Of a stretch of 61,194 nt of DNA, positions 1 through 61,194 are shown one piece after another. The notes under the pieces were generated by a model. It made no database searches, was not told where the DNA came from, and saw only the letters and a list, made by a program, of their open reading frames with translations. Source of the stretch: a virus (Duplodnaviria; Caudoviricetes); the IMG/VR virus record IMGVR_UViG_3300025117_000072, positions 1 to 61,194 of that record, one strand, 5' to 3'. The number at the start of each line of letters is the position of its first letter. Positions within the stretch are counted from its first letter, which is position 1. Both the position numbers and the translations under genes were made by a program.

Positions 1-335
1 CACTGGGTAATGGCGTTGTACTGCCGCTGATTCAGAATTCCCACGGGATGGTCAAGGGAATTACTGTCCCGATAGTAGGCGTTCAGGATTCTCTTCGCCC
101 GTGCGCTCGATGCCGTTCCCCCTGTTCCCATCGTGTAGGATGCCGTTCCCCCGGCAAGCGCAAAACTCTCAGAAGTCGTGTAGGGGATCATGAGGTTTTC
201 GGTAGCCCACGATTTGACCATCCTGTTCAGCGCCCTCAACCCGTGCTGCATGTAATGAGCGGCAGGGGTTTCTTCCGGGTCGAACTTCCCGAGACCAATT
301 ACGGCATCCGTTATCAGTTCCCTTGTGGTGGTCAT
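1..335 (-). CDS. Head-tail adaptor (P22 gp4-like), N-terminal part; continues across the circular junction into 60694-61194
   Basis: ATG at 335 reads MTTTRELITDAVIGLGKFDPEETP...GLRALNRMVKSW...DHPVGILNQRQYNAITQ, in frame with ORF 60694..61110; lies immediately upstream of the gp10-like gene. Confidence 0.8.
   Translation of the reverse strand, partial: MTTTRELITDAVIGLGKFDPEETPAAHYMQHGLRALNRMVKSWATENLMIPYTTSESFALAGGTASYTMGTGGTASSARAKRILNAYYRDSNSLDHPVGILNQRQYNAITQ
3..128. repeat. 126-bp terminal direct repeat (copy 1); circular assembly overlap
   Basis: 3-128 is identical to 61069-61194. Confidence 0.97.
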
Positions 336-338
336 GAT

Positions 339-839
339 TTATCCCTGTGCTTTGAGTTCTTGCCTTTTGGCGCGAATTGCCAGAATCATTTGTTTCCGGG
401 TCCAGTCTTTGGGGAAGTCCAAACCAAGAGGCATTCCGGTCGCCCTGAGTTCGGCAAGGTTCCTGATTTCCAACTGCCGGGTGATCTTCGTGGGATCAAT
501 GGGAGTCTCAGGCTTGCGGAGAGTTTCGGCCAACTCTTCAGCCGTCATCTCCTTTTCCGGTTCCTTCTCGGTTTCCGGTTCACCCTGAAGGGTACAGTTC
601 CCGTCGATCCAGTAGGGGCAGCATTCGTGCTTCTCGGGGTCTTCTTCCTTCGGGGGTTCCACCTTCGGCACTTTTGCAGGAGAGTTGAACCACTCCCCGG
701 ATTTCAGCGCCTCTTCGTATTTTTCCCGATCGGTGAACAGGTCGCTGCCTCCAGCCCTGTAAAGCACGCTGGCAAAGGGTTTCACGTGGAACTCAGCTTC
801 TCCTACGGGACCGTTGATGAGTCTGTTTCTCGATGCCAT
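339..839 (-). CDS. Hypothetical virion/head-associated protein
   Basis: 166-aa ORF with RBS (AAGGAGGGG); in the late operon before the adaptor. Confidence 0.7.
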   Translation of the reverse strand: MASRNRLINGPVGEAEFHVKPFASVLYRAGGSDLFTDREKYEEALKSGEWFNSPAKVPKVEPPKEEDPEKHECCPYWIDGNCTLQGEPETEKEPEKEMTAEELAETLRKPETPIDPTKITRQLEIRNLAELRATGMPLGLDFPKDWTRKQMILAIRAKRQELKAQG

Positions 840-860
840 ATTTTCCCCTCCTTTATTTGG

Positions 861-1133
861 TTATCCTGCATCCGCCGCAGAATGAGCGAAGACTTCCCAG
901 TCTTCCGTTGCGTTGTTGTCGGCCACTTTGGTATAGACTTCCCCGCGCCCGAAGTAGACCGACCCTACCCCCGGCTTTGTGGTTGTTTCGGCCCTCACGG
1001 TGTCCCTGGTGCTTTTGGTGCCGAAGAAGAAGTATACGGGCTTGCCTGTTGCATCGACCTGTCCTGTTTCCAGGGCTTTCAGGCCGACATCCCATTCCAA
1101 AGGACTGAATCTCAAATTCATCATTCCTGCCAT
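861..1133 (-). CDS. Small putative capsid decoration protein
   Basis: GGAGGT RBS; N-terminus NLRFSPLEWD shared with 1247..1942 and 6878..8395. Confidence 0.7.
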   Translation of the reverse strand: MAGMMNLRFSPLEWDVGLKALETGQVDATGKPVYFFFGTKSTRDTVRAETTTKPGVGSVYFGRGEVYTKVADNNATEDWEVFAHSAADAG

Positions 1134-1150
1134 TGTCATTACCTCCAAAT

Positions 1151-1173
1151 AAAAAAGCCGCCTACAGGCAGCT
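1151..1173 (-). terminator. Rho-independent terminator
   Basis: AGCTGCCTGTAGGCGGCT hairpin followed by T-run on minus strand. Confidence 0.6.
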
Positions 1174-1246
1174 AAGATTTACGGTGGGAAGGGCCGGGGA
1201 GGGGGTCCAGGCCCGTTTCGGCTTTAGCAGCCTATCCCACGCTTTA

Positions 1247-1942
1247 TCAAGCATCCGTGATGTAGAGGATTTTTATCTGAAAAGATCCAAGATCAGCCAG
1301 TGCGCTTATATCGTAGAATGACAAACCTCCAGTAAAGGTCGGTATCTCTATTGTCAGGTATTTCTCCCCCCCACCACCAGTAGAAATCCCAATGCCGCAT
1401 GAAAGCCCCAGATCACTGGTATCGTTCATTGTTATCCAGCCAATCCCGAAAATGGGATTCCCGCTTAAAATGGTCGGAGATATACTCAAAACTTCCCCTG
1501 GAGCGTTGAGGCTGAATCCACCATAATAAACATTGTCTTTTGCGATGTTATCAACGTTTTCAGTGCTGTCCCCGTTCCAAACGTTATATAAGCGGCATTC
1601 TATTGTATTGGCACCCGTACCGTCATTTACGGCTATGCGAGAACATCTTAGGACCGTACCAAGCGAGCCATCTCCAAGAATCCCATTGGAATGACTGACA
1701 AGCTCCCAATCGCTGGAAATCCCGTTATCGGCTGTCTTGATATATTCCTTTCCTCCAGATGAAAAATACTTTGACCCTATTCCGGGCGTATCGCCTACCT
1801 CATTCAAAACGGTCGCAGATGTGATCTGATTCCCTATCATCCAGCAGAGGGGTTTTCCATTCACATCGGTTGTGCCTTCAAATTCGTACCTTTTTCTAAG
1901 AGGATTCCATTCAATAGGACTGTTTCTTATGTTCATCCCCAT
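1247..1942 (-). CDS. Putative capsid decoration protein (two-domain)
   Basis: N-terminal domain paralogous to 861..1133; C-terminal domain paralogous to 58650..59306. Confidence 0.7.
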   Translation of the reverse strand: MGMNIRNSPIEWNPLRKRYEFEGTTDVNGKPLCWMIGNQITSATVLNEVGDTPGIGSKYFSSGGKEYIKTADNGISSDWELVSHSNGILGDGSLGTVLRCSRIAVNDGTGANTIECRLYNVWNGDSTENVDNIAKDNVYYGGFSLNAPGEVLSISPTILSGNPIFGIGWITMNDTSDLGLSCGIGISTGGGGEKYLTIEIPTFTGGLSFYDISALADLGSFQIKILYITDA

Positions 1943-1966
1943 GGCTTGATATATCCTTTTTACTGT

Positions 1967-3520
1967 CTATTGTTCGCTTTGGTTGTGCTTCGTGTCGAAC
2001 TCCCTCAACGCCGCTTCAAGGTCTCCTTCTGCCCCGATCCAATTCCAGAAAGACACGAAGTCTTCCTTCGCATTTTCAAGATCAAAGTCTTTCGCATGGG
2101 CTTTGCCCTTCAGAAAAAGGGCAATGTTGGCATCTACCGTGTCGATATAGTCCCAGCATACCTCCAGGTCGCCCGGCCTCTTCCCGCCCATCAGAATTGT
2201 GTTGCGATATGCGCCGATGATCCCCTGGCCCATCCGTTTGGTGAAACTCTGGGCCGTTGTCTCAGGATCGCGTCTCAGGTGGACGTAAAGGGCATCATCG
2301 CCGTATTTCCTATCCAGCCTCCCCAAGAACCAAGAAAGCCTGTTGTCGGCCTCGATATGGCCCAAGGGGTAATTTAGTCTTTCCGGCCCCACAAGCCCCG
2401 ATCTCGTTTCGTGCCCTGCCGTATAGTTCGTTATGTGCTTGCAGGCTTCGATGAATGTCGTGGACCCGCAGCGGCCGGAATTCAGGATGAAGACGTTCGT
2501 TCTATTCGGAGATATACACCTAGGACGATGAACAATCGTTTTGTTGTCCTTGGTGATCTCTATTACAGGTTTCGGAAATCTCTTCTCCACCTTCCGATAC
2601 ACGAAATCCGCAAACCGCTCTGCCGAATACCTAGCAATGACTTCCAGGCCCCGGTCAGCCATGTCTTGATAGAACGCGGGTTCATTCAGGAAAGCCTTCA
2701 CCTCTGCTTCCAGGTTCGCCTTCCTCACATAGATACAGGCTTCATGGTCCTTGAACCCGGCTTCTTCCCATTCCTTCTGGTATTGCAGAAAGGCCACGCA
2801 CCCGGCAGCATGAATCTCCGAGTATTTCGGGACTGGACACAGGGCACCCGTGAAGGCCCCGGCATAACCCGAAAGCCACTTGATGTATTCCTCTCCGCAT
2901 GGAGCAGCGCCTTTTCCTGCTAAAACATGGGGCACATACTTGATGTAAGGTTGCCTGAATCCCCATCCCCGAAAGTCGTAAGACCCCCTGTAAGAATCGG
3001 GGGCATACGCCCCGTTCCCCACAACTGCCGCTTCCCTTTGGGTAAGAGAGGGAACGGTTTCCGGCATCTTCGGCGCGTGAGGATGATACAAGGTCATCTT
3101 CTCGATGTTGTCAAACCGGTGCTCGAAAAGCTCAAAGAACAGGTACTTCGTCGCGGTAATGATGTAGTCTATTCCGCGCTCTTTTGTGCGGATTGCCCGT
3201 TGTTCCTGGCCGAGCTTGTGAACCTCCACCCCCGTTCGCTCAAACCGCCCGTGGACTTCCTCCTGGTGGACATCGTTCCACAGTTCCATCTTGACGGCCC
3301 GATGCTTCGCCAGCCCGTCTATCGTGACGTGATGGGAAGCGTGCGGGTCGAAAAAGAAAATCAGGTCCGCGTCGATGTCCTCTGCGGAACAGTTCTCGGT
3401 TACGAGTTGGACTTCCTCAAACCGGGCTTTCAGGGCTTCGAATTCATCCTTGAAAATCGAGGTATATGCCTTCGGATGCAACTTGTTGTCATTGAGACTG
3501 TAGACCAGACAGAGTTTCAT
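1967..3520 (-). CDS. Glycosyltransferase (GT-B/CgeB-like) fused to C-terminal sulfotransferase-like P-loop domain
   Basis: KYSEIHAAGC...MADRGLEVIARYS GT-B tail; VFILNSGRCGSTTF PAPS-binding-like motif; YVHLRRDP. Confidence 0.7.
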   Translation of the reverse strand: MKLCLVYSLNDNKLHPKAYTSIFKDEFEALKARFEEVQLVTENCSAEDIDADLIFFFDPHASHHVTIDGLAKHRAVKMELWNDVHQEEVHGRFERTGVEVHKLGQEQRAIRTKERGIDYIITATKYLFFELFEHRFDNIEKMTLYHPHAPKMPETVPSLTQREAAVVGNGAYAPDSYRGSYDFRGWGFRQPYIKYVPHVLAGKGAAPCGEEYIKWLSGYAGAFTGALCPVPKYSEIHAAGCVAFLQYQKEWEEAGFKDHEACIYVRKANLEAEVKAFLNEPAFYQDMADRGLEVIARYSAERFADFVYRKVEKRFPKPVIEITKDNKTIVHRPRCISPNRTNVFILNSGRCGSTTFIEACKHITNYTAGHETRSGLVGPERLNYPLGHIEADNRLSWFLGRLDRKYGDDALYVHLRRDPETTAQSFTKRMGQGIIGAYRNTILMGGKRPGDLEVCWDYIDTVDANIALFLKGKAHAKDFDLENAKEDFVSFWNWIGAEGDLEAALREFDTKHNQSEQ

Positions 3521-4178
3521 AATCTCCCCCTCCTACGTTGAACAGGTAATCAATGGCCGAAAGGTTCGGCACAAAATCCCCCCATAGCTGCGGATAGACT
3601 GGATGCCTGAAGTCCGAATAGACCACCCTGATTCCGGCCTTTTCGAAAAGGCTCTCATCCATGTAAGCCTTCCCGGTCGGCCCGGACAGGTACTCGTCGG
3701 CCCCTACTTCCTGGCATATCCTGACAAGGCGTTCTGTCGATGTTGCACCCACTTCTAGGCTGGATGCCTCTATGGTAGGCGTTCGGATGTCCATCTCCAT
3801 TGCCAGCCAAGTCAGAAGGGCAATGTTCATCTCGGAAAGCCGCGTCCATTTCCGTTTCATGATCTCAGACAAGAACTGAAAGCATGGGTCGAAGTAGACC
3901 GCCCTGGCGTAGCTTCTTTGGATAGCCCCAAGAATCTTGTCCCGCCAGTTCCCTTCCGCAATCGACACGTCCTCGATGGTCTGCCGCCCCTTGCCCTTCT
4001 GTACTACCGGCACGGTCAGCCATTGCACCCCTTGAGGCGTCTTTATCCGGTTGCGGTTGATGAAGCGGTTCTTGGCAAACTGCGCGTCATCCAAGAAAAC
4101 GAACAGGTCACAGTTTCGCCATTTGTGGAAGAACCCCAAAAACGGCATGAAGTTCGGCTGATGAATGGCTACCCGCAT
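3489..4178 (-). CDS. wbqC: WbqC-like protein
   Basis: IHQPNFMPFLGFF, DDAQF, NRNRI, YLSGPTG, LSAIDYLFN signature motifs. Confidence 0.92.
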   Translation of the reverse strand: MRVAIHQPNFMPFLGFFHKWRNCDLFVFLDDAQFAKNRFINRNRIKTPQGVQWLTVPVVQKGKGRQTIEDVSIAEGNWRDKILGAIQRSYARAVYFDPCFQFLSEIMKRKWTRLSEMNIALLTWLAMEMDIRTPTIEASSLEVGATSTERLVRICQEVGADEYLSGPTGKAYMDESLFEKAGIRVVYSDFRHPVYPQLWGDFVPNLSAIDYLFNVGGGDYETLSGLQSQ

Positions 4179-4181
4179 GAC

Positions 4182-4766
4182 TCACCTGTATAGAAAAACC
4201 GTGAAGTCGTTTTCCCGATAGGAACAGTCAACCACCATCTTGCGCGTGATCTGCGAAAGCATACTCATCATGCCGGAAGGATGCACATAGGCCGCTTCGG
4301 GATTCTCGCACTTTCCGAAGATGCTCAGAAAGTTCACCCCTATGCCGATGCCGCACAGGTCGAACATCTTGTTGACAACCCGAAAGACGTTCTCCTGCCA
4401 GTCGTCTCTTTTCAGGGAGAAGATGCCGGAAGCGAAAACATAGTCAAATGTGGTGGACCCGGCATGGTAACAGCTCATGAAGTCGCCCACGCAGAACGAG
4501 GCTTCCGGGTAGCGCATCATGGCCTCTTCGACAAACTCAGGCATCATATCAACGCCTACATATCGGAGAATGCGTACCCTCTGTTTGAGATAGCCGTAGA
4601 AATCCCCGAACCCACAGCCCACATCCAAAACCTTGCGGTCGGTTAGATTCCCGATTTTCGTCAGGGCTTCAAACCGCTGTTCCTGTGACTTTTCATTCCA
4701 CCCCAGGGCTTCAACGCTTACCCTGTGCTTTTCAAAGAGCCCCTTGAAATACTCCTTCGTGTTCAT
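4182..4766 (-). CDS. Class I SAM-dependent methyltransferase
   Basis: VLDVGCGFG motif I; FDYVFASGIF. Confidence 0.9.
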   Translation of the reverse strand: MNTKEYFKGLFEKHRVSVEALGWNEKSQEQRFEALTKIGNLTDRKVLDVGCGFGDFYGYLKQRVRILRYVGVDMMPEFVEEAMMRYPEASFCVGDFMSCYHAGSTTFDYVFASGIFSLKRDDWQENVFRVVNKMFDLCGIGIGVNFLSIFGKCENPEAAYVHPSGMMSMLSQITRKMVVDCSYRENDFTVFLYR

Positions 4767-4775
4767 AATCCCCCC

Positions 4776-5375
4776 TCACTTTACGATTTGCCTCACCACG
4801 TTGAACAGTTCCGCATACCTGACTCCAGCCTGTACTCCACGCACCCGCGCAAGGCCCATGACGTATTCGGAATCCATGTAGGGCTTCCCCGCCTGAGACT
4901 CGTAGCACCGCATGGCCTCGATTTTCTTCTCAAGGTGCCTCTCTTCTATCTGCACGAACATTTGAGCGTCGAAATTAAGGTTGTTCCAGGATGCCTCATA
5001 CCCGATCAGGTTTTTACCCTTGAACGCCCGCAGACCTTCCATCGCTATCACCTGATGGTCCTGGTGAATGTCGTCAAGGGAAGGCTGAACCACAAGGTCA
5101 GGATTCAGGCGGTCCCTTGTCTCGATCATCTTGTCAAGGATCTGCTGCCGGAATCTTGGGAAGTCCCTTATGGGAACATCGAAACAGAAGGCTCGTTTTA
5201 CGCCCAGGATTTTCAGGGATGACAGCAATTCCGACTTGCGAACATCGTCCTTCCCGAAGACCAGAAAGTAGACAGAAGCGCCGTTTTCCACCAGCCGCGC
5301 AATCGTGCCGCCGCAACCTATTTCCGCATCGTCAGGGTGTGGCGCAAGGATGAAGACGGTTTTGGAATTCAGCAT
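4776..5375 (-). CDS. PIG-L/LmbE family deacetylase
   Basis: APHPDDAEIGCGG, HQDH, YESQ motifs. Confidence 0.92.
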   Translation of the reverse strand: MLNSKTVFILAPHPDDAEIGCGGTIARLVENGASVYFLVFGKDDVRKSELLSSLKILGVKRAFCFDVPIRDFPRFRQQILDKMIETRDRLNPDLVVQPSLDDIHQDHQVIAMEGLRAFKGKNLIGYEASWNNLNFDAQMFVQIEERHLEKKIEAMRCYESQAGKPYMDSEYVMGLARVRGVQAGVRYAELFNVVRQIVK

Positions 5376-6844
5376 GGCCGCTCCAGAATCACCGTGTCAG
5401 CGTTTCGGGTAAGTTCCTTCCAACCCCTGAAATACTTGTCAATCCATTGCAAGTCTTCCGGTCGGCCCGCATCGTGGCAAGCCACAATCGGAACCTTGCT
5501 TTCAAAGACCGATCGATATGCCGCTTCCCGATTCTTCCCGCCATGAGGTCCGTCGATGAAAGCCATATCACCCGAAACAGACACCGTTTCGTGTCCTTCC
5601 CACAGCCTGAAAGTTCCCCCTGGAACCTTCCGCTTCATTTGCTCAAGCCATGCCTCATGGGTCTCATAGGAGACAACCCTGCATCCGCATTGACTGAAGA
5701 GTTCCGTCGAAATACCGGCACCGAACTCCGTCACGTTCCGTATTCCGTGCTCTTGGATAAAGTCTTTCAGGAGATCCCAGTCGGCCTTTGTGATGGACAT
5801 GTCGTTCCACTTCGGCTCTTTCGCGCTCCCGAGTACCTTTTCACACAGCGCCTTGATAGCCAAAGCCGCCGTCTTATTATCAAAGAGCTTCAGGGCTCGC
5901 TCTCTCAACTGAGCCTTGCTTTCAGGAGTGATGCTTTCGTAACAACGATTGATCGCAAGGGCAAACGCCTTGTAATCCCTTGGCTCCGCAGTGTAGTCGG
6001 TGTACCTGCATCCTATTGGTGCCACACAGGGCAACCCGGATGCCATGGACTCCCGTATAATCCGAGTGGCAATGACGTTCGGGGTCAGAAGAATATCTGC
6101 GCTCCGGTAAACATCCGCAAGATTGCCGACCACCCCGCTTACCTGACCGACCACCCCTTTCCTCTGAAGGGGAGCGAGAAACTTGAACTGCTTCCCCTTT
6201 TTGACGTTCGACGCCCCAAAGACATGAAGCCTTGCGTCAGGCCGATACCGCTCCTTGAAATACTGAGCGGCGAAGATCAGGTTGAACGGGATGTTGTCTT
6301 CCCGCCACATATCGCAGCAAACGAGATTCAACCCCGCCTTGAATTCCCCGAAGTCGTGTTTCTTTCCTTCAGGGGTGTACTCACCGAAACTCACGGGAGC
6401 GGGCACACAGTAAACTTCCTTCCCGGTAATCCATTTCCAGTAGAAAACGAACTCCGGCCAGAAGGTGAAGAAGGCCGCATGGCTCCCGTTCCGTGCGGCC
6501 TTCATGACGGATGAAATCACAGGGGAGATATCGTACTGCTCCAGCCTGAAGGAATTCTCCGGCCTTCCATGTAGGGCCAGAATGACCGGCTTTGCCTTAT
6601 AGACCGAATCGGGAACGGACGTATGCCGTACAACAACATCCGCATTTTCCAAAGCCCAGGAGAGAGGGGAGGTCTTCAGTTCCCCGTCAACCAACCCCTC
6701 TCTAACGGTCCCCAGGTTGTCCGTTCCGCAATCTATGAATTCCGCCTCTATGCCCTCTGCGCGTTCCGCAAAGATCAAATCCTTCACGGTTTCATACATG
6801 CCCGCCGCATGAGGCGAAAATCTACAGAAGTGAGCAATACGCAC
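5369..6844 (-). CDS. GT4-like glycosyltransferase fused to C-terminal methyltransferase-like domain
   Basis: YRSADILL...ESMASGLPCV GT-B motif; VTEFGAGIST...AFIDGP...HD methyltransferase motifs. Confidence 0.82.
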   Translation of the reverse strand: MRIAHFCRFSPHAAGMYETVKDLIFAERAEGIEAEFIDCGTDNLGTVREGLVDGELKTSPLSWALENADVVVRHTSVPDSVYKAKPVILALHGRPENSFRLEQYDISPVISSVMKAARNGSHAAFFTFWPEFVFYWKWITGKEVYCVPAPVSFGEYTPEGKKHDFGEFKAGLNLVCCDMWREDNIPFNLIFAAQYFKERYRPDARLHVFGASNVKKGKQFKFLAPLQRKGVVGQVSGVVGNLADVYRSADILLTPNVIATRIIRESMASGLPCVAPIGCRYTDYTAEPRDYKAFALAINRCYESITPESKAQLRERALKLFDNKTAALAIKALCEKVLGSAKEPKWNDMSITKADWDLLKDFIQEHGIRNVTEFGAGISTELFSQCGCRVVSYETHEAWLEQMKRKVPGGTFRLWEGHETVSVSGDMAFIDGPHGGKNREAAYRSVFESKVPIVACHDAGRPEDLQWIDKYFRGWKELTRNADTVILERPC

Positions 6845-6877
6845 TGCATCCCCCCTCAGCCTGTTAAGCGTTTAAGA

Positions 6878-8395
6878 TCACGGGTTATCTGATGTGTACT
6901 TGACCACGAAATCCGAAAGGCTCGTTTCAAAAGCCGCCCATGTGGTCCCGGTGAAAACCAGAAGATCCGAAGCAAGGGCCACAACCCTGGCGTTCACTGA
7001 CACCAAGTCCGATGCAATCGTGTCGATGATTGCGTTGGTTACGATCAGGTCAGAATTAATGACCTTCACATCTGACATGACCACCACAAGGTCAGAGGCG
7101 ATTGCAATGGTGTCCGTCTCGATTGCGTGAACGTCGCTTCCGATGTCTGAGAGTCTCGTTTCGATGACTGTCAGGTCACTCTCAAGATCGGAAATTGTGG
7201 CAACCATGAGGACCAAATCGCTCTGGATGGTCTTCACGTCCGACTGCGTGACAACGAGATCCGAAGCGATGGTTGTAGCCTTCGTCTCGATCACGGTCAG
7301 GTCGCTCTGAATGTCGGAGGTCAAAAGGGCAAAATCAGATACCGCAGTGGTCAGATCCGATGCCTGAATCGTGAGATCGGAAACCAGAATTGTCAGGTCC
7401 GATACGTGATCGGCAAGATCGGAAATCTGTGTGTCCATGTTGGCAAGGTCTGAGATGACCACCTTCACGTCCGACTGAACCACTACGAGATCAGATGCCA
7501 CTACCGAAAGGTCGTCCTTGGCAACGGTCAGATTGTCCCCGCCGCTGAACCAGCATCCGGCAGAACCGTCAAAACCGTTCACCGCCCACTGGCTCGTTCC
7601 AATCGTGTCAACCACGTTCTTGGTAAGGTTCGTGGTCCCTTCGTTGTAGAAGAAACCCTTCACCCGAATTCCCGTGCAGGCCGTGGTAATGAAATTCACA
7701 ACCGCCGTGCTTGCGATACCAAAAAAGTTCACCTCGATGTCGCCTTCATTGGTCCCGTTCAACTGAATCGGGGCAACGCAGGCATTCCCTGTCGCGGCAT
7801 CGCCCTCGTACTTCAGGCGAATCTTGATCCGGTCGGCCCCGGTCCCGCCCAGGATACACCTTGCCGCTTCCACGTTGGCCGGGTCTCTCCAGGTGATGTC
7901 CAGGGTGCAGTCGGCTCCAGTGACAGAGAAAGCCTTGGTCAGCCCATCATCCCCGCACACTCCGAGGATGTTGAAAATTCCCACGCTGGCCGCACTGACA
8001 AGCACATAAGCCGAATTATCAGCGCTGTTGAAGGTCAGGGTAGGCCGCGCCGCGCCTTCCCCGATGCCGATCAGTTTCACACCGGCAACATCGAAGGTAA
8101 TCGCTGCCGCAGTGGTCACATTCTCCGCGTGTCCCGGCATGACAACGATCAGGTCTCCGTTGTTCGCCGTGCATCTCCCTATGGCCCAATCAATGGACTG
8201 AAGGGGTTTCGACGGAGACCGGCCCCAATCGCCGGAACCGTTGAAAGACTGAGTGTTCCCATTGTCCACGTAGAAAACATTGCCGGTGGTAGTCAGGGCT
8301 TCCAGTAAAAGACCTGTCGCCCCGTATCCGCCGAAGTTATAGACCTTCAGCTTCTCATCCCATTCGAGGGGACTGTATCTCAAATTTTGTCCCAT
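6878..8395 (-). CDS. Head fibre-like protein: N-terminal anchor, beta-rich domain, long SDL-heptad coiled coil
   Basis: Directly follows coat gene; NVFYVDN...KPLQSIDWAI...GDLIVVMPGH; C-terminal third has (I/V)xSD(L/V) heptads. Confidence 0.7.
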   Translation of the reverse strand: MGQNLRYSPLEWDEKLKVYNFGGYGATGLLLEALTTTGNVFYVDNGNTQSFNGSGDWGRSPSKPLQSIDWAIGRCTANNGDLIVVMPGHAENVTTAAAITFDVAGVKLIGIGEGAARPTLTFNSADNSAYVLVSAASVGIFNILGVCGDDGLTKAFSVTGADCTLDITWRDPANVEAARCILGGTGADRIKIRLKYEGDAATGNACVAPIQLNGTNEGDIEVNFFGIASTAVVNFITTACTGIRVKGFFYNEGTTNLTKNVVDTIGTSQWAVNGFDGSAGCWFSGGDNLTVAKDDLSVVASDLVVVQSDVKVVISDLANMDTQISDLADHVSDLTILVSDLTIQASDLTTAVSDFALLTSDIQSDLTVIETKATTIASDLVVTQSDVKTIQSDLVLMVATISDLESDLTVIETRLSDIGSDVHAIETDTIAIASDLVVVMSDVKVINSDLIVTNAIIDTIASDLVSVNARVVALASDLLVFTGTTWAAFETSLSDFVVKYTSDNP

Positions 8396-8520
8396 TTCCT
8401 TTCTCCTTTTGTTGTCGGCCTTGGCAAAGAGCAATGGCAGCCTTGTGCCGCTTTGAGACTGACATCGCTATGGACATTCCTCCCCCTCATGAGGAATATC
8501 GGAGTGTGGTTAACGGGTTG

Positions 8521-9756
8521 CTACCCCACCATTCTGGCAGCTAGCTCAGGGTACAGACAGGCGACTCCAAAAAGAATATCCATTCTCAGAATTTCCTCGT
8601 CCTGATCGATGTCATACGCTTTGACTACCCTGATCGAAAGCCCCATCTGCTTGTCGGTGACTCTCGCGCCCCAGGTGTTGGCTGGCATGGCGATAGGCAT
8701 CGTTACGAGCGCGAAGGCGTTCGGGTGGAAAATGAGGTTCATCGGGTATTCCGTGGACTCCGTTCCCACCATGTTGATGGACGCGTCGTTCGGGGGAAGC
8801 CGGGTCATGTTCTTGTAAGACCCGGTGCTTCTCATGCCCTCAGAGGTCGAGGACATAACGTCGATGGTGACGTTCCCGGCAGAATCGGCAGTCTCGTCGT
8901 TCAGGCTCACAAACTGCTTGAGCTGCCCGGTGCTGACCCGGCTCTTGGGGTTGACCGCGTAGACGTAGGACGCGGCTCCGCTCCCAACGGTGAACACATC
9001 GCCTGCCTTCAGAACGGCGGCTGAAGCGTTCCATCCATCGGACTGAATCTGATACGAACCCTCCTGGATGTTCGTTCCAGGATCGTCGTCAACGAGCGGG
9101 GTGCAGCTTGTCGTGAATGCCCCGGTCGTATGCCGCCTGATATTCTGATCCATGTGGATATCGAGGTTCGCAATGGTCCCAAGGTATCCCTTGGTCAGAA
9201 TGTCGTTGGCGGGTTTGGAAGCGAAGGTGCCCTTCAGCCCATCGGCAATCGCCCAGTGAGCGGCGGGGTTGATGACTGCCACTCTCGGGGAAGGAGCCGC
9301 AAGCTCATCAAGAACTTGCTGGCAGGCCCCAAGGTCGGAAAAGTTCGACGGTGTGGTTCCGGGGGTTCCCTTCTGGGAGAACACGTCGTCATACAGCCCG
9401 GTCAGGTCGTAATCGACGGTATTCGCCAGTTCCGCAGCGGCAGGCTGGATGTACCTTTGACTGTACTCCTCGATGGTCATGGTGAGTTCGACCGAAGAGA
9501 AAGCCCAAGTGACATGCGCCTGAGTCGCAACGGTCAGGGTTTCTTTGTACTCAGTGACGTTCTCATTGCTTCTGGCTTGCGCCTTGGTCACGGTGAACTT
9601 GTTGGGCTTCCTGATGGACACGGAAGTTCCAACCTTCTTGAATTCGTTCTTGTACTCCTTGTAAACGAGTTTCCCCATCACAAGGCTGTTGGTCAGCATC
9701 ATCAATGCTTCTTTGGCAATGATGGTCGGGGTGAGCAGCGTATTGGTGGATGGCAT
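8521..9756 (-). CDS. Major capsid protein (P22 gp5 coat family)
   Basis: NTLLTPTIIAKEAL, KVGTSVSIRKP, FHPNAFALVT, RMDILFG...PELAAR motifs; follows scaffold. Confidence 0.92.
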   Translation of the reverse strand: MPSTNTLLTPTIIAKEALMMLTNSLVMGKLVYKEYKNEFKKVGTSVSIRKPNKFTVTKAQARSNENVTEYKETLTVATQAHVTWAFSSVELTMTIEEYSQRYIQPAAAELANTVDYDLTGLYDDVFSQKGTPGTTPSNFSDLGACQQVLDELAAPSPRVAVINPAAHWAIADGLKGTFASKPANDILTKGYLGTIANLDIHMDQNIRRHTTGAFTTSCTPLVDDDPGTNIQEGSYQIQSDGWNASAAVLKAGDVFTVGSGAASYVYAVNPKSRVSTGQLKQFVSLNDETADSAGNVTIDVMSSTSEGMRSTGSYKNMTRLPPNDASINMVGTESTEYPMNLIFHPNAFALVTMPIAMPANTWGARVTDKQMGLSIRVVKAYDIDQDEEILRMDILFGVACLYPELAARMVG

Positions 9757-9770
9757 GATCTATCTCCTTC

Positions 9771-10889
9771 TTATGCCACCCTGCTCTTCTTCATCCCGTC
9801 CCGCGTGTAGCCGCGTTGTGCGTAGTATTCTCCGATGCTGGCATCTTCGAGGGTCTTGGAGACCTTGCCAGCACCACCTACAGGCTTGATGGGAGGGGGA
9901 GCGGATGGCGGTTTCGGTTTTTTGCTGTCTTTGGGAAGTTCGGTATCTTCGCCTCCGGTGGAGGCTTTCACTTCCGGCACGTTGTCGATGAATTGGGCTT
10001 CGATGCGCCCAATCTCCCGTGCGATTGCGACAGGCGATTTGAGGGAAGCGAGCTTCTTGGCGGTCTCGGGGTTCTGGCCCAGGTGATAGAAGATTTCAAC
10101 GGCATGGTCGGAGTCACTTGCGGCATTGAAGGTTTCCTCTGTAAGAGGCACCGCACCAACGACTTCCAAAAAGTCGGGGTAGGTCTCCTGACCAAGATCG
10201 ACTATCCTCTTGCGGGGATCTTCGTCCGGTTCCTGTTTCTTCTCTTCTTTGGGCTTTTGCGCTTCCTGAGACTTCGATTCGTATATCTCGGTCTTTGCCG
10301 CCCACTTGCCGAGCGCCACTTGGTAATCGTCCACGTTCTCAAAATCCTCTGCCTTCGGCTTTTCGGATTCGAGCTTGGCTTTCTCGGCTTGCACCTTCTG
10401 AGCGTTCAACTCATCTTCGAGTTTCTTCGCTTTCGCTTCGGCGGCTTCGGCCCTTCGTATCGCCTCGTACTTCTCACGGGTAGCCTTGTTGATCCGTTTT
10501 TGAATGGGATCAGGCGCGGCCGCAGGGGGTTTTTTGTCTTTCTCCCCCTCTTTCTTTTCTTCAGGCTTCTCGCCAGAGGGTTTGTCGGTTTCCGGTTTCT
10601 CTTCTTTCTTCCCGTCAGGCGTTTCGCCAGGCTTTGCTTCTTCCTTCTTTTCTTCAGGAGACTCTTCTTTCTTGTCGTCTCCAGCAGGTTTGTGAAATAC
10701 GGAATCGGGAGACACGAACATTTCGCTGTCTTCGTCAGTTACCGCGATGTCTCCGTCCGCTATCCGCTGCGCGTCGGACTTTTCATCCGGCGTGTCTGCA
10801 TCCTTCTCGGTCGGTGTGTAGGAGACATCCTCCACGATGCCCGTGCTGTCCAATCCGTCATTTTCGCCAATGTTTTTTTGCGTCGGCAT
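9771..10889 (-). CDS. Capsid scaffolding protein
   Basis: Highly charged; IQKRINKATREKYEA, YHLGQNP, EIGRIEA, PPPIKPV; between portal and coat. Confidence 0.85.
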   Translation of the reverse strand: MPTQKNIGENDGLDSTGIVEDVSYTPTEKDADTPDEKSDAQRIADGDIAVTDEDSEMFVSPDSVFHKPAGDDKKEESPEEKKEEAKPGETPDGKKEEKPETDKPSGEKPEEKKEGEKDKKPPAAAPDPIQKRINKATREKYEAIRRAEAAEAKAKKLEDELNAQKVQAEKAKLESEKPKAEDFENVDDYQVALGKWAAKTEIYESKSQEAQKPKEEKKQEPDEDPRKRIVDLGQETYPDFLEVVGAVPLTEETFNAASDSDHAVEIFYHLGQNPETAKKLASLKSPVAIAREIGRIEAQFIDNVPEVKASTGGEDTELPKDSKKPKPPSAPPPIKPVGGAGKVSKTLEDASIGEYYAQRGYTRDGMKKSRVA

Positions 10890-10925
10890 ACTCTCCCCCT
10901 GAGTAAGTGAAAGCGGTTTAGAAAC

Positions 10926-10974
10926 AAAAAAGCCGGGAGCGACCGGCCAATTTCTTGACTGATCGCTCCCGGCT
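10926..10974 (-). terminator. Strong rho-independent terminator upstream of scaffold
   Basis: AGCCGGGAGCGATCAGTCAA-GAAA-TTGGCCGGTCGCTCCCGGCT then T-run. Confidence 0.75.
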
Positions 10975-11136
10975 TCAGGTAACTATTGCTAGTCCTGCAA
11001 GGTACGGAAGACAGGGTTTAGTGGGATGTCCCCGGTGCGCTTTCGCGTCTTATTGGTGTTATCTGCAACACACTCCGGTTGTCGGCTATTGCCGAGCCGT
11101 CAGTTGCGCGATACATCCCGCCCTGCCGTTGCAACG

Positions 11137-11268
11137 CTACTTCACTTGTTCGTGTTTTATGACTTTCCCGATTCCTCCCTCAGTAAAATGGATCTCAAGC
11201 GACCCCGTGAATTTGCGCGTCACGATCTCTTTCAGAATGTCGAATAGACGCTGAAGGCTAAAGGCCAT
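11137..11268 (-). CDS. Small YezD/DUF2292-like protein (43 aa; not in the ORF track)
   Basis: MAFSLQRLFDILKEIVTRKFTGSLEIHFTEGGIGKVIKHEQVK; overlaps stop of upstream gene. Confidence 0.5.
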   Translation of the reverse strand: MAFSLQRLFDILKEIVTRKFTGSLEIHFTEGGIGKVIKHEQVK

Positions 11269-11809
11269 ATTCCCCACACGCCCACCATTCCTTTGTCTTG
11301 ACTGCCTTGACCATCCCGCCCCTGAAGTACCCCATCGGGTCTCCGTGGGCAGTCGTGTTCAGTCTTGGTACTTCCACGTCCCTTCCGAAGTGTGACTTTA
11401 CGATGGACGGCCACCACGTTTCCGCCTCTTCTAGTTTGACACAATGGACGTTCTCGGGAATCTTCCCGTTCAGGAACAGGTACTCATGCTGCGGTTTGAA
11501 CTCATCCAACGGTTTCGCAAGCCAGTATTCATAGAAGAACTCGTTGAAACTGACGGTCTTGAATCGCGTCCTCTGCGAGAACTGCCGCCTGTACTCGTAA
11601 ATGCTCACGGTCCGGCTGAACGGGTTGCGGATATTTGCGTAAACCACGTATTCCGAAAACTCCGGGAAATTCTTTCTCGAAAGCGGGACGTGCTTCTTCC
11701 CCACCTGCTCCCACTTGTACGGCAAGGACTCCAGCATTTTGCAGATGGAAGTCCCACCCGCCTTGTTCATGTGGTAGAAGGCGAAGTGTTGGTGGGGAAA
11801 GATCATCAT
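11258..11809 (-). CDS. Sulfotransferase family 2 protein
   Basis: FYHMNKAGGTSI (5'-PSB) and IRNPFSRTVSIY (3'-PB) motifs. Confidence 0.85.
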   Translation of the reverse strand: MMIFPHQHFAFYHMNKAGGTSICKMLESLPYKWEQVGKKHVPLSRKNFPEFSEYVVYANIRNPFSRTVSIYEYRRQFSQRTRFKTVSFNEFFYEYWLAKPLDEFKPQHEYLFLNGKIPENVHCVKLEEAETWWPSIVKSHFGRDVEVPRLNTTAHGDPMGYFRGGMVKAVKTKEWWACGEYGL

Positions 11810-12123
11810 ACGAGAAGACGGCTCCTGTTCTCAAACCGCTGGACCTGCTTGTCCATTTCGTCCAGCTTCTTCTTGAGTTTCCAGGCTTCGCCCTTCCGCT
11901 TGGTCTCTTCGAGCTTGGACATGAACATGTCGAACTCGGCCCGGAGTTTGTGGTACTTCTCAGTCAGCCGCTTGTTTAGTGCGCTAATGGATTCAATCGC
12001 CTGCTTCGCAACGATAATGGCGTTCTCCTGCTCTCGGATATGCTCAACGAGTTTCAGCACTCTCGGTTCGCACGTATCGCAGAAACGGAACTCATCGAGC
12101 ATTGGGTCTTTGTCTTCACTCAT
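11806..12123 (-). CDS. Hypothetical coiled-coil protein
   Basis: ATGA-type coupling to portal and sulfotransferase genes. Confidence 0.65.
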   Translation of the reverse strand: MSEDKDPMLDEFRFCDTCEPRVLKLVEHIREQENAIIVAKQAIESISALNKRLTEKYHKLRAEFDMFMSKLEETKRKGEAWKLKKKLDEMDKQVQRFENRSRLLV

Positions 12124-14660
12124 TTCCTGCCCCTCATCTGTTTTTCCATTTCCTGTGTAGCAATATATTTAACTTGGCTATGAAGGTAATCTTTTTCTGG
12201 ATCAGTCAAGCCCATGCTATCTATATCTTTAAGGTGTTCAATTCCTTTGGCTATAGCATTTAGTTTCTGTATATTTATTTGTTCACCTTGTTGTGCAAAT
12301 GGACTTTTACCCTTTGCGATTCTGTACCTTGCGTAATCCATGGCCTTTCGTACAATGACATCGTTTGGCTGGCCGCCAGATAGCAAATGATTGACTTCCT
12401 GCTTTGTCAGTGTGGGGACTAGGGATGGAATTTCGATCTCTCTTCCATCAAGATTAACGCCAATGGATATTTCAGTTGAAACTTTCCCGTCCGGTCGCTT
12501 TAGTTCCCCCAGAAATCCTAATCCCTTTGGAGACCCATCTGATCGCGCCCCGTAGTGGTTAGGTATAACATTTCCGTCTTGTCCTGGAACAATCACTTCT
12601 GGGCCATTCTCTCCAACAATGTACGGCTGTCCAGCATTCACAGGACCACCGTATTGTCTGCCCTCTATAGGACTGCCGCCTTCCCCTCCCATGTCCGCCA
12701 CTTTTCCCTGGAGCGCGGTCGCTTCCTTGGCAAGCCGGACCTGCTCTTCCTTGAGCTTCAATTCTTCCTGCTGCACCTTCAGGTTTTGCTGCTCCACCTT
12801 CAGGGCTTCCTTCTGACCCTCAAGGCTCTGCTTGAACTCCTCCACGGCATCCTGAATCATCCGGGCAACCATCTCCTGTGTAAGCGGAGGCTGTCCGCCC
12901 TCCATCTCCCTGACTTCAGGCGGAAGCAGAGTTTCCAGTCTCTTGACCAACTTCTCACCACGCGGGATGTCCATGTAATCCACAAGCACGTCCGCAATGA
13001 GCGGGGCAATCTGCGGGGCATACTGCATGATGGCCTGAAGCCTGTCCAACGCCTCTTGTCTCTGTGTCGCGTAAGAAGGACCGGTCTGCATGATGATGTC
13101 GTGCTTACCGACTGTCAGGTCAACCTTCGGCTTCTGCTCCCCGTTCTCACCTTCTACAGTACGGTTTACGTCTTGTGTGGTGATGGTCTTCCCATCAATG
13201 CCGAGCATCTTGATTACCCTGGCCGTGTCGTAAATCTCCGGCCTCATGCTCTCGATCACGCGCCCGACTTGACGAATGGCCCTCACAAGGTTGTCATGAT
13301 AGGCGAAGGTAACGGCATCGTCCGCCGCTTTCCTTTCCCGTATGGCAAGCCCGGAGGTCTCGTTCGATTTCCTGCCAAGGGACGCTTCGTGAAGCCCGAT
13401 GATGTCCTTCTTCTCGATCTGCCGTTGCGCTCCCTGCTCTACAAGGCCGGATGGAATCTGAGGGGGAACCTCACGTCTAGGAAACACCCCAGGCATTTTT
13501 TCATCAGGGTTAGCATACAGAACTGGGGAATTGTCTGTGTTTGCTTGTCTCCATTGTGACTCGAATCCTTCAGTCATTCTAGGAGTTGCAATAAATGGGG
13601 CCTTTGGCTGAAGGGCCAGCAGTTCCGTGATGGCGCTCTGCGTGTAGATATACATCCGCTGCGGGTCTTTGGCGTACCGGAAGAGACCGCGATAGAGTTT
13701 CTTCCCGTTGACGTTCGCCTCTTTCCCCCAGACAGGAATGATCGGCCACAATTTCCCTGGTATCCGAATCGGACCTTCCAGAACAGCCGTACCAGAAATC
13801 TTCCGCCACACGATATCGAAGTCCTCGATCTCCCGTTCCTTGAGGATGGTGATTCCTTCAGCCGGTTTCTCTTTCAGGACTTCGTAATCTTCCTTCTCCT
13901 GATTGAAAATCAGGTAAATCTTCTTGGTCCCCTTGCGCTCTTTCCTGAACCACTCCGCAATCCGAACGGTCTTGTCATGAACGGAGTACCAGTCCTTCAG
14001 GTTCTCGGGCAACTTCTCGGCCTCGAAGTCGATCACTTGGGCATCGGGGTAGTCTTCCTTGAACTGATCTACCGGAATGTCGTCCAGCAGGAACATGAAC
14101 TTTCCATCGTTCTTGTGCCAGAGCCTTGCCCGTGGGTCGAACAGGACGTTCAGGGAATTATCGACAGGGGAAATCCTGATCTCCTGATTGAAGGCGTCCA
14201 CCACGTTCCGATACTCGTCCTTGATGTTACCCTCGTTGTCGAACACATCCTCGTTCTCGTACTGCGTCAGCACCCGGATGGCCCCGCAATACCCACGCGC
14301 AGCCGCATCCTCAAGGGCCATGTCATACGCTACATGAGCGTCTGAAACGTGCTCGATGTAGCGGATAAGCCCGCCCACGATTTCCGCCTTCTCGGGGTCC
14401 GTGTTGGAATCGACCGGCATGGCCTTGATACCCGCCCGGTTCATCCTCTGCGCGGCAGTCACTTTGTCGAGAAAGACAGGGAGGTCATTGGCGTTCAGGC
14501 AGGGACGGCCGGCGCGGTCGTTTTTGACAGTTTCGTCCCATTGATCCTCGGAAAACACGAAGGTTGAGTCTTCAACGGCCTTCTCCCGGTTGTCCTTCTC
14601 GAATTCAATGGCCGAGTTCGCCTGCTCTAACGCCGTTTTTATGAGGTCTTTTTCATCCAT
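12120..14660 (-). CDS. Portal protein (P22 gp1-like) with C-terminal extension
   Basis: DQWD...RPCLNAN, VLFDP, IIPVWG, AKDPQRMY, SNETSGLAI, TGPSYATQRQEA; follows terL. Confidence 0.93.
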   Translation of the reverse strand: MDEKDLIKTALEQANSAIEFEKDNREKAVEDSTFVFSEDQWDETVKNDRAGRPCLNANDLPVFLDKVTAAQRMNRAGIKAMPVDSNTDPEKAEIVGGLIRYIEHVSDAHVAYDMALEDAAARGYCGAIRVLTQYENEDVFDNEGNIKDEYRNVVDAFNQEIRISPVDNSLNVLFDPRARLWHKNDGKFMFLLDDIPVDQFKEDYPDAQVIDFEAEKLPENLKDWYSVHDKTVRIAEWFRKERKGTKKIYLIFNQEKEDYEVLKEKPAEGITILKEREIEDFDIVWRKISGTAVLEGPIRIPGKLWPIIPVWGKEANVNGKKLYRGLFRYAKDPQRMYIYTQSAITELLALQPKAPFIATPRMTEGFESQWRQANTDNSPVLYANPDEKMPGVFPRREVPPQIPSGLVEQGAQRQIEKKDIIGLHEASLGRKSNETSGLAIRERKAADDAVTFAYHDNLVRAIRQVGRVIESMRPEIYDTARVIKMLGIDGKTITTQDVNRTVEGENGEQKPKVDLTVGKHDIIMQTGPSYATQRQEALDRLQAIMQYAPQIAPLIADVLVDYMDIPRGEKLVKRLETLLPPEVREMEGGQPPLTQEMVARMIQDAVEEFKQSLEGQKEALKVEQQNLKVQQEELKLKEEQVRLAKEATALQGKVADMGGEGGSPIEGRQYGGPVNAGQPYIVGENGPEVIVPGQDGNVIPNHYGARSDGSPKGLGFLGELKRPDGKVSTEISIGVNLDGREIEIPSLVPTLTKQEVNHLLSGGQPNDVIVRKAMDYARYRIAKGKSPFAQQGEQINIQKLNAIAKGIEHLKDIDSMGLTDPEKDYLHSQVKYIATQEMEKQMRGRK

Positions 14661-14661
14661 T

Positions 14662-16437
14662 TCAACTAGCCATCCATGCCGTCTCTACATTGTGGTCTCT
14701 GACATTGTGGTCTTCCGGCCCTCGCTCGATCTTCCTGGGGAGCTTGTCCATCATCTGCCTTGCAATCTGAGCGGTAGTCACCCGGTCGTCATGGCACCCC
14801 GCCTCAGCCCCGAACTTCCCCGATTTCTCGATATAGGTCCGCATCTCAGACACCGTTTCCCTGCACCGAATCGTTATGACACCTTCGCGGCATCCGTCCA
14901 GAAGCCCGTCAGCCATTTCCGGCTTTGTCTTCTTATTCGTGCTCCAGCCGTACTCTCCCGGCTTATGGGAGTACATCGGGTATTCCCTGGCCTTCAGGTC
15001 TCCCACGACCTTATATCCGTGATTGTTCAACTCGGGACACGCGGTCGCCCGTCCGTACATCTCCCCTACTGCTTCAACCACATCGGAAATCAGGTCGTAA
15101 TCCACATGCCCATACCACTGGGCGCATTGGTTCCCGGTCCTCCGGTTCCAAACGTCGATGACCGTCTTGTCCGGTTCCTTGTTCTCCTTCTGGTGGATCT
15201 CCCGCATTCCTCCGGCAGCATCGACGGTCAGGAAGTAAATCTCCCGTGGGTCGTAAGTCTCCCATACGGACAGGTGCCCGTTCGGGTTCGGCTCGATGAC
15301 AGGGACTCCCATCCGCCTTACGACATTCCCTACACCTATCGGCTTCAGGCATCCCCGTTCCACCATGTCGCAGAATTCCTGGTTGTAGTGGTTCGACCCC
15401 TTAGTCCTGAAGGCTTCAAAAATCGTCAGGGGGTTTTCCTGCTTGAAAAGCCCCACATCCCCCCGGCACTCGTTTTTGATCGACCACTCTCTCCAGTACA
15501 GTTGCTCGTTGGTGAGCTTGTACTTCTTCTGAAGCTCCTCCACCCCGTAGTTGATATCTTCCTTCCGGTTCTTTGCCCCAACGACCCTTTGAAGGAAACG
15601 CTCCTTCCTCTCGGGGTTTTCAAACTTCTTCTGGCACGATGGGTCCAGAAACCACGGGATGAAAATCAGAATCCAATCGCTGTCCGGGTTGTGGTAAGCG
15701 AAGGTGAACTCCACATCCGCCAAAGGCATGTGCGGGGCGAACTCGGAAATCAAGGCCGTGAAGTACGGGTACTTCCCTTCGCTGTAGGCGTCGAACACGT
15801 CCCGCTGGAAAGAGTTCCCATACCCTTTACCGGTGGACTCCCTCCATATCTCCGTGTCGGCAGGAGGTCTCGGGACGCACTGGAAAAGGCTTCCAAGGAG
15901 TTCGTCTGCATGTCCGGGCCACATCGCCTCTTCGGACCCATGGAGGAAATGAACCCCCTGGGAACGACCGGCTTCCACGTTTTTGGCCGTCGCAAGGCTG
16001 TATTCCGACTTCAGCCCCTTGCCCTTACTCCTATCGAACCTCAGTTCAATAGCGTTCGAGGTGATCGTGCTGGGAGCAATGGGGTTCTGCTCCTGCATGA
16101 GCTGGACCATGCGGTAGAGAGTCGTGGTCGATTTGTCTTCGTGGGCGATAATGAAAATCGACTGATTGAAATTCAGAGACGCCCTGTGATACCCGCGCCC
16201 CCCGATGTAGGTCGATCCCCCGAAACGTCTGTTCTTGAGAAGCATGATCCTGAGAAAGCCCATCTCGGCTTTCCGCTTCTCCGCTACGGCGTGCATGACC
16301 CTTTGTCCCGGCCGAAACCTCAAGGGCAAAATCTCAGCCGTGTTGTGGTCCCTGACCTTGATGCAGTCCTTGGCGAACTTCTCGTAATTTTGCTGATAAG
16401 ACAGTATGGCTTGTTCGACGGGACGAAGTTCGGTCAT
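14662..16437 (-). CDS. terL: Terminase large subunit
   Basis: LKNRRFGGST Walker A variant, LHGSEEAMW Walker B, ESTGKG coupling motif, TVDAAGG and HDDRV nuclease motifs. Confidence 0.93.
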   Translation of the reverse strand: MTELRPVEQAILSYQQNYEKFAKDCIKVRDHNTAEILPLRFRPGQRVMHAVAEKRKAEMGFLRIMLLKNRRFGGSTYIGGRGYHRASLNFNQSIFIIAHEDKSTTTLYRMVQLMQEQNPIAPSTITSNAIELRFDRSKGKGLKSEYSLATAKNVEAGRSQGVHFLHGSEEAMWPGHADELLGSLFQCVPRPPADTEIWRESTGKGYGNSFQRDVFDAYSEGKYPYFTALISEFAPHMPLADVEFTFAYHNPDSDWILIFIPWFLDPSCQKKFENPERKERFLQRVVGAKNRKEDINYGVEELQKKYKLTNEQLYWREWSIKNECRGDVGLFKQENPLTIFEAFRTKGSNHYNQEFCDMVERGCLKPIGVGNVVRRMGVPVIEPNPNGHLSVWETYDPREIYFLTVDAAGGMREIHQKENKEPDKTVIDVWNRRTGNQCAQWYGHVDYDLISDVVEAVGEMYGRATACPELNNHGYKVVGDLKAREYPMYSHKPGEYGWSTNKKTKPEMADGLLDGCREGVITIRCRETVSEMRTYIEKSGKFGAEAGCHDDRVTTAQIARQMMDKLPRKIERGPEDHNVRDHNVETAWMAS

Positions 16438-16450
16438 TCATTCTCTTCCC

Positions 16451-16486
16451 AAAACAAAAACCCGACCGGCCTGAGCCTGATCGGGT
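16451..16486 (-). terminator. Terminator closing the RAMP/GGY-NN cassette
   Basis: ACCCGATC-AGGCTCAGGCC-GGTCGGGT followed by TTTTGTTTT. Confidence 0.65.
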
Positions 16487-16543
16487 CTGTAGTTGCTGTC
16501 TGTTTTATGGTGAAGTGTTGTCGCTAACGACTATGTAGTGTTA

Positions 16544-16611
16544 GCCCTGCCTCGCCGCGCCTTGCCAAGCCCAGCCCCACCAAGCCGTGCCGTGCCTAGT
16601 CTAGCCACGCC
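16544..16611 (-). repeat. GGY-NN pentamer array 2 (14 units, 13 canonical); candidate guide ncRNA
   Basis: Minus strand GGC GT GGC TA GAC TA GGC AC GGC AC GGC TT GGT GG GGC TG GGC TT GGC AA GGC GC GGC GA GGC AG GGC; starts 5 nt after the stop of 16617..17114. Confidence 0.92.
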
Positions 16612-16616
16612 ATGAT

Positions 16617-17114
16617 TCAAGAAGATGTTGATTCGCTGATCTTGGGTGGCTCAGGAGGAACGTCGAACTTTCTCTTACGGGACGCGTGAAGGATAAAAGC
16701 GCCCTTTTGAGCGTTTCGGATTTGTTGATCCTTAGCCTTGTCGCTCAACATTTGGAAGTTGACATGTATATTCACCTTGCACCCCTTCCTTATCCAAGCT
16801 ACGGCTTTTTCGAAACGCTTGATGACTTCCTTCGTTACTTGGTCATCCGGTACAGATACGGTGTAGCCTTCTCTGTATTTGTTGCTGAGGTGTATGTTGT
16901 GTTCCACCAGTAATTCCTGACTGAGGGAGTGAAGCGCGCTCATGTAATCTAAGTTACCCTTTTCGGATTCCTCGATCGTTGTGGGTTCCGGGATGCCCAG
17001 AAGGGTTCTCAATTCCTGGTGGCTGTAAAACAGTCCATAGCCTTTCTCTTTGACATCCTCAGCGATGTAATCCACCACTTCATGCCAAAGAGGATGCTTC
17101 TTGACTTCCTCCAT
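16617..17114 (-). CDS. Accessory protein of the RAMP cassette (possible winged-helix DNA-binding)
   Basis: ATG at 17114 with AAGGAGGGG RBS; YSHQELRTLLG...HLSNKYREGYTV resembles a wHTH wing. Confidence 0.7.
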   Translation of the reverse strand: MEEVKKHPLWHEVVDYIAEDVKEKGYGLFYSHQELRTLLGIPEPTTIEESEKGNLDYMSALHSLSQELLVEHNIHLSNKYREGYTVSVPDDQVTKEVIKRFEKAVAWIRKGCKVNIHVNFQMLSDKAKDQQIRNAQKGAFILHASRKRKFDVPPEPPKISESTSS

Positions 17115-17138
17115 CTTCCCCTCCTTTCTTGTTTGGTT

Positions 17139-17276
17139 GCCCTGCCAAGCCCTGCCCAACCTAACCTTGCCAAGCCCGACCAAGCCTCACCAAACCGCGC
17201 CCAACCCAGCCGTGCCTAACCATGCCGAACCGCGCCACGCCCTACCCTGCCAAGCCGAGCCCGACCCAGTAGCGCC
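17139..17276 (-). repeat. GGY-NN pentamer array 1 (26 uninterrupted units plus degenerate leader); candidate guide ncRNA
   Basis: Plus-strand RCC at every fifth base from 17139 to 17264; begins directly after the TAA of 17277..17873. Confidence 0.95.
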
Positions 17277-17873
17277 TTACAACTTCACAACATTGAACCT
17301 TCCCAGCCTTGGCCGCTGCTCAAGAAGCCCGACGTAGCTCCCGGAATCCTTCGCAATATCCAGGACCGTAGAGAGGTTTATCACTCCGGTATCCACGTAC
17401 AGGGTGCATTCCAACGACCAATCGTGAAATATCGGCCTTGTCCGAACCACTTGCTGATTTCCGACCTTTACGATTGACGTATGGGCATGATCTTCGAAGA
17501 ATTTGTCCAAGTCAGGGTTTGGTATCTCCCTGCTCTCCTTGACGCTGATCTTTGCTCCCTTGTAGTTAAGGGGATGAAAGTCTTCCGCTACCATAACCCC
17601 GCTTCTGTACAGTTTTCCGTTCTTGTTTCTCTTGGCCCCTTCCCAGAAACATTTGTCTGTGCATTTTGCGGGAATAGCAACAATCCCTTCATGCAAGTAC
17701 AGCCCGGATTCCCATTCCAGCCTTGCGATTTCCCGGTGATCGTCATCGCTCTTTTTCCTCTTTGAGGTCAGAGCCTTCAGCGCCTTGGCGTAGGCATTTA
17801 GCGGATTCGCGGCCTTGTTGTCGTGCATGAGCAACGGACAAGCACCAGTAAGTTTAACTTTCAATTCCTCCAT
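17277..17873 (-). CDS. Stand-alone RAMP/Cas7-like protein (198 aa)
   Basis: LKVKLTGACPLLMH (beta1), VAIPAKCTDKCF, RTRPIFHDWSLECTL, C-terminal Gly loop GSYVGLLEQRPRLGRFNV; RBS AAGGGGGG. Confidence 0.7.
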   Translation of the reverse strand: MEELKVKLTGACPLLMHDNKAANPLNAYAKALKALTSKRKKSDDDHREIARLEWESGLYLHEGIVAIPAKCTDKCFWEGAKRNKNGKLYRSGVMVAEDFHPLNYKGAKISVKESREIPNPDLDKFFEDHAHTSIVKVGNQQVVRTRPIFHDWSLECTLYVDTGVINLSTVLDIAKDSGSYVGLLEQRPRLGRFNVVKL

Positions 17874-17903
17874 ACCATGATTCCCCCCTTCAGAATTTTC
17901 CAC

Positions 17904-17932
17904 ATGGTATAATAAAGGGAATTAAAAGTCAA
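17904..17932 (-). promoter_or_regulatory. Sigma70-type promoter of the RAMP cassette
   Basis: TTGACT-N17-TACCAT, 30 nt upstream of ATG 17873. Confidence 0.7.
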
Positions 17933-17946
17933 TCATAGAATGACGG

Positions 17947-18273
17947 TCACTTCTTTTCCTTCTTGTCGGTAACGGGACGCTCCAACGCATACGGCTCATG
18001 CTTCGGTTGGGGAGGATTCTTTTTGAGTACAAGGCCAAGGTGATCCATTAGGAGCATCACCACTTTTCGTATAGGAACCTCCTCGTAAGAAGGCAACATC
18101 ACGCCTGGCCTTCCACGGGCAAGATTTAGATAGCCCGCTGCATCAGTTGGGAGTGGATTAAAGTCAAAGCAAATGGTCGTTTCGTTACGTAGTTCATTCT
18201 TCAGTTTTTCGTTTTCGTCCCACAGCCGTTCAACCAACTTACTGAGCCTCTGAATCTCTTCTCTCTTATTCAT
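17947..18273 (-). CDS. Hypothetical protein
   Basis: 108 aa, GGAGGGGG RBS. Confidence 0.6.
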   Translation of the reverse strand: MNKREEIQRLSKLVERLWDENEKLKNELRNETTICFDFNPLPTDAAGYLNLARGRPGVMLPSYEEVPIRKVVMLLMDHLGLVLKKNPPQPKHEPYALERPVTDKKEKK

Positions 18274-18287
18274 TGCATCCCCCCTCC

Positions 18288-18316
18288 TTGACTTCCATCC
18301 CGTTTGTGTCTACAAT
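18288..18316 (+). promoter_or_regulatory. Sigma70-type promoter for secreted moron
   Basis: TTGACT-N17-TACAAT. Confidence 0.7.
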
Positions 18317-18347
18317 CCCCTCATCCCACTCTGGAAAGGAGACCGAC

Positions 18348-18641
18348 ATGAAAAAGATCCTCTGCGCCGTCGCCCTTGTCCTGCTTCTCGCTTCCGTCGC
18401 TTCAGCCCAATACCTTCAGTTCCACCCCGTAACGCCCAACAACCCACCCCCCTACCAGCCCTTCAATCAGTACGAGCACCAGCAGGCCGTCCGGCCCTAC
18501 ACCCAAGTTCCAGTCAGGCCCCTTCAGAATCCCTACGACCAGCAGAGGCAGAACATCAGCCCTCTGGGGAGCTACGCCAACCCGTATTACATCGCCCCGG
18601 TAAACCCCCGCTATGACCAGACAGGGAGCAGTTACCGCTAG
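18348..18641 (+). CDS. Secreted Pro/Gln/Tyr-rich small protein (moron)
   Basis: MKKILCAVALVLLLASVASA signal peptide; AAGGAG RBS; repeated (N/P)PY motifs. Confidence 0.7.
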   Translation: MKKILCAVALVLLLASVASAQYLQFHPVTPNNPPPYQPFNQYEHQQAVRPYTQVPVRPLQNPYDQQRQNISPLGSYANPYYIAPVNPRYDQTGSSYR

Positions 18642-19009
18642 TAGCTCTTGCCCCTCGACTTGGCATACTCCTTCATGTCCATGTCCTGGGGCCTCTTCTT
18701 TCCCTCCACCCCGACAGAGGTAATCTGAATCTCCACCCGATGCCGGGTCTTTTCTTTCCCTTCCCCTGTCCCTGACTCCGAGATGGACACCTCCTTCACG
18801 TACCCCACGCCCTGAATCATCACCTGATCTCCTGCGTTCAACTTCTTCAGGGCCTCCACCTTCTCCACCTCATCCTTCCCGAAAGAAAGGCAAAGCCCGT
18901 AGGGATAGCGGTCCTGATCCTCGTAAGCCGCAATCGGCTTCATCTCCGCTTCCATTTCCTTCTTCGTCTTCTTCGGAATCTTCAGGTCAACGAGGTTCAT
19001 CGGTTTCAC
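18638..19009 (-). CDS. Capsid staple/minor head protein-like
   Basis: YPYGLCLSF...VEIQIT motifs. Confidence 0.6.
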   Translation of the reverse strand: MKPMNLVDLKIPKKTKKEMEAEMKPIAAYEDQDRYPYGLCLSFGKDEVEKVEALKKLNAGDQVMIQGVGYVKEVSISESGTGEGKEKTRHRVEIQITSVGVEGKKRPQDMDMKEYAKSRGKSY

Positions 19010-19165
19010 CTTGCAAAATTGGGTTTGTAATTTTCAGAATCCGGTTTAAGAGAAAATATTCTCAGGGGTTACGGCAGCCCCCCCCTAGAGGCAGAACAGA
19101 ATCGCCGTCCATCCCCCCATCCACAGGACCGTTGCCAAGATGTACGGGAGGGTAGACATCCATAC

Positions 19166-19474
19166 CTATTCCCCCAGTTTCAGCCATCCGTTATCTACCA
19201 GAACGGCCATGAAGCCTTCTTCCAACTGCTCGACTTGCTTCTCTTCAAGACCGATTGTCCATGTCTCGGAAACGCAATGGATGACCTCGTGAATCAGGGT
19301 GCCCATGATCTTACTGTCAGCACGTTTGTTCTCGCAGGAATCACCTTCACAAATGCGAATTTCCAGTAGAGAATGGTCGGCTTGCCCCGCATAATCAGCC
19401 CTTTCCTTGAACTTGTAGGGGAAGAGAACCTTGTAGGTGTGAGCGCCGACCTTGACCGTTTGTGGTAACTTCAT
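19166..19474 (-). CDS. Small HExxH metallopeptidase-like protein
   Basis: MKLPQTVKVGAHTYKV...TLIHEVIH...EEKQVEQL. Confidence 0.65.
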   Translation of the reverse strand: MKLPQTVKVGAHTYKVLFPYKFKERADYAGQADHSLLEIRICEGDSCENKRADSKIMGTLIHEVIHCVSETWTIGLEEKQVEQLEEGFMAVLVDNGWLKLGE

Positions 19475-19490
19475 CCCCCCTCCGATTTCT

Positions 19491-19566
19491 TGGAGCCGCA
19501 CGTAGGAATCGAACCCACAACCCGAGGTTTACAAAACCCCCGCTCTGCCAGTTGAGCTAGTGCGAC
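19491..19566 (-). tRNA. tRNA-Thr(UGU)
   Basis: Acceptor GTCGCAC/GTGCGGC, D-arm TAGCTCAACTGGCAGAGC, anticodon loop TTTGTAA, GTTCGATTC T-loop, encoded CCA. Confidence 0.95.
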
Positions 19567-20355
19567 TCCGGTGTTTTTCTCCCTGCTAATTGGAACTAAG
19601 TGGGTTAGATTGTGTTAAAAAGACCAATACTAAAGGCTATCCCGGCCAGCGAGAAAATCACCCCAACGATGGAAATCGCCAACCCCAGTAAGGCAAAAGA
19701 TTCTTCAGACATAAGAAATTCCTCACAGAAGAACGGGGAAAGCAAAGCCCGTGACGGTCAGCACATCAATTCATTGGGCGGCTGTATCCCCAACTCCACC
19801 ATGTTTTTCTCCATGTCGAACCGGAACACACGATGCGTATCCGTCATCGCGTAGAGGAAACCGCCAGCGCTATGTAGACCCACGATTGCACCAGAACCTT
19901 CTGGCAACGAAGCGAAGTGTTCCATGGTCCCCTCCAAAAAGTCAGCCCAGAAAAAGTGTTTCTGTGTAGGAAGAAGGGGGGAAGACAGGGGGGATTTCGT
20001 TACGTCCACCCACCCCCCGGCTTACCCCTCCGATTTTATCCATGCCCCCCGGTCGCCGTCCGGATCGCCTGGCCTGAGTCTGGCCCGGCATTGAGCCTGA
20101 ATCCCCAGGAGGACAGAGACTCAATCCAACCCACTTCAGCACGACGGAATCACAACCCCTGAAATTCCTTGTGTTTTTCCGTTCACAGCTTCCGATAATC
20201 AAGATTATGTAAACCACCCGATTGAGTCATTCCGGGTACTTACCGCTTCCCCGATAATTCCCGAGGCAAAGGAATAAGCAAGAATCAGTCTCAATGTAAA
20301 ACATTAAGCTAGACTCTGTGGGTCTGGAAGGAAAGCCATTTATCATCATTTTGAC

Positions 20356-20781
20356 TCAACCATCTGTCCCACCCTTGCCCAGTTTGCCAAGGATGTCCTC
20401 AAGGGTCTCAGCCGTGACTCCAACCTCAGAACGGGTTGTGTATCCGAAATCACTAGACAATACCAGTCCGGCGATCTTGGGTTCGAGGGCTCCGATCATC
20501 GCCACAGACACGGTGGATTCCTTGACTCTGGCCCTCGCACGTGAAATGATGCCGCAAAATTCCGGCCGTTTTCCGTACTCCTCCAGCGTATCTTCACTGA
20601 TCCGTAGGTGCAGACACAGACCGCATAGGGTTGGAGGAGTGGGGACTTCCATCCTGACAATATCACCTTTGGATACCACTTGCTTTATGAGAATCCGGCT
20701 TTCGCATTTTGCAAAATACTCCTCAACTGCCTGCTCCAGTGCTTCCGGGTCGGTCCAGAGTGGGGGTCTTCCTGCTGGCAT
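20356..20781 (-). CDS. terS: Terminase small subunit (P22 gp3-like)
   Basis: MPAGRPPLWTDPEALEQAVEEYF...PPTLCGLCLHL...TLEEYGKRPEF. Confidence 0.85.
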   Translation of the reverse strand: MPAGRPPLWTDPEALEQAVEEYFAKCESRILIKQVVSKGDIVRMEVPTPPTLCGLCLHLRISEDTLEEYGKRPEFCGIISRARARVKESTVSVAMIGALEPKIAGLVLSSDFGYTTRSEVGVTAETLEDILGKLGKGGTDG

Positions 20782-20851
20782 TATCGAACCTCTGTTTGCC
20801 TCTTTCCGTGGTCCTCCTGGACGCGTGGGTAAAACAGGAGGAGAGAGCTGG

Positions 20852-21325
20852 TTAGTGTTTGGCCTTGCTTGCCTCATCAAACTCAGCCCGATACATCGGA
20901 TCAGTATCGTATCTGAGCCGGTCCAGAGAGGAGAAATCCTGTGTATTAGTTAAATCAGTATTAGTAGTGTCCAGAAATCCGTATTCAGTTTTCTGGATTG
21001 TGGTCAATGGGTTTTCATGAACTAAGTGTTCATGCTTGATATACTTACCCTTTTCGTTTCTGGACGAAATAAGCTCTATGTATCCGGCAGTCGCCAACTC
21101 TTTCAAAGCCGACCTTGTGGCTGATATTCCATCAGCCTTGCGCCTTGCGAGGTCAACGGCGTATATCTGCCAGTCATCAGGTAGAGACAGGATGTAAGCT
21201 AGTAGACCGGTTGCCTTCCAGGTTAGCCGCTTGTCCTGCACTGCTGTCTTGGCAATCTGCGCGTATGGGTTTTCTTTGTTCTTCGCTTTGCGAATGATCG
21301 TTTTTGGATTCATTTGCTCCCCCAA
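20852..21325 (-). CDS. Winged-HTH protein resembling the N-terminus of phage replication initiators
   Basis: NPYAQIAKTAVQDKRLTWKATGLLAYILSLPDDWQI...SALKELATAGYI. Confidence 0.7.
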   Translation of the reverse strand: MGEQMNPKTIIRKAKNKENPYAQIAKTAVQDKRLTWKATGLLAYILSLPDDWQIYAVDLARRKADGISATRSALKELATAGYIELISSRNEKGKYIKHEHLVHENPLTTIQKTEYGFLDTTNTDLTNTQDFSSLDRLRYDTDPMYRAEFDEASKAKH

Positions 21326-21597
21326 ATGATAAGGGCCAGCCCGAAGCAGGGGAGTGCCCCGGAACTGGCCCTGGAATCACATCCTGACACTTGGCCTAGC
21401 ATCAGGAGTGCTTGACTACTTGGTCCTTATCCTCTCTCTTGCGATACCTCGTCACATATCGCAATATCCCCAGTGCAGGAGGATCATTATTGGAGCGCTG
21501 CCGGTTATTGCTCAGATGATATCGGGCGTACTCCATGTCATCTCGTACTAAGAGGGGATGTTTTGGCTGTTTGATGATCTGCATAGGCTCCAGACGC

Positions 21598-21628
21598 AAA
21601 AGCCCCGGCTCCTTTGGGAGTCGAGGCT
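21598..21628 (-). terminator. Putative terminator hairpin
   Basis: AGCCTCGACTCCC-AAA-GGAGCCGGGGCT-TTT. Confidence 0.45.
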
Positions 21629-22031
21629 GAGATGGAAATTTCTGGAGCTTATACTATCAGACTGATTCCAGATGTCAACATTTTTCTTGAATCACCTTTA
21701 TCTGTCTGATTTACCAAAGAATAAAAAATATGAAAATCCGATTCTATCTTCTGCCTATCTTGATATAAGGTATTGTCTCCTGCTTGTTTACACCCTACTG
21801 TAACCTGATTGTTTCACCGCAATTTGTCCTTATCTCACTATTCTTACTTGATATTCCATGATTATATCGTTTTGCATGTCAACTCTCAAGTTACATTGGC
21901 ATACTTTTTGATGCCATTCCTGAAATCACCATTTTTACTTATGTACTTGATGTTATTGAGACAATACGATTCCGTAATTATTGGCATATTGATTGCAATA
22001 TTTACGGGCAAATACGAAGGGGAGGGACAAC

Positions 22032-22250
22032 ATGAAAGCAGAATTCGGGAAGTTCGGTCCGGCACACGATTACAGAGGAGCCTTTGCCAATAAGCCAGAC
22101 GGAACAATAGTACAAATTGCTGATATCTACTACAAAGACCACGGTTGCACCGGCTTTGTTGCTAGACTCCGCCGCAATGATGGTACAGACGCGGGGGAAT
22201 GCTATTTGAGGCAGCTGGAAATAATGAAGATAACCTACAATAACGCCTAA
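22032..22250 (+). CDS. Hypothetical protein, first gene of plus-strand cassette
   Basis: GGAGGG RBS after an AT-rich promoter region. Confidence 0.6.
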   Translation: MKAEFGKFGPAHDYRGAFANKPDGTIVQIADIYYKDHGCTGFVARLRRNDGTDAGECYLRQLEIMKITYNNA

Positions 22251-22266
22251 CCCACACAACCGCCCG

Positions 22267-22488
22267 ATGGGCATGGAGGGGAAAATGGTAAAGCACAGAA
22301 CGGAAATCCAAGACAGACTTACCGGGGAAATTGTATATCGCTCGCGCTATTACCCTACCTACAACCAAGCTGCCGACGCTGCGGAGCGAGCCTGTAAGAG
22401 GCAATGGCGCGGGGATCGCTATCGGATTAAAGAGGGCGAGAGCATCATCGTTAATGACAAATTGTATACCGAGGCTGACAACGCTTAA
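22267..22488 (+). CDS. Hypothetical protein
   Basis: ORF in plus-strand cassette; likely start at MVKHR after GGAGGGG. Confidence 0.55.
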   Translation: MGMEGKMVKHRTEIQDRLTGEIVYRSRYYPTYNQAADAAERACKRQWRGDRYRIKEGESIIVNDKLYTEADNA

Positions 22489-22565
22489 CCCTATCCCCAC
22501 TCCCGACTCCATGAGCCGGGACACGGGAGCGGAGTTGGAGCAAACCACTAAATCAGGAAAGGGGA

Positions 22566-22958
22566 ATGATTATGAATAAAAAAGACCGCATGAGAGAGCA
22601 GATTTTGCAGCACGGATTCAAGCTCAAGAGAATCTTCATCGTGGGCGACCATATCGGCCCGGTTGAACTCGCAAAGAAAGTGCATCGTCTTGAAGCCAAA
22701 GCGCACAGGATTGCTGAGGATTATTGCAATGGGATTATTGACAACGAATTCGAGAGTGACCGGCAAGAACACAGCGTCATGAAATCCCTTGACAAGATCT
22801 TGAACTACAAGGCTCAAGGAATCCCGGTTTTCTTCAATGGCGATCCCCGTGGATACGCTCTCAAGATCAATGATGCCTATGTGAAAGAGCACAACCTGGA
22901 CATCCATCGGGATTGGGGTGGATACGGAATCCTGTCCCCCGAGTTTAACGGCAACTAG
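22566..22958 (+). CDS. Conserved phage hypothetical protein
   Basis: HRIAEDYCNG...NGDPRGYALKI; AAGGGG RBS. Confidence 0.7.
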   Translation: MIMNKKDRMREQILQHGFKLKRIFIVGDHIGPVELAKKVHRLEAKAHRIAEDYCNGIIDNEFESDRQEHSVMKSLDKILNYKAQGIPVFFNGDPRGYALKINDAYVKEHNLDIHRDWGGYGILSPEFNGN

Positions 22959-23009
22959 GTCGAAACCGGCTCCGGCCGGTCCTGGGGTTTTGCCCCGGCT
23001 GATGAGACC
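22958..23009 (+). ncRNA. Hammerhead ribozyme, type II topology
   Basis: GGTC-GAAA-CCGGC(TCCG)GCCGG-TC^-CTGGGG(TTTTG)CCCCGG-CTGATGA-GACC; full catalytic core and three stems. Confidence 0.88.
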
Positions 23010-23026
23010 AAAAGGAGGAAAGGAAA

Positions 23027-23203
23027 ATGCCCACCCTAAGAATGGAGCAAATCAAAATGAGCGGAGACCGGAAAACCACAATCCAGTTACCCGAGGAACT
23101 GCGTAGATGGCTCAAAACCCACGCAGCGCAGACCGACACCACAATGGCCGAAATCATCATCCGGGTACTCAGGGAGTACCAGGCGCAGGAAGGGAGGAAG
23201 TAA
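23027..23203 (+). CDS. Ribbon-helix-helix (CopG/Arc-like) regulator (58 aa; not in the ORF track)
   Basis: KTTIQLPEELRRWLKTHAAQTDTTMAEIIIRVLREY; AGGAGG RBS. Confidence 0.75.
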   Translation: MPTLRMEQIKMSGDRKTTIQLPEELRRWLKTHAAQTDTTMAEIIIRVLREYQAQEGRK

Positions 23204-23204
23204 T

Positions 23205-23687
23205 ATGTGTTGCTGCATTAAGCCTACAAAGAACGGTGAACCTGGATACCTATGGAGCAGCGTAGGAATGGAAGGGATACACCCTGTAAATCCACCCGCC
23301 ATTGAAGACGGAGATACGGTCCTTTTCGATGAGCCGGGAAGATGCGGCGGCATTGATTCACACTGCCACCATTACCGTGTCATCAAGGGGAAATTTGGAG
23401 GATTGCAGTTGTTGGTACGGCATGGCGGTGGAGATGAGCGAATCCCCTACATCTCGAATGGTAAAGCGTTTACGGCTGCACTCGAAACCCTGGATTCTGA
23501 TGGTAGGTATTGGGTACTCAATGCAATGTATCACGCTCAGTCAAAGGCAAAACGAGAAGGCGTAGAGGCAGAAGGCAATAGATGGCGAAACGCGGCGGCG
23601 GAAAAGAGAATCAAAACGCGTAAGATTCCATCACAGGGAATTGTGAGAGTCTGGATGGAAGCGAAGGAAGGGAGGGAAGGGAGATGA
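23205..23687 (+). CDS. Hypothetical protein
   Basis: 160 aa, GGGAGG RBS. Confidence 0.65.
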   Translation: MCCCIKPTKNGEPGYLWSSVGMEGIHPVNPPAIEDGDTVLFDEPGRCGGIDSHCHHYRVIKGKFGGLQLLVRHGGGDERIPYISNGKAFTAALETLDSDGRYWVLNAMYHAQSKAKREGVEAEGNRWRNAAAEKRIKTRKIPSQGIVRVWMEAKEGREGR

Positions 23688-23983
23688 AGCATACACCGGG
23701 ACCATGGGAAGTATTGGATGGAGCGATTGTTTCTAAACAGGTAAACGCTTACGGTAATTTTATCGTTGTGAACTGCGAGCGCGAACGCACCGAAGAGGAT
23801 GCTGCCAATCTGGACCTGATCGCTGCCGCGCCTGAACTGGCCGAAATGGGTAGCCTCCTGCTCAGAACGGTTTGGGATACACTTCGGCATGGTTTGACGG
23901 ATGGACAAAGGGAATCACTTGAGGCCGTGGGAAAAGAGTTTGCCAGCATCTTAGCCAAGGCAGAAGGGAGGGAAGGCAAATAA
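23684..23983 (+). CDS. Phage hypothetical (HTPGPW...LIAAAP family)
   Basis: MKHTPGPW and ANLDLIAAAPEL motifs. Confidence 0.7.
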   Translation: MKHTPGPWEVLDGAIVSKQVNAYGNFIVVNCERERTEEDAANLDLIAAAPELAEMGSLLLRTVWDTLRHGLTDGQRESLEAVGKEFASILAKAEGREGK

Positions 23984-24004
23984 CCGCCCTCCACCTAAAC
24001 TATC

Positions 24005-24028
24005 AACCCGGTTTGCGCCGGGTTTTTT
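24005..24028 (+). terminator. Rho-independent terminator of plus-strand cassette
   Basis: AACCCGG-TTTGCG-CCGGGTT-TTTT. Confidence 0.8.
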
Positions 24029-24124
24029 ATTGCCCAAATACCAAAAAGCCTGTAGCTCGCTGTTTTCAATACCCACCCCTAGACAAAACAGACACTTACG
24101 GTTTTCCCGTTTTCGTGGGGAATA

Positions 24125-24553
24125 CTACGCCTCACGCACACCCCCTATCTGTAGTGTGGCGATACCGTCCCTTGTGTCGGTTGGGCACGTTTCACCACTC
24201 TCCTTTGTGCTTTTTTCCCACTCCCGCGCCATCCTCCATTTCCGGCCCGCCTGCTTGAGATCTTGGCAAACGCTCATCGGCATTCTGGCTATGCCCGCCT
24301 GGAGCCAGTCTAGTACCGCCTCTGGGTCGTGGAACAACTGATTGATATTGGCCGACCGTACCGCCTGCCTCTCGCTGCTTCCGATATCCAGGCTGCCGAG
24401 TATGGCACCGGGGTCCAGGCTGCGGGGAGTGCGGCCACTCAGCGCCCACTCTTCGACTGCTAAAATCCATGCACCCATGTTAAATGGGCACGTCCGCTCG
24501 TTGTGCTCGTAGCATCTCAGCCGTGGATTCCAGGGACATTTAATCCATTTCAA
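24125..24553 (-). CDS. Hypothetical protein at the end of the replication operon
   Basis: Overlaps stop of RuvC-like gene; position often held by late regulators. Confidence 0.45.
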   Translation of the reverse strand: MKWIKCPWNPRLRCYEHNERTCPFNMGAWILAVEEWALSGRTPRSLDPGAILGSLDIGSSERQAVRSANINQLFHDPEAVLDWLQAGIARMPMSVCQDLKQAGRKWRMAREWEKSTKESGETCPTDTRDGIATLQIGGVREA

Positions 24554-25050
24554 TGTTGGCCTCCATTATGTTGGTCGTACCACGTCACAGCGAGAGCAAG
24601 AGCAGCCCAAATGTCTTTTGATACTCCATACAGAATACCCGGATTTGCTTTCTTCCCCGGCTCACCAAACCGGTCGATCAGCGCAGCCCGAATATTGGAA
24701 TCCTTGGCCCTCATGGAATGGCAGAGATACATCTTGACATCCTTGCGGGGCATCCGATCAAAAAAGCCCTGATTCCCCCATGCCTCACAAAACCGACCAG
24801 ACCAGAAAACCGTATCGAATATGGAGTCGGATACAGCCATGCCGTAGGATTTGATCTGCTCAATAATACAGACATTGGCACCAGTGTCTTCCGCATGTCG
24901 GCAGACAGTAAGAACAGCGTCATTGCTCAGTTTTGCCTTACCGATAATCTCTTTCCCGTCCCAAATGACAAACGCCGATTCAACCGGCCCTGGATCTATT
25001 GCGAGTACGTTCATTTTCCCCTCCTGCTTTGTCACGTCGGCTTCGTTCAT
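24550..25050 (-). CDS. RuvC-like Holliday junction resolvase
   Basis: VLAIDPG, IIEQ, DIWAALALA acidic triad. Confidence 0.8.
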   Translation of the reverse strand: MNEADVTKQEGKMNVLAIDPGPVESAFVIWDGKEIIGKAKLSNDAVLTVCRHAEDTGANVCIIEQIKSYGMAVSDSIFDTVFWSGRFCEAWGNQGFFDRMPRKDVKMYLCHSMRAKDSNIRAALIDRFGEPGKKANPGILYGVSKDIWAALALAVTWYDQHNGGQH

Positions 25051-25790
25051 TGCTCAATCCTCTTCTCGAGTAGTGAATAGAATTTCTCCCTCTTCATGAC
25101 CCATGAGATTTGCGCTTTCCATCCCCGGTCGTTCTCCCCTAGATAAAATGGGAGTTGGCCGATCTTTGTGAAAAACTTTCTCCACCATTCCAAGTCCTGC
25201 CGTTTTTCATCCTCATGCCATCGCGCTTTACATTGGACATACCACGCCTCATTCTTCGGATGAGGTCTTGGAAGCATCGGTAGAATCTCAATCCAAAGCT
25301 CACGAATTTTCGAATAGGGAATAGCGCCATTTTTGCTTTCGGCTATTTCAGAACTTTGGGGGGATATAGGGGGTAATAAAGAAGAAGAAGATGAAGAGCT
25401 ACCTTCCGGCTGTAGCGTGGGCTTAGCCGTGGCTATAGCCGTGGCTATAGTTTTTCCCCACCTTTGTTCTGCCCTCCTTTTACCTTTTTGTCTTTGCTTT
25501 TCACGGTATTGCCTCTGTTTTTCCCGTGTCTCTTCAAGCCTCAAATTTATCAATCCTGTGCCGTCTTCCGTATGCACGAATTTGCTGCTCACCTGTTGCC
25601 AGCATTTTGAGAACATACGGTATTCACATCCCCCGATCCTTGCGAGCCTTAATTTATCGGTTGGAAGAGGTCCATTTGCCCACTCAGAATAGAGCAGTCG
25701 GCAGTACAAACCCATCTCGGCAAGTGTCCATGATGCCGTGTCAACCAAGAACTCACCTGCATAAAGTTGGAATGCTGGCGCTTCGCTCAT
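25047..25790 (-). CDS. YdaU/DUF1376-family replication initiator
   Basis: PAFQLYAGEFLVDT...EMGLYCRLL..W..GPLP; C-terminal FYLGENDRGWKA; internal iteron-like repeats. Confidence 0.82.
   Translation of the reverse strand: MSEAPAFQLYAGEFLVDTASWTLAEMGLYCRLLYSEWANGPLPTDKLRLARIGGCEYRMFSKCWQQVSSKFVHTEDGTGLINLRLEETREKQRQYREKQRQKGKRRAEQRWGKTIATAIATAKPTLQPEGSSSSSSSLLPPISPQSSEIAESKNGAIPYSKIRELWIEILPMLPRPHPKNEAWYVQCKARWHEDEKRQDLEWWRKFFTKIGQLPFYLGENDRGWKAQISWVMKREKFYSLLEKRIEQ
25413..25447. repeat. Iteron-like repeats (candidate origin) within initiator gene
   Basis: TAGCCGTGGCTA twice in tandem plus a degenerate copy. Confidence 0.45.
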
Positions 25791-27113
25791 CTATAATTCC
25801 TCATCATCTGTCGGCCTTAACGGTTGCTTTTCGACACTCCTGTCTGTGTCGTAAATCCGCTGCGTGAACCTCTCGAACTCGAGCATGGTCTTCCATCCCG
25901 CTTCGCCGTCTCGAGCCTTCAGACATTCAACTTCCATCCAAGGATCTTCTTTGTCCTTGCGGTAGAGGCTGAGGACCACATCGGCGTTCTGTTCTATGTC
26001 TCCGCTCTCCTTCAGGTCGCTGAGGATCGGGCGCTTATTATTTCTCTCCTCCACTTTTCTCGAGAGTTGGCAGAGGACCACAACCGGGCAGCCGAGATCC
26101 TTTCCGAGATCGCATAGCCGTTCACTTGTAAATGAGAGTTCATGGTGTCGACTCTGCGTCCGCTTCCTAGTTGTGGTCTTCTGGAGGTGGTCGACCATGA
26201 TCATAGATATCGGCCCATTCATGGCCACCGTTTCCGCCTTGGAATAGAGTATTTCGATGGTTTTGTATTTCGGGGAGTCTAATATCATTGGGTTTTTCTT
26301 GGATAGACGATCAAAAGTCTCGAGCAGGTCTGGCCACTGGCTGTTGTCGACAGTGCGGTTTCTGATCTTTGAGAGATAAATCTGTGAGTCCATCGCCACA
26401 CGCCGACGGCTTATTCTCTCGGCTGTCATCTCGAGAGAGAAAAACAGGGCAGTGCCGGGGTAGGATGTCGACACGTTCTCGAGGATGTTTAAGCCAAGGG
26501 CTGTTTTCCCGATAGATGGTCGGGCAGCGAGATATATCGTTGTTCCCGGCTCGAGGTGGTAGAGATACTTGTCCAGGTTTAAAAAGCCGGTCTTTGGTCC
26601 CTGTGGTGCATCCTCTTTCTCGAGGTGCCTTTGGATCTGATCCATGAGATCGTAGTTGCTGAGATGTTCCGGGGCCTGCCCGCTCTCGAGGGTGCGTATT
26701 CCCTCTTTGAGTGTCGACAGCGTATCCTCCAACGGTTCATGCACGGCAAACGCCTTATCCGCCGTCACCTGGCAGGCCGTGATGACCTGCCGCCTCTGCG
26801 AGTGCTCCCGGATGATTTCGGAGTGGGCTTTCCACCCGGCAGACGTGCTTACCGTATCGTGCAGTTCCCCTAGGTAGGGTATCCCTCCGACCGCTTCCAG
26901 TTTGCCGGATGCCCGAAGTGCAGCCTCAAGGGTGATGATGTCCATGCCCCTGCCGAGCGTCTGCATGGACCCCCAAATAATCTGATGCTTCTCAGGGTAA
27001 AAATCAGTCGGTACTAATTGTATTTGGCCTATGATTTCTGGCCGGATGAAGCAACCTGATAACAGTGCCTTTTCCGCTTCTAGGTCGTGGGGCAGCATCC
27101 TTACCTTTTCCAT
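25791..27113 (-). CDS. dnaB: Replicative DNA helicase
   Basis: LPHDLEAEKALL, AARPSIGKT, FSLEM, VDHLQ, QLSR, SDLKESGDIEQNAD. Confidence 0.95.
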   Translation of the reverse strand: MEKVRMLPHDLEAEKALLSGCFIRPEIIGQIQLVPTDFYPEKHQIIWGSMQTLGRGMDIITLEAALRASGKLEAVGGIPYLGELHDTVSTSAGWKAHSEIIREHSQRRQVITACQVTADKAFAVHEPLEDTLSTLKEGIRTLESGQAPEHLSNYDLMDQIQRHLEKEDAPQGPKTGFLNLDKYLYHLEPGTTIYLAARPSIGKTALGLNILENVSTSYPGTALFFSLEMTAERISRRRVAMDSQIYLSKIRNRTVDNSQWPDLLETFDRLSKKNPMILDSPKYKTIEILYSKAETVAMNGPISMIMVDHLQKTTTRKRTQSRHHELSFTSERLCDLGKDLGCPVVVLCQLSRKVEERNNKRPILSDLKESGDIEQNADVVLSLYRKDKEDPWMEVECLKARDGEAGWKTMLEFERFTQRIYDTDRSVEKQPLRPTDDEEL

Positions 27114-27562
27114 GCAATTCCTCTTTCAATAGCCGTATGATTTGCTTTTGCAGCGCAATTACCCGTTTCAGTTCCCTGATTTCCTGGTCTGTGTTCACTT
27201 ACACCCCCTCGGAGGGGCTTTTTGTTTGGGCTGCCTTTCGCAATACCTGCCCATTGGGGCAAATGCAGTAATTGAGCCGACCGACCGGGACGCCTGCCGG
27301 TGTCTTCACGCCCCGAGTGTCAACTACTCCACTGTTACCGCAGAGTGTGCAGTGTGCTGTGGCGTAATATTCAAGCCAGTATTTCGTGACCATGTAATGA
27401 ACTGCCCTCATTCTCTCATCCTCCCCATCCACCACGCCCAGAACTCCCTGAACCACTGGAGCATGATCCCCCAGGCCATCGCCTCATTGAGCAGGACGAG
27501 CGGGCCGAGGGCTTCAGCCTGGCGAGAGGCTACGGCTTCGGGGGATCTCGGGTAGAAATCGC

Positions 27563-27910
27563 TCATTCCGCCAACCCTCCATGTCTCCCGCGCTTGCAGT
27601 GGATTCCATACTCTGCCGCCCGAGTCGTCACGGTTGACGTTGCCACCTTGATTTGCTTTGCAATAGCCTTGAACGTGCCGAGACTCCCGACCATTACCAG
27701 AAGCCACTCGCGCTCGTCTTTGTATCGGCCAGTCCAGTGCTTAGACAGGTCCAGCCGTTTGGCTCCACACTTCACGGTGTAGTCGTGTTCATGCCTCGGG
27801 TGTATATTTTCGGGTTCCTGCATCTCTTCGGGGTCGGCATACCTGACCCCCATGCGTGGTCGTGGGCAGATGTCGTCGGTTACGTCGGTCCAGGTTTCAG
27901 GAATGGTCAT
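27563..27910 (-). CDS. Hypothetical protein with C-terminal HTH
   Basis: TFKAIAKQIKVATSTVTTRAAEYGI. Confidence 0.5.
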   Translation of the reverse strand: MTIPETWTDVTDDICPRPRMGVRYADPEEMQEPENIHPRHEHDYTVKCGAKRLDLSKHWTGRYKDEREWLLVMVGSLGTFKAIAKQIKVATSTVTTRAAEYGIHCKRGRHGGLAE

Positions 27911-28596
27911 AAAAAGCTCTCCTGCTTGGGTTGCTCGGGCTTTACCGTGAACAGCTTCGGTTGTCGCAGATACCGCTTGATCCTCTCCACGGCCCCTGAC
28001 AGGTACTCTTCGTCTATCTCGTACCCTGTTAAGTGGAATCCAAGGTCATGGCAGGCGATCGCTATTGAGCCCGAGCCCAGGTGTGTATCAAGAATCGTGT
28101 CGCCCGGCTTGGCGTAGTTGGTCAGGAGCCAGCGGTAGAGGGCTACGGGTTTTTGGGTGGGATGGATACGCGGTTCAGTGAGAATGAATCCAGCGTTTGC
28201 ACAAAAATTGAATTTTTCCGCTCTCCCCACATAGGAAGTCCACGCAAATTCCCACTCACTGGCGTTTTGTTGATTGGGGCGTATCTTATCCCAACATAAG
28301 GGCTTTTGTGTTGGAGGGAGAGAATGGAAATTGCCGCCCCAAATGATTTGATTCTTGCTTACCCTAAAGAGCTGATTGAAATATTCCGGTTGCGGTGGGA
28401 TATCCCACTTGTCAGCACCAGACCCAACCATTCCTGTCCACCCATGTGTTGCCCCACCCGAAACAAGCCTCTTGCCTATCCCATACGGCGGGTCCACGGG
28501 GGCCAAATCAAAAGCCCGGTCCTGCATCTCCCGCATGGCTGGCAGGCAGTCGGCTAAGAACAGGCGGCAATGGTCGGTCTCAAAGTACGGTTTCAA
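27907..28596 (-). CDS. N6A/N4C DNA methyltransferase (beta class)
   Basis: DPPY, HPTQKP, ILDTHLGSGS motifs. Confidence 0.93.
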   Translation of the reverse strand: MKPYFETDHCRLFLADCLPAMREMQDRAFDLAPVDPPYGIGKRLVSGGATHGWTGMVGSGADKWDIPPQPEYFNQLFRVSKNQIIWGGNFHSLPPTQKPLCWDKIRPNQQNASEWEFAWTSYVGRAEKFNFCANAGFILTEPRIHPTQKPVALYRWLLTNYAKPGDTILDTHLGSGSIAIACHDLGFHLTGYEIDEEYLSGAVERIKRYLRQPKLFTVKPEQPKQESFL

Positions 28597-28696
28597 TACC
28601 CACTCCCCCTACGCCATCCCCCCGATGCCAAATCAGGTCGATACTGTATCCGCGTAGACCAAGAAAAAGCCCTCCAGGTGTGCGTCGGAGGGCGGG

Positions 28697-29113
28697 TTAC
28701 TGCTCTAATGCTTGTGTGTACTCATCTACCCCTTCAAGCAGTTCCCTGAAATCAGCGAACCAAATGACCATTCTTCGCATGAGCCCTGCCTGTTCTCCTT
28801 TGGCCCACAATCCGAGAATGGGTCTGCCGACTGCCCAGGCCGCCCCGATCTCTGCCCATGCGTCCGTTCCCGATGGACCGACATAAATAACCAGATCCGA
28901 TTTAGTGGCTCCTGTCGTGTCATATTGGAACTTCTCATAGCCGTCATTGCTATTGATCCACTGTTCAAAGTCGAATTTGATATTGGTCCGGCCCTCATCA
29001 CAGACGGCCTTCTCGACAAAGGAATGGATGTCGTGTCCCTTCGTCCTGAGTAGGTCAGTCAGCATTTCGACTGCATGTTGGTTCTTCCAAGAACTGGCGA
29101 TATAGATTTTCAT
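28697..29113 (-). CDS. Nucleoside 2-deoxyribosyltransferase-like protein
   Basis: MKIYIASSWKN...SDLVIYVGPSGTDAWAEIGAA. Confidence 0.72.
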   Translation of the reverse strand: MKIYIASSWKNQHAVEMLTDLLRTKGHDIHSFVEKAVCDEGRTNIKFDFEQWINSNDGYEKFQYDTTGATKSDLVIYVGPSGTDAWAEIGAAWAVGRPILGLWAKGEQAGLMRRMVIWFADFRELLEGVDEYTQALEQ

Positions 29114-29492
29114 CACTCCCCTCCTTCCGCGTCTTCCAGTTTCACAATTCCATGTAAACAGACGCGGCACGTCACCTGCGTTCTGTTCTCGGTATGCAGG
29201 ACGTTTTCGGCGTTTCTGCCGCAGACTGTTACCGGCATTCTCTCGCCCTGCTCCGGGTAGTCCTCCAGAAAACAAAAAGGAAATTCCTCGTTGAAATAGT
29301 GCCAGCGTGCCATCCCCCTCACCTCCAAAAAATAGGCCACAGCCGGAGGCCGTGACCCGTGTTCGTTTCTGTTCCGTTGCTGGATTTGGATATGGTAGGT
29401 TTTGCTGTAAGAGTTAAAGTAAGGGTTTAAGATTCTTTTCAGAATCAAATTGTGGAGGGGCAAAGGTCCTCTTTGATTCGGCGTGAGTGATT

Positions 29493-30605
29493 TCAAGAAC
29501 CTATAGACCCCCCGTTGCTGGTTCGTTTCTGCTTTACCAGTTGCTTCAGGTTATCGACGTTCACTCCCTCGTATCTCCTGGTATGGCGCAATGTGGTGTG
29601 TCCCGCAGCCTTGGAAGCAAGCAAGAGCTGGTCGCTGTGCTGTGTAATGAAGCTGTGTTTCGTGCCCTGGTAGAGAGTCACCTTGACGGGGCACCCTGCC
29701 CTTTCTCGGGCTTCATTCCAGGTGGTAGAAATGTGGCCGGTATAGGGAAGTCCCCCCTTGTCGATGAAAACATACGGGCTCTTGAGCCTGTTCTTTTTGA
29801 CAGCCTGAAGGATCTCGGCAACCGGGTCCGTGATAGGCATGTACCGGACTCGCTTCGTCTTGGTGAACTCCTCCAAGCGGGTCCTTCTTCCCTTCGAGAA
29901 CTTCCTTTTGATGACGATGATTCCCTTGTCTTGGTGGACGCAGTTCCATTGGAGGGCCATGGCTTCTCCCGTCCTGACAGGCCATGCACACAGGAACCGG
30001 AATATCGGGCGGTCATGTTCGGGGATCTCCGAAATGATTTTTTCCTGCCAGTAGGGAGTGAGCCAGGGGACCTCTTTTTCGGGGATCTCTATCGTGGGGA
30101 AATGCGGGACGCTTATAACGTCCTCATAGTCAACGGCTGCATCGGCAAGAATGGTATGGAGAAAGTCGAGATGAACTTTCCGTGTGGCCGGCGCGAGCCG
30201 GGGAAGACTGGACAGGTAATCCTTGATGTGGGCCTGTTTTATGGACCTCATGTCCATAGTTCCAAAGAACTCTATCGCCCTTGCGACATACCGCTCCACG
30301 TCCACAAGGGACCCCTTTGCATACCGGCTGCCCTTGACGACATTCTGCCGCCACTTCTCCGCGTAGGTGCCGAAAAGGAGCTCATTCTGAGCGTAGCCAA
30401 ACCATTTGCGGGGATTGAACCCCTTGCCTAGCTTTTCCAGGTCTCCGTTGATCAGGTTCGTGATCCGGTCGGCCCTTCCCCTGGAATCGATCGGTGTTCC
30501 ATCATCGCACCATGTACGGGTCCACTTCTTCCCCTGGTAGTACAGGTAAACGACAAAGCGCGGCTCCCCTGCATCTTGTCTCTGGTAGTATCTGCACCGT
30601 GACAT
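29493..30605 (-). CDS. int: Tyrosine recombinase/integrase
   Basis: PVRTGEAMALQW, TKTKR, LYQGTKHSF, AGHT...TRRY. Confidence 0.88.
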   Translation of the reverse strand: MSRCRYYQRQDAGEPRFVVYLYYQGKKWTRTWCDDGTPIDSRGRADRITNLINGDLEKLGKGFNPRKWFGYAQNELLFGTYAEKWRQNVVKGSRYAKGSLVDVERYVARAIEFFGTMDMRSIKQAHIKDYLSSLPRLAPATRKVHLDFLHTILADAAVDYEDVISVPHFPTIEIPEKEVPWLTPYWQEKIISEIPEHDRPIFRFLCAWPVRTGEAMALQWNCVHQDKGIIVIKRKFSKGRRTRLEEFTKTKRVRYMPITDPVAEILQAVKKNRLKSPYVFIDKGGLPYTGHISTTWNEARERAGCPVKVTLYQGTKHSFITQHSDQLLLASKAAGHTTLRHTRRYEGVNVDNLKQLVKQKRTSNGGSIGS

Positions 30606-30690
30606 AGGCTCCCCTCCCCTTTTTGGTATGAGGGCCATCTTACCACGTCTGCCTGTCAGTGGAAGGGGGGTCAAAGTAGGGTCTCCTGGG

Positions 30691-30879
30691 TCATGGGTTC
30701 GGGGTGGTGATAACGCTCATGTGTAGATGATCTTCCCAGCACTCCTCACAGAAATACTGCTTACAGGCGTTGCAGCGGATAACAGCGGGCTCTCCACAGA
30801 TCCCCCGATCCTTCTTGTCTTGGTCGAGGCCGAGCCACTCTTCACATGTATGAACGCCTGACTTTCGTAATCTGCTCAT
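30691..30879 (-). CDS. Small B-box-like zinc-binding protein
   Basis: CGEPAVIRCNACKQYFCEECWEDH. Confidence 0.6.
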   Translation of the reverse strand: MSRLRKSGVHTCEEWLGLDQDKKDRGICGEPAVIRCNACKQYFCEECWEDHLHMSVITTPNP

Positions 30880-31072
30880 TTACCCACTCTCTCCTTTAAA
30901 GGTGCGGGGCAGGATAACCCCCACTTACCGCCACTGCGCGGGTCCGTCGTCCGGCGAGCCTGTTCCGCACCCAGGTTGTTGATTTCATCCTTCAATATCC
31001 AATGATTTCCGAGCCGTATACGGACCACTGTTTGAAGCTACCCCTGCATACGCCAGTATTCGTGACATGCTT

Positions 31073-31327
31073 TCACCCTCTTGATAGAATCGTTTTCAAC
31101 GAATCAGCGGAGTGAAGGTCAGTCATGGCAATGGTTCCCAAATCACGCATCAGGCACTCAACAACGTACTCAGCAATGAGCTTGGAACGATCCTTGCCGG
31201 TGCGCTTTGTCACGACTTCCAGTAAGGAAATGATGGTTCCGGGTAGCCTGGTAGAAGCGGGAACAAGTGAGTTCCCATCTTCCGCGTGTACCTGTCTCGT
31301 CAGATTGAGCTTCAACTGTGCTTCCAT
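31073..31327 (-). CDS. Putative RHH/CII-position regulator
   Basis: ASTRLP...TGKDRSKLIAEYV; downstream of cro. Confidence 0.55.
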   Translation of the reverse strand: MEAQLKLNLTRQVHAEDGNSLVPASTRLPGTIISLLEVVTKRTGKDRSKLIAEYVVECLMRDLGTIAMTDLHSADSLKTILSRG

Positions 31328-31351
31328 AGGGGGCCTATCCCTGTTTGGAGG

Positions 31352-31702
31352 TTATTGCCAAATGTCAACGCCTAGAATCTCCGTGATGCAAGCCCGGACC
31401 CTCTTGGAATTATGGATGCCGTGGATAGTGTTATATACGGACGTTCGGGTAGTCCCGCATTCTCGGGCGACCCGGTACACCGACCATCCTTTAAGTGAAA
31501 GCAGGAGGCTGATCGCTTCGACCGGAGGAAATGACTCAGCGTCCCGAATTGCATCCAGGAGGGTGTTTCTGAGTGTTTCGGTCTGGAATCTTGACTTTTC
31601 CAAGGGGTCCTGTAGAGTGGAAAATGGGTTTGCAGAAGTCCGCACAGTAGAACTCTCCTTGTTGACATTATGTCGGCAGGGGAGAGGTCTATTTGATGCC
31701 AA
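31352..31702 (-). CDS. Ner-like HTH protein
   Basis: LKGWSVYRVARECGTTRTSVYNTIHG...ITEILGVDIW. Confidence 0.65.
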   Translation of the reverse strand: MASNRPLPCRHNVNKESSTVRTSANPFSTLQDPLEKSRFQTETLRNTLLDAIRDAESFPPVEAISLLLSLKGWSVYRVARECGTTRTSVYNTIHGIHNSKRVRACITEILGVDIWQ

Positions 31703-31907
31703 AAAACACCAGCTCGGATTCGTCTATGCCAAGGATTTTTCCCCACTTGACGGCATTCTCGGGGGTGATGCTTTGCTCTCCTGTCTCGATACGAGATACC
31801 GTTGGGGTGGAGACCTTGAGCAGTTTTCCGAGTTCGGCCTGGGTCATTCTCGGGCTTCTGCGATGCCTGAATTCCATAAATGGATGCTTTGACTTTTTAC
31901 GTGTCAT
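31689..31907 (-). CDS. Cro-like XRE HTH protein
   Basis: MTQAELGKLLKVSTPTVSRIETG; divergent from repressor. Confidence 0.85.
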   Translation of the reverse strand: MTRKKSKHPFMEFRHRRSPRMTQAELGKLLKVSTPTVSRIETGEQSITPENAVKWGKILGIDESELVFFGIK

Positions 31908-31912
31908 AACTA

Positions 31913-31942
31913 ATTCTATTTTCACTCAGTGTAAAAAGTCAA
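31913..31942 (-). promoter_or_regulatory. PR-like promoter with overlapping operator
   Basis: TTGACT-N18-TAGAAT; TTTCA-N5-TGTAA at 31920-31934. Confidence 0.55.
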
Positions 31943-31984
31943 GCACAAATCCGATTCCACTTGATTACAGAGGATGAAAAAATT

Positions 31985-32551
31985 ATGATCGGCACGAAAT
32001 TGAGGCGGATTCGGGAGGGACTGGGTTACAATCTTCAGAAAGCGGCAAAGATGACTGGGGTTTCAACCGCCACCCTGTCCCGCATGGAAAACGGCAGACA
32101 AGGGTTTACGCAGGACTCGATAACCAAGATCGCACAAGGATACGGTATCGACCCGCAAGAACTCTTCGTAGCCAAACAGCAGCGGGAGGTGCCGATGTTG
32201 AGTTTGCAGGAAGCGAAGCCGGTTTTCGTGAATCTAGGTAAACTCAAAACGTTCCTCAAAACGATGCCAGCAGTTACAGAAGATCCCAACGCCTTTTACA
32301 TAGTTGCGGAGGGTGCCCAGCTCAGGGGCTTACGGGTAGCGGTTGGCGACTTGCTCCTGGTGGAGCCGAATACTCCTGTCACAAACGGCTCAACTGTAAT
32401 CGCCCTGGTGAGAGATGAAGTCCTCCTGGGGCAGTTCTTCCAGACGAACGGAAAAGCCTTTATTCAGCCACAATCACCCCTCCAGGTTCCTGTCGTCCTT
32501 CCAAAGAAGTTCAAGATGTTCCGCGTTACGAAGATCATCATGAACGCCTAG
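31985..32551 (+). CDS. CI-like repressor (XRE HTH plus S24-like domain)
   Basis: LQKAAKMTGVSTATLSRMENG; AFYIVAEG...GDLLLVEP...VIALV. Confidence 0.88.
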   Translation: MIGTKLRRIREGLGYNLQKAAKMTGVSTATLSRMENGRQGFTQDSITKIAQGYGIDPQELFVAKQQREVPMLSLQEAKPVFVNLGKLKTFLKTMPAVTEDPNAFYIVAEGAQLRGLRVAVGDLLLVEPNTPVTNGSTVIALVRDEVLLGQFFQTNGKAFIQPQSPLQVPVVLPKKFKMFRVTKIIMNA

Positions 32552-32561
32552 CATTCCTTTC

Positions 32562-32583
32562 GGGGGCTTCGGCCCCCATTTCT
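32562..32583 (+). terminator. Terminator after repressor
   Basis: GGGGGC-TTCG-GCCCCC then ATTTCT. Confidence 0.7.
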
Positions 32584-32595
32584 TCCTGAAATAAA

Positions 32596-32658
32596 TTACA
32601 CTGAATGTAAAATAAAGCTTGCAATCTGATTTTTATGGATTTACAATCAATGTAAATC
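32596..32658 (+). promoter_or_regulatory. PL-like promoter with two palindromic operators
   Basis: TTGCAA(32619)-N17-TACAAT(32642); TTACA-N5-TGTAA at 32596-32610 and 32641-32655. Confidence 0.75.
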
Positions 32659-32710
32659 GAACCTTGATTTGCACATTTTTTGTTGCACACCGTGAGTAGA
32701 AAGGAACCAC

Positions 32711-33130
32711 ATGGCAATCAACGAAGCGTGTCAAGTCTGGATAGAGCAGAGGATTCAGGAAGAGAAAGAGCGTGGAACTTCAGATGCTGAAATTGGTCGG
32801 ATACTTGCCTCAGAAATCCTGAAATATTTTGAAGTCGGCATTAGGCCTAGAACCATAGAACAAAAATCACGCCGTTTTGCTACAAATGTAGCAAGCTCCC
32901 CAACCTCCCCACCTTCCAACGAAATTCAGGAAAATCAAGTTTCAGAGCCTTCCAAAACCGACAGCGTGTCGGATTTGCCTGCCCATGGCGGCAAGCGGGA
33001 AGGGTCAGGTCGGCCAACCAAATACGAGCAGGACACCGACGCTCTGTTTCAACTCAAGCGCTGGTGGAAGCTGGCGTCTAAAAGGGATCAGAAGACTTTT
33101 ATCAACTGGATTGGAACGGAGGAAAGCTAG
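32711..33130 (+). CDS. Hypothetical DNA-binding protein
   Basis: AAGGA RBS; HGGKREGSGRP motif. Confidence 0.7.
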   Translation: MAINEACQVWIEQRIQEEKERGTSDAEIGRILASEILKYFEVGIRPRTIEQKSRRFATNVASSPTSPPSNEIQENQVSEPSKTDSVSDLPAHGGKREGSGRPTKYEQDTDALFQLKRWWKLASKRDQKTFINWIGTEES

Positions 33131-33132
33131 AA

Positions 33133-33993
33133 ATGGAACAAAGTTCATGTAGTGCCAAGGTAGTAGAGATTACCCCAATACTGGCCCAAAAATGGCTCAA
33201 TGAGAAGAACACCCACAATCGGCCTATGTACGAGAGCGTCGTAGAAACCTATGCCCGCGATATGAAGCGCGGCAAGTGGGCTTTCAATCATCAAGGCATC
33301 TGCTTCAACGATGAGGATATCCTTGACGATGGACAGCACAGGCTCGCCGGAATTGTACGGTCGGGAAAGACAATCAAGATGTGGGTGTTTCGTGGCATGC
33401 CCAAGGTTCAGGGCTCCAATGGCGATACCATCATCACTCAGAACACAATCGACGACATCAAGAAGCGCACCGTGGGTGATCGTCTCCACCTTTCATACGG
33501 AATGGAAAACGCCAACATCAAGGTAGCGATGTGTGCGGCCATTGTGTTGATAGGGACCGGGAAGTCAACGAAACTATCTACCGGAATGGCAATGGAAATC
33601 TACATGATGTATCAGCATGAGATTGACATGGTAGTCGCCAACAAGGGCACCACTAGGGGGCTCGTTGTTGCTCCAGTCCTCGGAGCATTCGCATTTTCTG
33701 CCGCCTGCTTCAAGGAAAAAGCCATCGAATTCGAGAAGGGATATTTCGGTGGAGAAAACCTGCCAAGGCATTCCCCGATTCTGACCTTTCGGAACTACAT
33801 GCTCAACAGGTCAGTCATGTCCAGCAGGTTCTATGGGCGCTACACAATTTCTTCTCATTCTCTCAATGCCATGATGCACCACGTTCTTGGGAACAAAATT
33901 AAGAAATTGGTGCAGACGCGGCAGGGGATCGACTTCTTCATCAACAAGCAAAAGCGGACATACTCGGACATGATCGAGCTTCTGAAGCTGTAA
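33133..33993 (+). CDS. ParB/DGQHR-like domain protein
   Basis: ITPILAQKWL..NTHNR...YARDMKRGKW...DGQHRL. Confidence 0.8.
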   Translation: MEQSSCSAKVVEITPILAQKWLNEKNTHNRPMYESVVETYARDMKRGKWAFNHQGICFNDEDILDDGQHRLAGIVRSGKTIKMWVFRGMPKVQGSNGDTIITQNTIDDIKKRTVGDRLHLSYGMENANIKVAMCAAIVLIGTGKSTKLSTGMAMEIYMMYQHEIDMVVANKGTTRGLVVAPVLGAFAFSAACFKEKAIEFEKGYFGGENLPRHSPILTFRNYMLNRSVMSSRFYGRYTISSHSLNAMMHHVLGNKIKKLVQTRQGIDFFINKQKRTYSDMIELLKL

Positions 33994-34285
33994 GAAGGAC
34001 GGTTCACATGCAGCACTCCGCAACATTCCCCATCCCCAGAAAGCCCGCGACTGAATCCTTCATTGGGTCTGGTCTCGGGCTCTCTCCTTCCTTGATGAAT
34101 CGACGAAGGAGCGACCTGGCACTGAAAAAAGATGCGCACCCCCGAGCACCCGGCGAAAACCAGGGACGTGCCGCACAGCCATTAGATGGTGCTACCGGCT
34201 GTTCTCAGGCAGGGGCCAGACTGCTCCTTTGTGGGTTCATCACTTCCACCCCCACCCCCGATGCCGGGGATAGCCTGGAGGCATT

Positions 34286-37200
34286 ATGAAGCAGGAGATG
34301 ACACATCAGGACAAGATCAACTGGATGATTCAGTGGGCACATGACCACAAGGTCCGCCTTGAGCTGAAGGGCGAGTGTGGCTTTGGCCGTGAATGCGTTG
34401 GGATCGTGGCCGATATTGTTGGATACCCTGACTACGAGTGGGATGACAACAACTACAACCGTATAGACAAGAACGGCGATGTATGGACCCCGCCAGATGC
34501 CTATCACAAGCATCCGTGTGTTGCTGTCTTGGGAAGGGGAAAGAAGGCTGAAGAACAACTCTATGAATGGCTGAAGTGGTTCGATGCTAATGGGTTCTCT
34601 GTCGAATTCGGAGACAACCCGCCAGAGAAGTGGAAAGGGTCCGGGTTTATGGGTGTCCTCCTGGGTAAACACAGATTCGCCAGAATGGTAAAGGAGCCGC
34701 GCCCATGAAACTCGAATCCCTTCCTAAAGAAGCATTGGCATCCGGGCAGAGAGTGACGCTGCTTGTAAAGCGCAAATCCATGAGTCCGATCATTATCCAC
34801 GGCACGACATGTATCCAGCCTGTTGAACAATATGATTCGGGCGAATGGTATCTCCAGTTCAGATGGAAGAGAAGAAGGCATGTGACCATAACGCGAATAA
34901 GTAGGATTTCAGCTATCCGCCCCGGCTGGCTGACCCTGGAGGAGATGACGAGATGACCGACCCCAAGCTCCTAATAGTCGAAGATGACCCCGCCATCCGT
35001 CATCTCATGATGCGGGAACTGGCGGGTATGGCTGGCCTTGAGGTAGTACGTCACGACGACCCCTTTATGGAGATCATGTCAATGGCCCTTGGCCCACGCC
35101 GCGCCCCTAGAGAGCGGAGGATGTGGCCCACGTTCAAGGGTGAGCCTGAATGGAAGTCCAAGGGCAGACATCAAGGCGCGAAAGAGAAAGCGCGGAGACT
35201 GAGGCAGATGAAGAAGCAGACCGAAAAACTGACCGGCCCCGAACTCTTCCACTACCTGGAGACCGCCGTCCGCCGTGGGCAGGGTGAGCCGTCAGGGGAG
35301 GAAGTGAGAAGGATGATTGAGGAGGAAGAGCATGAGTAAGCATGCGCCAGAACCTTGGGTTTTAAGGGGTGACGGACTGACAATTCAGCGCAAGGAAACA
35401 GGGAAACTGATTGCCCGTTTCGCAGTCCCGCCTAAAAGGGTTGACGGTGACCGAATGATTACTTGTGTCAACGCTTTGTCCGGCCTTAACCACGAAGCGG
35501 TCAAGGACGTGCTGGAAGCCCTGCGCCTTTTCCTTGAGTGTGCATCTTACGCAGAACACAAGATGACCTGCTATGAGAAATGCGAGATTGCCCGTGCCGC
35601 ACTCGCCCGACTGGAGGCAAGCCATGAGTGAGCTGACCCCCACCCTTGACGACACCCCTTTGACCAAAAGGCCAGGGGAGCGCGTGACATGGGTGGAATC
35701 AGATAGCCCGACATCTCCTTACGAGGAAGATGAGTAGCGAGGGCAGGTAACAACCGGGAAAGCATGGCCCCGAGGGAGGCTCCCGAAATCCCGATTGGCA
35801 AGCATGAAAGGAGACCACAGTGAAGAAGCGAACTTTGTATGCAGTAGGCGCACTCAAAACGGAAATCGAAATTGAATCGTCGTGGGGTCTGAAGGCCCAG
35901 ACGCTGCCCCTGGATTGGGCGGACGGTATGGTTGGAGTCATACCGCTTTTCTCTAACAGGAAAAAGGCCGAGAGATACGCCGACAAAAGGTTCCCCATCA
36001 TTGTGGTGGAGAGCGAGAGACCGTGAAGAATGAAATCACCCCGTAACGCATTCCTGAAACTTCTCATCCTCACCCCAAGCCTTTTGTGCATCGGAGTGGC
36101 GTTGTTCATGTGGAGTCAAACTTAAAGGAGGTCGCATGTTAGTAGGAACAGCTACAAGACCAAGACGAGAAGCGGAAGAAGAGGGAAACGCCAAGCGCGA
36201 ATCCCAAGTCACGTCAGCATTCAACGAAATGGAGGATGTCATTGGGCACCTGCCTGATTTTATCGAACGGCTGGAAGGTCGGCTTGGTGCCGTACTGAGG
36301 CAACCGACCCCACCGGACGAATCAGCCAAGACCGCAGGCCGTCCAATGTGCGTCCCCCTGGTCGAATCGCTGGACCGGTACATCAGCATCGTCCGAATGG
36401 CGAACAATCGCCTGGAGGACATCCTGGAAAGGCTGGAACTGTGATGAACTACCGAGCCCTTATCTCCAAGCCCCGTCCCGACCAGCCGCCCCTGTGCATC
36501 ATGCTCCCGTTCGGGATTGCCTACCTGTCGGCCATCTACTTGGGCATGAGGCTGGCTGTGTGGCTGATGAACCTTTAAGGAGGTCTTCTGTGAACGAGCG
36601 CGTCCCTGGTCAACCACTTTCTAAACCGCCACTTGGCACTTTAAACATTGCGCCGGGGTCGGGGAGGCCCCGGCGAGGGGGGATGTCAAATGCTGTGCGA
36701 AGCATGTAAGCAAGACAAGCATTTCCTGTGTGGAATGCAGACCTGGTGAGAATGCGACTGTGATGGCCAGTATGGCCTCTACGATGCCGAGCCAAGGGAA
36801 GATTCAAGCTGGATTGATATTGACGATCCAGATGAATGCGCTGAGGTCTGAAGCTATCCCCCCCTGCCACCCTTAACCGGAGACCAACATGCAAATCTAC
36901 ACCATAGACCGAGGCGTCATGAAGCAGCTCCCCGATAATATCACCTTCGCATGGGAGTTACGGTATTGGCTCAGACGTGCGCTTCTGGTTGCCTGTGGGA
37001 TGATAGGCGTGCATGTGATTCGTTTGATTGCGGGGGTTTGGATATGAGGGGCGGAGATAACGGGCACTAAGGACTAAGGAGGAAGTATGGACGGCGGAAC
37101 AGAAGGACCAATGGAAAAGGTTGACGATGAACGTGAACGCTTGACCCATGCCGTCGATGAATTTGCGGCAGAAATGAAGGCGCGGCTATTGGAAAAGCAT

Positions 37201-39148
37201 GAAGAGGGTTATAGGGGTTGGAACGAAGCATATCCATCAGACGCGATTGCTGTCGAAATCAACAGGGACTCCGTTGCTCTTATCAAGAATCACAAGAACA
37301 GGAAGGCGGCTGTTGATATCGCAAACAGGGCCATGATGCTTTGGATTAGGTAGGTCCGTAATTATCCCCCCCAAAGGAGGCCCCATGCAAGCAGTCAAAA
37401 CCATCCTAGGCGCAACCGTCCTGTTCGGCCTGATGTACTTCCTGGTCGCGGGAGGGATGTGCTTATGAAAAAATACCGTGTCTGGATTGAACAGGTAAAT
37501 CAAACCTATGTCGATGTAGAAGCCGAATCAATAGAGGAAGCAAAAGAGAAGGCATATCGGAAATGGCGCAGGGAAGATGGGCATTCGCGCGTTAGTTGGG
37601 CTGAGGAGGTCAAAGAGAATTGACCACCCGTTACGCATTCGAAAACATGGTCCGCGCCCGTGATTGGCGCGAGCCGGGGGAGTATTGGGAGGAGGAGATG
37701 CCTGAAGAGATGAACACCTGTAAGACCTGCAAACACTGGCAAGGAAACCGCGACAAGGCCGAATGGAATACGTTCGGCAAATGTCCGGTCCTCATGGACC
37801 CCACGGATAGCCAGTCAACCTATCTATTTGAACCGCAAATTATCTGCAATGATGATGCTGATGCGGATAGCGTTTCGATGCTGATAGAGACCCACGCCAA
37901 TTTCGGGTGCGTGCTGTGGGTTGACAGAATGGCAATGGAGACAAGGTAATGAGCGAGCGCCAATCCCCCTACGGCCCGCCCCTAAACCACCGTTTCACCC
38001 TAGTCCGTGACGCGGTTCAGCCCTCATGGTTCACAGCCGAAACCCTGTCAGGCGAGACGTTCCGGTTTTACTCGCCCGAACTGGGCAGGATTCTGGATGA
38101 CCGGGAAGAGCGGAGGATGGGGATACCGGAGTATGAGGGGGATGGGGATTTCCCGGACCTGGAGGAAATTCTTACTGAGAGACGACTAAACCGACCGCGA
38201 GTGATGGAGGAGGGAAATGGAACTGAAAGAGATCGTTTTGAAACTGACAGGCCCGATTGACCCGATTGGGGAAACGAGAGCCGATGATGAACGCTTCGAA
38301 AGTCTCAAGGTGCTGTGTGGGCTGGTGGATGCTCTTGTAGTGGAAATTGATTCCGTATCGAACAACAATAAAAATAGGCATGAGTATTCACGGAAACGGG
38401 CCGGTGAGTATGCAGATAAGTTTCTTGGCGAAACATTAGGCATTACCGAATAGGAGGAAACCGACCGAGTGAAGGAGGAGGGAAATGCCCACCTGTGAAG
38501 GCACATGCTCCTTGAGAGGAGAATGCAAAGGTGAAGTGAAACGGTATAACGTCGGAAACTGGGGATTGTTCTGGTATTGCGAAACAGCAGTTGAAACCGA
38601 CCGCAGTAATGGGCTTGCGGTCTTGGAGGAGGAGGACACCCAATGACCCACCTAAAGAACTGGCTCCTACGCCGCCTATGCCCGGACGAGGCGGCCATCA
38701 GGGAGTTGATCGCACAGTTTTTGCCGGGGCACGAACTCTGCAATGGCAGACAACAACAAATCGTGTTGCGCCCGTTTAACCCGGCTGAACTGAAGCAAAA
38801 GTTCAAGGAACAGTCGGTTGCCGATTTCCATATATCGAACAACCCGCCAAGGGGCAGGAAAAGAAAGAAGGAGGGGGAAGAGAAAGAGTGAGAAATTTCC
38901 GAATCATCCACTCTCAGATTACGCCCCTAATCAGGGTATCGACTGCGGCCATTCTTTATTCTGGGTTCGCAGAAAGCCCGGTTCCTTACTATTTATACGA
39001 AACGTGGTGCTTTTCGAAAGACCCAAGACGGAAATCGTTTCAGGTAGTTCATGGCACAAGCCACGACGTAGATTTCTGGATGCTGACACGGGCTATTAAG
39101 ACGCATCGGCATATTGCAAATAATCTCAAGGAAATATTCGCAGCATGA
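34286..39148 (+). other. Run of small, tightly coupled early hypothetical genes (e.g. 34286-34708, 34705-34956, 34953-35339, 35332-35631, 35820-36026, 36136-36444, 37087-37353, 37949-38260, 38217-38453, 38643-38891, 38888-39148)
   Basis: Successive ORFs with GGAG RBSs and ATGA overlaps. Confidence 0.65.
36690..36851 (+). CDS. Small Cys-rich ORF interrupted by in-frame TGA (selenoprotein candidate or pseudogene)
   Basis: MLCEACKQDKHFLCGMQTW*ECDCDGQYG...; GAGGGGGG RBS. Confidence 0.45.
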
Positions 39149-39298
39149 AAACCAAACCCCTAACCCAACTCCTTACCGAGCAGACGCAGCGCCCGTGCCT
39201 GTGGTGCCCACGAAGGAAAAAGCGGATTTATGTGGACGTCTGTGTGAGGAAGCGGAGTTGTCCGAACGATTGTATGGAGAAGAAGGAGGAAAGGTAAG

Positions 39299-40051
39299 AT
39301 GCCCAACGAATGTCAGGTTATCGAGAAGCCCGAAACGGCTCTGCAGGTCCAGGGGGATTCTTTCATGTCCGTGATTGAACGGCTTGCTTCACGGCCCGAT
39401 ATCGACCCTACCAAAATCAAACAGTTCATGGATATGCAGGAGCGCATCCTTGACCGGAATGCAAAACAGGCATTCAACGCGGCCATGATGAGGGCACAAG
39501 CCAAAATCCCCACCATATTAAAGGACAAACCGAATCAGCAGACCAACAGCAAGTATGCTGCACTTGAAAGTATTCTCAAGATCATTAAGCCGCTTTACAC
39601 GGCGGAAGGCTTTTCTCTTATGTTTTACGAAGGCGATACACCAAAGGAAAAGCACATCCGCGTTTGTGTCGATATCATGCACGAACAGGGGCACACAGAA
39701 AAGCGGTTCGTGGATATGGCTATTGATGACGTAGGCATAAAGGGCAGTCCCAACAAAACGATTCCCCATGCCGAGGGGTCATCCTTTCTGTACGGTCGCA
39801 GGTATCTGACTTGCCTGATTTTCAACGTCCCAACCGGAGATGATGACGATGGAAACGGAGCCGGGGGAGTGGAGTACATCACCGAAAAGCAACTGTCTCA
39901 ACTTACCGACATGATAAACGACACTGAGACAAAGGAGGACAAGTTTATGTCCTTCATGAAGGTGGAGTCCCTTGACAAAATCCCCGCAAAACAGTTCGGC
40001 AAAGCTTTTGCGGCACTTCAGGCCAAGATGAAGAAGGGGAGCGCAAAATGA
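39299..40051 (+). CDS. erf: ERF-family single-strand annealing protein
   Basis: SKYAALESI, MHEQGH, GSSFLYGRRY, DDDDGN motifs. Confidence 0.9.
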   Translation: MPNECQVIEKPETALQVQGDSFMSVIERLASRPDIDPTKIKQFMDMQERILDRNAKQAFNAAMMRAQAKIPTILKDKPNQQTNSKYAALESILKIIKPLYTAEGFSLMFYEGDTPKEKHIRVCVDIMHEQGHTEKRFVDMAIDDVGIKGSPNKTIPHAEGSSFLYGRRYLTCLIFNVPTGDDDDGNGAGGVEYITEKQLSQLTDMINDTETKEDKFMSFMKVESLDKIPAKQFGKAFAALQAKMKKGSAK

Positions 40052-40656
40052 TAATTCTAGATTGCGATCAGCAAAGCCCTGAATGGTTCGCGGCCCGTGC
40101 CGGTAGGCCAACCGCTTCGTGCTTCGATCAGATCATCACCCCGAAGAACATGAAGCCCTCCGCAAGCGCCCAGAGATACCTTTACACCTTGGCAGGGGAG
40201 CGAATCACCGGAGTCAAGGCGGAATCTTTTCAAAGCGCATGGATGGAAAGGGGAACGCAGATCGAGGATGAGGCGAGAACCCTTTTTGAGATAGTACAAG
40301 GCAGAGAAGTAAAGAAGGTCGGCCTTGTCTATCCCGATGAGAAAAAGCTCTATTCATGCTCGCCTGACGGTCTCATGGAGATCGAAGGGTTGGAGGTGAA
40401 ATGCCCCGCCATGTACACCCACGTAGGCTATCTTCTAGGGGGATGCCTGCCGACTGATTACATTGCCCAGGTGCAAGGGTCAATGTTGGTCACAGGATAC
40501 CCGGCATGGTGGTTTCTGTCATACTATCCGGGGCTCCCGCCTTTCATGGTCAAGGTCTATCGGGATGACGCCTTTTGCGCCCGACTTCGCATCGAATTGG
40601 AATCCTTCTGTGAGCGGTTGGATGAGGTCGAGGCAAAACTGAGGAGACTTGCGTGA
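40048..40656 (+). CDS. YqaJ/lambda-exonuclease family
   Basis: QQSPEWFAARAGRPTAS, MERG, CSPDG, LEVKCP, QVQ. Confidence 0.92.
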   Translation: MIILDCDQQSPEWFAARAGRPTASCFDQIITPKNMKPSASAQRYLYTLAGERITGVKAESFQSAWMERGTQIEDEARTLFEIVQGREVKKVGLVYPDEKKLYSCSPDGLMEIEGLEVKCPAMYTHVGYLLGGCLPTDYIAQVQGSMLVTGYPAWWFLSYYPGLPPFMVKVYRDDAFCARLRIELESFCERLDEVEAKLRRLA

Positions 40657-41096
40657 AACAACCCATCCCCATCTTTGAAGGCGACATAGTTGACGGAAGG
40701 CTTGTCCTGCAAGTCCTTGTCAGACAATCCATTGCCCGATGGTGCCGAACCTTCAAGACGGGAACGCATGTTGACCTTGTTATCCGAAAGCACAAGTCAC
40801 AGCGAAGCACGGAGCAGAACGCATATTACTGGGGTGTTGTTGTGCCTATCCTTGCAGACCATTTCGGGTATGACGCAGAAGAGATGCACGAAGAATTAAA
40901 GCTCATGTTCAACCCGATAGATAGCAAAGTAGTCCCTGGAAGGAAGATAGGCGGAAGCACAACCAAACTCTCAACGGTCGAATTCTATTCCGATGAATCC
41001 AGTTACGTGGAGCGGATTTGCAGATGGGCAGCGAGTGAGCACGGCCTTTACATCCCTCCGCCTACGAAGGCTTGCAATGATTCTGCCCAAGCATAA
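40653..41096 (+). CDS. NinB/DUF1367-like protein
   Basis: RSTEQNAYYWG, EEMHEELK, STTKLST. Confidence 0.75.
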   Translation: MKQPIPIFEGDIVDGRLVLQVLVRQSIARWCRTFKTGTHVDLVIRKHKSQRSTEQNAYYWGVVVPILADHFGYDAEEMHEELKLMFNPIDSKVVPGRKIGGSTTKLSTVEFYSDESSYVERICRWAASEHGLYIPPPTKACNDSAQA

Positions 41097-41298
41097 ACCG
41101 ACCCGCTTAAAGGGCAAAAAGCTCCATGCCCTGTACGATCAGGTCTACATGGATTGCGACGGTTTTTGTAAATGCGGCCAGTGGATTGAACCCGGAACCC
41201 CACCGCACCATAAGCGGCACAAGAGCCTTGGAGGTGGGGATACATACGATAACCTGGAAATGCTTTGCGGAAAATGCCATGCAAATAAGCACTTTTGA
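41077..41298 (+). CDS. HNH endonuclease
   Basis: HHKRHKSLGGGDTYDNLEMLCGKCH. Confidence 0.8.
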   Translation: MILPKHKPTRLKGKKLHALYDQVYMDCDGFCKCGQWIEPGTPPHHKRHKSLGGGDTYDNLEMLCGKCHANKHF

Positions 41299-42684
41299 TA
41301 CCTGCCCCGTGTGGCAGTAGGAGGGAGAGGATGACCGAGCGCAAATACAAGAGCTACACCCTATGGCTCAAGTGGGCGAATCTGGGATGGATGCCCCGTG
41401 TAACCTGCCTCAATCTCCCGTGGCCTGCCGCAAACCCGAGGGATGTTCTGGAACATCACATGACCATGACGAAATACCAATATTCACACTGGAAGCGCGG
41501 CAAGGACTGGATGATTTTGCCGGAAGACCGGAAGCCCAAATGACGCCCCTCTGTGCGGGGGTGGAGCAGGTTTTGAAGGAGGAGAGATGCAAACCGTAAG
41601 TCAGCCAATGGGGAAGAGGCTCCAGGAAGCGGGGTGGAGGAAGGAGACGTATTGGGTCCGCATTGGTGGTTGCTTATATGAACGTAGTCGCCTCTGCTCC
41701 TGTAAGAGTTGTTCGGGGGCTAGGGAAAAATGGTCTGACATGGTTCTTCCCGCGCCCACCCTGGACGAAGTTCTGGAGGAGTTGAGCCTGGAAGATTTCA
41801 TGCTTTATTTTAATATAGACAATCCGAAGTTCTTTGCCTGTGACGCACAATGGCAACAAGAAAGGTTCAAATGGCTCTACACCACCATGCGCTCAGTCGA
41901 TGCAGCCGCAGAGGTGTGGATTAAGGTGAAAGGATCGAACCCATGTGCCAGCAATGCCTGAACCATGCACGAAGGATATTCCCAAACCTGCCCGACTCCG
42001 ATATAGGCGAACTCCTGTTCGGGGCCACGGCGTTCCCTTTCGCGCAACCGGAGACCATCGAAAAACAGCTCCTTGAACTGAAGGAGCAGACGGACGGGAC
42101 GCTCAACGGGATGCTGGCTTTTGCGGATCGCGCACTTTGGGAAACAATGCAGGAGGTGGAACCGTGAACCAAATCCCGCAGGAGAAAAAGTGCCACGGTT
42201 GCCCGCTCTGGAGGGTTTACGATGGTGACTCGTATTGGTGTAACCTCTATGACCAACTGATTGGATACAGCCTCATGGACAGGCTGGAAATCTGCCTCAA
42301 GAACCGCCCGCGCATCGTGGAGAAAGAAAAATGAAATACCTTATCGTCGTAACCATTGTAGTGATTTTCGCTTGGGGGTGGTTCCTGTGGCCGCGTGACC
42401 ATCAGGAAACTCTTGCCGAAACACCTATCGACATGCCCCTTGGAAACACCGCTGATAGCTCGCACCTATTTGTAAGCTCAGACGAAGCCATGAATTTGCA
42501 TATGGGACGCCCTGACTCCCTGTACTTCCAAGTAGGTGGAGAACCCGTTGTCATATTCTCAGTCAAGGACGGGGCACTTGATATTCGCGTGCAGGGCGAT
42601 ATGACCGAGGCAGCACAGACGTTCATCGACTTTCTGGTGAAGGAATTTCTGCCGGGGTATGAGGTTGTGAGGAAGGGGAAATGA
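41295..42684 (+). other. Small hypothetical early genes (41295-41543, 41587-41961, 41943-42167, 42331-42684 membrane-anchored)
   Basis: Coupled ORFs with RBSs. Confidence 0.55.
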
Positions 42685-42926
42685 TTGAATCAATAATTGC
42701 GGTCTTCTGGATGTGGGTAAGCCTCATCGGGGTTGTGATAGTCTGTTTGGGGTGGCTGATAAAGTGGATTGGAATAGGCGTATCTATCTTTGGAGGATGG
42801 GTCTATAACGCAGGAGAAAATCTTGCGGGACTTGCCATAGATCAACAAGATAGGTGATAAGCCACACCTTTCGGCAGGGCCACTTCGAGGGTGTTTTCAA
42901 ATCGTGGAGTTACGGAGGTTACGAAC

Positions 42927-43298
42927 GTGAGTGAATGTCGGCATTTCTGGTCTGTTCCAATCAAAGACGGCGAGCAGGAGTGTCTTTTCTGTGGGGCCAA
43001 AAAACCATCTGGCGAATGGGGTGGCTTAGAACCCCTGAAGACGTTACCCGAAGAGGACTTTGTGATTTCCGAAGACGACATGGCAATTTGCCTTGGAAGT
43101 GGAGAGCTTAAGCCATGCCCTTTTTGTGGAGGACATGCCATTTGCTGCGGGACTCGCAACCAGAACACCGAGATCATCGGTTATAGCGTCATGTGTACCA
43201 ACCAAACCAAGTGCATGGCAATGGTCCACGCCAATGATTACGTGGCTGAAAAGGCGCGTGCAAGAGCCGTCGAGCGGTGGAACAGGCGGGTGTCTTAG
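42927..43298 (+). CDS. Lar-like restriction alleviation zinc-finger protein
   Basis: ELKPCPFCGG...C....C...AVERWNRR. Confidence 0.72.
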   Translation: MSECRHFWSVPIKDGEQECLFCGAKKPSGEWGGLEPLKTLPEEDFVISEDDMAICLGSGELKPCPFCGGHAICCGTRNQNTEIIGYSVMCTNQTKCMAMVHANDYVAEKARARAVERWNRRVS

Positions 43299-43316
43299 TT
43301 ATCCCCACTAAAGCCT

Positions 43317-43347
43317 AAAAGGGCGGGCACTCCTGTACTCCCGCCCC
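43317..43347 (-). terminator. Terminator at convergence of early and late operons
   Basis: GGGCGGG...CCCGCCC hairpin with TTTT on minus strand. Confidence 0.5.
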
Positions 43348-43522
43348 GTGGTCTACGTCCTAATCATCCCCCCTTCCCACCCGCATTCCTCATTGGCGCA
43401 CCTGATTTTATCGAGGTGCGCTTCTGCGTCCAGAATCAGGTTGAACTCCGTCCCCTCGCATTCAGGGCAGGCTGCCCACGTTTCAGTTTCATCTTGCGGG
43501 AAATCGTAGATTTTGGCGGGGG

Positions 43523-43840
43523 TCATAAAAAGTCCCTCTCGTAAACCGACCGCCCACAATACCGACATCGAAACCTTGCACACCCAGACTTGAGCATCCC
43601 GTGTTTTCCGCACTCAGGACAGGGAGGACGATTAAGGGCAGGGTCTTTCGCCGCTCTGCGATGTTTCAAGATCCGCCGCCCACATGAACTACACGCCCAT
43701 GAATCTCCCCGTGAGTGCATAGTTGTTCCGCATTCGGGGCAGGGTGGACGAATGACCGTCTTCAGGAGGGGAGGTGTTACAATTTCAATGAGGTCGCCGC
43801 CTGCTCTTTGATATTGTGCGATTCCCAATGTATGCTCCAT
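43523..43840 (-). CDS. Tandem zinc-ribbon protein
   Basis: Two RPPCPECG...CxxCGR repeats. Confidence 0.6.
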   Translation of the reverse strand: MEHTLGIAQYQRAGGDLIEIVTPPLLKTVIRPPCPECGTTMHSRGDSWACSSCGRRILKHRRAAKDPALNRPPCPECGKHGMLKSGCARFRCRYCGRSVYERDFL

Positions 43841-44565
43841 TCACCGTTGTCGTAAACGTCACAGTAAGCCAATCCCCACTTCACAATTCCGCTGCATTGT
43901 CTCGCCCCAAACTTGGTTCCCAAACCCTGAAGGGCGGGGAGAGTGCAGGCGTACCATTCCCCAGGCTCACCAATAAAAAAGGGGGTGTGCGTATGCCCCC
44001 TTACGATGATATCGGCTTTGGGCTGCATCTCCCTTTCGGCCCATAAAGCGTTCCAGAGCCAGTCACGGGCAATCGGGGTGCCTCTTCCGTAGGGCACAAC
44101 GGATGATGACACCTTATGCTTACAGTCAAAGGTAACGCCGTTGATCTCCACCCATTCATGACTGCCGATCTTATCAAGGTGCTTCACGCGGTCGGCAACG
44201 TCCCGGTCGAAATCCTCTAAAACGCCAGTGTGGTAAGGAGTCCCATGAACCATTACAACATGCTCGGCATCGCAATAGTTTATCGACCACGCGGCCATGT
44301 CAGCCTGTTCGTGCCGGTCGGCAACTATTTGTTCCGTACCCCCAGAGCGTTCCCCCTTGCCGTCAACGGCATCTCCCATGTCGATCAAACAGTAGATAGG
44401 TTTCAGGCTGTCCACGATAGAGGCGTATTTGTTCCAGAGTAACGCCCTGATCTCTTGCCAGCGCGGGTCAGGGTCATTGTTGAGGGAGTTCCAGGGAGGT
44501 GGGGTAAGTCCTGCTTTGTGGCCTGAATGCCCATCACCTCTGAGCAAGACCCGCTTGAAGTTCAT
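43777..44565 (-). CDS. Calcineurin-like metallophosphoesterase
   Basis: GDGHSG, GDAVDG, HGTPYH, KH, GHTH motifs. Confidence 0.8.
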   Translation of the reverse strand: MNFKRVLLRGDGHSGHKAGLTPPPWNSLNNDPDPRWQEIRALLWNKYASIVDSLKPIYCLIDMGDAVDGKGERSGGTEQIVADRHEQADMAAWSINYCDAEHVVMVHGTPYHTGVLEDFDRDVADRVKHLDKIGSHEWVEINGVTFDCKHKVSSSVVPYGRGTPIARDWLWNALWAEREMQPKADIIVRGHTHTPFFIGEPGEWYACTLPALQGLGTKFGARQCSGIVKWGLAYCDVYDNGEWSIHWESHNIKEQAATSLKL

Positions 44566-44621
44566 TCCTTATCCTTTCAACAGGTTTACCGCGCATCAGC
44601 GGGGCCTATCCGCTTACGGGT

Positions 44622-44825
44622 CTATTTGCTAGTCCTTCCCCCGATGTACCCCACAAGCCCCCCTATCGCAACCATGGCAATCTGGATGCTCTCGGGAGTG
44701 CCCAACTGTAGCGCCCACGCCCCGAGGCCGATAACCCCCGCAATGGCTATGTTACGGTCCAGCTTGTAGGGCAGGTATTCAGTGGTGGAAAAGCATTTGC
44801 CGTCCTCTATGATTTCATCTGGCAT
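44622..44825 (-). CDS. Small two-TM membrane protein (holin-like)
   Basis: Two hydrophobic segments; in lysis cluster. Confidence 0.5.
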   Translation of the reverse strand: MPDEIIEDGKCFSTTEYLPYKLDRNIAIAGVIGLGAWALQLGTPESIQIAMVAIGGLVGYIGGRTSK

Positions 44826-45002
44826 GGCTACCCCCCCTCATACGTGTCAGGATGAGGCACCCGCAAAGCAAGCGCCCTGATATCATCCACCGTAGGGTTG
44901 TCGGTCTGAAGGGCTTTCAGCATCTCCATGGCCATAGAAAGACCGTATTTGAGAATCAGTTCACCGATTGCCAGAAACACCGCAAGTTCCGTACCGGTCA
45001 TA

Positions 45003-45374
45003 TCACTTCACCTCCTTTGAGAGAAACGGCTGGATGTAAGACGAGAGGTTTGCTAGGCCCTTCTGTGCTTCAGCAATGGCAACGGCAACCCTTTCCTTAT
45101 TCTCTGTGTTCGCCACTGCGTCATAGGCGATAAGGGCGTCTGCGGCCGCGTGGTAAGCCGCCCAGTACTTTGTTGCCAACTCCTTGCCCTTTGCCTTCTG
45201 GTCTGCGGTTATGATGCCCTTCTGATACAGTTCCAGGAATGCAGGGTAGCCGTTTTCATAGACGGCCGCAGAAGCCGCAAGGGTCTTGTAGGCGTTCGTC
45301 TTGAATGTGCCGGCGCACCCGGCCAAGCCGAGCACCAGCATGAGACACAAAAGCAGAACCGATTTCCTTTTCAT
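45003..45374 (-). CDS. Lipoprotein (spanin-like)
   Basis: LAGC lipobox; follows endolysin. Confidence 0.7.
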   Translation of the reverse strand: MKRKSVLLLCLMLVLGLAGCAGTFKTNAYKTLAASAAVYENGYPAFLELYQKGIITADQKAKGKELATKYWAAYHAAADALIAYDAVANTENKERVAVAIAEAQKGLANLSSYIQPFLSKEVK

Positions 45375-45473
45375 AGATGACTCCTTTCAGTTTGAAATGC
45401 CATAATCAACACCCTCCCAATTTCATGATTCCGATAAATAGAAGCCAGCCGAACAGCACGGCCATAAGGAATA

Positions 45474-45893
45474 TCACGTCATCTCGCCACATCGCATGAT
45501 CTCCGCAAGCTCCACCGCCCGCCCCTTGACTTGCCTTGCCCATTTGGAATCGGTCATTTCCCTTGCCGCAGCTTCCCAGTCCTCCCGCTCGATTGCTTCC
45601 CACATCTTCACGAACCGGAGAACCTTGGGAAGACCCATATTGAAGATCATGTTGCAAATGAGCCGTTTACGAGCCGTATTGAGCCGTTTGGTCTTATCAG
45701 GGTGAATCTTCAAAAATTCCGCCGCAGTATCCGCCAAGTCGATGTCAAGGAGGAGTTCGGCAATCTCCCGGCTGATCCGTGAGCCGATATAGAGATGGTG
45801 CCCGTAACCGACCGTAAGGTTGCCTTCAGAGTCCAGGTACACCTTGTCCCGGTATCCCTCCTGCTTTCGGAGCTGTTCGCGGAGAAGGTCCAT
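45474..45893 (-). CDS. Endolysin, T4-lysozyme/GH24-like
   Basis: EGYRDKVYLDSEGNLTVGYGH (E/D/T triad), NMIFNMG, SKWARQVKGRA. Confidence 0.92.
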   Translation of the reverse strand: MDLLREQLRKQEGYRDKVYLDSEGNLTVGYGHHLYIGSRISREIAELLLDIDLADTAAEFLKIHPDKTKRLNTARKRLICNMIFNMGLPKVLRFVKMWEAIEREDWEAAAREMTDSKWARQVKGRAVELAEIMRCGEMT

Positions 45894-45894
45894 G

Positions 45895-46149
45895 TCACCC
45901 TCCAAACAACCATTTGCAAAATACGGCAAGCGCCCCGCCCCCGAGTCCGAAGCCTGCCGATACGCCCGTGTCTAATTTCTTGCGGTCCTCGATCTTTTTG
46001 AACCGCGCATTGCAAACGCTCAATCGTTCCGGGCAGGCAGCCATTTTCTGGTTCATACTCTCAAGGATTTTATAGAGGGAGTAAGATCGTTGTTCTTCGG
46101 TCAGTTGTTCATTCCACTCTTCCCAGCTAGGCATTGATCCGTTCGCCAT
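45895..46149 (-). CDS. Holin/antiholin-like protein
   Basis: Coiled coil plus C-terminal TM; directly upstream of endolysin. Confidence 0.5.
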   Translation of the reverse strand: MANGSMPSWEEWNEQLTEEQRSYSLYKILESMNQKMAACPERLSVCNARFKKIEDRKKLDTGVSAGFGLGGGALAVFCKWLFGG

Positions 46150-46294
46150 GCTCCGCCCCCTTGACACGAATGGCCCGTTCATTGCATTATCTCTGGTGGG
46201 GCAGGGAGAGCTTTCGCTCGTCCAGATGGGGGGCCTATCCCTGTCTGGCCCTGCTCCCCTCGTGTTACGCTTCCCTTATAAAACTACAGACCTA

Positions 46295-48184
46295 TCAGGG
46301 TTCATTGTCCCAGGCATCAAACCCTTCGCATAGACAATGCCCCTCGATTGTTCCTTGAGCCGTGAAATCCCCGCCGCCGTTTTTGGTGATTACTATGTCG
46401 GTTTCTGCATCGGTTAATGTTCCCCCATATCCGGCATCGGCATGGGCGAAATGATTGACGTTGGTGTTCTGCGCCACTGCCGCAGCGGATGTGATAGCCT
46501 CTTCAGTCCCTCCGTCGTTTAGCTCCGCGTCCCACGTTTCCCCGGCTGCAAGGGCCGTTTTAACGTGCAACTGACAGGCTTTTACAATCCACCCGGAGGG
46601 GATGTTTAAATCGAGCGTTGCCGTTGCAGCGGCCGTGATGTCTACCGATGCAGGATATATTTTCCGGGAATATCCGCCGTGAGTATAGAGAGGGAACTGC
46701 ATGAACTCTCCGGCCTTGCCGAACCGCCATTTCACTACGTCATAGGTAGCTACATTGATATCGGAATTCGTTTGAGTTCCCAGGAACAGGCCGTTTGTTA
46801 ACTTGCACTCGATGACCGATGACCGCGCCCTTGGCATACCGAAAATATTCGATGAGCCACCCGCACCGAAAGCGACCAAATCCATTGCCTCGGAGTTCCC
46901 CTGCTCCAGCGATAGAACGTTGTTTGCAAGGCTCCCCGATGTTTTAAAGGTGATGTATTGACTGACATCGGAAGCACTGGAGATATACAGTTTTTTACCG
47001 GCAGAGAATGTGTCCCCAAGAGTCAGACTTCCGGGGATCTGTGCGCTGCCGCCAGGAACCGGTACTAAAACATTGGTCCCTGCCGGATCTTGGAGGCCGC
47101 TCCCGAGTTTGAGGTTGCCGTAAACCGTCTGGTCTCCGGTTGCATCTGTGAGCGCCTGCCAGGAGATTACTAGGGTGCCTCTGAAATCGGTGTGGGGGGT
47201 GATGACGACATTCGCAGTTGAAACCGCTGTGATGTACCAAGTATAGGTTGTTGACGCGCTAATGCTCGGAGCCGTAATTCCGCCCATTGTAAACGTAGCG
47301 TAAGAGGCCGTCACCGTGGAGACCACCACGACTTTATAGGTAGTTCCCGAAACAATCTGTGTAGCTGCGGTGGGTGTTGCGGTTCCAACTCCAGCGGCAT
47401 TTTTGTTGAGCACACTACCGGCTATCGGGGTTTCCCATCCTGCCCCGAGGGTCCAGTTGACCCCGGATGCACCAGAATAGGCAGGGGAGAGATCGGCCCC
47501 AAGGGTGGCGTAAACAATCTGGTTTGCGCCTGCGGCCGTAGTGCCCATGGATACGGCACCTGACACCCCGTCCACCTGAAGGGCATCGGCAGGCAGCATT
47601 ATCCGCACAGTCCAGGTCGTGCCGTCACATGAGCAGATTGCCACGTTCTCAGGCCCAATGGTTGCCAGGGTCGTAGGCGTGTCATCTTTGATTACGAGGT
47701 CTTCCCCCGCCCCGTTCGCTTGGTTGAAAATCAGGAATACCAAATCGGTGGAACTGGCCTCTGCCGGAAGGTTGACATCCCGGTCTGCTCCGTTAGGGTC
47801 CAATTTTTGAACGGGCAAATCGGAGATAAGCAGAGTCTTTGTGCCCGATAGGGTTTCGACGTTCTGATCTAGGCCGAAAGAACTGATAGCTTTTAATTTC
47901 GCCTGGATGTTTGCGGGGGTCGTGGCCTTTGTGGTCAAAACTCCGGCAAGAGTTTCAGCGTCACTCGCAAACGATCCTACTGACGGCGTATAGGTCAGCA
48001 CATTGTTCGCAATGGAGGTTGTCCCATTCGGTAAGGAAATCTTGTAGACATAGGAATCTGCCGGATTCCCGTCCGGTTCGGAAATCAATACCCCTAGCCT
48101 GTCCGCCGCGCCTGTACCCCAAAAGAGAAGGGTGAGGAGCAGTGCAGAAAGGTAAATCTTTGCGCTCTTACTGGAAGTAAACAT
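46295..48184 (-). CDS. Tail fibre/receptor-binding protein 2
   Basis: Thr/Gly/Ala-rich beta protein; C-terminal domain paralogous to 49325..51586. Confidence 0.7.
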   Translation of the reverse strand: MFTSSKSAKIYLSALLLTLLFWGTGAADRLGVLISEPDGNPADSYVYKISLPNGTTSIANNVLTYTPSVGSFASDAETLAGVLTTKATTPANIQAKLKAISSFGLDQNVETLSGTKTLLISDLPVQKLDPNGADRDVNLPAEASSTDLVFLIFNQANGAGEDLVIKDDTPTTLATIGPENVAICSCDGTTWTVRIMLPADALQVDGVSGAVSMGTTAAGANQIVYATLGADLSPAYSGASGVNWTLGAGWETPIAGSVLNKNAAGVGTATPTAATQIVSGTTYKVVVVSTVTASYATFTMGGITAPSISASTTYTWYITAVSTANVVITPHTDFRGTLVISWQALTDATGDQTVYGNLKLGSGLQDPAGTNVLVPVPGGSAQIPGSLTLGDTFSAGKKLYISSASDVSQYITFKTSGSLANNVLSLEQGNSEAMDLVAFGAGGSSNIFGMPRARSSVIECKLTNGLFLGTQTNSDINVATYDVVKWRFGKAGEFMQFPLYTHGGYSRKIYPASVDITAAATATLDLNIPSGWIVKACQLHVKTALAAGETWDAELNDGGTEEAITSAAAVAQNTNVNHFAHADAGYGGTLTDAETDIVITKNGGGDFTAQGTIEGHCLCEGFDAWDNEP

Positions 48185-48458
48185 ATGCCGTACCTCCTCC
48201 CAGGGTGTGCATGATGAATCCCTCCACCTCTAAGGGAGGAGAGTAGTCGCGCTCGATATCTCCTGCCGGTGAAGCTGCGAGCGACACATCGGTCTGCCGG
48301 ATATGAGCCGCAGCATCCTTGATCGTCATGGTTTGCCCTGCCGCTCCAGGTTTCCACACCACTTTTGAGATGTAGAGTTTATGAAAGACCCCAAGCAGGA
48401 CAGCCGATGTGCTTGCCGTGTCCAGAATCCAAACCTTGTCATTGAATGTGTTTGCCAT
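48168..48458 (-). CDS. Small putative virion protein
   Basis: 96-aa beta-rich ORF coupled to fibre 2. Confidence 0.6.
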   Translation of the reverse strand: MANTFNDKVWILDTASTSAVLLGVFHKLYISKVVWKPGAAGQTMTIKDAAAHIRQTDVSLAASPAGDIERDYSPPLEVEGFIMHTLGGGTAYVYFQ

Positions 48459-48499
48459 GTTCGTTTCCTTCCCTCGAATGGGTTGATCTCATGAAACCA

Positions 48500-48528
48500 T
48501 TGACTTTTATTTCTGACCGCAATATGCT
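48500..48528 (+). promoter_or_regulatory. Sigma70-type promoter for esterase moron
   Basis: TTGACT-N17-TATGCT; GGAGG RBS follows. Confidence 0.65.
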
Positions 48529-48546
48529 TTTACCGGAGGTGCAGCC

Positions 48547-49314
48547 ATGAAACTGAGACTCGTTCTGGTTTTTGCTCTTCTCCTTTTTGCTTCTCCTGCT
48601 CTTGCTGAAATCAAACTCTTCTCTCTAGACGGCCAATCCAACATGCGCGGCAACGGTGACAGCCAAACCCTCACATACGCGCAGTACACCATCCCGCAGA
48701 ACTGCGAAGTATGGGTCAAAGGCGTCCGGCTCAACACGTTCCTGGACGCTCCCAAGTTCGGGCCGGAAATCAGCCTGGTTCACAGACTTGCAGTCGCCTA
48801 CCCCGATGACACCCTGATTTTCGTCAAATTCGCCATCGGCAGCACGTCCCTCTATGCTTGGGACCCTGACTGGAGCCCCGAAACTGCTGCCATTACCGAT
48901 AACGTCAAACAGGGGGATCTCTACAGCCGCCTGCTCCGCTACATCGTAAAGGCCATGGACGGACGACAGGTAAAATTCGCCGCCTCCTTCTGGATGCAGG
49001 GGGAGCGGGATGCCAAGTATCGAATCGCCGCCCGGAACTACGGACCTAACTTCAAGCGCCTCATCCTTGCCCTTCGGAAAGACCTTGGCGCGTTCATCCC
49101 GGTCATCTACGGGATTATCGACCCTCCTATTCAGGATAACCGCCTCTATGTCCATGAGGTGATCCAGCATCAGCTCATGATGCACAAGCGCACCGTGGGG
49201 GTTTATCCCGTAAGCACACACGGTCTCACCAAGGACGGGACGCTCCACTATGACGGTCCCGGTCTCCTCGAACTCGGCAGGCGCTTTGCCGATGTTTATC
49301 TGGCTATCAAGTAG
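48547..49314 (+). CDS. Secreted SGNH/SASA (sialate O-acetylesterase-like) carbohydrate esterase
   Basis: Signal peptide; GQSNM, FGPE, WMQGERD, DGTLHY motifs. Confidence 0.88.
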   Translation: MKLRLVLVFALLLFASPALAEIKLFSLDGQSNMRGNGDSQTLTYAQYTIPQNCEVWVKGVRLNTFLDAPKFGPEISLVHRLAVAYPDDTLIFVKFAIGSTSLYAWDPDWSPETAAITDNVKQGDLYSRLLRYIVKAMDGRQVKFAASFWMQGERDAKYRIAARNYGPNFKRLILALRKDLGAFIPVIYGIIDPPIQDNRLYVHEVIQHQLMMHKRTVGVYPVSTHGLTKDGTLHYDGPGLLELGRRFADVYLAIK

Positions 49315-49324
49315 GGTCATCAGC

Positions 49325-51586
49325 TTAAACATTCGTCATTGCCGCATTAATCTCGTAGTAAACAATGGCCCGGATCAGCCCTTGCGCGGTGAAATTTCCC
49401 CCGCCGTTTTTAGTGATAGCGATATCGACCTCACCCGAAGCGATATCGCTATCTGCATTTGCATCAAAGAACGCGCCTACTTCCGTATTCACTGCAACAG
49501 CTTGCGCCGTCGCTATGGCCTGTGTTGCCCCACCCGAATACGCAGCGTCCCAAAGTTCGCCCGCTGCAAGGGCAGACTCCACCTGTAACTGCGTATTTAA
49601 GAGCTTGCTTCCTGTAGGGACATTTGTGTGGATGGTTATGGTAGCCGCCGCTGTGATGCTTGCCGTCGCTTCAGCGACTTTTCTGGTGAGACCGCCCGTA
49701 GTCCCGCCTCTATAGGTAATCGCTTTGTTCCCCAGTATCCTCCAAATCCAGGACATATTGCCGGTTGTGCCCGTGACAATGTAAATGCCCTTCGAGCTTC
49801 CGGCTGCGGCCTCTAAGATGATGTGACCGGTTTCGTCAAAAGGAGCGGTTCCGCCTGCACTGGAGCCGTAGATATCCGCCGTTGTTGAGTCTGTGAAAGC
49901 GGTATGGGTGCCCGTTGCCATGCGGTAGGTTCTAGCCTGGAGGGTTTTCGGTTTCCATTGCGTGCCATTGCTGTAATTTACCGCCCCGCTGTTGACCTCC
50001 ACTGGATCATTGCCCGTGATGTCACCAAAGACATGCAATGTGGCCCTATCAGCGAGATAGGAGTTATCTTGTTCAACACCGCAACCGAATACGAAGTTGA
50101 CAAGCCCCGAGCCGTAGGACGATATTGCGTAAGCATTTGTAGCCCCGTTCTGGGGGTATGCGTTGACGATGGTATTCCGGTTCGCGCCGAACAGGGATAT
50201 GGAGACCGGGATTTTCTGTGATGTGATGGTCCCCGTTGCCGGACTGACGGCAGTGCTGGCAACACCGAACGTGAAATGTGTCGTGTCGGCAGCCGTTCGG
50301 ACAACCGCATCTTGATTGTACTCGGTCTGGTCTGCCCCGGCGATCCTCACAACATCGCCTATCCTCAAGCCGTGTGCGGTTGCAGTTGTAGCCGTCGCAG
50401 TGCCCGCCGCGTGGGTCAGGGTAGAAACACTCACGGCGGAAAATGTCCCGCTGTCGCCTGTAATATTCACGTTCTGGATGTCGTGACGGTGCGGCCCTCC
50501 CAAATCGGCAGAACCCTGATAAATGCGAATAGGTGTATCCCCTGCCGCATGTATTCTGGCACTGCCGATCATATTCCCGTAGGAAGCGGCCAATTCGCCA
50601 TGTAACACAAGTCCATCTCGGATCGAGCTTGTCACCCGGAGCGCATCGGTTTTTATGTCTGTGGCGCTCAGAATGATGCCGTCAACGTTGGAATTCACAT
50701 TCCCGTCATGGTCTACATGCACCCCGCCAAGAATCCTTGACCTGATGCCGGTGTCCACAATGGCCTGACCGGTGCCGGTGTAATGGGCCGCTGTGAGGTT
50801 GTCGCCCGGAAAGATTACGGTCACATTTTTGTCAATCTCTATGCCGGTCGAATAAGACGCGTCCGCCCAATCCTCGGCATTGACCACGAGAGTTCCGCCA
50901 ACGGGAAGAGCGGTTACTATCTCGTTGATCCTGGCCCCGATGTCGGCAGTATCCCACCAGGAGCTATAAGCAACCCCCTCCGGTTCTGCAAAGGCAATGG
51001 TTCCCGCGCCTGTCTTGATGGTCTGTCTTGGACCGGCATCAATGTGGCCGGCGGAAGGGACGGTAAAGGCTTTGCCGGAAGCTGGAGCGAGAAGGGCACC
51101 GTTTTCGATTGCGAAGGTAACATTGGTATAAGTGGAAGCGTCGAACGATGTCCCGAAAACATAAGACGTGGTGTTCGATGCCCCAGTATGCGTGAGGGCA
51201 ATCGTCGCTTTCTTCGATGTCCCAAGGGCAGTGAGGTAATCGTAAATAGATGCGCCGTTTCCCGCCGCCCCGTGGTCGGTCTCGGAAGAGTCAGGATAGA
51301 GGATGTACGACCCTCCTCCACCGGCAAACTCCACATTGTCCAGCGTCCAGACCGTGACATCATCGCTGTCCTTCAGAACGAGCTTGTAGAGCCCAGTGCC
51401 ATAGATGGTGGCCTCTCCTCTATCATCCAGAACAACAGGATTTGCATTTGCCGAAGAGAGGTTCCTGTCGGAATAGGTAGCCTTCTCGGTTGTCGTCCCT
51501 GGAAGGTACGTATAGAGTTTTCCGCCCACCAGAAAGGTCTCGTCATCGTCAAACATCTGGAACTTGGGGTTGAGAATCAAACTCAT
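49325..51586 (-). CDS. Tail fibre/tailspike 1
   Basis: N-terminal head-binding domain (GGKLYTYLPGTTT...NPVVLDDRGEA), beta-helix-like centre, AHGLRIGDVVRIAG domain. Confidence 0.82.
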   Translation of the reverse strand: MSLILNPKFQMFDDDETFLVGGKLYTYLPGTTTEKATYSDRNLSSANANPVVLDDRGEATIYGTGLYKLVLKDSDDVTVWTLDNVEFAGGGGSYILYPDSSETDHGAAGNGASIYDYLTALGTSKKATIALTHTGASNTTSYVFGTSFDASTYTNVTFAIENGALLAPASGKAFTVPSAGHIDAGPRQTIKTGAGTIAFAEPEGVAYSSWWDTADIGARINEIVTALPVGGTLVVNAEDWADASYSTGIEIDKNVTVIFPGDNLTAAHYTGTGQAIVDTGIRSRILGGVHVDHDGNVNSNVDGIILSATDIKTDALRVTSSIRDGLVLHGELAASYGNMIGSARIHAAGDTPIRIYQGSADLGGPHRHDIQNVNITGDSGTFSAVSVSTLTHAAGTATATTATAHGLRIGDVVRIAGADQTEYNQDAVVRTAADTTHFTFGVASTAVSPATGTITSQKIPVSISLFGANRNTIVNAYPQNGATNAYAISSYGSGLVNFVFGCGVEQDNSYLADRATLHVFGDITGNDPVEVNSGAVNYSNGTQWKPKTLQARTYRMATGTHTAFTDSTTADIYGSSAGGTAPFDETGHIILEAAAGSSKGIYIVTGTTGNMSWIWRILGNKAITYRGGTTGGLTRKVAEATASITAAATITIHTNVPTGSKLLNTQLQVESALAAGELWDAAYSGGATQAIATAQAVAVNTEVGAFFDANADSDIASGEVDIAITKNGGGNFTAQGLIRAIVYYEINAAMTNV

Positions 51587-51609
51587 CGGTTGCGGCTCCT
51601 TTCCCAAAT

Positions 51610-51637
51610 AAAAAAGGACGGCCAAAAGACCGTCCTT
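51610..51637 (-). terminator. Terminator after ejection protein genes
   Basis: AAGGACGGTC-TTTT-GGCCGTCCTT-TTTT. Confidence 0.7.
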
Positions 51638-51667
51638 CGTGGATGAAACTGATATGTAGGTTAAGGG

Positions 51668-54451
51668 TTAATCGCGGGCAGCCGCCCAAATGCCTAATGC
51701 TGCTATGTGGTCGGAAAGCCTCTTTTCTGCAACCGGCACCCTTTGACCCTTAGCAAGAAACTGAAGGGTCTCGGCATACTCAGGGTTGAAAATGGCCTTA
51801 TTTATAACCTGATCCACCAGTGCGCGTTCGTGCTTTGCGAACATGCCCGCAACGGCCTTAATTGCTGTGGCCGACCTGCTTGTCTGTGCCAATGGGCTAC
51901 CAAGGACCGCCAAGGTCTGCATGATGTTTTCAGCCGTATCAGACCCCCCGCCAAAAGGAGACCTTTGGTTTCGGATCATGATCTCATAGGCTTTTTTCAT
52001 GTTCATGAGGGCATGAATCTTCTGTGGCTCACTCCTGTAAAGTTCCCGCATGGCAGGAGCGTACTTCTGCCAAAGAGCGTTAAACTTCGCTACACTCGCT
52101 GAAGGATTGCCCACTATGTCCATCATGCTCGTCTGAATCTTCGTGACGGCATAATCCCCGAATGCCTGTTTTACCCCTTCGGTTGCAGCCTGATTGCCCC
52201 TTGTAAGTTCAAGGATCTCACGGGCCGTCTGTGCTCCGTTCGTTGCCCCACGGCCTGAAAATAGGGTTGCAATGGCCTTTTCAGGGTCCACCCCTAACGC
52301 TTTTGCCGCCTGTGACCTCTCAAAAACCTTCTGGAGCTTTGCTGCTTCATCTACTGCGGCCTTTGCCTGAACAATGTCGGCATACTCATTCTCAAGCCCG
52401 TATTTGCTCAAGGCTGGCTTGTTTTTGGCAAGCCATGACATGAGCTTTCCCCTGTCGATTTCCCCTGTCATCGGGTTTACCGATTTCCGCATGAGGTCAT
52501 AGGTCGCGTACTCTCTGACTAAAGGAACGGCTTTTTCTCTGCCCACGGCAGCAAGGAGTTGATCGGCTGCGGATACATTCTTTGCGCTGAAGATCGAGGA
52601 AAGCATCTGTTCCGGGTTCAGCTTTGATACTTCGCCCTTTGCCCCACCCTGAAGGATGTTCCCCACTGTTCCGCGCTTAAACGTCTCTGCGTACTGCCTC
52701 CATTGCTTTGACGCCATGCGGTAAAGGTTTACAACGTCCTCCCCGTACTTCCCGGTATCGGCAAGTTGGTCGATAGTCTTTTCAACCACCTCCTGCATTT
52801 GGGCAAGCCTTCTCATCTTGGCAGGATTGTTCTTTGCGGCCTCGGAACGCATTTCGTTCAGGATCTCAGTCCGCATCCCGCGAAGTTCCTGAAACTTCAG
52901 CGTGTCGCCTGTGCCGTACTTTGCAACCTCATCGGCAAGTTGCTTCGGGAGTGGTTGCCCTGTCTTCGTGTAGGCATCCACAATATTCTGGAGTTCGGGA
53001 GGCATCTCCTTTGGTCCGTATTCCTTCAGTGACCGGCGCAAGACATTCGGATAATTGGCCTGCGACTCTACCGCGCTCGTCGGTTTGGCAATGGCCTTCA
53101 GTTCATCAATCATCCCTGTGGTCGGGACATCGACATCGGGGATACGGTCATACAACTTACTGACAGCCTGTGAGGTATGCCGCTTTTCAGTCTTCAGCAA
53201 CTCCAAGAGTCTGCCGCTTGCCTCTGTGGGTTCCTTGGCTTGCGCCATGCGGGATTCGATAGCAGAAGCGGCCCCTTTCGCCCCTTCCACGCCTTTTTCA
53301 AGGGTTTCCCGCTTCCCCTGTAGGGCCGAAAGCATGTCGTCGGCTCCGCTCTGAGAACTGAAATTCGTCTGGTAGTACGCTTTCAGGGCCTCATCATTCG
53401 ATGCTATTTGTTCCGCGCTCATCTGCGCTGCGTCCCCAGGCTTACGGATTTGCGCCCTTTCCATCCTGATTGCCTGTGGGTCATAGGTTTTCTGCCCGTA
53501 GGTGAACTTGATCCCAGGAATGGCCGCTTCGATATCCACGGCTTCCTGTGCGTTCTTGGCATAGATGGGGCCTTGGCTTGTATTCGCAACCCATAGGTCG
53601 CCAGCTTTTGACTTGATCCTTTCGGTAACGTGTTTGGAAAAAAGCCCCTTGCCTTGGGCGAAGGCCCACTTACCGGCCTTCATGACAGGCTGAAAGAGGA
53701 TCTTCCCTGCAATCTGCCCTCCTGCTTCGTATGCCGCCCCTGTCACGATGTCTTTACCAGATTCAACGAATTCCTCTCCCACGGTCCTTGTGGGCTTTTT
53801 CTCCCCGGCGAGATAGTCTATCCCTGATTCAACAAGTTCACCCACCTTCTTGCCTGCGGCATATCCAAGCCCACCGCCCACGACTGCCCCGCCAGGAACA
53901 GGGGATGCAGCACCAGCAATCGCTCCAGCCGTCAGTCCTCCGGCTTCAAGGGTTCCCCTCACGGCAGACTTCAGGTTCTCCCGCTGTGCCTTGCCTTTAT
54001 CCGGTGACTCATAGAGTTCATAGTCTTCAACTCCAAGGTAGGGAGTGGGTTCTTGGGTAGGTTTACCTGCGCCTGCCTTCGGTTCGGCGTCGGGGATCAA
54101 AGACCAAGGATCTTTGGATGGAGATGAATCTACTGCATCAGCAAAGGGAGATTTCCCAAGGGAAATCCTTTGTCTCGCATGTTGGACGGCTTTTTGAACG
54201 ATCTCAGGAGTGGGTTGTCCGCCAGACAGGAGATGGTTGGTTTCCTGCTTTGTAAGGGTAGGAACGAGAGATGGGATTTCGGTTTCTTTTCCGTCTAGAT
54301 TCACTCCTATTGAGAGTTCCGTTGAAACGCTCCCGTCTGGACGCTGAAGGGTTCCCATGAATCCAGGCCCTTTCGGTGAACCATCAGATCGCGTTCCCCA
54401 ATTAGTATTACTTGTCTCCGCCGCATTCGGTATGCTGTCCCACGGGTCCAT
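51668..54451 (-). CDS. Large DNA ejection/internal virion protein (gp16 position)
   Basis: 927-aa helical protein with Gly-rich hydrophobic segment; third of three ejection genes. Confidence 0.75.
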   Translation of the reverse strand: MDPWDSIPNAAETSNTNWGTRSDGSPKGPGFMGTLQRPDGSVSTELSIGVNLDGKETEIPSLVPTLTKQETNHLLSGGQPTPEIVQKAVQHARQRISLGKSPFADAVDSSPSKDPWSLIPDAEPKAGAGKPTQEPTPYLGVEDYELYESPDKGKAQRENLKSAVRGTLEAGGLTAGAIAGAASPVPGGAVVGGGLGYAAGKKVGELVESGIDYLAGEKKPTRTVGEEFVESGKDIVTGAAYEAGGQIAGKILFQPVMKAGKWAFAQGKGLFSKHVTERIKSKAGDLWVANTSQGPIYAKNAQEAVDIEAAIPGIKFTYGQKTYDPQAIRMERAQIRKPGDAAQMSAEQIASNDEALKAYYQTNFSSQSGADDMLSALQGKRETLEKGVEGAKGAASAIESRMAQAKEPTEASGRLLELLKTEKRHTSQAVSKLYDRIPDVDVPTTGMIDELKAIAKPTSAVESQANYPNVLRRSLKEYGPKEMPPELQNIVDAYTKTGQPLPKQLADEVAKYGTGDTLKFQELRGMRTEILNEMRSEAAKNNPAKMRRLAQMQEVVEKTIDQLADTGKYGEDVVNLYRMASKQWRQYAETFKRGTVGNILQGGAKGEVSKLNPEQMLSSIFSAKNVSAADQLLAAVGREKAVPLVREYATYDLMRKSVNPMTGEIDRGKLMSWLAKNKPALSKYGLENEYADIVQAKAAVDEAAKLQKVFERSQAAKALGVDPEKAIATLFSGRGATNGAQTAREILELTRGNQAATEGVKQAFGDYAVTKIQTSMMDIVGNPSASVAKFNALWQKYAPAMRELYRSEPQKIHALMNMKKAYEIMIRNQRSPFGGGSDTAENIMQTLAVLGSPLAQTSRSATAIKAVAGMFAKHERALVDQVINKAIFNPEYAETLQFLAKGQRVPVAEKRLSDHIAALGIWAAARD

Positions 54452-55857
54452 TACTTTTGCCCTCCAAGAATCCCCATGGCCTGTTTGATGGTATCCTCGT
54501 TCACTTCCTTGCCCCTGGATTCCAATTCCTGAATTGCACGGTCACGAAGACTTCCGCCCTTATCGTAAGAGGGAGTCAGATATTTATCGGGGTCGAGACC
54601 GTAGTTGGAAAGATACCCCTTGTACTCATGTAGCCGCTCTTTGTAGATCCTATCGGATGATTTCTTAAATCTCCGGGCAAGGGTCACAAGGGCTTCCCTG
54701 TCTTCTTTCGTAAGTCCCGCGCCGCCCTTCTGCCATGCCTCAATTTTACCCTTGATCCTGTTCTCAAGGCTCAGGTTTTCCGGTGTCCTTGCATACTCGC
54801 TCTCTCGTACAACAGAGTTCGGGTCTGTGATCTTGTTCCATGTCGTGATAATGGCCTGATCGACCGCCACAAAGTTCTTGGTCTTCTCGGCTTCCTTCAA
54901 TGCTTCATCGAGGTTGGAAACCTGCTTTACGATGGTTGAGTATTCCTTGATCTCGGGAAGCGTGTTGAATTCTTTTCTGAGGTCCGTTCCGGCCTTTCGG
55001 TTCTGGACTTCCCGCTGTTTTGCGAGTTCTTCGATGTACGGCGATGTCTCCTTGGTCTCCCGTATCCATTTGAGCCTTGCTGCCTTGTACTCGGGGGTTC
55101 CACGCATTTCAGGAACGAGTTTTCCGTATTCCGCAAGCTCAAAGTCTTTCAGGGTTTGACCGGCAGGATCTTTCGAATCATCCTTCTCCGGCTTTGCCAA
55201 GCTCCACCCCTTCGGCGGAACATACTCCTGTCCCTTCGACATGGGTACGCGCTTCGTCTGGCCTCCAGGACCGTAGAGGGTCGCCATGTCGGTGTCGGCT
55301 TTGAGCCTGTTCAGCGTGATTCCCTTCGTTTTGGCCCATGATGCCAGACTTCCGATCTTGGTAGTAGAAACAGGGCCGTCAGGAGTATTTACCGTTATCT
55401 TCTCGTTAGACAGAAGGGTTGGATCTTTCTGGATAGCTGAGTACATGTCGCTCACGAAAGAGGACGGCCCCTTGATTTCAAACCCCTCCCGCTCATCCTT
55501 GATAGTCACATCGGGGCCTACCCACTCCACATCAAACCCTCCGAACTCCTTGGCGAGTTTCTTGCCAATCTCAGGCGAAGGTGCGGTCATGGCCGTTACA
55601 TACTGCTTAGCCCTTTCTGCCTTATTTTTAAGTTCCGCCGCTTCCTTCTCCAACTCGAACTTCTCAGCGTCCCTTGTCTGCTGCGTGAGATAGTTCTGGA
55701 CCTGCGCTTCCTTCAGTTTCATCTCAGCGGGAAGGTTGGCGAGCTTCGCCTCGTTGAGCTTGCTTTCAAGGAGATAGTTCTTTGCCTGTGCAGCCTTCGT
55801 GAAAGCCGAGGCAGGATCGGGCGCTAGATAATTCGTGTTCAGTGCGGGAACTGGCAT
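54451..55857 (-). CDS. DNA ejection protein (gp20 position)
   Basis: KITDPNSVVRESE motif; synteny. Confidence 0.7.
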   Translation of the reverse strand: MPVPALNTNYLAPDPASAFTKAAQAKNYLLESKLNEAKLANLPAEMKLKEAQVQNYLTQQTRDAEKFELEKEAAELKNKAERAKQYVTAMTAPSPEIGKKLAKEFGGFDVEWVGPDVTIKDEREGFEIKGPSSFVSDMYSAIQKDPTLLSNEKITVNTPDGPVSTTKIGSLASWAKTKGITLNRLKADTDMATLYGPGGQTKRVPMSKGQEYVPPKGWSLAKPEKDDSKDPAGQTLKDFELAEYGKLVPEMRGTPEYKAARLKWIRETKETSPYIEELAKQREVQNRKAGTDLRKEFNTLPEIKEYSTIVKQVSNLDEALKEAEKTKNFVAVDQAIITTWNKITDPNSVVRESEYARTPENLSLENRIKGKIEAWQKGGAGLTKEDREALVTLARRFKKSSDRIYKERLHEYKGYLSNYGLDPDKYLTPSYDKGGSLRDRAIQELESRGKEVNEDTIKQAMGILGGQK

Positions 55858-55875
55858 CTGTCAAACCTCCCATCA

Positions 55876-56895
55876 TTAACTGGCCGGATAGTAGCTGTTC
55901 GTATACCCAGGCGATCCATACTGTGTCGCACTAGGCTGATAGATAGCCGCTGGCTGCTGTTGTGGTTGTGTCAGGTAGTTATAGAACATGGCGTTGTTCG
56001 CGCCCTGCATCATTGAATTTATCCCACCCGTGATGGCATTGGCCTGATTGATATATCCAGAAGCCGTAGCGTCTCCAGCCCTCATGATATTTTGCCCGAC
56101 CTGTGATCCTGTCTGTGTGGCCGCATTCGTGGTCGCGCTTGTGGCAACCTGTCCCATTCCTGAAACCGAAAGGAGGGGGTTCACCTTCGTCTGGAGCCAG
56201 TTCTGAATCCAGTTCTGATATTCAGTGGAAGCCAGCCCCTTGCCGTACCTCTGCGCTTCTCTCTGTGCCGCGCCTGAATCCAAAATCCCCCTTGCGCTTT
56301 GCGAGCGAGCGAGTTCCTTGTTGCCCTCTTCCAAGAGGAAGTTGTAGTAGGGGCTTTCGGTAAATTCGCCGGGACCGGTTTCGAGGATTCCGGGTTCACG
56401 GCTAACGAGTTTTCCGGGAACGGCAACATCTTCATACGTTTCCATTCCAGGCAGTTTCATTTGTTTGATGCTTTGCTCGTTGACCGCCCTGTATCCGGGA
56501 GGGATTTGGTTGACCGTCTCCGGCCCCGCTCCACCAAAACTCGTCTGGTAGCCCGGAAAATTCTCCGGGTTTTGTCCGGCCCGGATAAGATCGGCGTCGG
56601 GGACCAAGAAACTTCCCTGCACTGGGCCGTTCACAAGCTTCGTGTAGCCGCCCCCTGAAACAGCACCCCCGCCGCTGACCAACCTCCGCTCGGTAGTTGA
56701 CGGCTCACGTACTTCTTTGCCGAGAATGAGGGTATTGAGAGCCATCTTCCCGGCCTCTCTCCATGGGGCCTGATCCTCACGGCTTTTGTAGTACATCTCA
56801 AGCATGGCATCGGTAGCTTGCTCTGCCGCCGCCATCTGTGCGTCTGCCGCTTTACTTGCTGACTTACTCCCAATAAGTGCAGATATACCGCCCAT
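55876..56895 (-). CDS. DNA ejection/pilot protein (gp7-like)
   Basis: SASKAADAQMAAA, SPYYNFLLEEG...SARG...SG, ATASGYINQANA. Confidence 0.8.
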   Translation of the reverse strand: MGGISALIGSKSASKAADAQMAAAEQATDAMLEMYYKSREDQAPWREAGKMALNTLILGKEVREPSTTERRLVSGGGAVSGGGYTKLVNGPVQGSFLVPDADLIRAGQNPENFPGYQTSFGGAGPETVNQIPPGYRAVNEQSIKQMKLPGMETYEDVAVPGKLVSREPGILETGPGEFTESPYYNFLLEEGNKELARSQSARGILDSGAAQREAQRYGKGLASTEYQNWIQNWLQTKVNPLLSVSGMGQVATSATTNAATQTGSQVGQNIMRAGDATASGYINQANAITGGINSMMQGANNAMFYNYLTQPQQQPAAIYQPSATQYGSPGYTNSYYPAS

Positions 56896-56896
56896 T

Positions 56897-57352
56897 TCAT
56901 GCCCTCATCATTTCATCAACAGTGTTTTCCCGGATTATGTGCCCTTTTCTGACAAGCCTTGCCATCATCCTTGAATTATTAACAGGGACGTGCCGCCTGA
57001 AAATCTTTGCGCCATGTTTGCGGCACACCTCTGTACTCATCCTGTGCAACAAAACGCCAGCCTTGCCTTTTCTATACAGCGGAGCAACGTACATGTGCCC
57101 GCCTTCAAGGTAAATGTCGCCTTCATTCTCAAGATCCTCCCTGATAAGCCCTGTGGCAAATCCGACTATCATCCCCATTGCTTCAACGACATAGGCGTAA
57201 TACAGGTCGTCCTGCATTAAATCCTTCTGGTATCTGCACCACCCGGCTTTGTCCGGTCGGGCAGGGGGGTTCTCTTCTAAAACAAGATCGGCCCATAGGC
57301 ACGACATAGCCGGGAGGTCTCCGCTATTTGCCCTTCGGATAGTTACGTTCAT
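56897..57352 (-). CDS. GNAT acetyltransferase
   Basis: IRRANSGDL, IVGF, MYVAPLYRKGKAGVLL. Confidence 0.8.
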   Translation of the reverse strand: MNVTIRRANSGDLPAMSCLWADLVLEENPPARPDKAGWCRYQKDLMQDDLYYAYVVEAMGMIVGFATGLIREDLENEGDIYLEGGHMYVAPLYRKGKAGVLLHRMSTEVCRKHGAKIFRRHVPVNNSRMMARLVRKGHIIRENTVDEMMRA

Positions 57353-58304
57353 ACCCCTCGCTTATCAGAAGAGACGTGACGAGGTTGTAGATCCCTCCGT
57401 CTTTCGCCTTGTACCAAGGCCCGCAGTTGATATCCTGAAGGTCCACGTTCTGAATCCCGTACCAGCAACAGGGGAACAGCCTCAGCCCTTCCCAAAGCAC
57501 ATTAGCAAACGATACCTTGTTGCCCCATTCCCCTACTGTGATGTCTGTCCGGCCCCGCGCCTTGAGGTAGTTCAGGATGTCGGAAACGTAAATCTTCCCT
57601 TTCACTTTCGTTTCGTTCCCGATGTTTGACGCCCCCTTGAGCCTCATGCTGCCGATCACGTCAGGAAACTTCAGGTAGATCGAAACCGCCTCGTCAATCT
57701 GCCCCAGGTCATCGAGGACAAAGAACGTCTCAGGAATGACCAACTTCATGGACCTGCACAGTTCAAGAAATTCGATGTCCTTGCCATTCGATTCCTTGTG
57801 AAATGAAAGGGCGATATCGAGAAGATTGTCTTTCAACACCCCGACCTTCAGGAACCGCTCAAAGTACGCCTCGTCACAGAACTTCACCCCATTGGTCGCG
57901 ATGGTAGTTTTCCCTATCGCGGAAAGCCGCTGGTAAATCTCCGGTAGTTTGTCGTGAACGGTCGGTTCTCCCCCGATAAGACCGAACGGGGCAAGATGCT
58001 TGTGTTCCTCTGCGTCCTTCACGATCTCTTCAACGTCATGGTCCTGGCCGCCGTTTTTGTGATAGCAGTATTTACACTTCAGGTTGCATCTGTCGGTAAC
58101 GTCAATCAGGTAAGCGTCATAGATATTCTTGGCATTGAGCCTTGAGCACATCCAAAACCAGAACGGGTCGCGTTCCACCATGCCCCTGAACCATCCATGA
58201 ACGGGACATTTCTTCTCCATCCAAATGGAGCCGTTCACTTCTGAAATCGAGGCCGGTATTTCCCTGTAGCACTTAGGGCAAAGTGAAGAGGTAAGTCGAA
58301 TCAT
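57324..58304 (-). CDS. Radical SAM protein with N-terminal Cys/His metal-binding domain
   Basis: CNLKCKYC, GGEPT, TNG; TSSLCPKC...KKCPVHG N-terminus. Confidence 0.9.
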   Translation of the reverse strand: MIRLTSSLCPKCYREIPASISEVNGSIWMEKKCPVHGWFRGMVERDPFWFWMCSRLNAKNIYDAYLIDVTDRCNLKCKYCYHKNGGQDHDVEEIVKDAEEHKHLAPFGLIGGEPTVHDKLPEIYQRLSAIGKTTIATNGVKFCDEAYFERFLKVGVLKDNLLDIALSFHKESNGKDIEFLELCRSMKLVIPETFFVLDDLGQIDEAVSIYLKFPDVIGSMRLKGASNIGNETKVKGKIYVSDILNYLKARGRTDITVGEWGNKVSFANVLWEGLRLFPCCWYGIQNVDLQDINCGPWYKAKDGGIYNLVTSLLISEGYERNYPKGK

Positions 58305-58640
58305 TTACACAATCTCCACCACATCGAGCGATACGGCCACTTGGTTTGCTACACTCGCAATGGCGCTGATGATGTCCCCTGCATCCAAAACCGTTCCCAC
58401 CACAGTAGGGCAATCGTAAGCCTCCTGGCTGCCCAAAGCCTTCGCGTTCAGTATCAGGTAGGCGTCCCCAACTGAATCACCACTTGGCACCTTATGAAAC
58501 GTGATGGTCACTGCCGTAGTGGTATCGTTCACCGCAGAACAGTGAAGAACCCTGGCTTTGGTATTGGTAGGGCAAGTGTAGAGGGTCGTGTTGGCCGCTG
58601 CGGGTTGACCGGCATAAGCGTTTTTGATAGCTACAGCCAT
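58305..58640 (-). CDS. Small virion structural protein
   Basis: NTTLYTCP...VLDAGDII beta-rich pattern in tail cluster. Confidence 0.6.
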   Translation of the reverse strand: MAVAIKNAYAGQPAAANTTLYTCPTNTKARVLHCSAVNDTTTAVTITFHKVPSGDSVGDAYLILNAKALGSQEAYDCPTVVGTVLDAGDIISAIASVANQVAVSLDVVEIV

Positions 58641-58649
58641 TTTGTTCTC

Positions 58650-59306
58650 CTAGATCGTTGTTTTGTAGTCGAGTTTCAAAAGAAACGTGTTCGCATCCGC
58701 AAGCGCAGTCAGATCGACGCTTGTAACATCCGCTCTCAGGTCAATCGTGATGTCTCCCCCGGTCACTCCTTCCAGGCAGTAGTATCCCGTTGTCCCACCC
58801 TGGATTTTAGCCGTGCAGTCAAGGACGTTGCCGAGTTCAATCGTTAGCCGCGTTCCCCCTGCATTGAGCGTCCAGTAAGTCCCGGTTGTCGCGTTCTTGG
58901 CAACATTGTCCGTTTCGGCTATAATCGCCCCGTTCCATACCGATGTAAGCGTGCATTTCAAGGTATCGGCGTCCGTTCCGTCCGCTATCGTGAGATAACT
59001 TGATCTCGGTTCGGGTTTTACGGCCGGGCGTTCCTTGAAAGCCTCTGACGCAAGCATAGCCTCAAGATTGCGAATATTCCCTCCCCAATCCTTCGGGGTG
59101 GGCAGCGATTCAAGTCTTGCTTCCAGCTCCGCAATTCTCCGTTCAATATCTGCCGAGCGGGAAGGAGTGAAGAGTTCAAGCCCCTGCTCCTCCTCTATTT
59201 CCCCTATCGAGTCCCCCAACTTAGAGAACCATCTCGACCATACCTTAGAGAAAATCCCTTTCTCTAATGGCATATGGCCTATGGGCGCAGAAGGGAATCT
59301 TGCCAT
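58650..59306 (-). CDS. Tail needle-like protein (gp26 position)
   Basis: Follows gp10-like gene; WSRWF N-terminus, coiled coil, C-terminal beta domain. Confidence 0.6.
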   Translation of the reverse strand: MARFPSAPIGHMPLEKGIFSKVWSRWFSKLGDSIGEIEEEQGLELFTPSRSADIERRIAELEARLESLPTPKDWGGNIRNLEAMLASEAFKERPAVKPEPRSSYLTIADGTDADTLKCTLTSVWNGAIIAETDNVAKNATTGTYWTLNAGGTRLTIELGNVLDCTAKIQGGTTGYYCLEGVTGGDITIDLRADVTSVDLTALADANTFLLKLDYKTTI

Positions 59307-59310
59307 CGCA

Positions 59311-60693
59311 TCAACTCAGGCTCTTCGTGATTTCGCCATAGGCGTTCACGATCACGGGTTCAACGGGGTCGGTGATGGAAACCTCATAGTTTCTTATTCT
59401 GGAGCTTCCAAGCATGTGCCATATTGCACGGTCTTTGTGTTTCCCGATCTTGCCGATAGACCGCCACTTCTCGTTGCTCCACGTCTTGCAGTTGTCATCC
59501 GAATACCGAAGCATGGCTTGTGGGTCCGAGCCCTGGCCCGTAGCGAGGCCCACGCCCGGCTTGAACTCGATTTCAACCGAGTGATAAACAATTTGCTTGC
59601 GTCCGTCCGGGTCGAAGAGAGGAGGAGATATTCTTTTCCTCCTGATTGTCTCTCCGTCCTCCGTGTAGGTCGTGCCGGAAATCTCGTAAATCTTCCCGTT
59701 CAGGTAATCCCCAACGAGGTTCTTCCCTGCAAAGAACATGTGGCAGTTCGACCTGTGCCGTCCTTCATACAAACCGGATGACCATTGATGAAAGGCGTTT
59801 GTGGCTGCGTTATAAACCCAAGTCTTGTTTTCTGACGGGGAGGTAAAAACCGCAAAAGCGTTGCCGCGATCCTTGTAGGCATAGGCAAAAATGTCGTCTT
59901 TTCTCTCGTATCCCGAAATGAGCGCGTTCAGGACTTCAGGGGATATGATAACCGGAGTGTCATTACTCATTCTCCTGATTGTGAAATCCTCTGCCATCCA
60001 GAACGCCGTGTTATCCATCTTGCAGACAGCATTGACCGCACCAAGTCCGGTCTCTATGAAAATCCCGTTGATCCTGGCAAACGGGAAATCGGAGGCCCCC
60101 GTATTCTGGAAGGGTTCGGTAGATTCTTCCCCAAAGACAATCATCTCCCTATGGAGCATGAACGCTCTCACGGCTTTGTCGGGAAGTCCCTCTGCGCTTG
60201 TGTAATCCAGCGCGTTCCATGAGGAGGGGTCATTCAGTGCTGAAATGTAAAACCTGCCTGTGTCTGCTGATGTGACGATGAAATAGCCGTCCTGGTAGGT
60301 AAGAGAGGATGGGGTCGGAAAATCAGTGTCCGTGATTTGGGTGACGGTCGTGCCGGATACATAGTAACCTGCATCCCCGTCAATAATCATCATGTAGGTT
60401 CCGTTCGTCGCCATCTGGACGATGCCGCTGGAAGACAGAAGGACTCCGGTGCATTCTTCTTTTGTGGCGCCGATGGTGTGACGGAACACCTTGTTGCCAA
60501 CCACGGAATAGGCAAATGAGGAATTCAGCTTGAACATCCCGCGCACTTCATGGGAATTCCCCGTATCGCACCACAGAAGAAGTCCAGGGGTTCCCAGGAG
60601 CGCAGGTCTCCCGTTGAAGCCCTGTTTCTGGAAGTACCAATTAACGGGAAAGTGTCCCTCAAATACGTCTGTCGAGATGAACGGCAGTTGCAT
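59311..60693 (-). CDS. Tail hub / packaged DNA stabilization protein (P22 gp10-like)
   Basis: TPGL, DGYF, SAEGLPD, GQGSDPQAMLRYSDD..TWS, ITDPV motifs. Confidence 0.88.
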   Translation of the reverse strand: MQLPFISTDVFEGHFPVNWYFQKQGFNGRPALLGTPGLLLWCDTGNSHEVRGMFKLNSSFAYSVVGNKVFRHTIGATKEECTGVLLSSSGIVQMATNGTYMMIIDGDAGYYVSGTTVTQITDTDFPTPSSLTYQDGYFIVTSADTGRFYISALNDPSSWNALDYTSAEGLPDKAVRAFMLHREMIVFGEESTEPFQNTGASDFPFARINGIFIETGLGAVNAVCKMDNTAFWMAEDFTIRRMSNDTPVIISPEVLNALISGYERKDDIFAYAYKDRGNAFAVFTSPSENKTWVYNAATNAFHQWSSGLYEGRHRSNCHMFFAGKNLVGDYLNGKIYEISGTTYTEDGETIRRKRISPPLFDPDGRKQIVYHSVEIEFKPGVGLATGQGSDPQAMLRYSDDNCKTWSNEKWRSIGKIGKHKDRAIWHMLGSSRIRNYEVSITDPVEPVIVNAYGEITKSLS

Positions 60694-61194
60694 CTATGGA
60701 CCTTCGTTGATAGACCATGAACGGGTTGAAGTGATTACACCGGCAGGCATGTCCATTTCCTCCAGCCGGTTTGCCAAGTTCAGATTCTTGATCGTCCGCT
60801 TCAGATCGTCGGCTTCAGAGACCATGTAATTGGTGATCTGCACCCCGTAGGCTCCGGCAAGCATATTCCTGAGATTTGCCACAATCGCCGCTTCGTACTC
60901 ACCGTCGAGACTGATTTCGTCTGCAAGCGCAAGAGTGTCGTGAAGCTCTTTCGTGCTCTCGATATACATCGTGTAGCCTGCCCCATCCGGCACCTTCCAC
61001 ACGTAGATCGTCCCTATGGGGTAGGTCGGATCATAGAAAAGCCTGTCAGGGATTCCCGCAAGGGACTTCTGGGTAATGGCGTTGTACTGCCGCTGATTCA
61101 GAATTCCCACGGGATGGTCAAGGGAATTACTGTCCCGATAGTAGGCGTTCAGGATTCTCTTCGCCCGTGCGCTCGATGCCGTTCCCCCTGTTCC
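60694..61194 (-). CDS. Head-tail adaptor (gp4-like), C-terminal part; begins at 335 across the junction
   Basis: In frame with 1..335 through the terminal repeat. Confidence 0.8.
   Translation of the reverse strand, partial: GTGGTASSARAKRILNAYYRDSNSLDHPVGILNQRQYNAITQKSLAGIPDRLFYDPTYPIGTIYVWKVPDGAGYTMYIESTKELHDTLALADEISLDGEYEAAIVANLRNMLAGAYGVQITNYMVSEADDLKRTIKNLNLANRLEEMDMPAGVITSTRSWSINEGP
61069..61194. repeat. 126-bp terminal direct repeat (copy 2)
   Basis: Identical to 3-128. Confidence 0.97.

Follow-up and report, generated by a model that had tools for sequence, protein, structure and literature searches.

The portal protein and the putative large ejection protein of an uncultured, temperate, P22-like phage share one autonomous domain of about 90 residues. 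The domain forms a new family, with no relative found in Pfam, PHROG or solved structures, and it is kept at a mean pairwise identity of 0.60 over 234 copies whose carriers are otherwise unrelated; fusions to portals and to polyvalent proteins are a known theme. We tentatively hypothesize, from sequence comparisons, that it belongs to the head interior, where it would act as a module of the portal axis in a role similar to that of MuF. Features are located by their positions in the window, the whole 61,194-nt stretch of DNA analyzed (Table 1).

Table 1. Coordinates of the features discussed in the text
Feature	Position	Strand	Basis
P22 coat gene	8521-9756		PF11651
Scaffold gene	9771-10889		phrog_8865
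Portal gene, 846 aa	12120..14660	(-)	PF16510 P22_portal and phrog_156 matches
Portal C-terminal tail, aa 791-846 and stop	12120..12290	(-)	Predicted helical, very AT-rich, GC3 0.286
Shared domain, portal copy, aa 703-790	12291..12554	(-)	66/88 residues identical to ejection copy; pLDDT 89.3
Tape-measure-like Gly/Pro beta motif, aa 665-702, portal/cargo junction	12555..12668	(-)	PHROG matches; GC3 0.342
Predicted helical, barrel-like segment, aa 626-664	12669..12785	(-)	GC3 0.718, low-confidence AF2 helix
Portal core, aa 13-625	12786..14624	(-)	Extent of Pfam match; GC3 of aa 1-625, 0.686
Terminase large subunit gene	14662-16437		
927-aa protein, P22 gene-16 position, putative large ejection protein	51668..54451	(-)	Gene order
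Peptide DPWSLIPDA, just after ejection-copy domain	54086..54112	(-)	
Shared domain, ejection-protein copy, aa 18-105 of 927-aa protein	54137..54400	(-)	Pairwise alignment
Peptide DPWDSIPNA, just before ejection-copy domain	54422..54448	(-)	
Two upstream ejection-module genes, 468 aa and 339 aa	54451..56895	(-)	phrog_13634 and phrog_598 "DNA ejection"

Two Copies of One Domain

The portal and the 927-aa protein (BLASTP, E = 1e-38) match without gaps over the shared stretch, as stated in a preliminary description of this DNA, whose count of 66/87 identical residues becomes 66/88 and whose coordinates were off by no more than four bases. The DNA of the two copies is identical at 177 of 264 bases. 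Identical codons number 22, while 44 differ synonymously and 22 non-synonymously, and the differences fall at codon positions 1, 2 and 3 in 17, 13 and 57 cases, respectively. Selection at the protein level, proposed earlier from the many synonymous differences, is clear: NG86 gives a dN of 0.217 and a saturated dS of 5.3 (ratio 0.04) and LWL85 a ratio of 0.12, so that the ratio itself is imprecise. The invariant residues of the family are intact in both copies, and all 13 invariant columns are present in the portal copy. The calculated pI values are 9.4 and 6.9.

An AF2 model of the domain (pLDDT 89.3) contains a beta hairpin and two helices. Pfam searches returned nothing at E <= 10 for either copy and no recurrent family at E <= 1 for 31 aligned family members; PHROG had no match over the domain at E <= 0.01, and sequence searches of the PDB, run with a single copy and with a profile, gave only noise (E >= 0.04). 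No relative of the predicted fold emerged from a Foldseek search of the PDB (best E 1.4) or from a VIA-align comparison with 48,161 chains (best Z 2.3). In BFVD the model retrieved uncharacterised homologs from uncultured phages only, and in the ESM Atlas the domain retrieved viral "hypothetical protein" clusters only. Word searches of open-access text found no paper describing it.

Relatives are abundant: 2126 representative clusters match at E <= 1e-3, of which 1431 remain at E <= 1e-10, and 332 IMG/VR contigs encode one. An alignment of 31 diverse members has 13 invariant columns and 12 nearly invariant ones.

The Portal Gene and Its C-Terminal Cassette

The gene lies between the terminase large subunit gene and the scaffold and coat genes, which is the head-module order of P22-type phages, and the portal, coat, adaptor and hub of this phage are all P22-like. 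The Pfam model P22_portal (PF16510) matches residues 13-625 with 483.3 bits (cut-off 26.1; E 1.4e-144) and is covered from position 3 to 592 of 594, identifying the protein as a P22-like portal; phrog_156 (portal) matches at E 7e-116. Across the end of this core, low-confidence AF2 modeling places a helix at aa 602-657, with pLDDT of about 65-75 in the first 40 residues and below 50 beyond. A model of the whole extension (246 aa, five-row alignment) reached a pLDDT of 50.4 and gives at most a hint of secondary structure; the tail appears as two helices in the low-confidence model, and no relative of this tail was found among the 203 retrieved domain proteins. The peptide FAQQGEQ, directly following the portal-copy domain, is seen again in several stand-alone homologs.

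Junction motif, domain and helical tail follow one another in a cassette of about 180 aa, with a step in GC3 at the junction. The extension had been described as more AT-rich than the remainder of the gene, and GC3 agrees, falling from 0.686 (core) and 0.718 (helical segment) to 0.342 (motif), 0.409 (domain) and 0.286 (tail); GC falls to 0.40-0.48 only across approximately 12050-12650. The 21 closest portals (49-73% identity) lack the cassette and end at most 28 residues past the shared core. Alignments of the closest portal homologs stop near query residue 645-657, and the domain is present in one of the 120 best homologs. The whole portal found no relative in an IMG/VR locus search, and tblastn against cultured phages matched portals at <=36% identity and left the extension uncovered.

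The motif at the junction matches phrog_1538, phrog_5062 and phrog_8892, all in the C-terminal region of tape measure proteins, as well as phrog_30701 (E 3.7e-8 to 8e-3); a sequence search of the PDB revealed no counterpart in solved structures (best E 0.16, AMP-binding enzymes). The similarity is limited to 38-46 residues and its carrier is a podophage portal, so the protein is not taken for a tail tape measure protein. The other portals fused to the domain, L079 (phrog_156), L063 (phrog_1216) and P0228 (PF16510), keep the motif, as do P0111 and P0119, and together with the window they place the domain on portals of two PHROG portal families. In the portals P0231, P0234 and P0237 the same motif is followed by different domains. 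The cassette demonstrates that P22-like portals can exchange modules at their C-termini behind this motif.

A compositional step at about 12650-12700 is also a typical chimera site, and the repeat might be suspected to be an artifact of a chimeric contig. We regard this as having next to no probability. Both reading frames are intact, and 0 differences separate the window from contigs of two further groundwater studies where they overlap: that of run X7 (12352-12761) spans the junction between portal core and extension, and that of run X9 (12024-12561) takes in the whole domain and the end of the gene. Moreover, the copies are 67% identical in DNA and so cannot mislead an assembler.

The 927-Residue Protein and the Ejection Module

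The genes of this region run in the order Ad3-like, Hc3-like, ..., 339 aa (phrog_598), 468 aa, 927 aa and a 766-aa tailspike-like gene. The 927-aa product had been called the large ejection protein. Its position, that of P22 gene 16, agrees with this assignment, whereas sequence similarity lends it nothing: no Pfam family was found, the only PHROG match is weak (E 0.0098, no qualifying stretch), and a tblastn search of 50,697 phage records gave no relative of its body, the domain alone being matched. Two homologs were recognized elsewhere. One (P0075, 322 aa, from an independent record) has a domain copy identical to that of the ejection protein, and its next 181 residues match as well (E 1e-113), which also speaks against mis-assembly; the other (P0044) carries the domain at the opposite end, the C-terminus. 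GC3 of the ejection copy is 0.409 versus 0.58 for the remainder of the gene.

The peptides DPWDSIPNA and DPWSLIPDA, flanking the domain, agree in 6 of 9 residues (counted by hand) and 14 of 27 bases. The repeat has a p of 0.18 in the window alone, but the same pattern reaches significance in 23 of 44 N-terminal-type homologs. Such repeats are readable as insertion footprints; combined with the many positions that the domain occupies within its carriers and with the compositional step at the portal cassette, they could indicate an in-frame cassette, selfish or hitch-hiking and with no function of its own in this phage, that spreads from one late gene to another and is tolerated at protein termini. 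We find this very hard to believe, since the repeats are kept as peptide and not as DNA, both copies are under strong purifying selection (ratio 0.04-0.12), 25 columns are invariant or nearly so (13 and 12) over 31 diverse members, and one copy per genome points to a needed function and not to a spreading element.

Copy Number and History

All 20 other virus records examined, among them all 13 with a completeness of 90% or more, have a single copy. The two copies of the window are each other's best match at 75% identity, a level reached by 0.7% of family pairs, and other proteins reach 73% identity to the portal copy and 75% to the ejection copy. An AU test does not reject the window copies as sisters (p-AU 0.712), and the constrained tree is 25.5 log-likelihood units better. 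FastTree separates them, their most recent common ancestor subtending 159 of 234 tips with supports of 0.26-0.86; a quick IQ-TREE of 70 rows lacks resolution, with 1 of 67 branches starred. Given the saturated dS and the similar identity found in other proteins, intragenomic duplication is neither claimed nor denied.

The preliminary description had suggested that a shared, possibly self-associating module could dock the ejection protein on the portal. The two copies would then bind each other or co-assemble into one oligomer, and the portal copies would dock the N-terminus of the ejection protein on the barrel. Both copies would be present in one particle, they are mutually most similar, and both retain all invariant residues; in P22, disordered parts of the portal barrel were proposed as binding sites for E-proteins (PMC4992974). 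However, with a single copy in 20/20 other records, the family usually works without a second one, and homotypic docking, unsupported as a general mechanism, cannot be the family's general role. The observed 75% is equalled or nearly equalled by unrelated proteins, and the homolog of the ejection protein with a C-terminal domain does not fit either. Complex prediction for the portal and ejection copies (31-row alignments) returned scores of 0.00 and 0.00, which is no answer and favors neither side. Overall, we consider such docking improbable.

Carriers and Gene Neighborhoods

Carrier proteins range from 104 to 4812 aa. They comprise putative head-interior proteins of short-tailed phages (internal virion or ejection proteins, fusions with lytic transglycosylase (SLT, PF01464) and giant polyvalent proteins), small stand-alone proteins and, rarely, portals. 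The domain is N-terminal in 46, internal in 61, C-terminal in 77 and alone in 21 of 205 instances in 203 proteins. This fits well with the "mobile cargo domain" that the preliminary description had offered as an alternative: at least 203 other proteins have the domain at either terminus, internally or alone, P0044 has it at the other end, and related portals swap domains behind the junction motif.

Neighborhoods were taken from the best 80 of the 332 IMG/VR contigs, with portals sought by 8 portal queries in flanks of up to 6 kb per side. Among these best 80 contigs, 7 of 13 stand-alone genes (<=180 aa) are at offset +-1 from the portal gene and 3 more at offsets 2-5, and two of the 13 distinct genes (L061 and L084) lie between the adaptor and tail-hub genes. 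For 43 of 56 distinct domain ORFs, those queries detected no portal in the fetched flanks, a point against the portal-axis reading. Five of 25 larger carriers (L050, L056, L023, L076 and L068) have a PHROG "internal virion protein" within two genes, most of the 64 neighbors of larger carriers having no PHROG match; in L050, two internal virion proteins are followed by the 1308-aa domain protein and a tail fiber. The polyvalent hallmarks LPD38, LPD1, ART-PolyVal, ddrB-ParB and RadC occur in 4 of 19 giant carriers.

Cultured carriers include Methylophilales phage MEP301, whose gp34 gene starts 4 bases past the portal gene, Pseudomonas phage vB_PaP_DMTU_1 (a 685-aa protein) and Acinetobacter phage Acibel007. 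Small proteins are readily missed by mass spectrometry. The stand-alone homolog of Acibel007, gp49, is encoded between the endolysin and small terminase genes, away from the portal, and it is apparently absent from the 11 proteins named in the account of its virion by mass spectrometry, whose unknowns are gp03, gp04 and gp24 (PMC4128745); this counts against a location on the portal axis. Assignment of the Acinetobacter stand-alone protein as a spanin was dropped, as no signal, lipobox or membrane segment was visible by eye.

SLT is fused to or located beside the domain in 13 of 71 and 10 of 66 carriers in two scans, sometimes in direct contact (P0007: domain 310-397, SLT 403-479; P0060: SLT 25-127, domain 147-237). 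A phage lysozyme domain is present in one giant carrier and an endolysin-like N-terminus in each of L026 and L048, and stand-alone or C-terminal copies adjoin endolysin genes in Acinetobacter and Pseudomonas phages. The SLT fusions and adjacency and the endolysin neighbors fit a role at the cell wall equally well. All named hosts and host lineages of domain carriers are diderm.

Possible Function

As a portal-axis module, the domain would work inside the head, at the inner mouth of the channel, and would place or hold its carrier there in a MuF-like manner. Its partner might be something invariant and not a protein specific to one lineage. Interchangeable vehicles could then bring one copy to the same site, be it the portal itself, a small protein encoded next to it or one end of an ejection protein, and the second copy in this phage might represent redundancy or a transitional state after gain of the portal cassette. 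Carriers in the ejection block, fusion or gene adjacency to portals, the single copy per genome and the gain of the portal cassette favor this reading. In P22, the E-proteins are described as clustering around the portal axis (PMC4992974). Several points weigh against this reading. An anchor on the portal itself needs a non-portal partner, and DNA is no obvious candidate, as the pI of neither copy is strongly basic. In T7, another core component lies closer to the portal than the gene-16-type protein does, which would be a further objection if that arrangement applies here.

In the main alternative, which we doubt, the domain is a delivered effector or accessory domain whose site of action is the host envelope once ejection has taken place; it may, for instance, bind peptidoglycan or some other invariant component there and aid the lytic transglycosylase. 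Ejection protein, stand-alone protein and portal extension would then be mere vehicles into the head, and the copy on the portal would be inert unless released. SLT is the only recurrent Pfam family in mid-size carriers and often directly adjoins the domain, while the lysozyme domain, the endolysin-like N-termini, the endolysin gene neighbors and the diderm nature of all named hosts point the same way; such high conservation among phages that are unrelated suggests that the ligand is universal. Where effector domains are fused to portal or MuF proteins, they have been read as injected cargo (Iyer et al. 2017, PMC5512222). The differing domains that related portals carry behind a common junction motif also resemble polymorphic cargo. 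However, the domain matches no Pfam family, cell-wall-binding ones included, and no protease or processing site was found here. No portal is known to exit the capsid, and P22-like phages are not known to have a prohead protease. Stand-alone forms show no signal peptide or membrane segment by eye, so they could reach the periplasm only via the virion. Finally, one copy per genome with interchangeable carriers, the portal included, is hard to square with action outside the head.

A bolder extension of the portal-axis reading, which we consider unlikely in this full form, is that short-tailed phages have in the domain their equivalent of MuF, a universal plug-in "portal-axis address" that selects the proteins to be kept at the channel's inner mouth and to leave first. 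Such an address could move among the portal, a small protein encoded beside it and the termini of ejection or polyvalent proteins, with the lineage-specific acidic-aromatic peptide repeats flanking the domain possibly giving phage-specific contacts.

Podophage ejection proteins are among the least conserved and least understood parts of the virion, and this module stays about 60% identical over thousands of clusters, with a confidently predicted fold that has no known relative and no database family. Its fusion or adjacency to portals, its single copy and its place at the head of giant polyvalent anti-defense proteins make the addressing of internal proteins to the portal vertex testable in cultured phages. 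If the portal-axis address is real, the loading of hypervariable ejection and anti-defense cargo into podophage heads could be explained by one 90-residue tag, which could also be used for loading foreign proteins. If instead the domain binds the cell wall, it would be a new and very widespread envelope-targeting domain.

Comparison with Known Systems

Known peptidoglycan-binding domains (LysM, PG_binding_1 and SPOR) have no Pfam match and no PDB fold match to the domain, although it may still have a new wall-binding fold. Tail tape measure proteins have a C-terminal motif that portal aa 665-702 resemble (best E 3.7e-8), but here it is located in the portal of a podophage lacking a tail tube, at the junction before variable C-terminal domains.

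As with the gp16-type internal core protein of T7, which has an N-terminal SLT domain, many carriers follow internal virion proteins in the gp16 position, and many have SLT. A review emphasizes that ejection proteins share less than 10% identity (Swanson, Hou, Cingolani 2022, PMC8954989), whereas our module keeps about 60% and has no match among the sequences of solved structures, hence none in any solved T7 chain. With P22 the phage shares the portal, coat, adaptor and hub, and three genes in the ejection position. The portal C-terminus points toward the store of E-proteins, and in P22 its barrel has been linked to the ejection proteins gp7, gp20 and gp16 (Wu et al. 2016, PMC4992974); in our portal the helical segment past the core is short, about 40-55 residues, and is followed by a globular cargo cassette. 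Compared with P22 gp16, our large ejection protein has, outside the domain, no detectable similarity to proteins of cultured phages.

Like the polyvalent LPD and effector domains, ours is a small module found with LPD38, LPD1, ART-PolyVal, ddrB-ParB and RadC in giant proteins, and it can stand alone or be joined to a portal, as has been described for PBECR, 2H and InPase domains (Iyer, Burroughs, Anand, de Souza, Aravind 2017, PMC5512222). Unlike LPD1-40, it matches no LPD model in Pfam. It also differs from polyvalent effectors in its conservation, which far exceeds that of its carriers, in its usually terminal position and single copy per genome, in the preference of its stand-alone form for a place beside the portal gene, and in having no evident enzymatic signature.

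MuF genes follow the portal gene. The domain has no sequence similarity to MuF (PF04233), which was not found in the 19 + 66 carriers scanned; it measures about 90 aa, occurs in T7-like and P22-like podophage contexts, and is linked to the portal by gene adjacency and fusion. MuF is described as a head component fused to effectors (PMC5512222), and in layout our domain resembles MuF and SPP1 gp7: a head-module domain that starts large packaged proteins, forms a small portal-adjacent gene and is fused to the portal.

Genome Organization of the Window Phage

The window, an IMG/VR virus record complete at 61,194 bases (CheckV completeness 100%), belongs to a temperate P22-like short-tailed phage, the main features of which are listed below. 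Its late genes occupy the minus strand and continue across both window ends. The 927-aa gene is preceded by a phrog_598 'DNA ejection' gene (339 aa) followed by a 468-aa gene, and thus holds the position of P22 gene 16. The label 'ejection protein' for its product is a positional call, because the body of the protein matches no Pfam family and has no relative among 50,697 cultured-phage records.

Features of the window discussed in the text
Feature	Position	Strand	Remarks
P22-type coat			PF11651
P22-type portal	12120–14660	minus	846 aa; PF16510
Adaptor			Ad3-like
Tail hub			Hc3-like
Integrase	29493–30674		
DnaB helicase			
927-aa gene	51668–54451		third of three genes between hub region and tailspike-like gene
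Domain, portal copy	12291–12554		portal aa 703–790
Domain, ejection-protein copy	54137–54400		aa 18–105
Flanking peptide DPWDSIPNA	54422–54448		before the ejection-protein copy
Flanking peptide DPWSLIPDA	54086–54112		after the ejection-protein copy
Two small genes	11258–12123		separate portal from scaffold
Sugar-modification cluster	3489–6844		late region, downstream of coat gene; WbqC-like, SAM methyltransferase, PIG-L deacetylase and group-1 glycosyltransferase genes
SASA-family carbohydrate esterase	48547–49314	plus	opposite strand, adjoining tailspike-like gene
Radical-SAM gene (with HMPTM zinc ribbon) and GNAT acetyltransferase (phrog_1249)	56897–58304		between tail hub and ejection genes

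The sugar-modification cluster could function in glycosylating the virion or modifying the host surface, and the esterase may be a receptor-modifying enzyme. In two IMG/VR loci, L022 (2627–3070) and L023 (3394–3864), the domain gene likewise has a phrog_1249 acetyltransferase one or two genes upstream, and in a third, L031 (3188–4255), a radical-SAM gene precedes the domain carrier by two genes. The two small genes next to the portal encode a 105-aa coiled-coil protein, its start overlapping the portal stop, and a 183-aa protein that weakly matches a sulfotransferase-like PHROG (E 5.8e-4).

Two Copies of a Constrained Domain

The portal C-terminus and the N-terminus of the 927-aa protein align without gaps, as the preliminary description had noticed, with 66 of 88 residues (pairwise BLASTP E 1e-38) and 177 of 264 bases identical; the genome contains no further copies. 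Differing codons encode 44 of the 66 conserved residues, and base differences at codon positions 1, 2 and 3 number 17, 13 and 57. With dS saturated (NG86 5.3) and dN/dS of 0.04 (NG86) or 0.12 (LWL85), the selection at the protein level that had been deduced from many synonymous differences is borne out.

The AT-richness ascribed to the portal extension is likewise real: GC3 drops from 0.686 (core) and 0.718 (helical segment, aa 626–664) to 0.342, 0.409 and 0.286 in the tape-measure-like motif (665–702), the domain and the tail (791–846), in a sharply bounded GC dip confined to ~12050–12650. Mis-assembly, an objection raised at the outset, is ruled out at the junction and extension, since contigs of two other groundwater studies match 12352–12761 and 12024–12561 with 0 differences.

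The ejection-protein copy has the same GC3 as the portal copy, 0.409, versus 0.58 in the remainder of its gene (51668–54136). Both copies may have been acquired separately from a source richer in AT, or their low GC3 may reflect a nucleotide-level constraint. Metagenomes that several studies obtained from groundwater and soil contain the portal region (runs X1–X13). One of these, X7, shows 28 differences over the 345 bases of a neighbouring gene (11533–11877) and 0 in its portal-extension pieces; related strains may differ just downstream of the portal.

Origin of the Portal Extension

The 21 closest portal homologs (49–73% identity, 656–700 aa) end no more than 28 residues from the end of the window's helical segment, and only one of the 120 best portal homologs contains the domain. 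Three homologs (P0231, P0234 and P0237) possess a GGxVxxGxPYxVGExGPE-type motif, as in the window portal, followed by unrelated sequence without a Pfam family. Together with the GC3 step, this shows that portal aa 665–846 are an acquired cassette and that the tape-measure-like motif is a junction behind which the portal C-terminal domain varies. The C-terminus of P22-like portals looks like a hotspot for modular exchange. Four other P22-like portal homologs (P0260, P0263, P0279 and P0303; ~980–1050 aa) contain a LAGLIDADG domain (PF14528), which suggests inteins or homing endonuclease insertions.

The portal copy is 75% identical to the ejection-protein copy of its own genome versus 47–57% to other portal-borne copies, and the two window copies are reciprocal best matches. 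An AU test did not reject the two as sisters (p 0.712), the constrained tree beating the quick free tree; FastTree separates them, and other proteins reach 73% identity to the portal copy or 75% to the ejection-protein copy.

Fold and Distribution of the Domain

The shared stretch is an autonomous domain. Its AlphaFold2 model (31-row alignment; mean pLDDT 89.3, pTM 0.77) comprises a glycine-rich N-terminal segment, a beta hairpin and two helices. Nothing similar was found among PDB structures, and no solved chain matched by sequence; in BFVD and ESM Atlas, matches were confined to uncharacterised proteins from uncultured phages. Pfam gives no family for either window copy at E ≤ 10 and none that recurs among 31 family members at E ≤ 1, no PHROG covers the domain, and it appears in none of the family databases searched and in no paper that word searches of open-access text brought up.

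The family is nevertheless very large: a search of 1.84 billion representatives gives 2126 clusters at E ≤ 1e-3, of which 1431 pass E ≤ 1e-10, and no fewer than 332 IMG/VR contigs carry a copy. Few cultured phages have it (14 of 50,697 records: 12 from Acinetobacter podophages, one from a Pseudomonas phage and that of Methylophilales phage MEP301), and few bacterial genomes (nine loci by one pattern, all from diderm lineages). Alignment of 31 diverse members shows 13 invariant columns and 12 that are almost invariant, and pairs drawn from 234 copies average 0.60 identity, on carriers that are otherwise unrelated. Identities below 10% are described for ejection proteins in a review (PMC8954989).

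Carriers and Genomic Neighbourhood

The other contexts of the domain, which the preliminary description had proposed to search for, are diverse: 203 fetched proteins (104–4812 aa) hold 205 copies, of which 46 are N-terminal, 61 internal, 77 C-terminal and 21 alone. In nearly all giant carriers it lies near the N-terminus. P0044, a homolog of the ejection-protein body, carries it at the C-terminus rather than the N-terminus; the module has therefore moved within the ejection-protein family too. A representative search gave two matched stretches each in carriers P0074, P0117 and P0122, and local phmmer (E < 1e-5) confirmed two copies in the first two.

Short peptide repeats, lineage-specific and mostly acidic and aromatic, flank or precede the domain in P0101, P0036, P0175, P0035, P0181, P0167 and other carriers. 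A 6-mer recurs with at least 5/6 residues identical in 23 of 44 N-terminal-type carriers (p ≤ 0.05, 200 shuffles); for the window's own flanking peptides, which share 14 of 27 bases, recurrence gives p 0.18 (200 shuffles). Such repeats may be phage-specific docking peptides.

SLT is the sole recurrent Pfam family in mid-size carriers (13 of 71; 10 of 66 in a second scan, from which three near-duplicates, four proteins of great length and one more were omitted and to which three two-copy proteins were added). Among 19 giant carriers scanned, four show polyvalent-protein hallmarks (LPD38, LPD1, ART-PolyVal, ddrB-ParB, RadC) and one a phage lysozyme. In the IMG/VR loci, those neighbours that can be named place the larger carriers in the tail or ejection region: five of 25 (L050, L056, L023, L076, L068) neighbour a PHROG 'internal virion protein', most of the 64 neighbours scanned having no PHROG match, and further ones adjoin tail-fibre or lysozyme-like genes. 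In Acinetobacter phages, the domain gene sits between endolysin and small terminase.

This frequent fusion or proximity to SLT, lysozyme and endolysin genes favours a delivered cargo acting on the cell envelope, as does Acinetobacter phage Acibel007, whose gp49 is apparently not among the virion proteins that PMC4128745 names in its text. We regard this main alternative as somewhat less likely than the reading favoured below. It accords less well with the portal fusions and single copies described in the next section, unless the portal extension is released.

Association with the Portal and Copy Number

Besides the window portal, three portals carry the domain C-terminally, those of L079 (phrog_156) and L063 (phrog_1216, partial ORF) and P0228 (PF16510), preceded in every case by the tape-measure-like motif. 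The best 80 of the 332 IMG/VR contigs gave a called domain ORF in 72, with 56 distinct ORFs. Thirteen of these are stand-alone genes of at most 180 aa: seven directly adjoin the portal gene, five following T7-type portals (phrog_332; that of L072 also matches phrog_1216 and 156) and two flanking P22-type ones; three more lie 2–5 genes off, and two (L061, L084) are located between adaptor and hub genes. MEP301 gp34 starts four bases past the portal gene. For 43 of the 56, mostly large carriers, eight portal query sequences found no portal in the fetched flanks.

A family-profile search yielded exactly one domain match in 20 of 20 further virus records, including 13 of 13 at least 90% complete. 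The carriers in these records include a portal-adjacent small gene (the record of L083), a 2139-aa protein (that of L008) and mid-size proteins, all with the same single match; the window departs from this rule with its two copies. Homotypic docking of the ejection protein onto the portal through the two copies, as the preliminary description envisaged, is thus conceivable for the window phage, if improbable, but cannot be the general mode of a family with one copy per genome.

Proposed Role and Relation to Known Systems

The domain is self-contained, strongly constrained, usually terminal or alone and present once per genome; its carriers are head-interior proteins, and fusions and gene adjacency link it genetically to the portal. 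The portal C-terminus is expected to remain in the head, pointing at the inner mouth of the channel, and as sole carrier would there take the place of a terminus of an ejection protein or of a small protein encoded beside the portal. Since a head-retained terminus could stand in for the other carriers, their common site of action would most simply be the portal axis inside the head. P22 ejection proteins are described as stored at this axis, with a proposed contact to the disordered barrel (PMC4992974). The extreme conservation suggests an invariant partner, which might be a DNA end in the channel, the domain itself or a conserved surface.

We tentatively favour action at the portal axis inside the head, in a MuF-like layout. 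The MuF gene follows the portal gene. The domain layout parallels that of MuF, a head component fused to effectors and portals (PMC5512222). Small domains fused to portals or MuF, or strung into polyvalent proteins, are a known theme (Iyer et al. 2017, PMC5512222); beyond it go the conservation of the domain, its single-copy rule, its location next to the portal in phages of both T7-like and P22-like type, and, on P22-like portals, a tape-measure-like junction motif that is followed by varying cargo.

What the first reader, a model, noticed from the sequence alone, without database searches (positions are those of the whole stretch)
16451..17932. Self-contained RAMP/Cas7-like + GGY-NN pentamer-array cassette: candidate non-CRISPR RNA-guided system
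Seen in the sequence, in transcription order: a sigma70 promoter (TTGACT-N17-TACCAT), a 198-aa gene, a non-coding array of 26 perfect GGY-NN units, a 165-aa gene, a second array of 14 units, and a terminator. The whole unit sits between terS and terL, and there are no cas1/cas2 genes or classical CRISPR repeats. Established: Cas7/RAMP proteins polymerise along guide RNA with a fixed nucleotide step. Inference: each subunit binds one constant GGY and displays the variable NN, so the array is a guide whose target is spelled by the non-contiguous dinucleotides, probably against competing phages or host genes during lysogeny. From memory this resembles the recently reported phage VIPR systems; I cannot verify that here.
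Basis: partly seen in the sequence, partly recalled or inferred. Interest (0 to 1): 0.96.

Follow-up and report, generated by a model that had tools for sequence, protein, structure and literature searches.

The report
Phage VIPR guide-RNA silencing cassette
This cassette in a 61-kb temperate phage is a member of the recently described VIPR family, in which a small Cas7-like protein reads GGY-NN pentamer-repeat RNAs as gapped guides to silence rival DNA; it is a real system but not a new kind.

Summary
On the minus strand lie a promoter-like site, a 198-aa gene, 26 perfect GGYNN units, a 165-aa gene, 14 in-register units (13 perfect), a small hairpin and a strong terminator.

The interpretation also holds, but the system is already published as VIPR (bioRxiv 10.64898/2026.04.26.720920 and three later preprints).

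- **198-aa protein:** it matches the solved "SUSP1 Vipr protein" (PDB 36pp, E 7.6e-26). It folds confidently, and the nearest solved folds are chains of type III/VII CRISPR effector complexes.
- **165-aa protein:** it is a homologue of the gene next to vipr in type II-like phage loci, where vap1 sits (hhalign 99.1-99.8%).
- **Relatives:** they keep GGY and vary NN, even where the proteins are identical.

The window sits in a subclade that differs from the studied type II loci. One array lies between vipr and vap, arrays run up to 28 units, and tails are short and unstructured.

No natural target was found, and expression could not be tested.

Verdict: a new member of a known kind.

The parts
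17904..17932 (-). Promoter-like site TTGACT-N17-TACCAT upstream of vipr
   Evidence: 9 of 12 matches. The region has 4 such sites against 1.4 +/- 1.2 in shuffles, so support is weak. The host and its sigma factors are unknown.
17277..17873 (-). vipr: 198-aa Vipr protein, a minimal RAMP related to Cas7
   Evidence: PDB 36pp_D 'SUSP1 Vipr protein', E 7.6e-26, query residues 2-195; phrog_4652, E 1.2e-47. AF2 mean pLDDT 95.7; 27 PDB chains at E <= 0.001; the rows listed at that level are all chains of type III Csm/Cmr or type VII CRISPR effector complexes.
17267..17276 (-). Two further in-register units directly after the vipr stop codon: GGCGC (perfect) and TACTG (degenerate)
   Evidence: Read from the sequence. 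Whether they belong to the vrRNA is unknown.
17137..17266 (-). vrRNA array 1: 26 perfect GGYNN units (130 nt) between vipr and vap
   Evidence: Relatives carry same-strand arrays at the same position.
17115..17136 (-). Short A/C-rich 3' flank of array 1 that runs into the vap ribosome-binding site (AAGGAGG) and start codon. No hairpin.
   Evidence: array 1 region z -1.6. Equivalent short tails followed by RBS and ATG occur in relatives.
16617..17114 (-). vap: 165-aa accessory protein. Homologue of the gene next to vipr in a felixounavirus and in LESphi2, where vap1 sits in SUSP1-type loci. The N-terminal domain is winged-helix-like.
   Evidence: hhalign 99.1%, E 1e-18, against the VpaE1 gene next to vipr; 99.8%, E 4.8e-30, against LESphi2; phrog_5926, E 1.4e-10; pLDDT 88.7; residues 1-89 align to winged-helix DNA-binding domains at Z 5-6.7, which is a modest score.
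16542..16611 (-). vrRNA array 2: 14 units in register (13 perfect, third unit GACTA), starting 5 nt after the vap stop codon
16523..16545 (-). Small hairpin that starts in the last unit of array 2; a possible 3' tail or cap
   Evidence: positions 1-23 of the fold. Conservation was not tested.
16450..16487 (-). Intrinsic terminator: a long GC-rich bulged hairpin followed by UUUUUGUUUU
   Evidence: the 96-nt stretch folds at -32 kcal/mol, z -5.6, and 0 of 200 shuffles fold as well.

Best explanation
The cassette is a VIPR (Viral Interference Programmable Repeat) system carried by a complete temperate phage genome.

It is probably one transcription unit: promoter, vipr, vrRNA array of 26 units, vap (a vap1 homologue), vrRNA array of 14 units, terminator.

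By homology with the characterised SUSP1 system, the mechanism would be as follows:
- Vipr protomers polymerise on the transcript, one per pentamer, and lock each GGY in place.
- The NN dinucleotides are displayed and pair with double-stranded DNA that reads NN-x-NN-x, skipping one base per unit.
- The bound site is silenced transcriptionally.
- Vap, a winged-helix-like protein, enhances the effect.

The likely targets are genes of competing phages, satellites or prophages in the same unknown host.

I read the uninterrupted 26-unit tract as one long guide with a footprint of about 78 bp, at roughly 60:40 against two or more guides.

Shown here: the homology of both proteins, the fold, the arrays, the hypervariability of NN among relatives, the viral context, and the absence of self-targets.

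Inferred: transcription, processing, filament assembly, the 1-nt-skip code in this clade, silencing, and the kind of target.
For: Vipr homology:
- phmmer against PDB sequences returns one hit, 36pp_D 'SUSP1 Vipr protein', E 7.6e-26 over query residues 2-195.
- The residues the cryo-EM preprint names as contacting the RNA or target (section read) map as H17->H17, K33->K33, R138->R146, R179->R187 and D177->E185. I mapped them by hand on the alignment. H17 and R146 are invariant in 36 relatives.
- AF2 gives pLDDT 95.7. Foldseek gives 27 PDB chains at E <= 0.001; the rows listed at that level are all chains of type III Csm/Cmr or type VII complexes. S. epidermidis Csm3 (5yjd_A) follows at E 2e-3.

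Vap homology:
- The vap profile matches the gene next to vipr in felixounavirus VpaE1 (99.1%) and in LESphi2 (99.8%).

Arrays in relatives:
- 72 of 80 IMG/VR loci with a Vipr relative carry at least one run of 4 or more perfect GGYNN units. All such runs but one are on the vipr strand.
- In 22 of the 28 loci (window included) where tblastn finds vap, an array lies between vipr and vap.

NN hypervariability:
- L009 and L011 have identical vipr (567/567 nt) and vap (465/465 nt), yet their upstream arrays have 13 and 16 units.
- L009 and L010 differ at 1 of 465 vap bases, yet their NN strings are unrelated.

Context:
- No Cas1, Cas2 or CRISPR array.
- Virus record rated 100% complete, with a 126-bp terminal repeat and a tyrosine integrase.
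- No self-target under the 1-nt-skip rule: best 29 of 52 and 15 of 22. The preprint reports the same for its systems (section read).

The mechanism itself is taken from the Results sections of 10.64898/2026.04.26.720920 and 10.64898/2026.04.26.720927.
Against: - No natural target was found, so the code and the biological role are untested for this locus.
- There are no expression data.
- The SUSP1 residue W178, which stacks on the second G, is Q186 here. E71/M72 are K70/C71 (alignment read).
- Array 1 has 26 units, beyond the 9-16 reported for characterised vrRNAs.
- Array 1 has no structured tail. Type II reference arrays are followed by hairpin-forming tails of about 75 nt.
- In a quick tree the Vipr falls on the other side of a branch (SH-aLRT 92) from the type II-like reference loci, so properties of SUSP1 VIPR may not all transfer.
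- The promoter call is weak.
Confidence: 0.88

Rival explanations
1. It is the same VIPR system, but the 26-unit tract is processed into two or more vrRNAs of the usual 9-16 units, each with its own target, rather than serving as one 78-bp guide.
For: Characterised vrRNAs have 9-16 units and are under 100 nt (sections read). The first preprint describes 'staggered' arrays in which one vrRNA ends where the next begins (legend of fig. S18). Some long arrays in relatives contain a degenerate unit that could be a boundary, for example in L008 and L002.
Against: There is no degenerate unit, tail or hairpin inside the 26 units. In relatives that hold two arrays in one intergenic region, the arrays are separated by tails of about 35-45 nt (L001, L014, L016). 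Exact 1-nt-skip patterns for each half found nothing in IMG/VR, which helps neither reading.
Confidence: 0.35
2. In this subclade the arrays act mainly in cis. They sit in the 5' leaders of vipr and vap, so Vipr assembly on them would control translation or stability of the operon's own mRNAs, or the complex would target RNA, rather than silence foreign DNA.
For: In the window and in relatives the arrays end about 20-50 nt before the RBS and start codon of the next gene. An array lies between vipr and vap in 22 of the 28 loci (window included) where tblastn finds vap. No DNA target was found.
Against: NN strings are hypervariable between near-identical loci. That is expected of guides in an arms race and not of a cis-regulatory leader. 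Array 2 follows the last gene and precedes a terminator, so it leads no gene. The homologous SUSP1 system binds dsDNA (sections read). A cis role could also exist alongside guiding.
Confidence: 0.07
3. The pentamer tracts are simple G-rich repeats, for example G-quadruplex-forming or slippage-prone DNA or hidden coding sequence, with no guide function. Their position next to a RAMP-like gene would then be incidental.
For: The tracts are G-rich. Spurious ORFs run through them on both strands, for example 17101..17337 on the plus strand.
Against: A period of 5 is not a multiple of 3. The vap homologues start after the array. 72 of 80 loci with a Vipr relative carry such runs, and all runs but one are on the vipr strand. 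GGY is fixed while NN varies. The protein is a homologue of a protein solved in complex with this kind of RNA.
Confidence: 0.01

Closest known systems
Type II VIPR systems (Escherichia phage SUSP1 and Pseudomonas fulva prophage; bioRxiv 10.64898/2026.04.26.720920 and 10.64898/2026.04.26.720927)
   Same: - Homologous Vipr of about 200 aa (E 7.6e-26 to the solved SUSP1 protein).
- A homologous gene at the vap1 position.
- Same-strand GGY/NN pentamer arrays flanking the genes, with hypervariable NN.
- No cas genes.
- Phage-borne.
- No self-target.
   Different: - One array lies between vipr and vap. In the reference loci the two genes abut: 3 nt apart in VpaE1 and overlapping in LESphi2 and Medea1.
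- There is no array upstream of vipr in the window.
- Arrays have 26 and 14 units, against 9-13 in the VpaE1 locus and 9-16 in the preprint.
- Array 1 lacks the roughly 75-nt structured tail seen in VpaE1 and LESphi2.
- The G-loop reads E-Q-R where SUSP1 has D-W-R.
- The window falls on a separate branch of a quick Vipr tree.

Class 1 CRISPR-Cas backbone subunits (Cas7 family, e.g. Csm3 of type III-A; type VII Cas7)
   Same: The nearest solved folds are chains of these effector complexes (Foldseek E 7.7e-5 to 1e-3, TM about 0.4-0.5). S. epidermidis Csm3 (5yjd_A) follows at E 2e-3. As described for Vipr in the cryo-EM preprint, these proteins polymerise along a guide RNA with a fixed step and use a thumb that flips bases out.
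   Different: - Sequence identity is only 8-13%.
- There are no Cas1, Cas2, CRISPR repeats, spacers or other cas genes.
- The step is 5 nt with three bases sequestered, and the target skips one base per unit, whereas class 1 effectors disrupt pairing at every sixth position.
- The guide is a pentamer repeat, not a spacer.
Solo or orphan vrRNAs of satellites and SUSP1-family phages (bioRxiv 10.64898/2026.10.15.759431; abstract and Methods section 17 read)
   Same: Both are GGY/NN arrays called by the same definition, 4 or more GG[C/T]NN units.
   Different: The window's arrays sit beside their own vipr and vap genes. No further array exists elsewhere in the genome.

Membership tests
VIPR system | Vipr protein homologous to characterised Vipr proteins | tested here: met
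   36pp_D 'SUSP1 Vipr protein', E 7.6e-26, 94 bits, query residues 2-195 of 198; 130 phage records carry a tblastn match, among them felixounaviruses at 32-33% identity.
VIPR system | Minimal RAMP fold: single RRM core, glycine-rich loop, thumb hairpin, helical bundle | tested here: met
   pLDDT 95.7. The strand and helix order fits an RRM core, with a beta-hairpin at residues 130-149 and helices at 27-56; invariant G178 and G182 and near-invariant G191 in the loop; the best PDB folds are chains of type III/VII CRISPR effector complexes, with Csm3 (5yjd_A) at E 2e-3. I assigned the thumb, loop and bundle by alignment to the residues named in the preprint, not by superposition on 36pp.
VIPR system | Residues whose mutation abolished SUSP1 VIPR silencing (R138, D177, K33) and the other named RNA contacts | tested here: met
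   From the alignment read: R138->R146, K33->K33, H17->H17 and R179->R187 are identical. D177->E185 is conservative. W178->Q186 and E71/M72->K70/C71 are not conserved.
VIPR system | Tandem GGY/NN pentamer arrays of 4 or more units beside vipr on the same strand | tested here: met
   26 and 11 perfect units; 14 in register for array 2. These are the only such runs in 61,194 bp.
VIPR system | GGY conserved and NN hypervariable among related loci | tested here: met
   L009 and L011 have identical proteins but 13 and 16 units. L009/L010 and L004/L005 have vipr and vap 93-99.8% identical at the nucleotide level but unrelated NN strings.
VIPR system | Invariable 3' tail capping each vrRNA (a pseudoknot in the SUSP1 clade) | tested here: inconclusive
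   Array 2 is followed by a 23-nt hairpin and a terminator. Array 1 is followed only by 22 nt of A/C-rich sequence holding the vap RBS, with no significant structure. Relatives in the subclade have short lineage-specific tails such as GGAAACA or GGATAAACA. Tail conservation and covariation were not modelled.
VIPR system | Accessory vap gene in the locus | tested here: met
   hhalign 99.1% and 99.8% to the genes next to vipr in VpaE1 and LESphi2. That the VpaE1 gene corresponds to SUSP1 vap1 is inferred from its position in a related felixounavirus. It was not checked against SUSP1 itself.
VIPR system | No CRISPR array and no adaptation genes | tested here: met
   no Cas1 or Cas2 match. Tandem Repeats Finder reports no CRISPR-like array among its 4 rows; the only long direct repeat is the 126-bp terminal repeat.
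VIPR system | vrRNAs are expressed and co-purify with Vipr | not testable with these tools
VIPR system | Natural DNA target with at least 80% NN match under the 1-nt-skip rule, and no self-target | tested here: inconclusive
   No self-target: 29 of 52 and 15 of 22. No target at 80% or more in the 91 fetched loci plus the window. Five exact sub-patterns gave 0 hits in IMG/VR and in the metagenome contigs. A mismatch-tolerant search of large collections was not possible.
VIPR type II specifically | Vipr phylogeny, vrRNA architecture and vap1 association as in SUSP1 and P. fulva | tested here: inconclusive
   A homologue of the gene at the vap1 position is present. The array layout differs, and the window falls on the other side of an SH-aLRT 92 branch from VpaE1, LESphi2 and Medea1 in a quick tree.
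CRISPR-Cas class 1 (as a member) | CRISPR repeat-spacer array together with cas genes beyond one RAMP | tested here: not met
   Only the fold is shared.

The most novel reading that the evidence does not exclude
The window belongs to a VIPR subclade with an interleaved operon, array-vipr-array-vap-array, that works differently in detail from SUSP1. Guide tracts are embedded in the mRNA leaders, lack the pseudoknot cap, and can form single extra-long filaments of 26-28 protomers with footprints of about 78-84 bp. Vipr loading on the leader may also couple guide production to translation of vap. If the published seven-type scheme does not already cover this layout, it would be a new architectural variant and the longest natural gapped guide known.
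Probability: 0.2. Interest if true: 0.55.

Novelty: new member of a known kind. Interest (0 to 1): 0.35.

Why it matters
VIPR is a newly described way for an RNA to specify a DNA target through a gapped dinucleotide code. It has been proposed as the ancestor of CRISPR RAMPs.

This locus adds a clean, complete example from an uncultured temperate phage, in a branch separate from the studied E. coli and Pseudomonas systems.

Its unbroken 26-unit array and its array-between-genes layout raise three questions that can be tested directly:
- Is there an upper limit to filament and guide length?
- Is the structured 3' tail dispensable?
- How are guides released from an mRNA?

As a discovery it is a rediscovery.

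Tried and rejected
Family libraries:
- Pfam, NCBIfam and PADLOC gave no significant hit for either protein.
- PHROGs gave only families of unknown function.
- Rfam found nothing above chance in 16300..18100. The single row was MIR815 at E 0.74, against a gathering score of 63 bits.

Vap structure:
- A profile search of the vap alignment against PDB sequences gave 0 hits at E <= 1.
- Foldseek of the vap model gave nothing at E <= 0.001.
- VIA-align gave only modest winged-helix matches at Z 5-6.7.

Target search:
- Self-scan at skips of 0-3 found only background, apart from the array matching itself at skip 3.
- 123 guides of 9 or more units, from all fetched loci plus the window, were scanned against 665,127 bases. 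Hits at 80% or more numbered 23, 23 and 28 for skips 0, 1 and 2. There is therefore no enrichment for the 1-nt-skip rule in this small set, and none of the skip-1 hits came from a window array.
- Reading the NN as the first two codon bases and scanning six-frame translations of the window and loci found no match at 45% or more for array 1, and at best 8 of 14 for array 2.
- Exact 1-nt-skip patterns gave 0 hits in IMG/VR for array 1 units 1-13, units 14-26 and the 11 perfect units of array 2.
- They also gave 0 hits in the metagenome contigs for array 1 units 4-14 and 12-22.
- Exact matching misses targets with mismatches, so this is not evidence that no target exists.

Other checks:
- The window's terL, portal, terS and three neighbouring ORFs have no tblastn match (E <= 1e-5) in any of the 91 fetched loci. 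The cassette's neighbourhood is therefore not conserved.
- The careful maximum-likelihood tree did not finish in the time allowed, so the quick tree was used.
- I considered and rejected a coding reading of the arrays, because period 5 is not a multiple of 3 and the vap homologues start after the array.
Full report
**What is in the sequence.** All parts lie on the minus strand, in transcription order:
- A sigma-70-like site, TTGACT-N17-TACCAT, at 17932..17904. It has 9 of 12 matches. The scanned region has 4 such sites against 1.4 +/- 1.2 in shuffles, so this is weak evidence.
- A 198-aa ORF from ATG 17873 to the stop at 17277.
- A tract of 26 perfect GGYNN units at 17137..17266. One more perfect unit and one degenerate unit sit in register directly after the stop codon.
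- 22 nt of A/C-rich sequence that holds an AAGGAGG ribosome-binding site.
- A 165-aa ORF from ATG 17114 to the stop at 16617.
- A second tract of 14 in-register units at 16542..16611, starting five bases after that stop. Thirteen units are perfect and the third is GACTA.
- A 23-nt hairpin that starts in the last unit, then a bulged GC-rich hairpin with a U-run. The 96-nt stretch folds at -32 kcal/mol, z -5.6, and 0 of 200 shuffles fold as well.

These are the only two runs of 4 or more perfect GGYNN units on either strand of the whole 61,194-bp sequence. Two small corrections apply: one unit of array 2 is imperfect, and terS is not the adjacent gene.

**The 198-aa protein is a Vipr.**
- A phmmer search of all PDB chain sequences returns one hit, 36pp chain D, named "SUSP1 Vipr protein". 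E is 7.6e-26 and the match covers residues 2-195 of the query.
- PHROGs places the protein in phrog_4652, a family of unknown function (E 1.2e-47). Pfam, NCBIfam and PADLOC have nothing.
- With an alignment of 36 relatives, AlphaFold2 gives a model with mean pLDDT 95.7.
- Foldseek against the PDB finds 27 chains at E <= 0.001. The rows listed at that level are all chains of type III Csm/Cmr or type VII CRISPR effector complexes. S. epidermidis Csm3 (5yjd_A) follows at E 2e-3. TM-scores are about 0.4-0.5 and identity is 8-13%.
- The cryo-EM preprint names the SUSP1 residues that hold GGY and the target backbone (sections read). On the alignment they map as H17->H17, K33->K33, R138->R146, R179->R187 and D177->E185. 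W178->Q186 and E71/M72->K70/C71 are not conserved. H17 and R146 are invariant in the 36-sequence alignment.

**The 165-aa protein is a homologue of the gene at the vap1 position.**
- I built a 23-sequence alignment from the genes that follow vipr in related loci.
- The profile matches the gene directly downstream of vipr in felixounavirus VpaE1 at 99.1% probability (E 1e-18). It matches the equivalent gene of Pseudomonas phage LESphi2 at 99.8% (E 4.8e-30).
- SUSP1 VIPR is the type II exemplar, and its accessory gene is called vap1 (sections read). That the VpaE1 gene corresponds to vap1 is inferred from its position in a related phage.
- The AF2 model has pLDDT 88.7. Residues 1-89 align to winged-helix DNA-binding domains such as RepE, GntR-family regulators and CtsR, at Z 5-6.7. 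That score is modest, and Foldseek alone found nothing at E <= 0.001. It does agree with the preprint's legend, which lists winged-helix-like domains among the predicted Vap structures.

**The arrays behave as vrRNA genes.**
- A scan of IMG/VR found 505 stretches encoding a relative of the protein, and the best 80 were kept.
- Of those 80, 72 carry at least one run of 4 or more perfect GGYNN units. All such runs but one are on the vipr strand.
- The closest loci (42-58% identity) show same-strand arrays of 6-28 units around vipr and a vap homologue.
- GGY stays fixed while NN changes, even between near-identical phages:
  - L009 and L011 have identical vipr (567/567 nt) and vap (465/465 nt), but their upstream arrays have 13 and 16 units.
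  - L009 and L010 differ at 1 of 465 vap bases, but have unrelated NN strings of 13 and 10 units.
  - L004 and L005 are 95-97% identical in the genes, but have unrelated arrays.

**How the window differs from the studied loci.**
- In VpaE1, vipr and the vap1-position gene are 3 nt apart. Arrays of 9-13 units cluster upstream and downstream, each followed by a conserved hairpin-forming tail of about 75 nt. LESphi2 is similar.
- In the window and in 21 relatives, an array lies between vipr and vap. Together these are 22 of the 28 loci where tblastn finds vap. In five more distant loci vap abuts vipr, and in one locus vap lies upstream.
- Arrays in this subclade end in A-rich units and a short lineage-specific tail. 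They run into the ribosome-binding site of the next gene within about 20-50 nt.
- Array 1 shows no significant fold (z -1.6).
- In a quick IQ-TREE of 70 distinct Vipr sequences (of 91), the 21 interleaved rows fall on one side of a branch with SH-aLRT 92. VpaE1, LESphi2 and Medea1 fall on the other side. The careful search did not finish.
- Unlike most of its relatives, the window has no array upstream of vipr.

**Genome context.**
- The window is the whole record: a virus contig rated 100% complete, with a 126-bp direct terminal repeat.
- It encodes a tyrosine integrase (PF00589, E 6.7e-12), so the phage is probably temperate.
- The cassette lies directly upstream of the large terminase (14662..16437) and the portal gene (12120..14660). 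The small terminase lies at 20356..20880.
- None of these neighbours has a match in the flanks of the 91 related loci. The cassette therefore moves between phage backbones.
- Relatives in genome collections come from metagenome-assembled genomes labelled Fastidiosipila, Omnitrophota, FCB group and Desulfobacterales. The host is unknown.

**Mechanism.**
- The following was shown for SUSP1 VIPR in the two preprints whose Results I read:
  - One Vipr protomer binds each repeat.
  - Two neighbouring protomers sequester each GGY.
  - NN pairs with DNA while every third target base is skipped.
  - Binding represses transcription on either strand, without a PAM.
  - vap1 enhances protection.
  - Natural targets are satellites and prophages.
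- I infer the same for this locus by homology.
- I infer a single transcript from promoter to terminator from the layout alone.
- I favour one long guide for array 1, at about 60:40. The tract has no internal tail or degenerate unit, and relatives that hold two arrays in one spacer separate them by tails of about 35-45 nt.
- Reading the reverse complement of the NN string as the first two codon bases gives a stretch with only two positions that could be stop codons, against five in the sense reading. This is a weak hint of one coding target.

**Targets.** None was found.
- Self-targeting is absent: 29 of 52 and 15 of 22 matches at best.
- The fetched loci give background only: 23, 23 and 28 hits for skips 0, 1 and 2.
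- Five exact patterns gave 0 hits in IMG/VR and in the metagenome contigs.
- Exact matching is a blunt tool, so the question stays open.

**Literature and novelty.**
- Two full-text searches found four 2026 preprints on VIPR:
  - The discovery paper, 10.64898/2026.04.26.720920. I read the outline, the Results, the Discussion, four Methods sections and passages.
  - The cryo-EM paper, 10.64898/2026.04.26.720927. I read the outline and two Results sections.
  - The satellite-competition paper, 10.64898/2026.10.15.759431. I read the abstract, the outline and one Methods section.
  - A language-model survey that recovers 99 VIPR-like clusters, 10.64898/2026.10.21.760802. I read passages only.
- The kind is therefore known, and this locus is a new member.
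- I could not determine whether the interleaved layout and arrays longer than 16 units are already catalogued among the seven published types. The figures and supplements are not available here.

**Limits.** Expression, near-identical sister phages and Vipr-Vap contact therefore remain untested.

Noticed in passing
window 3-128 and 61069-61194: A perfect 126-bp direct terminal repeat. Together with the CheckV estimate of 100% completeness, it indicates that the window is a complete phage genome, although the record is classed as linear.
   Followed up: partly
window 29562-30032 (-), within a 407-aa open frame: A tyrosine recombinase/integrase domain (PF00589, E 6.7e-12). The phage is probably temperate. 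No serine recombinase was found.
   Followed up: partly
window 19491-19566 (-): A tRNA-Thr (anticodon TGT) lies between terS and the VIPR cassette. It is the only tRNA in the genome.
   Followed up: no
window 12120-14660 (-): The 846-aa portal protein (phrog_156, residues 1-649) carries a C-terminal extension. Residues about 665-706 match a short segment of tape-measure protein families (phrog_1538 and phrog_5062, E 4e-8 to 3e-5).
   Followed up: no
window 14662-16437 (-): The large terminase is recognised only in its C-terminal part (phrog_38407 over residues 300-574, phrog_24361 over residues 439-573). It has no Pfam hit at E <= 1, so it is a divergent terminase.
   Followed up: no
L054:3814-3858 against L023-L029 and L064: A 9-unit array of one related viral contig matches seven other VIPR-bearing contigs at 15 of 18 NN bases under the 1-nt-skip rule. 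Six of them are close relatives of one another. This could be VIPR-against-VIPR-phage targeting, but it lies within the background hit rate of the scan.
   Followed up: no
L009:534-598 against L011:1448-1527: Two viral contigs with identical vipr and vap genes differ by whole-unit insertions, deletions and substitutions in the upstream array (13 against 16 units). This suggests that arrays change by gain and loss of pentamer units.
   Followed up: partly
window 17947-18273 (-): The 108-aa ORF just upstream of the cassette has no family. Its only feature is a weak coiled-coil, bZIP-like N-terminus (Pfam E 0.02, below the cut-off). It has no match in the related loci, so it is probably not part of the system.
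   Followed up: partly

Follow-up and report, generated by a model that had tools for sequence, protein, structure and literature searches.

The window is a 61,194-base stretch of DNA that makes up a complete IMG/VR virus record (CheckV completeness 100%, with linear ends). The candidate hammerhead ribozyme lies in a plus-strand block of about 21.8-24.0 kb, set between two groups of minus-strand genes. On the packaging and structural side, these comprise the small terminase gene (20356-20880), an HTH/replication-initiator-like gene (20852-21325) and a tRNA gene (19494-19566, 55.4 bits in the Rfam scan); this phage-borne tRNA gene separates the small terminase gene from the structural genes. 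The replication side carries genes for a RusA-like resolvase (24550-25050), a DUF1376 protein (25047-25790), DnaB (25791-27113), a DNA methylase and an integrase (29493-30674), all likewise on the minus strand. Both GC and AT skew turn positive at 22-24 kb, in agreement with plus-strand coding.

Four plus-strand open reading frames surround the candidate ribozyme. Upstream is P0001 (22566..22958, 130 aa), which belongs to no Pfam, PHROG or NCBIfam family. Downstream are P0002 (23027..23203, 58 aa), P0003 (23205..23687, 160 aa, no family), which starts 1 nt past the P0002 stop codon, and a final ORF (23684..23983) that matches phrog_1273, of unknown function. Neither P0001 nor P0003 gave an NCBIfam match or a usable ESM Atlas match. 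P0002 had been called a ribbon-helix-helix (RHH) regulator in a sequence-only reading of this DNA, an assignment that we keep as tentative: the protein matches a PHROG of Arc-like repressors with an E value of 2.8e-5, but the Pfam RHH families fall below the cut-off and the best hits of a PDB sequence search (E 0.34-0.47) are not significant. The N terminus of P0003 is rich in cysteine (MCCC...), and the tight spacing of P0002 and P0003 resembles that of an antitoxin-toxin or regulator-effector pair; nothing supports either assignment. A hairpin followed by a T run at 24005..24034 on the plus strand, identified by its match to the terminator consensus only, probably marks the end of the plus-strand transcript. 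Given the gene context, the skew flip and this terminator-like site after the last plus-strand ORF, "accessory operon of a temperate phage" is a fair label for the block. A blastn search of 21300-24100 against 50,697 phage records returned no match to a named phage, and contigs assembled from three DNA runs are identical to the window over the locus, with neither variants nor ends. A fourth run, labelled metatranscriptomic but probably of DNA, contributed no contig here, and no RNA run was found that covers 22300-23700.

The whole candidate ribozyme spans 22957..23010 on the plus strand, 54 nt when the conserved flanking A22957 and A23010 are included, and shares two bases with the P0001 stop codon TAG (22956-22958). 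Stem II is formed by GGUC (22958..22961) and GACC (23006..23009), which pair as G22958-C23009, G22959-C23008, U22960-A23007 and C22961-G23006. Its 5' strand leads into the core nucleotides G12, A13 and A14 (22962..22964), and these into the stem III hairpin (22965..22980), in which the A22965-U22980 pair (A15.1-U16.1) is followed by five G-C pairs (CCGGC/GCCGG) and a UCCG loop (22971-22974). C17 follows at 22981, as placed by the alignments to both Rfam and the model R1 described below, with scission predicted between C22981 and C22982. The cleavage triplet is GUC (G22979, U22980, C22981), so that nucleotide 17 is not G, as the hammerhead requires. The stem I hairpin (22982..22998) comprises six pairs from C22982-G22998 to G22987-C22993, plus U22988.G22992, and is capped by the loop UUU. 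The core then resumes with CUGAUGA (C3 to A9, 22999..23005). Stems I, II and III thus measure 7, 4 and 6 bp; all 17 pairs are intact, the 13 core positions show no deviation, and the pairs that adjoin the core are canonical (A22965-U22980; G23006-C22961, or G10.1-C11.1; C22982-G22998, or N1.1-N2.1). With stem II open and stems I and III capped, the topology is type II. The Shine-Dalgarno sequence AGGAGG (23013..23018) lies 8 nt before the P0002 ATG at 23027, and the ribozyme ends (23009) 3 nt before it.

Direct reading, the Rfam alignment and the minimum-free-energy (MFE) fold all bear out the complete core (CUGAUGA, GAA), the GUC triplet, the three stems and the type II topology described in the sequence-only reading. 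Its placement of the motif at 22958-23009, from the last base of the P0001 stop codon to just before AGGAGG, and of the predicted cut after C22981 is likewise correct on direct reading. Folded as an isolated 52-nt RNA, the motif adopts exactly the three-way junction as its MFE structure (-25.5 kcal/mol, z -2.4). In a 201-nt context (22880-23080), the MFE fold retains hairpins I and III and swaps stem II for other pairings, so that misfolding of the ribozyme within the long mRNA is possible.

The motif is far beyond chance. In a search of both strands with a relaxed descriptor covering all three hammerhead topologies, 22958-23009 on the plus strand is the sole match in the 61-kb record, and 300 dinucleotide-preserving shuffles of the window yielded no type II match (with a looser stem II rule, four type I and three type III matches appeared). 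A second hammerhead, which could release an RNA as a circle or an excised piece, was sought in the window with the descriptors of all three types and with unfiltered R1 searches; neither revealed one.

A search of viral contigs with the pattern GTCGAAAC..GTC..CTGATGAGAC, which fixes the core and this stem II but allows any stems I and III and requires no pairing, matched at least 120 viral stretches; since the pattern was derived from the window site itself, about 25 core and stem II positions agree by selection. Many contigs carry several copies, up to seven in L078. Among the matches listed, both hairpin stems reach at least 5 bp in 127 of the 147 matches with enough flanking sequence, and the 144 distinct copies separate cleanly into two architectures. 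In the first, a Watson-Crick run of at least 4, the pseudoknot reported for type II by Perreault et al. (PMC3088659), links a long loop I to the 3' tail in 86 of 110 copies among the matches listed. The second is a sub-class with a 4-bp stem II and a 17-nt stem I hairpin, to which the window belongs; among the matches listed, such a run occurs in 0 of its 34 copies, the window included. Representative prokaryote genomes of many phyla contain the sub-class pattern as well, in 112 stretches. The window ribozyme is a member of an abundant phage and prophage hammerhead class.

Several class members lie in arrays. In L078 (8402-11317, plus strand), seven pattern hammerheads occur within 3 kb, each before a small ORF, among them genes for a RusA-like resolvase and an anti-restriction protein, and four of the seven pass the Rfam threshold. 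Rfam also detects further type II hammerheads of 57-67 bits at L056:2941-3009(-), L108:1638-1707(+), L123:4498-4567(+) and L128:1169-1238(+), at distances of a few hundred bases from copies that match the pattern, which indicates arrays with differing stem II sequences. In seven hammerheads (L054, L070, L079, two copies in L107, L115 and L148), the tail CAUCAG directly follows stem II. It is complementary to the core CUGAUG, and a hairpin CUGAUG-AGAC-CAUCAG could compete with the core or lock it after cleavage.

The membership of the sub-class bears on the score that the window copy receives from Rfam. RF02276 (Hammerhead_II) aligns to the site over model positions 1-66 with 24.1 bits, against a gathering threshold of 37 (E values of 0.0073 when 271 nt were searched and 3.9e-4 in another search), and the whole-window Rfam scans, including a permissive one, do not list the hammerhead. 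They report no other ribozyme in the window; the tRNA alone reaches threshold, and the sub-threshold matches are noise. The sequence-only reading had proposed an Infernal comparison with the Rfam hammerhead models as a check and had called the motif a textbook hammerhead. The full-length alignment and the complete core and stems uphold that description of the structure, whereas the sub-threshold score means that it overstated the database match. We then compared the site with R1, a covariance model built from 28 viral sub-class copies with the window left out, which scores it at 68.9 bits (E 3.5e-20); the next best site in the window reaches 17.3 bits. When 17 viral loci were scanned at the Rfam gathering threshold, 0 of 14 sub-class copies (11 loci) were reported, as opposed to 7 of 15 pseudoknot-type copies and four further hammerheads (6 loci). 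The low score of the window copy is, on this comparison, typical of the sub-class and not the sign of a defective copy. With none of the 14 tested copies above the Hammerhead_II threshold, routine annotation probably misses many members of the sub-class.

Covariation was assessed in an alignment of 29 of the 33 distinct sub-class sequences; L038, L042, L079 and L087, which have long stem III inserts, were left out for compactness. The hammerhead structure pairs in 98.8% of cells, compared with 28-49% when the partners are slid, a figure in which stem II and the core are uninformative because the pattern fixes them. For stems I and III, 97.5-99.4% of cells pair, where the length of stem I was a selection criterion and stem III was unselected. 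Across 10 of the 17 pairs, 130 cells are changed on both sides, and 0 of 500 shuffles reach the observed covariation score. Among orthologous copies that precede one 57-aa gene, stem I carries a compensatory change from A-U to G-C (L272, L273, L278 and L279 versus L280). L280 has the same ribozyme and the same downstream 57-aa gene as the other four copies, but what lies upstream differs; this suggests a ribozyme that travels as a 5' leader of its downstream gene.

Most type II hammerheads have a pseudoknot of at least 4 bp between loop I and the 3' tail. In the window, U22988-U22991 could pair with A23010-A23013, and five pairs could form if G22992-C23009 replaces the last pair of stem II. 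For the sub-class, however, this pseudoknot between a loop I triplet and the 3' tail is unsupported, as the corresponding columns pair in 25% of cells and a run of at least 4 is present in 0 of 34 copies among the matches listed. A different set of positions is conserved instead. Among the matches listed, an A precedes GGUC in 34 of 34 sub-class copies, a purine follows GACC in 32 of 34, and a U opens loop I in 34 of 34; the copies had not been selected for any of the three. The equivalents in the window are A22957 and A23010, which form an R:A opposition where stem II opens, and U22988, in the loop UUUUG. Classical hammerheads are described as carrying UNmYN and RNnA loop motifs joined by a reverse-Hoogsteen U:A contact (Dufour et al. 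2009, PMC2632901), and the window has both features of this loop 1-loop 2 motif, the 5' U of loop 1 and the R:A at the end of helix II. From the match of the three unselected positions to these features, we infer that the sub-class may represent the classical hammerhead opened at loop 2. A contact between U22988 and A22957 (opposite A23010), rather than the pseudoknot, would then probably aid fast folding at cellular Mg2+. The conserved A of the sub-class is, in the window, the middle base of the P0001 UAG.

The arrangement of stop codon, ribozyme, ribosome binding site (RBS) and small gene is the layout of most class members. We counted it in the 131 distinct members with enough flank among the matches listed and at 655 random same-strand positions. 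An upstream ORF of at least 60 aa ends within 30 nt of the ribozyme (mode -2 to +2 nt) in 105 of these 131 members and at 57 of the 655 random positions, and an RBS with the start of an ORF of at least 40 aa lies within 40 nt downstream in 97 of 131 and 59 of 655, respectively. Both features occur together in 77 of the 131 and at 3 of the 655. The downstream ORFs are small (median 86 aa among the matches listed), and 74 of 100 of them, with that of the window left out, match no PHROG at E <=1e-5. The PHROGs that can be named among the matches listed are mixed: SSB (three), ATPase (three), RusA-like, anti-restriction, methyltransferase, RecE-like and others. No gene family, RHH included, is enriched among these 100 downstream ORFs. 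Such a mixture agrees with the report on prophage hammerheads, where the identities of the flanked genes "are not constant" (PMC3088659).

Homologues of P0001 with 40-73% identity occur in 36 viral loci (L002-L037), each as a lone mosaic gene among unrelated neighbours; apart from an HTH gene in L002, P0001 is all that these loci have in common with the block. No hammerhead lies behind the homologue in any of the 36 (regular-expression search, with L002 and L003 read directly). As judged from these loci, the ribozyme is not conserved with P0001. For P0002 and P0003, no relatives were confirmed in the viral contigs.

Taken together, these observations make it very likely that the motif is a genuine type II hammerhead in the plus-strand accessory mRNA of a temperate phage, which would cut itself between C22981 and C22982 and turn one transcript into two. 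A functional ribozyme is the best-supported reading because the stems covary, an independent class model recovers the site with 68.9 bits, and the stop/ribozyme/RBS layout recurs in most members. In the proposed mechanism, the 54-nt motif (22957-23010) would fold upon transcription, and self-scission would leave a 2',3'-cyclic phosphate on C22981 and a 5'-OH on C22982, a chemistry expected from the family. After the cut, the two fragments would be joined by the 4-bp stem II alone and, with this as their sole remaining link, should separate. On the upstream mRNA, the stop codon would then be followed by 23 nt that close with the G+C-rich hairpin of stem III and the cyclic phosphate. The downstream mRNA, carrying P0002, P0003 and the phrog_1273 gene, would have its 5'-OH at the very start of the stem I hairpin, and its Shine-Dalgarno sequence would follow after 31 nt. 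The predicted folds of the cut products place hairpin III at the new 3' end and hairpin I at the new 5' end, with the Shine-Dalgarno region of the 3' product largely open and weakly paired. One transcript would thus yield two RNAs whose stability and translation are uncoupled, and cutting of a polycistronic mRNA is the likely function. Terminal hairpins and a 5'-OH are expected to alter the access of exonucleases or RNase E, in a direction that depends on the host. Any stabilizing effect of a 5'-OH followed by a hairpin is host-dependent; in Bacillus, the 5'-OH product of glmS is a target of degradation by RNase J1.

The overlap with the P0001 stop codon suggests a further, rather doubtful elaboration of this mechanism. 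Because the A that would dock onto loop 1 is the middle base of the UAG, and because stop codons across the class fall within about 2 nt of the ribozyme start, a ribosome terminating on the UAG and the active fold might exclude each other. The level of upstream translation would then gate cleavage and so the release of a stabilized mRNA from which the Arc/RHH-like cassette can be translated, with the ribozyme acting as a portable 5' leader of that cassette. Such portability would explain why P0001 homologues lack the ribozyme and why L280 and L272 have both ribozyme and downstream gene in common and not the upstream one.

Three other accounts of the locus were weighed. The one that survives best, though we consider it unlikely, holds that the motif is a hammerhead by descent that persists as an idle relic of the downstream cassette, misfolded or held open by ribosomes at the UAG, so that the operon remains one RNA. 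The loss of stem II in the 201-nt fold is consistent with this, as are the stop codon that overlaps the ribozyme by two bases and the loop I triplet UUU, where sub-class loops usually contain an A; the window copy also has no close relatives in the viral contigs, the 50,697 phage records or the identical DNA-run contigs through which its conservation could be read. A relic, however, would be expected to decay, and all 13 core positions, the core-adjacent pairs and all 17 pairs are intact. The stop-codon overlap is a rule of the class and not an oddity, and a ribosome would merely delay folding, where a single fold suffices to cut.

A second account, which we regard as less probable still, grants cleavage and assigns it mainly to switching on downstream translation, by freeing the Shine-Dalgarno region GGAGGAAAGGA (23014-23024) from UCCUGUCCCCC (22930-22940) within P0001. 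The two segments do pair across the ribozyme in the MFE and centroid folds of 22880-23080, and the pairing is absent from the 3' product, in which the Shine-Dalgarno region is weakly paired. But this 201-nt fold is no better than those of shuffled sequences (z -0.53; 64 of 200 fold as well), ribosomes that translate P0001 would in any case open the pairing, and G-rich Shine-Dalgarno and C-rich stretches pair readily by chance. The third account, that there is no ribozyme and that the two stable, G+C-rich intergenic hairpins serve as a terminator, as a target of RNase III or RNase E or as an mRNA stabilizer, with core letters present by chance, can draw on the hairpins and the sub-threshold Rfam score but is highly improbable in view of the absence of type II matches in 300 shuffles, the lack of a terminator call at 22958-23009 (neither hairpin has a T run, and the plus-strand terminator-like site is at 24005-24034), an R1 score driven by core and structure, and a core that is invariant across the class with covarying stems.

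Read as a functional type II hammerhead, the locus is a good but ordinary example of a phage hammerhead and will not surprise specialists, since such elements, and the proposal that they cut phage polycistronic RNA, have been in print since 2011 (PMC3088659). What the present analysis adds is a description of the sub-class, the finding that Rfam detects it poorly and the close overlap with the stop codon; the sub-class itself may already stand in the supplements of PMC3088659 or PMC8782182. It is common, with 34 distinct copies among the matches listed in viral contigs and occurrences in 112 stretches of representative prokaryote genomes. What the thousands of hammerheads in bacteria and phages do biologically has yet to be settled, and the window offers a clean minimal case, with one ribozyme in one operon and with the stop codon before it and the RBS after it both defined, that is suited to testing whether cleavage changes mRNA stability or translation.

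Hammerheads of phages and prophages, and a role for them in the cutting of phage polycistronic RNA, were described by Perreault et al. in 2011 (PMC3088659), who report that prophage hammerheads cut polycistronic RNAs of about 2 kb in vitro and in E. coli. The window copy resembles the prophage hammerheads that they describe in Agrobacterium tumefaciens, Azorhizobium caulinodans and Clostridium scindens, which are of type II or mixed type and lie near small hypothetical, DNA-binding and phage genes. It is also like loci 1-3 of Desulfovibrio vulgaris, found by cyPhyRNA-seq (PMC8782182), where three type II hammerheads near phage-like genes are reported to cleave. The tested prophage and D. vulgaris copies cleave in vitro and/or in vivo, and we liken the window copy, known from its sequence alone, to them by their published descriptions. 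Like the type I and III hammerheads of sTRSV, Schistosoma and CChMVd (PMC2632901), it begins loop 1 with a 5' U and closes a 4-bp helix II with an R:A opposition (A23010:A22957); unlike them, it has no loop at "loop 2", where the mRNA enters and leaves the ribozyme. The pseudoknot between loop I and the 3' tail is described for the majority of type II members, not all (PMC3088659), and most type II members differ in this respect from the sub-class of the window, in which a run of at least 4 bp is found in 0 of 34 copies compared with 86 of 110 among the matches listed. The window copy also departs from the RF02276 type II hammerheads in its score (24.1 bits, gathering 37), its 4-bp stem II and its short, U-closed loop I, and from the type II arrays that flank genes in being a single copy in its genome. 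With the type II hammerheads of RF02276 and PMC3088659 it nevertheless shares the same core, the same permutation and the same intergenic setting in the polycistronic units of phages and prophages.
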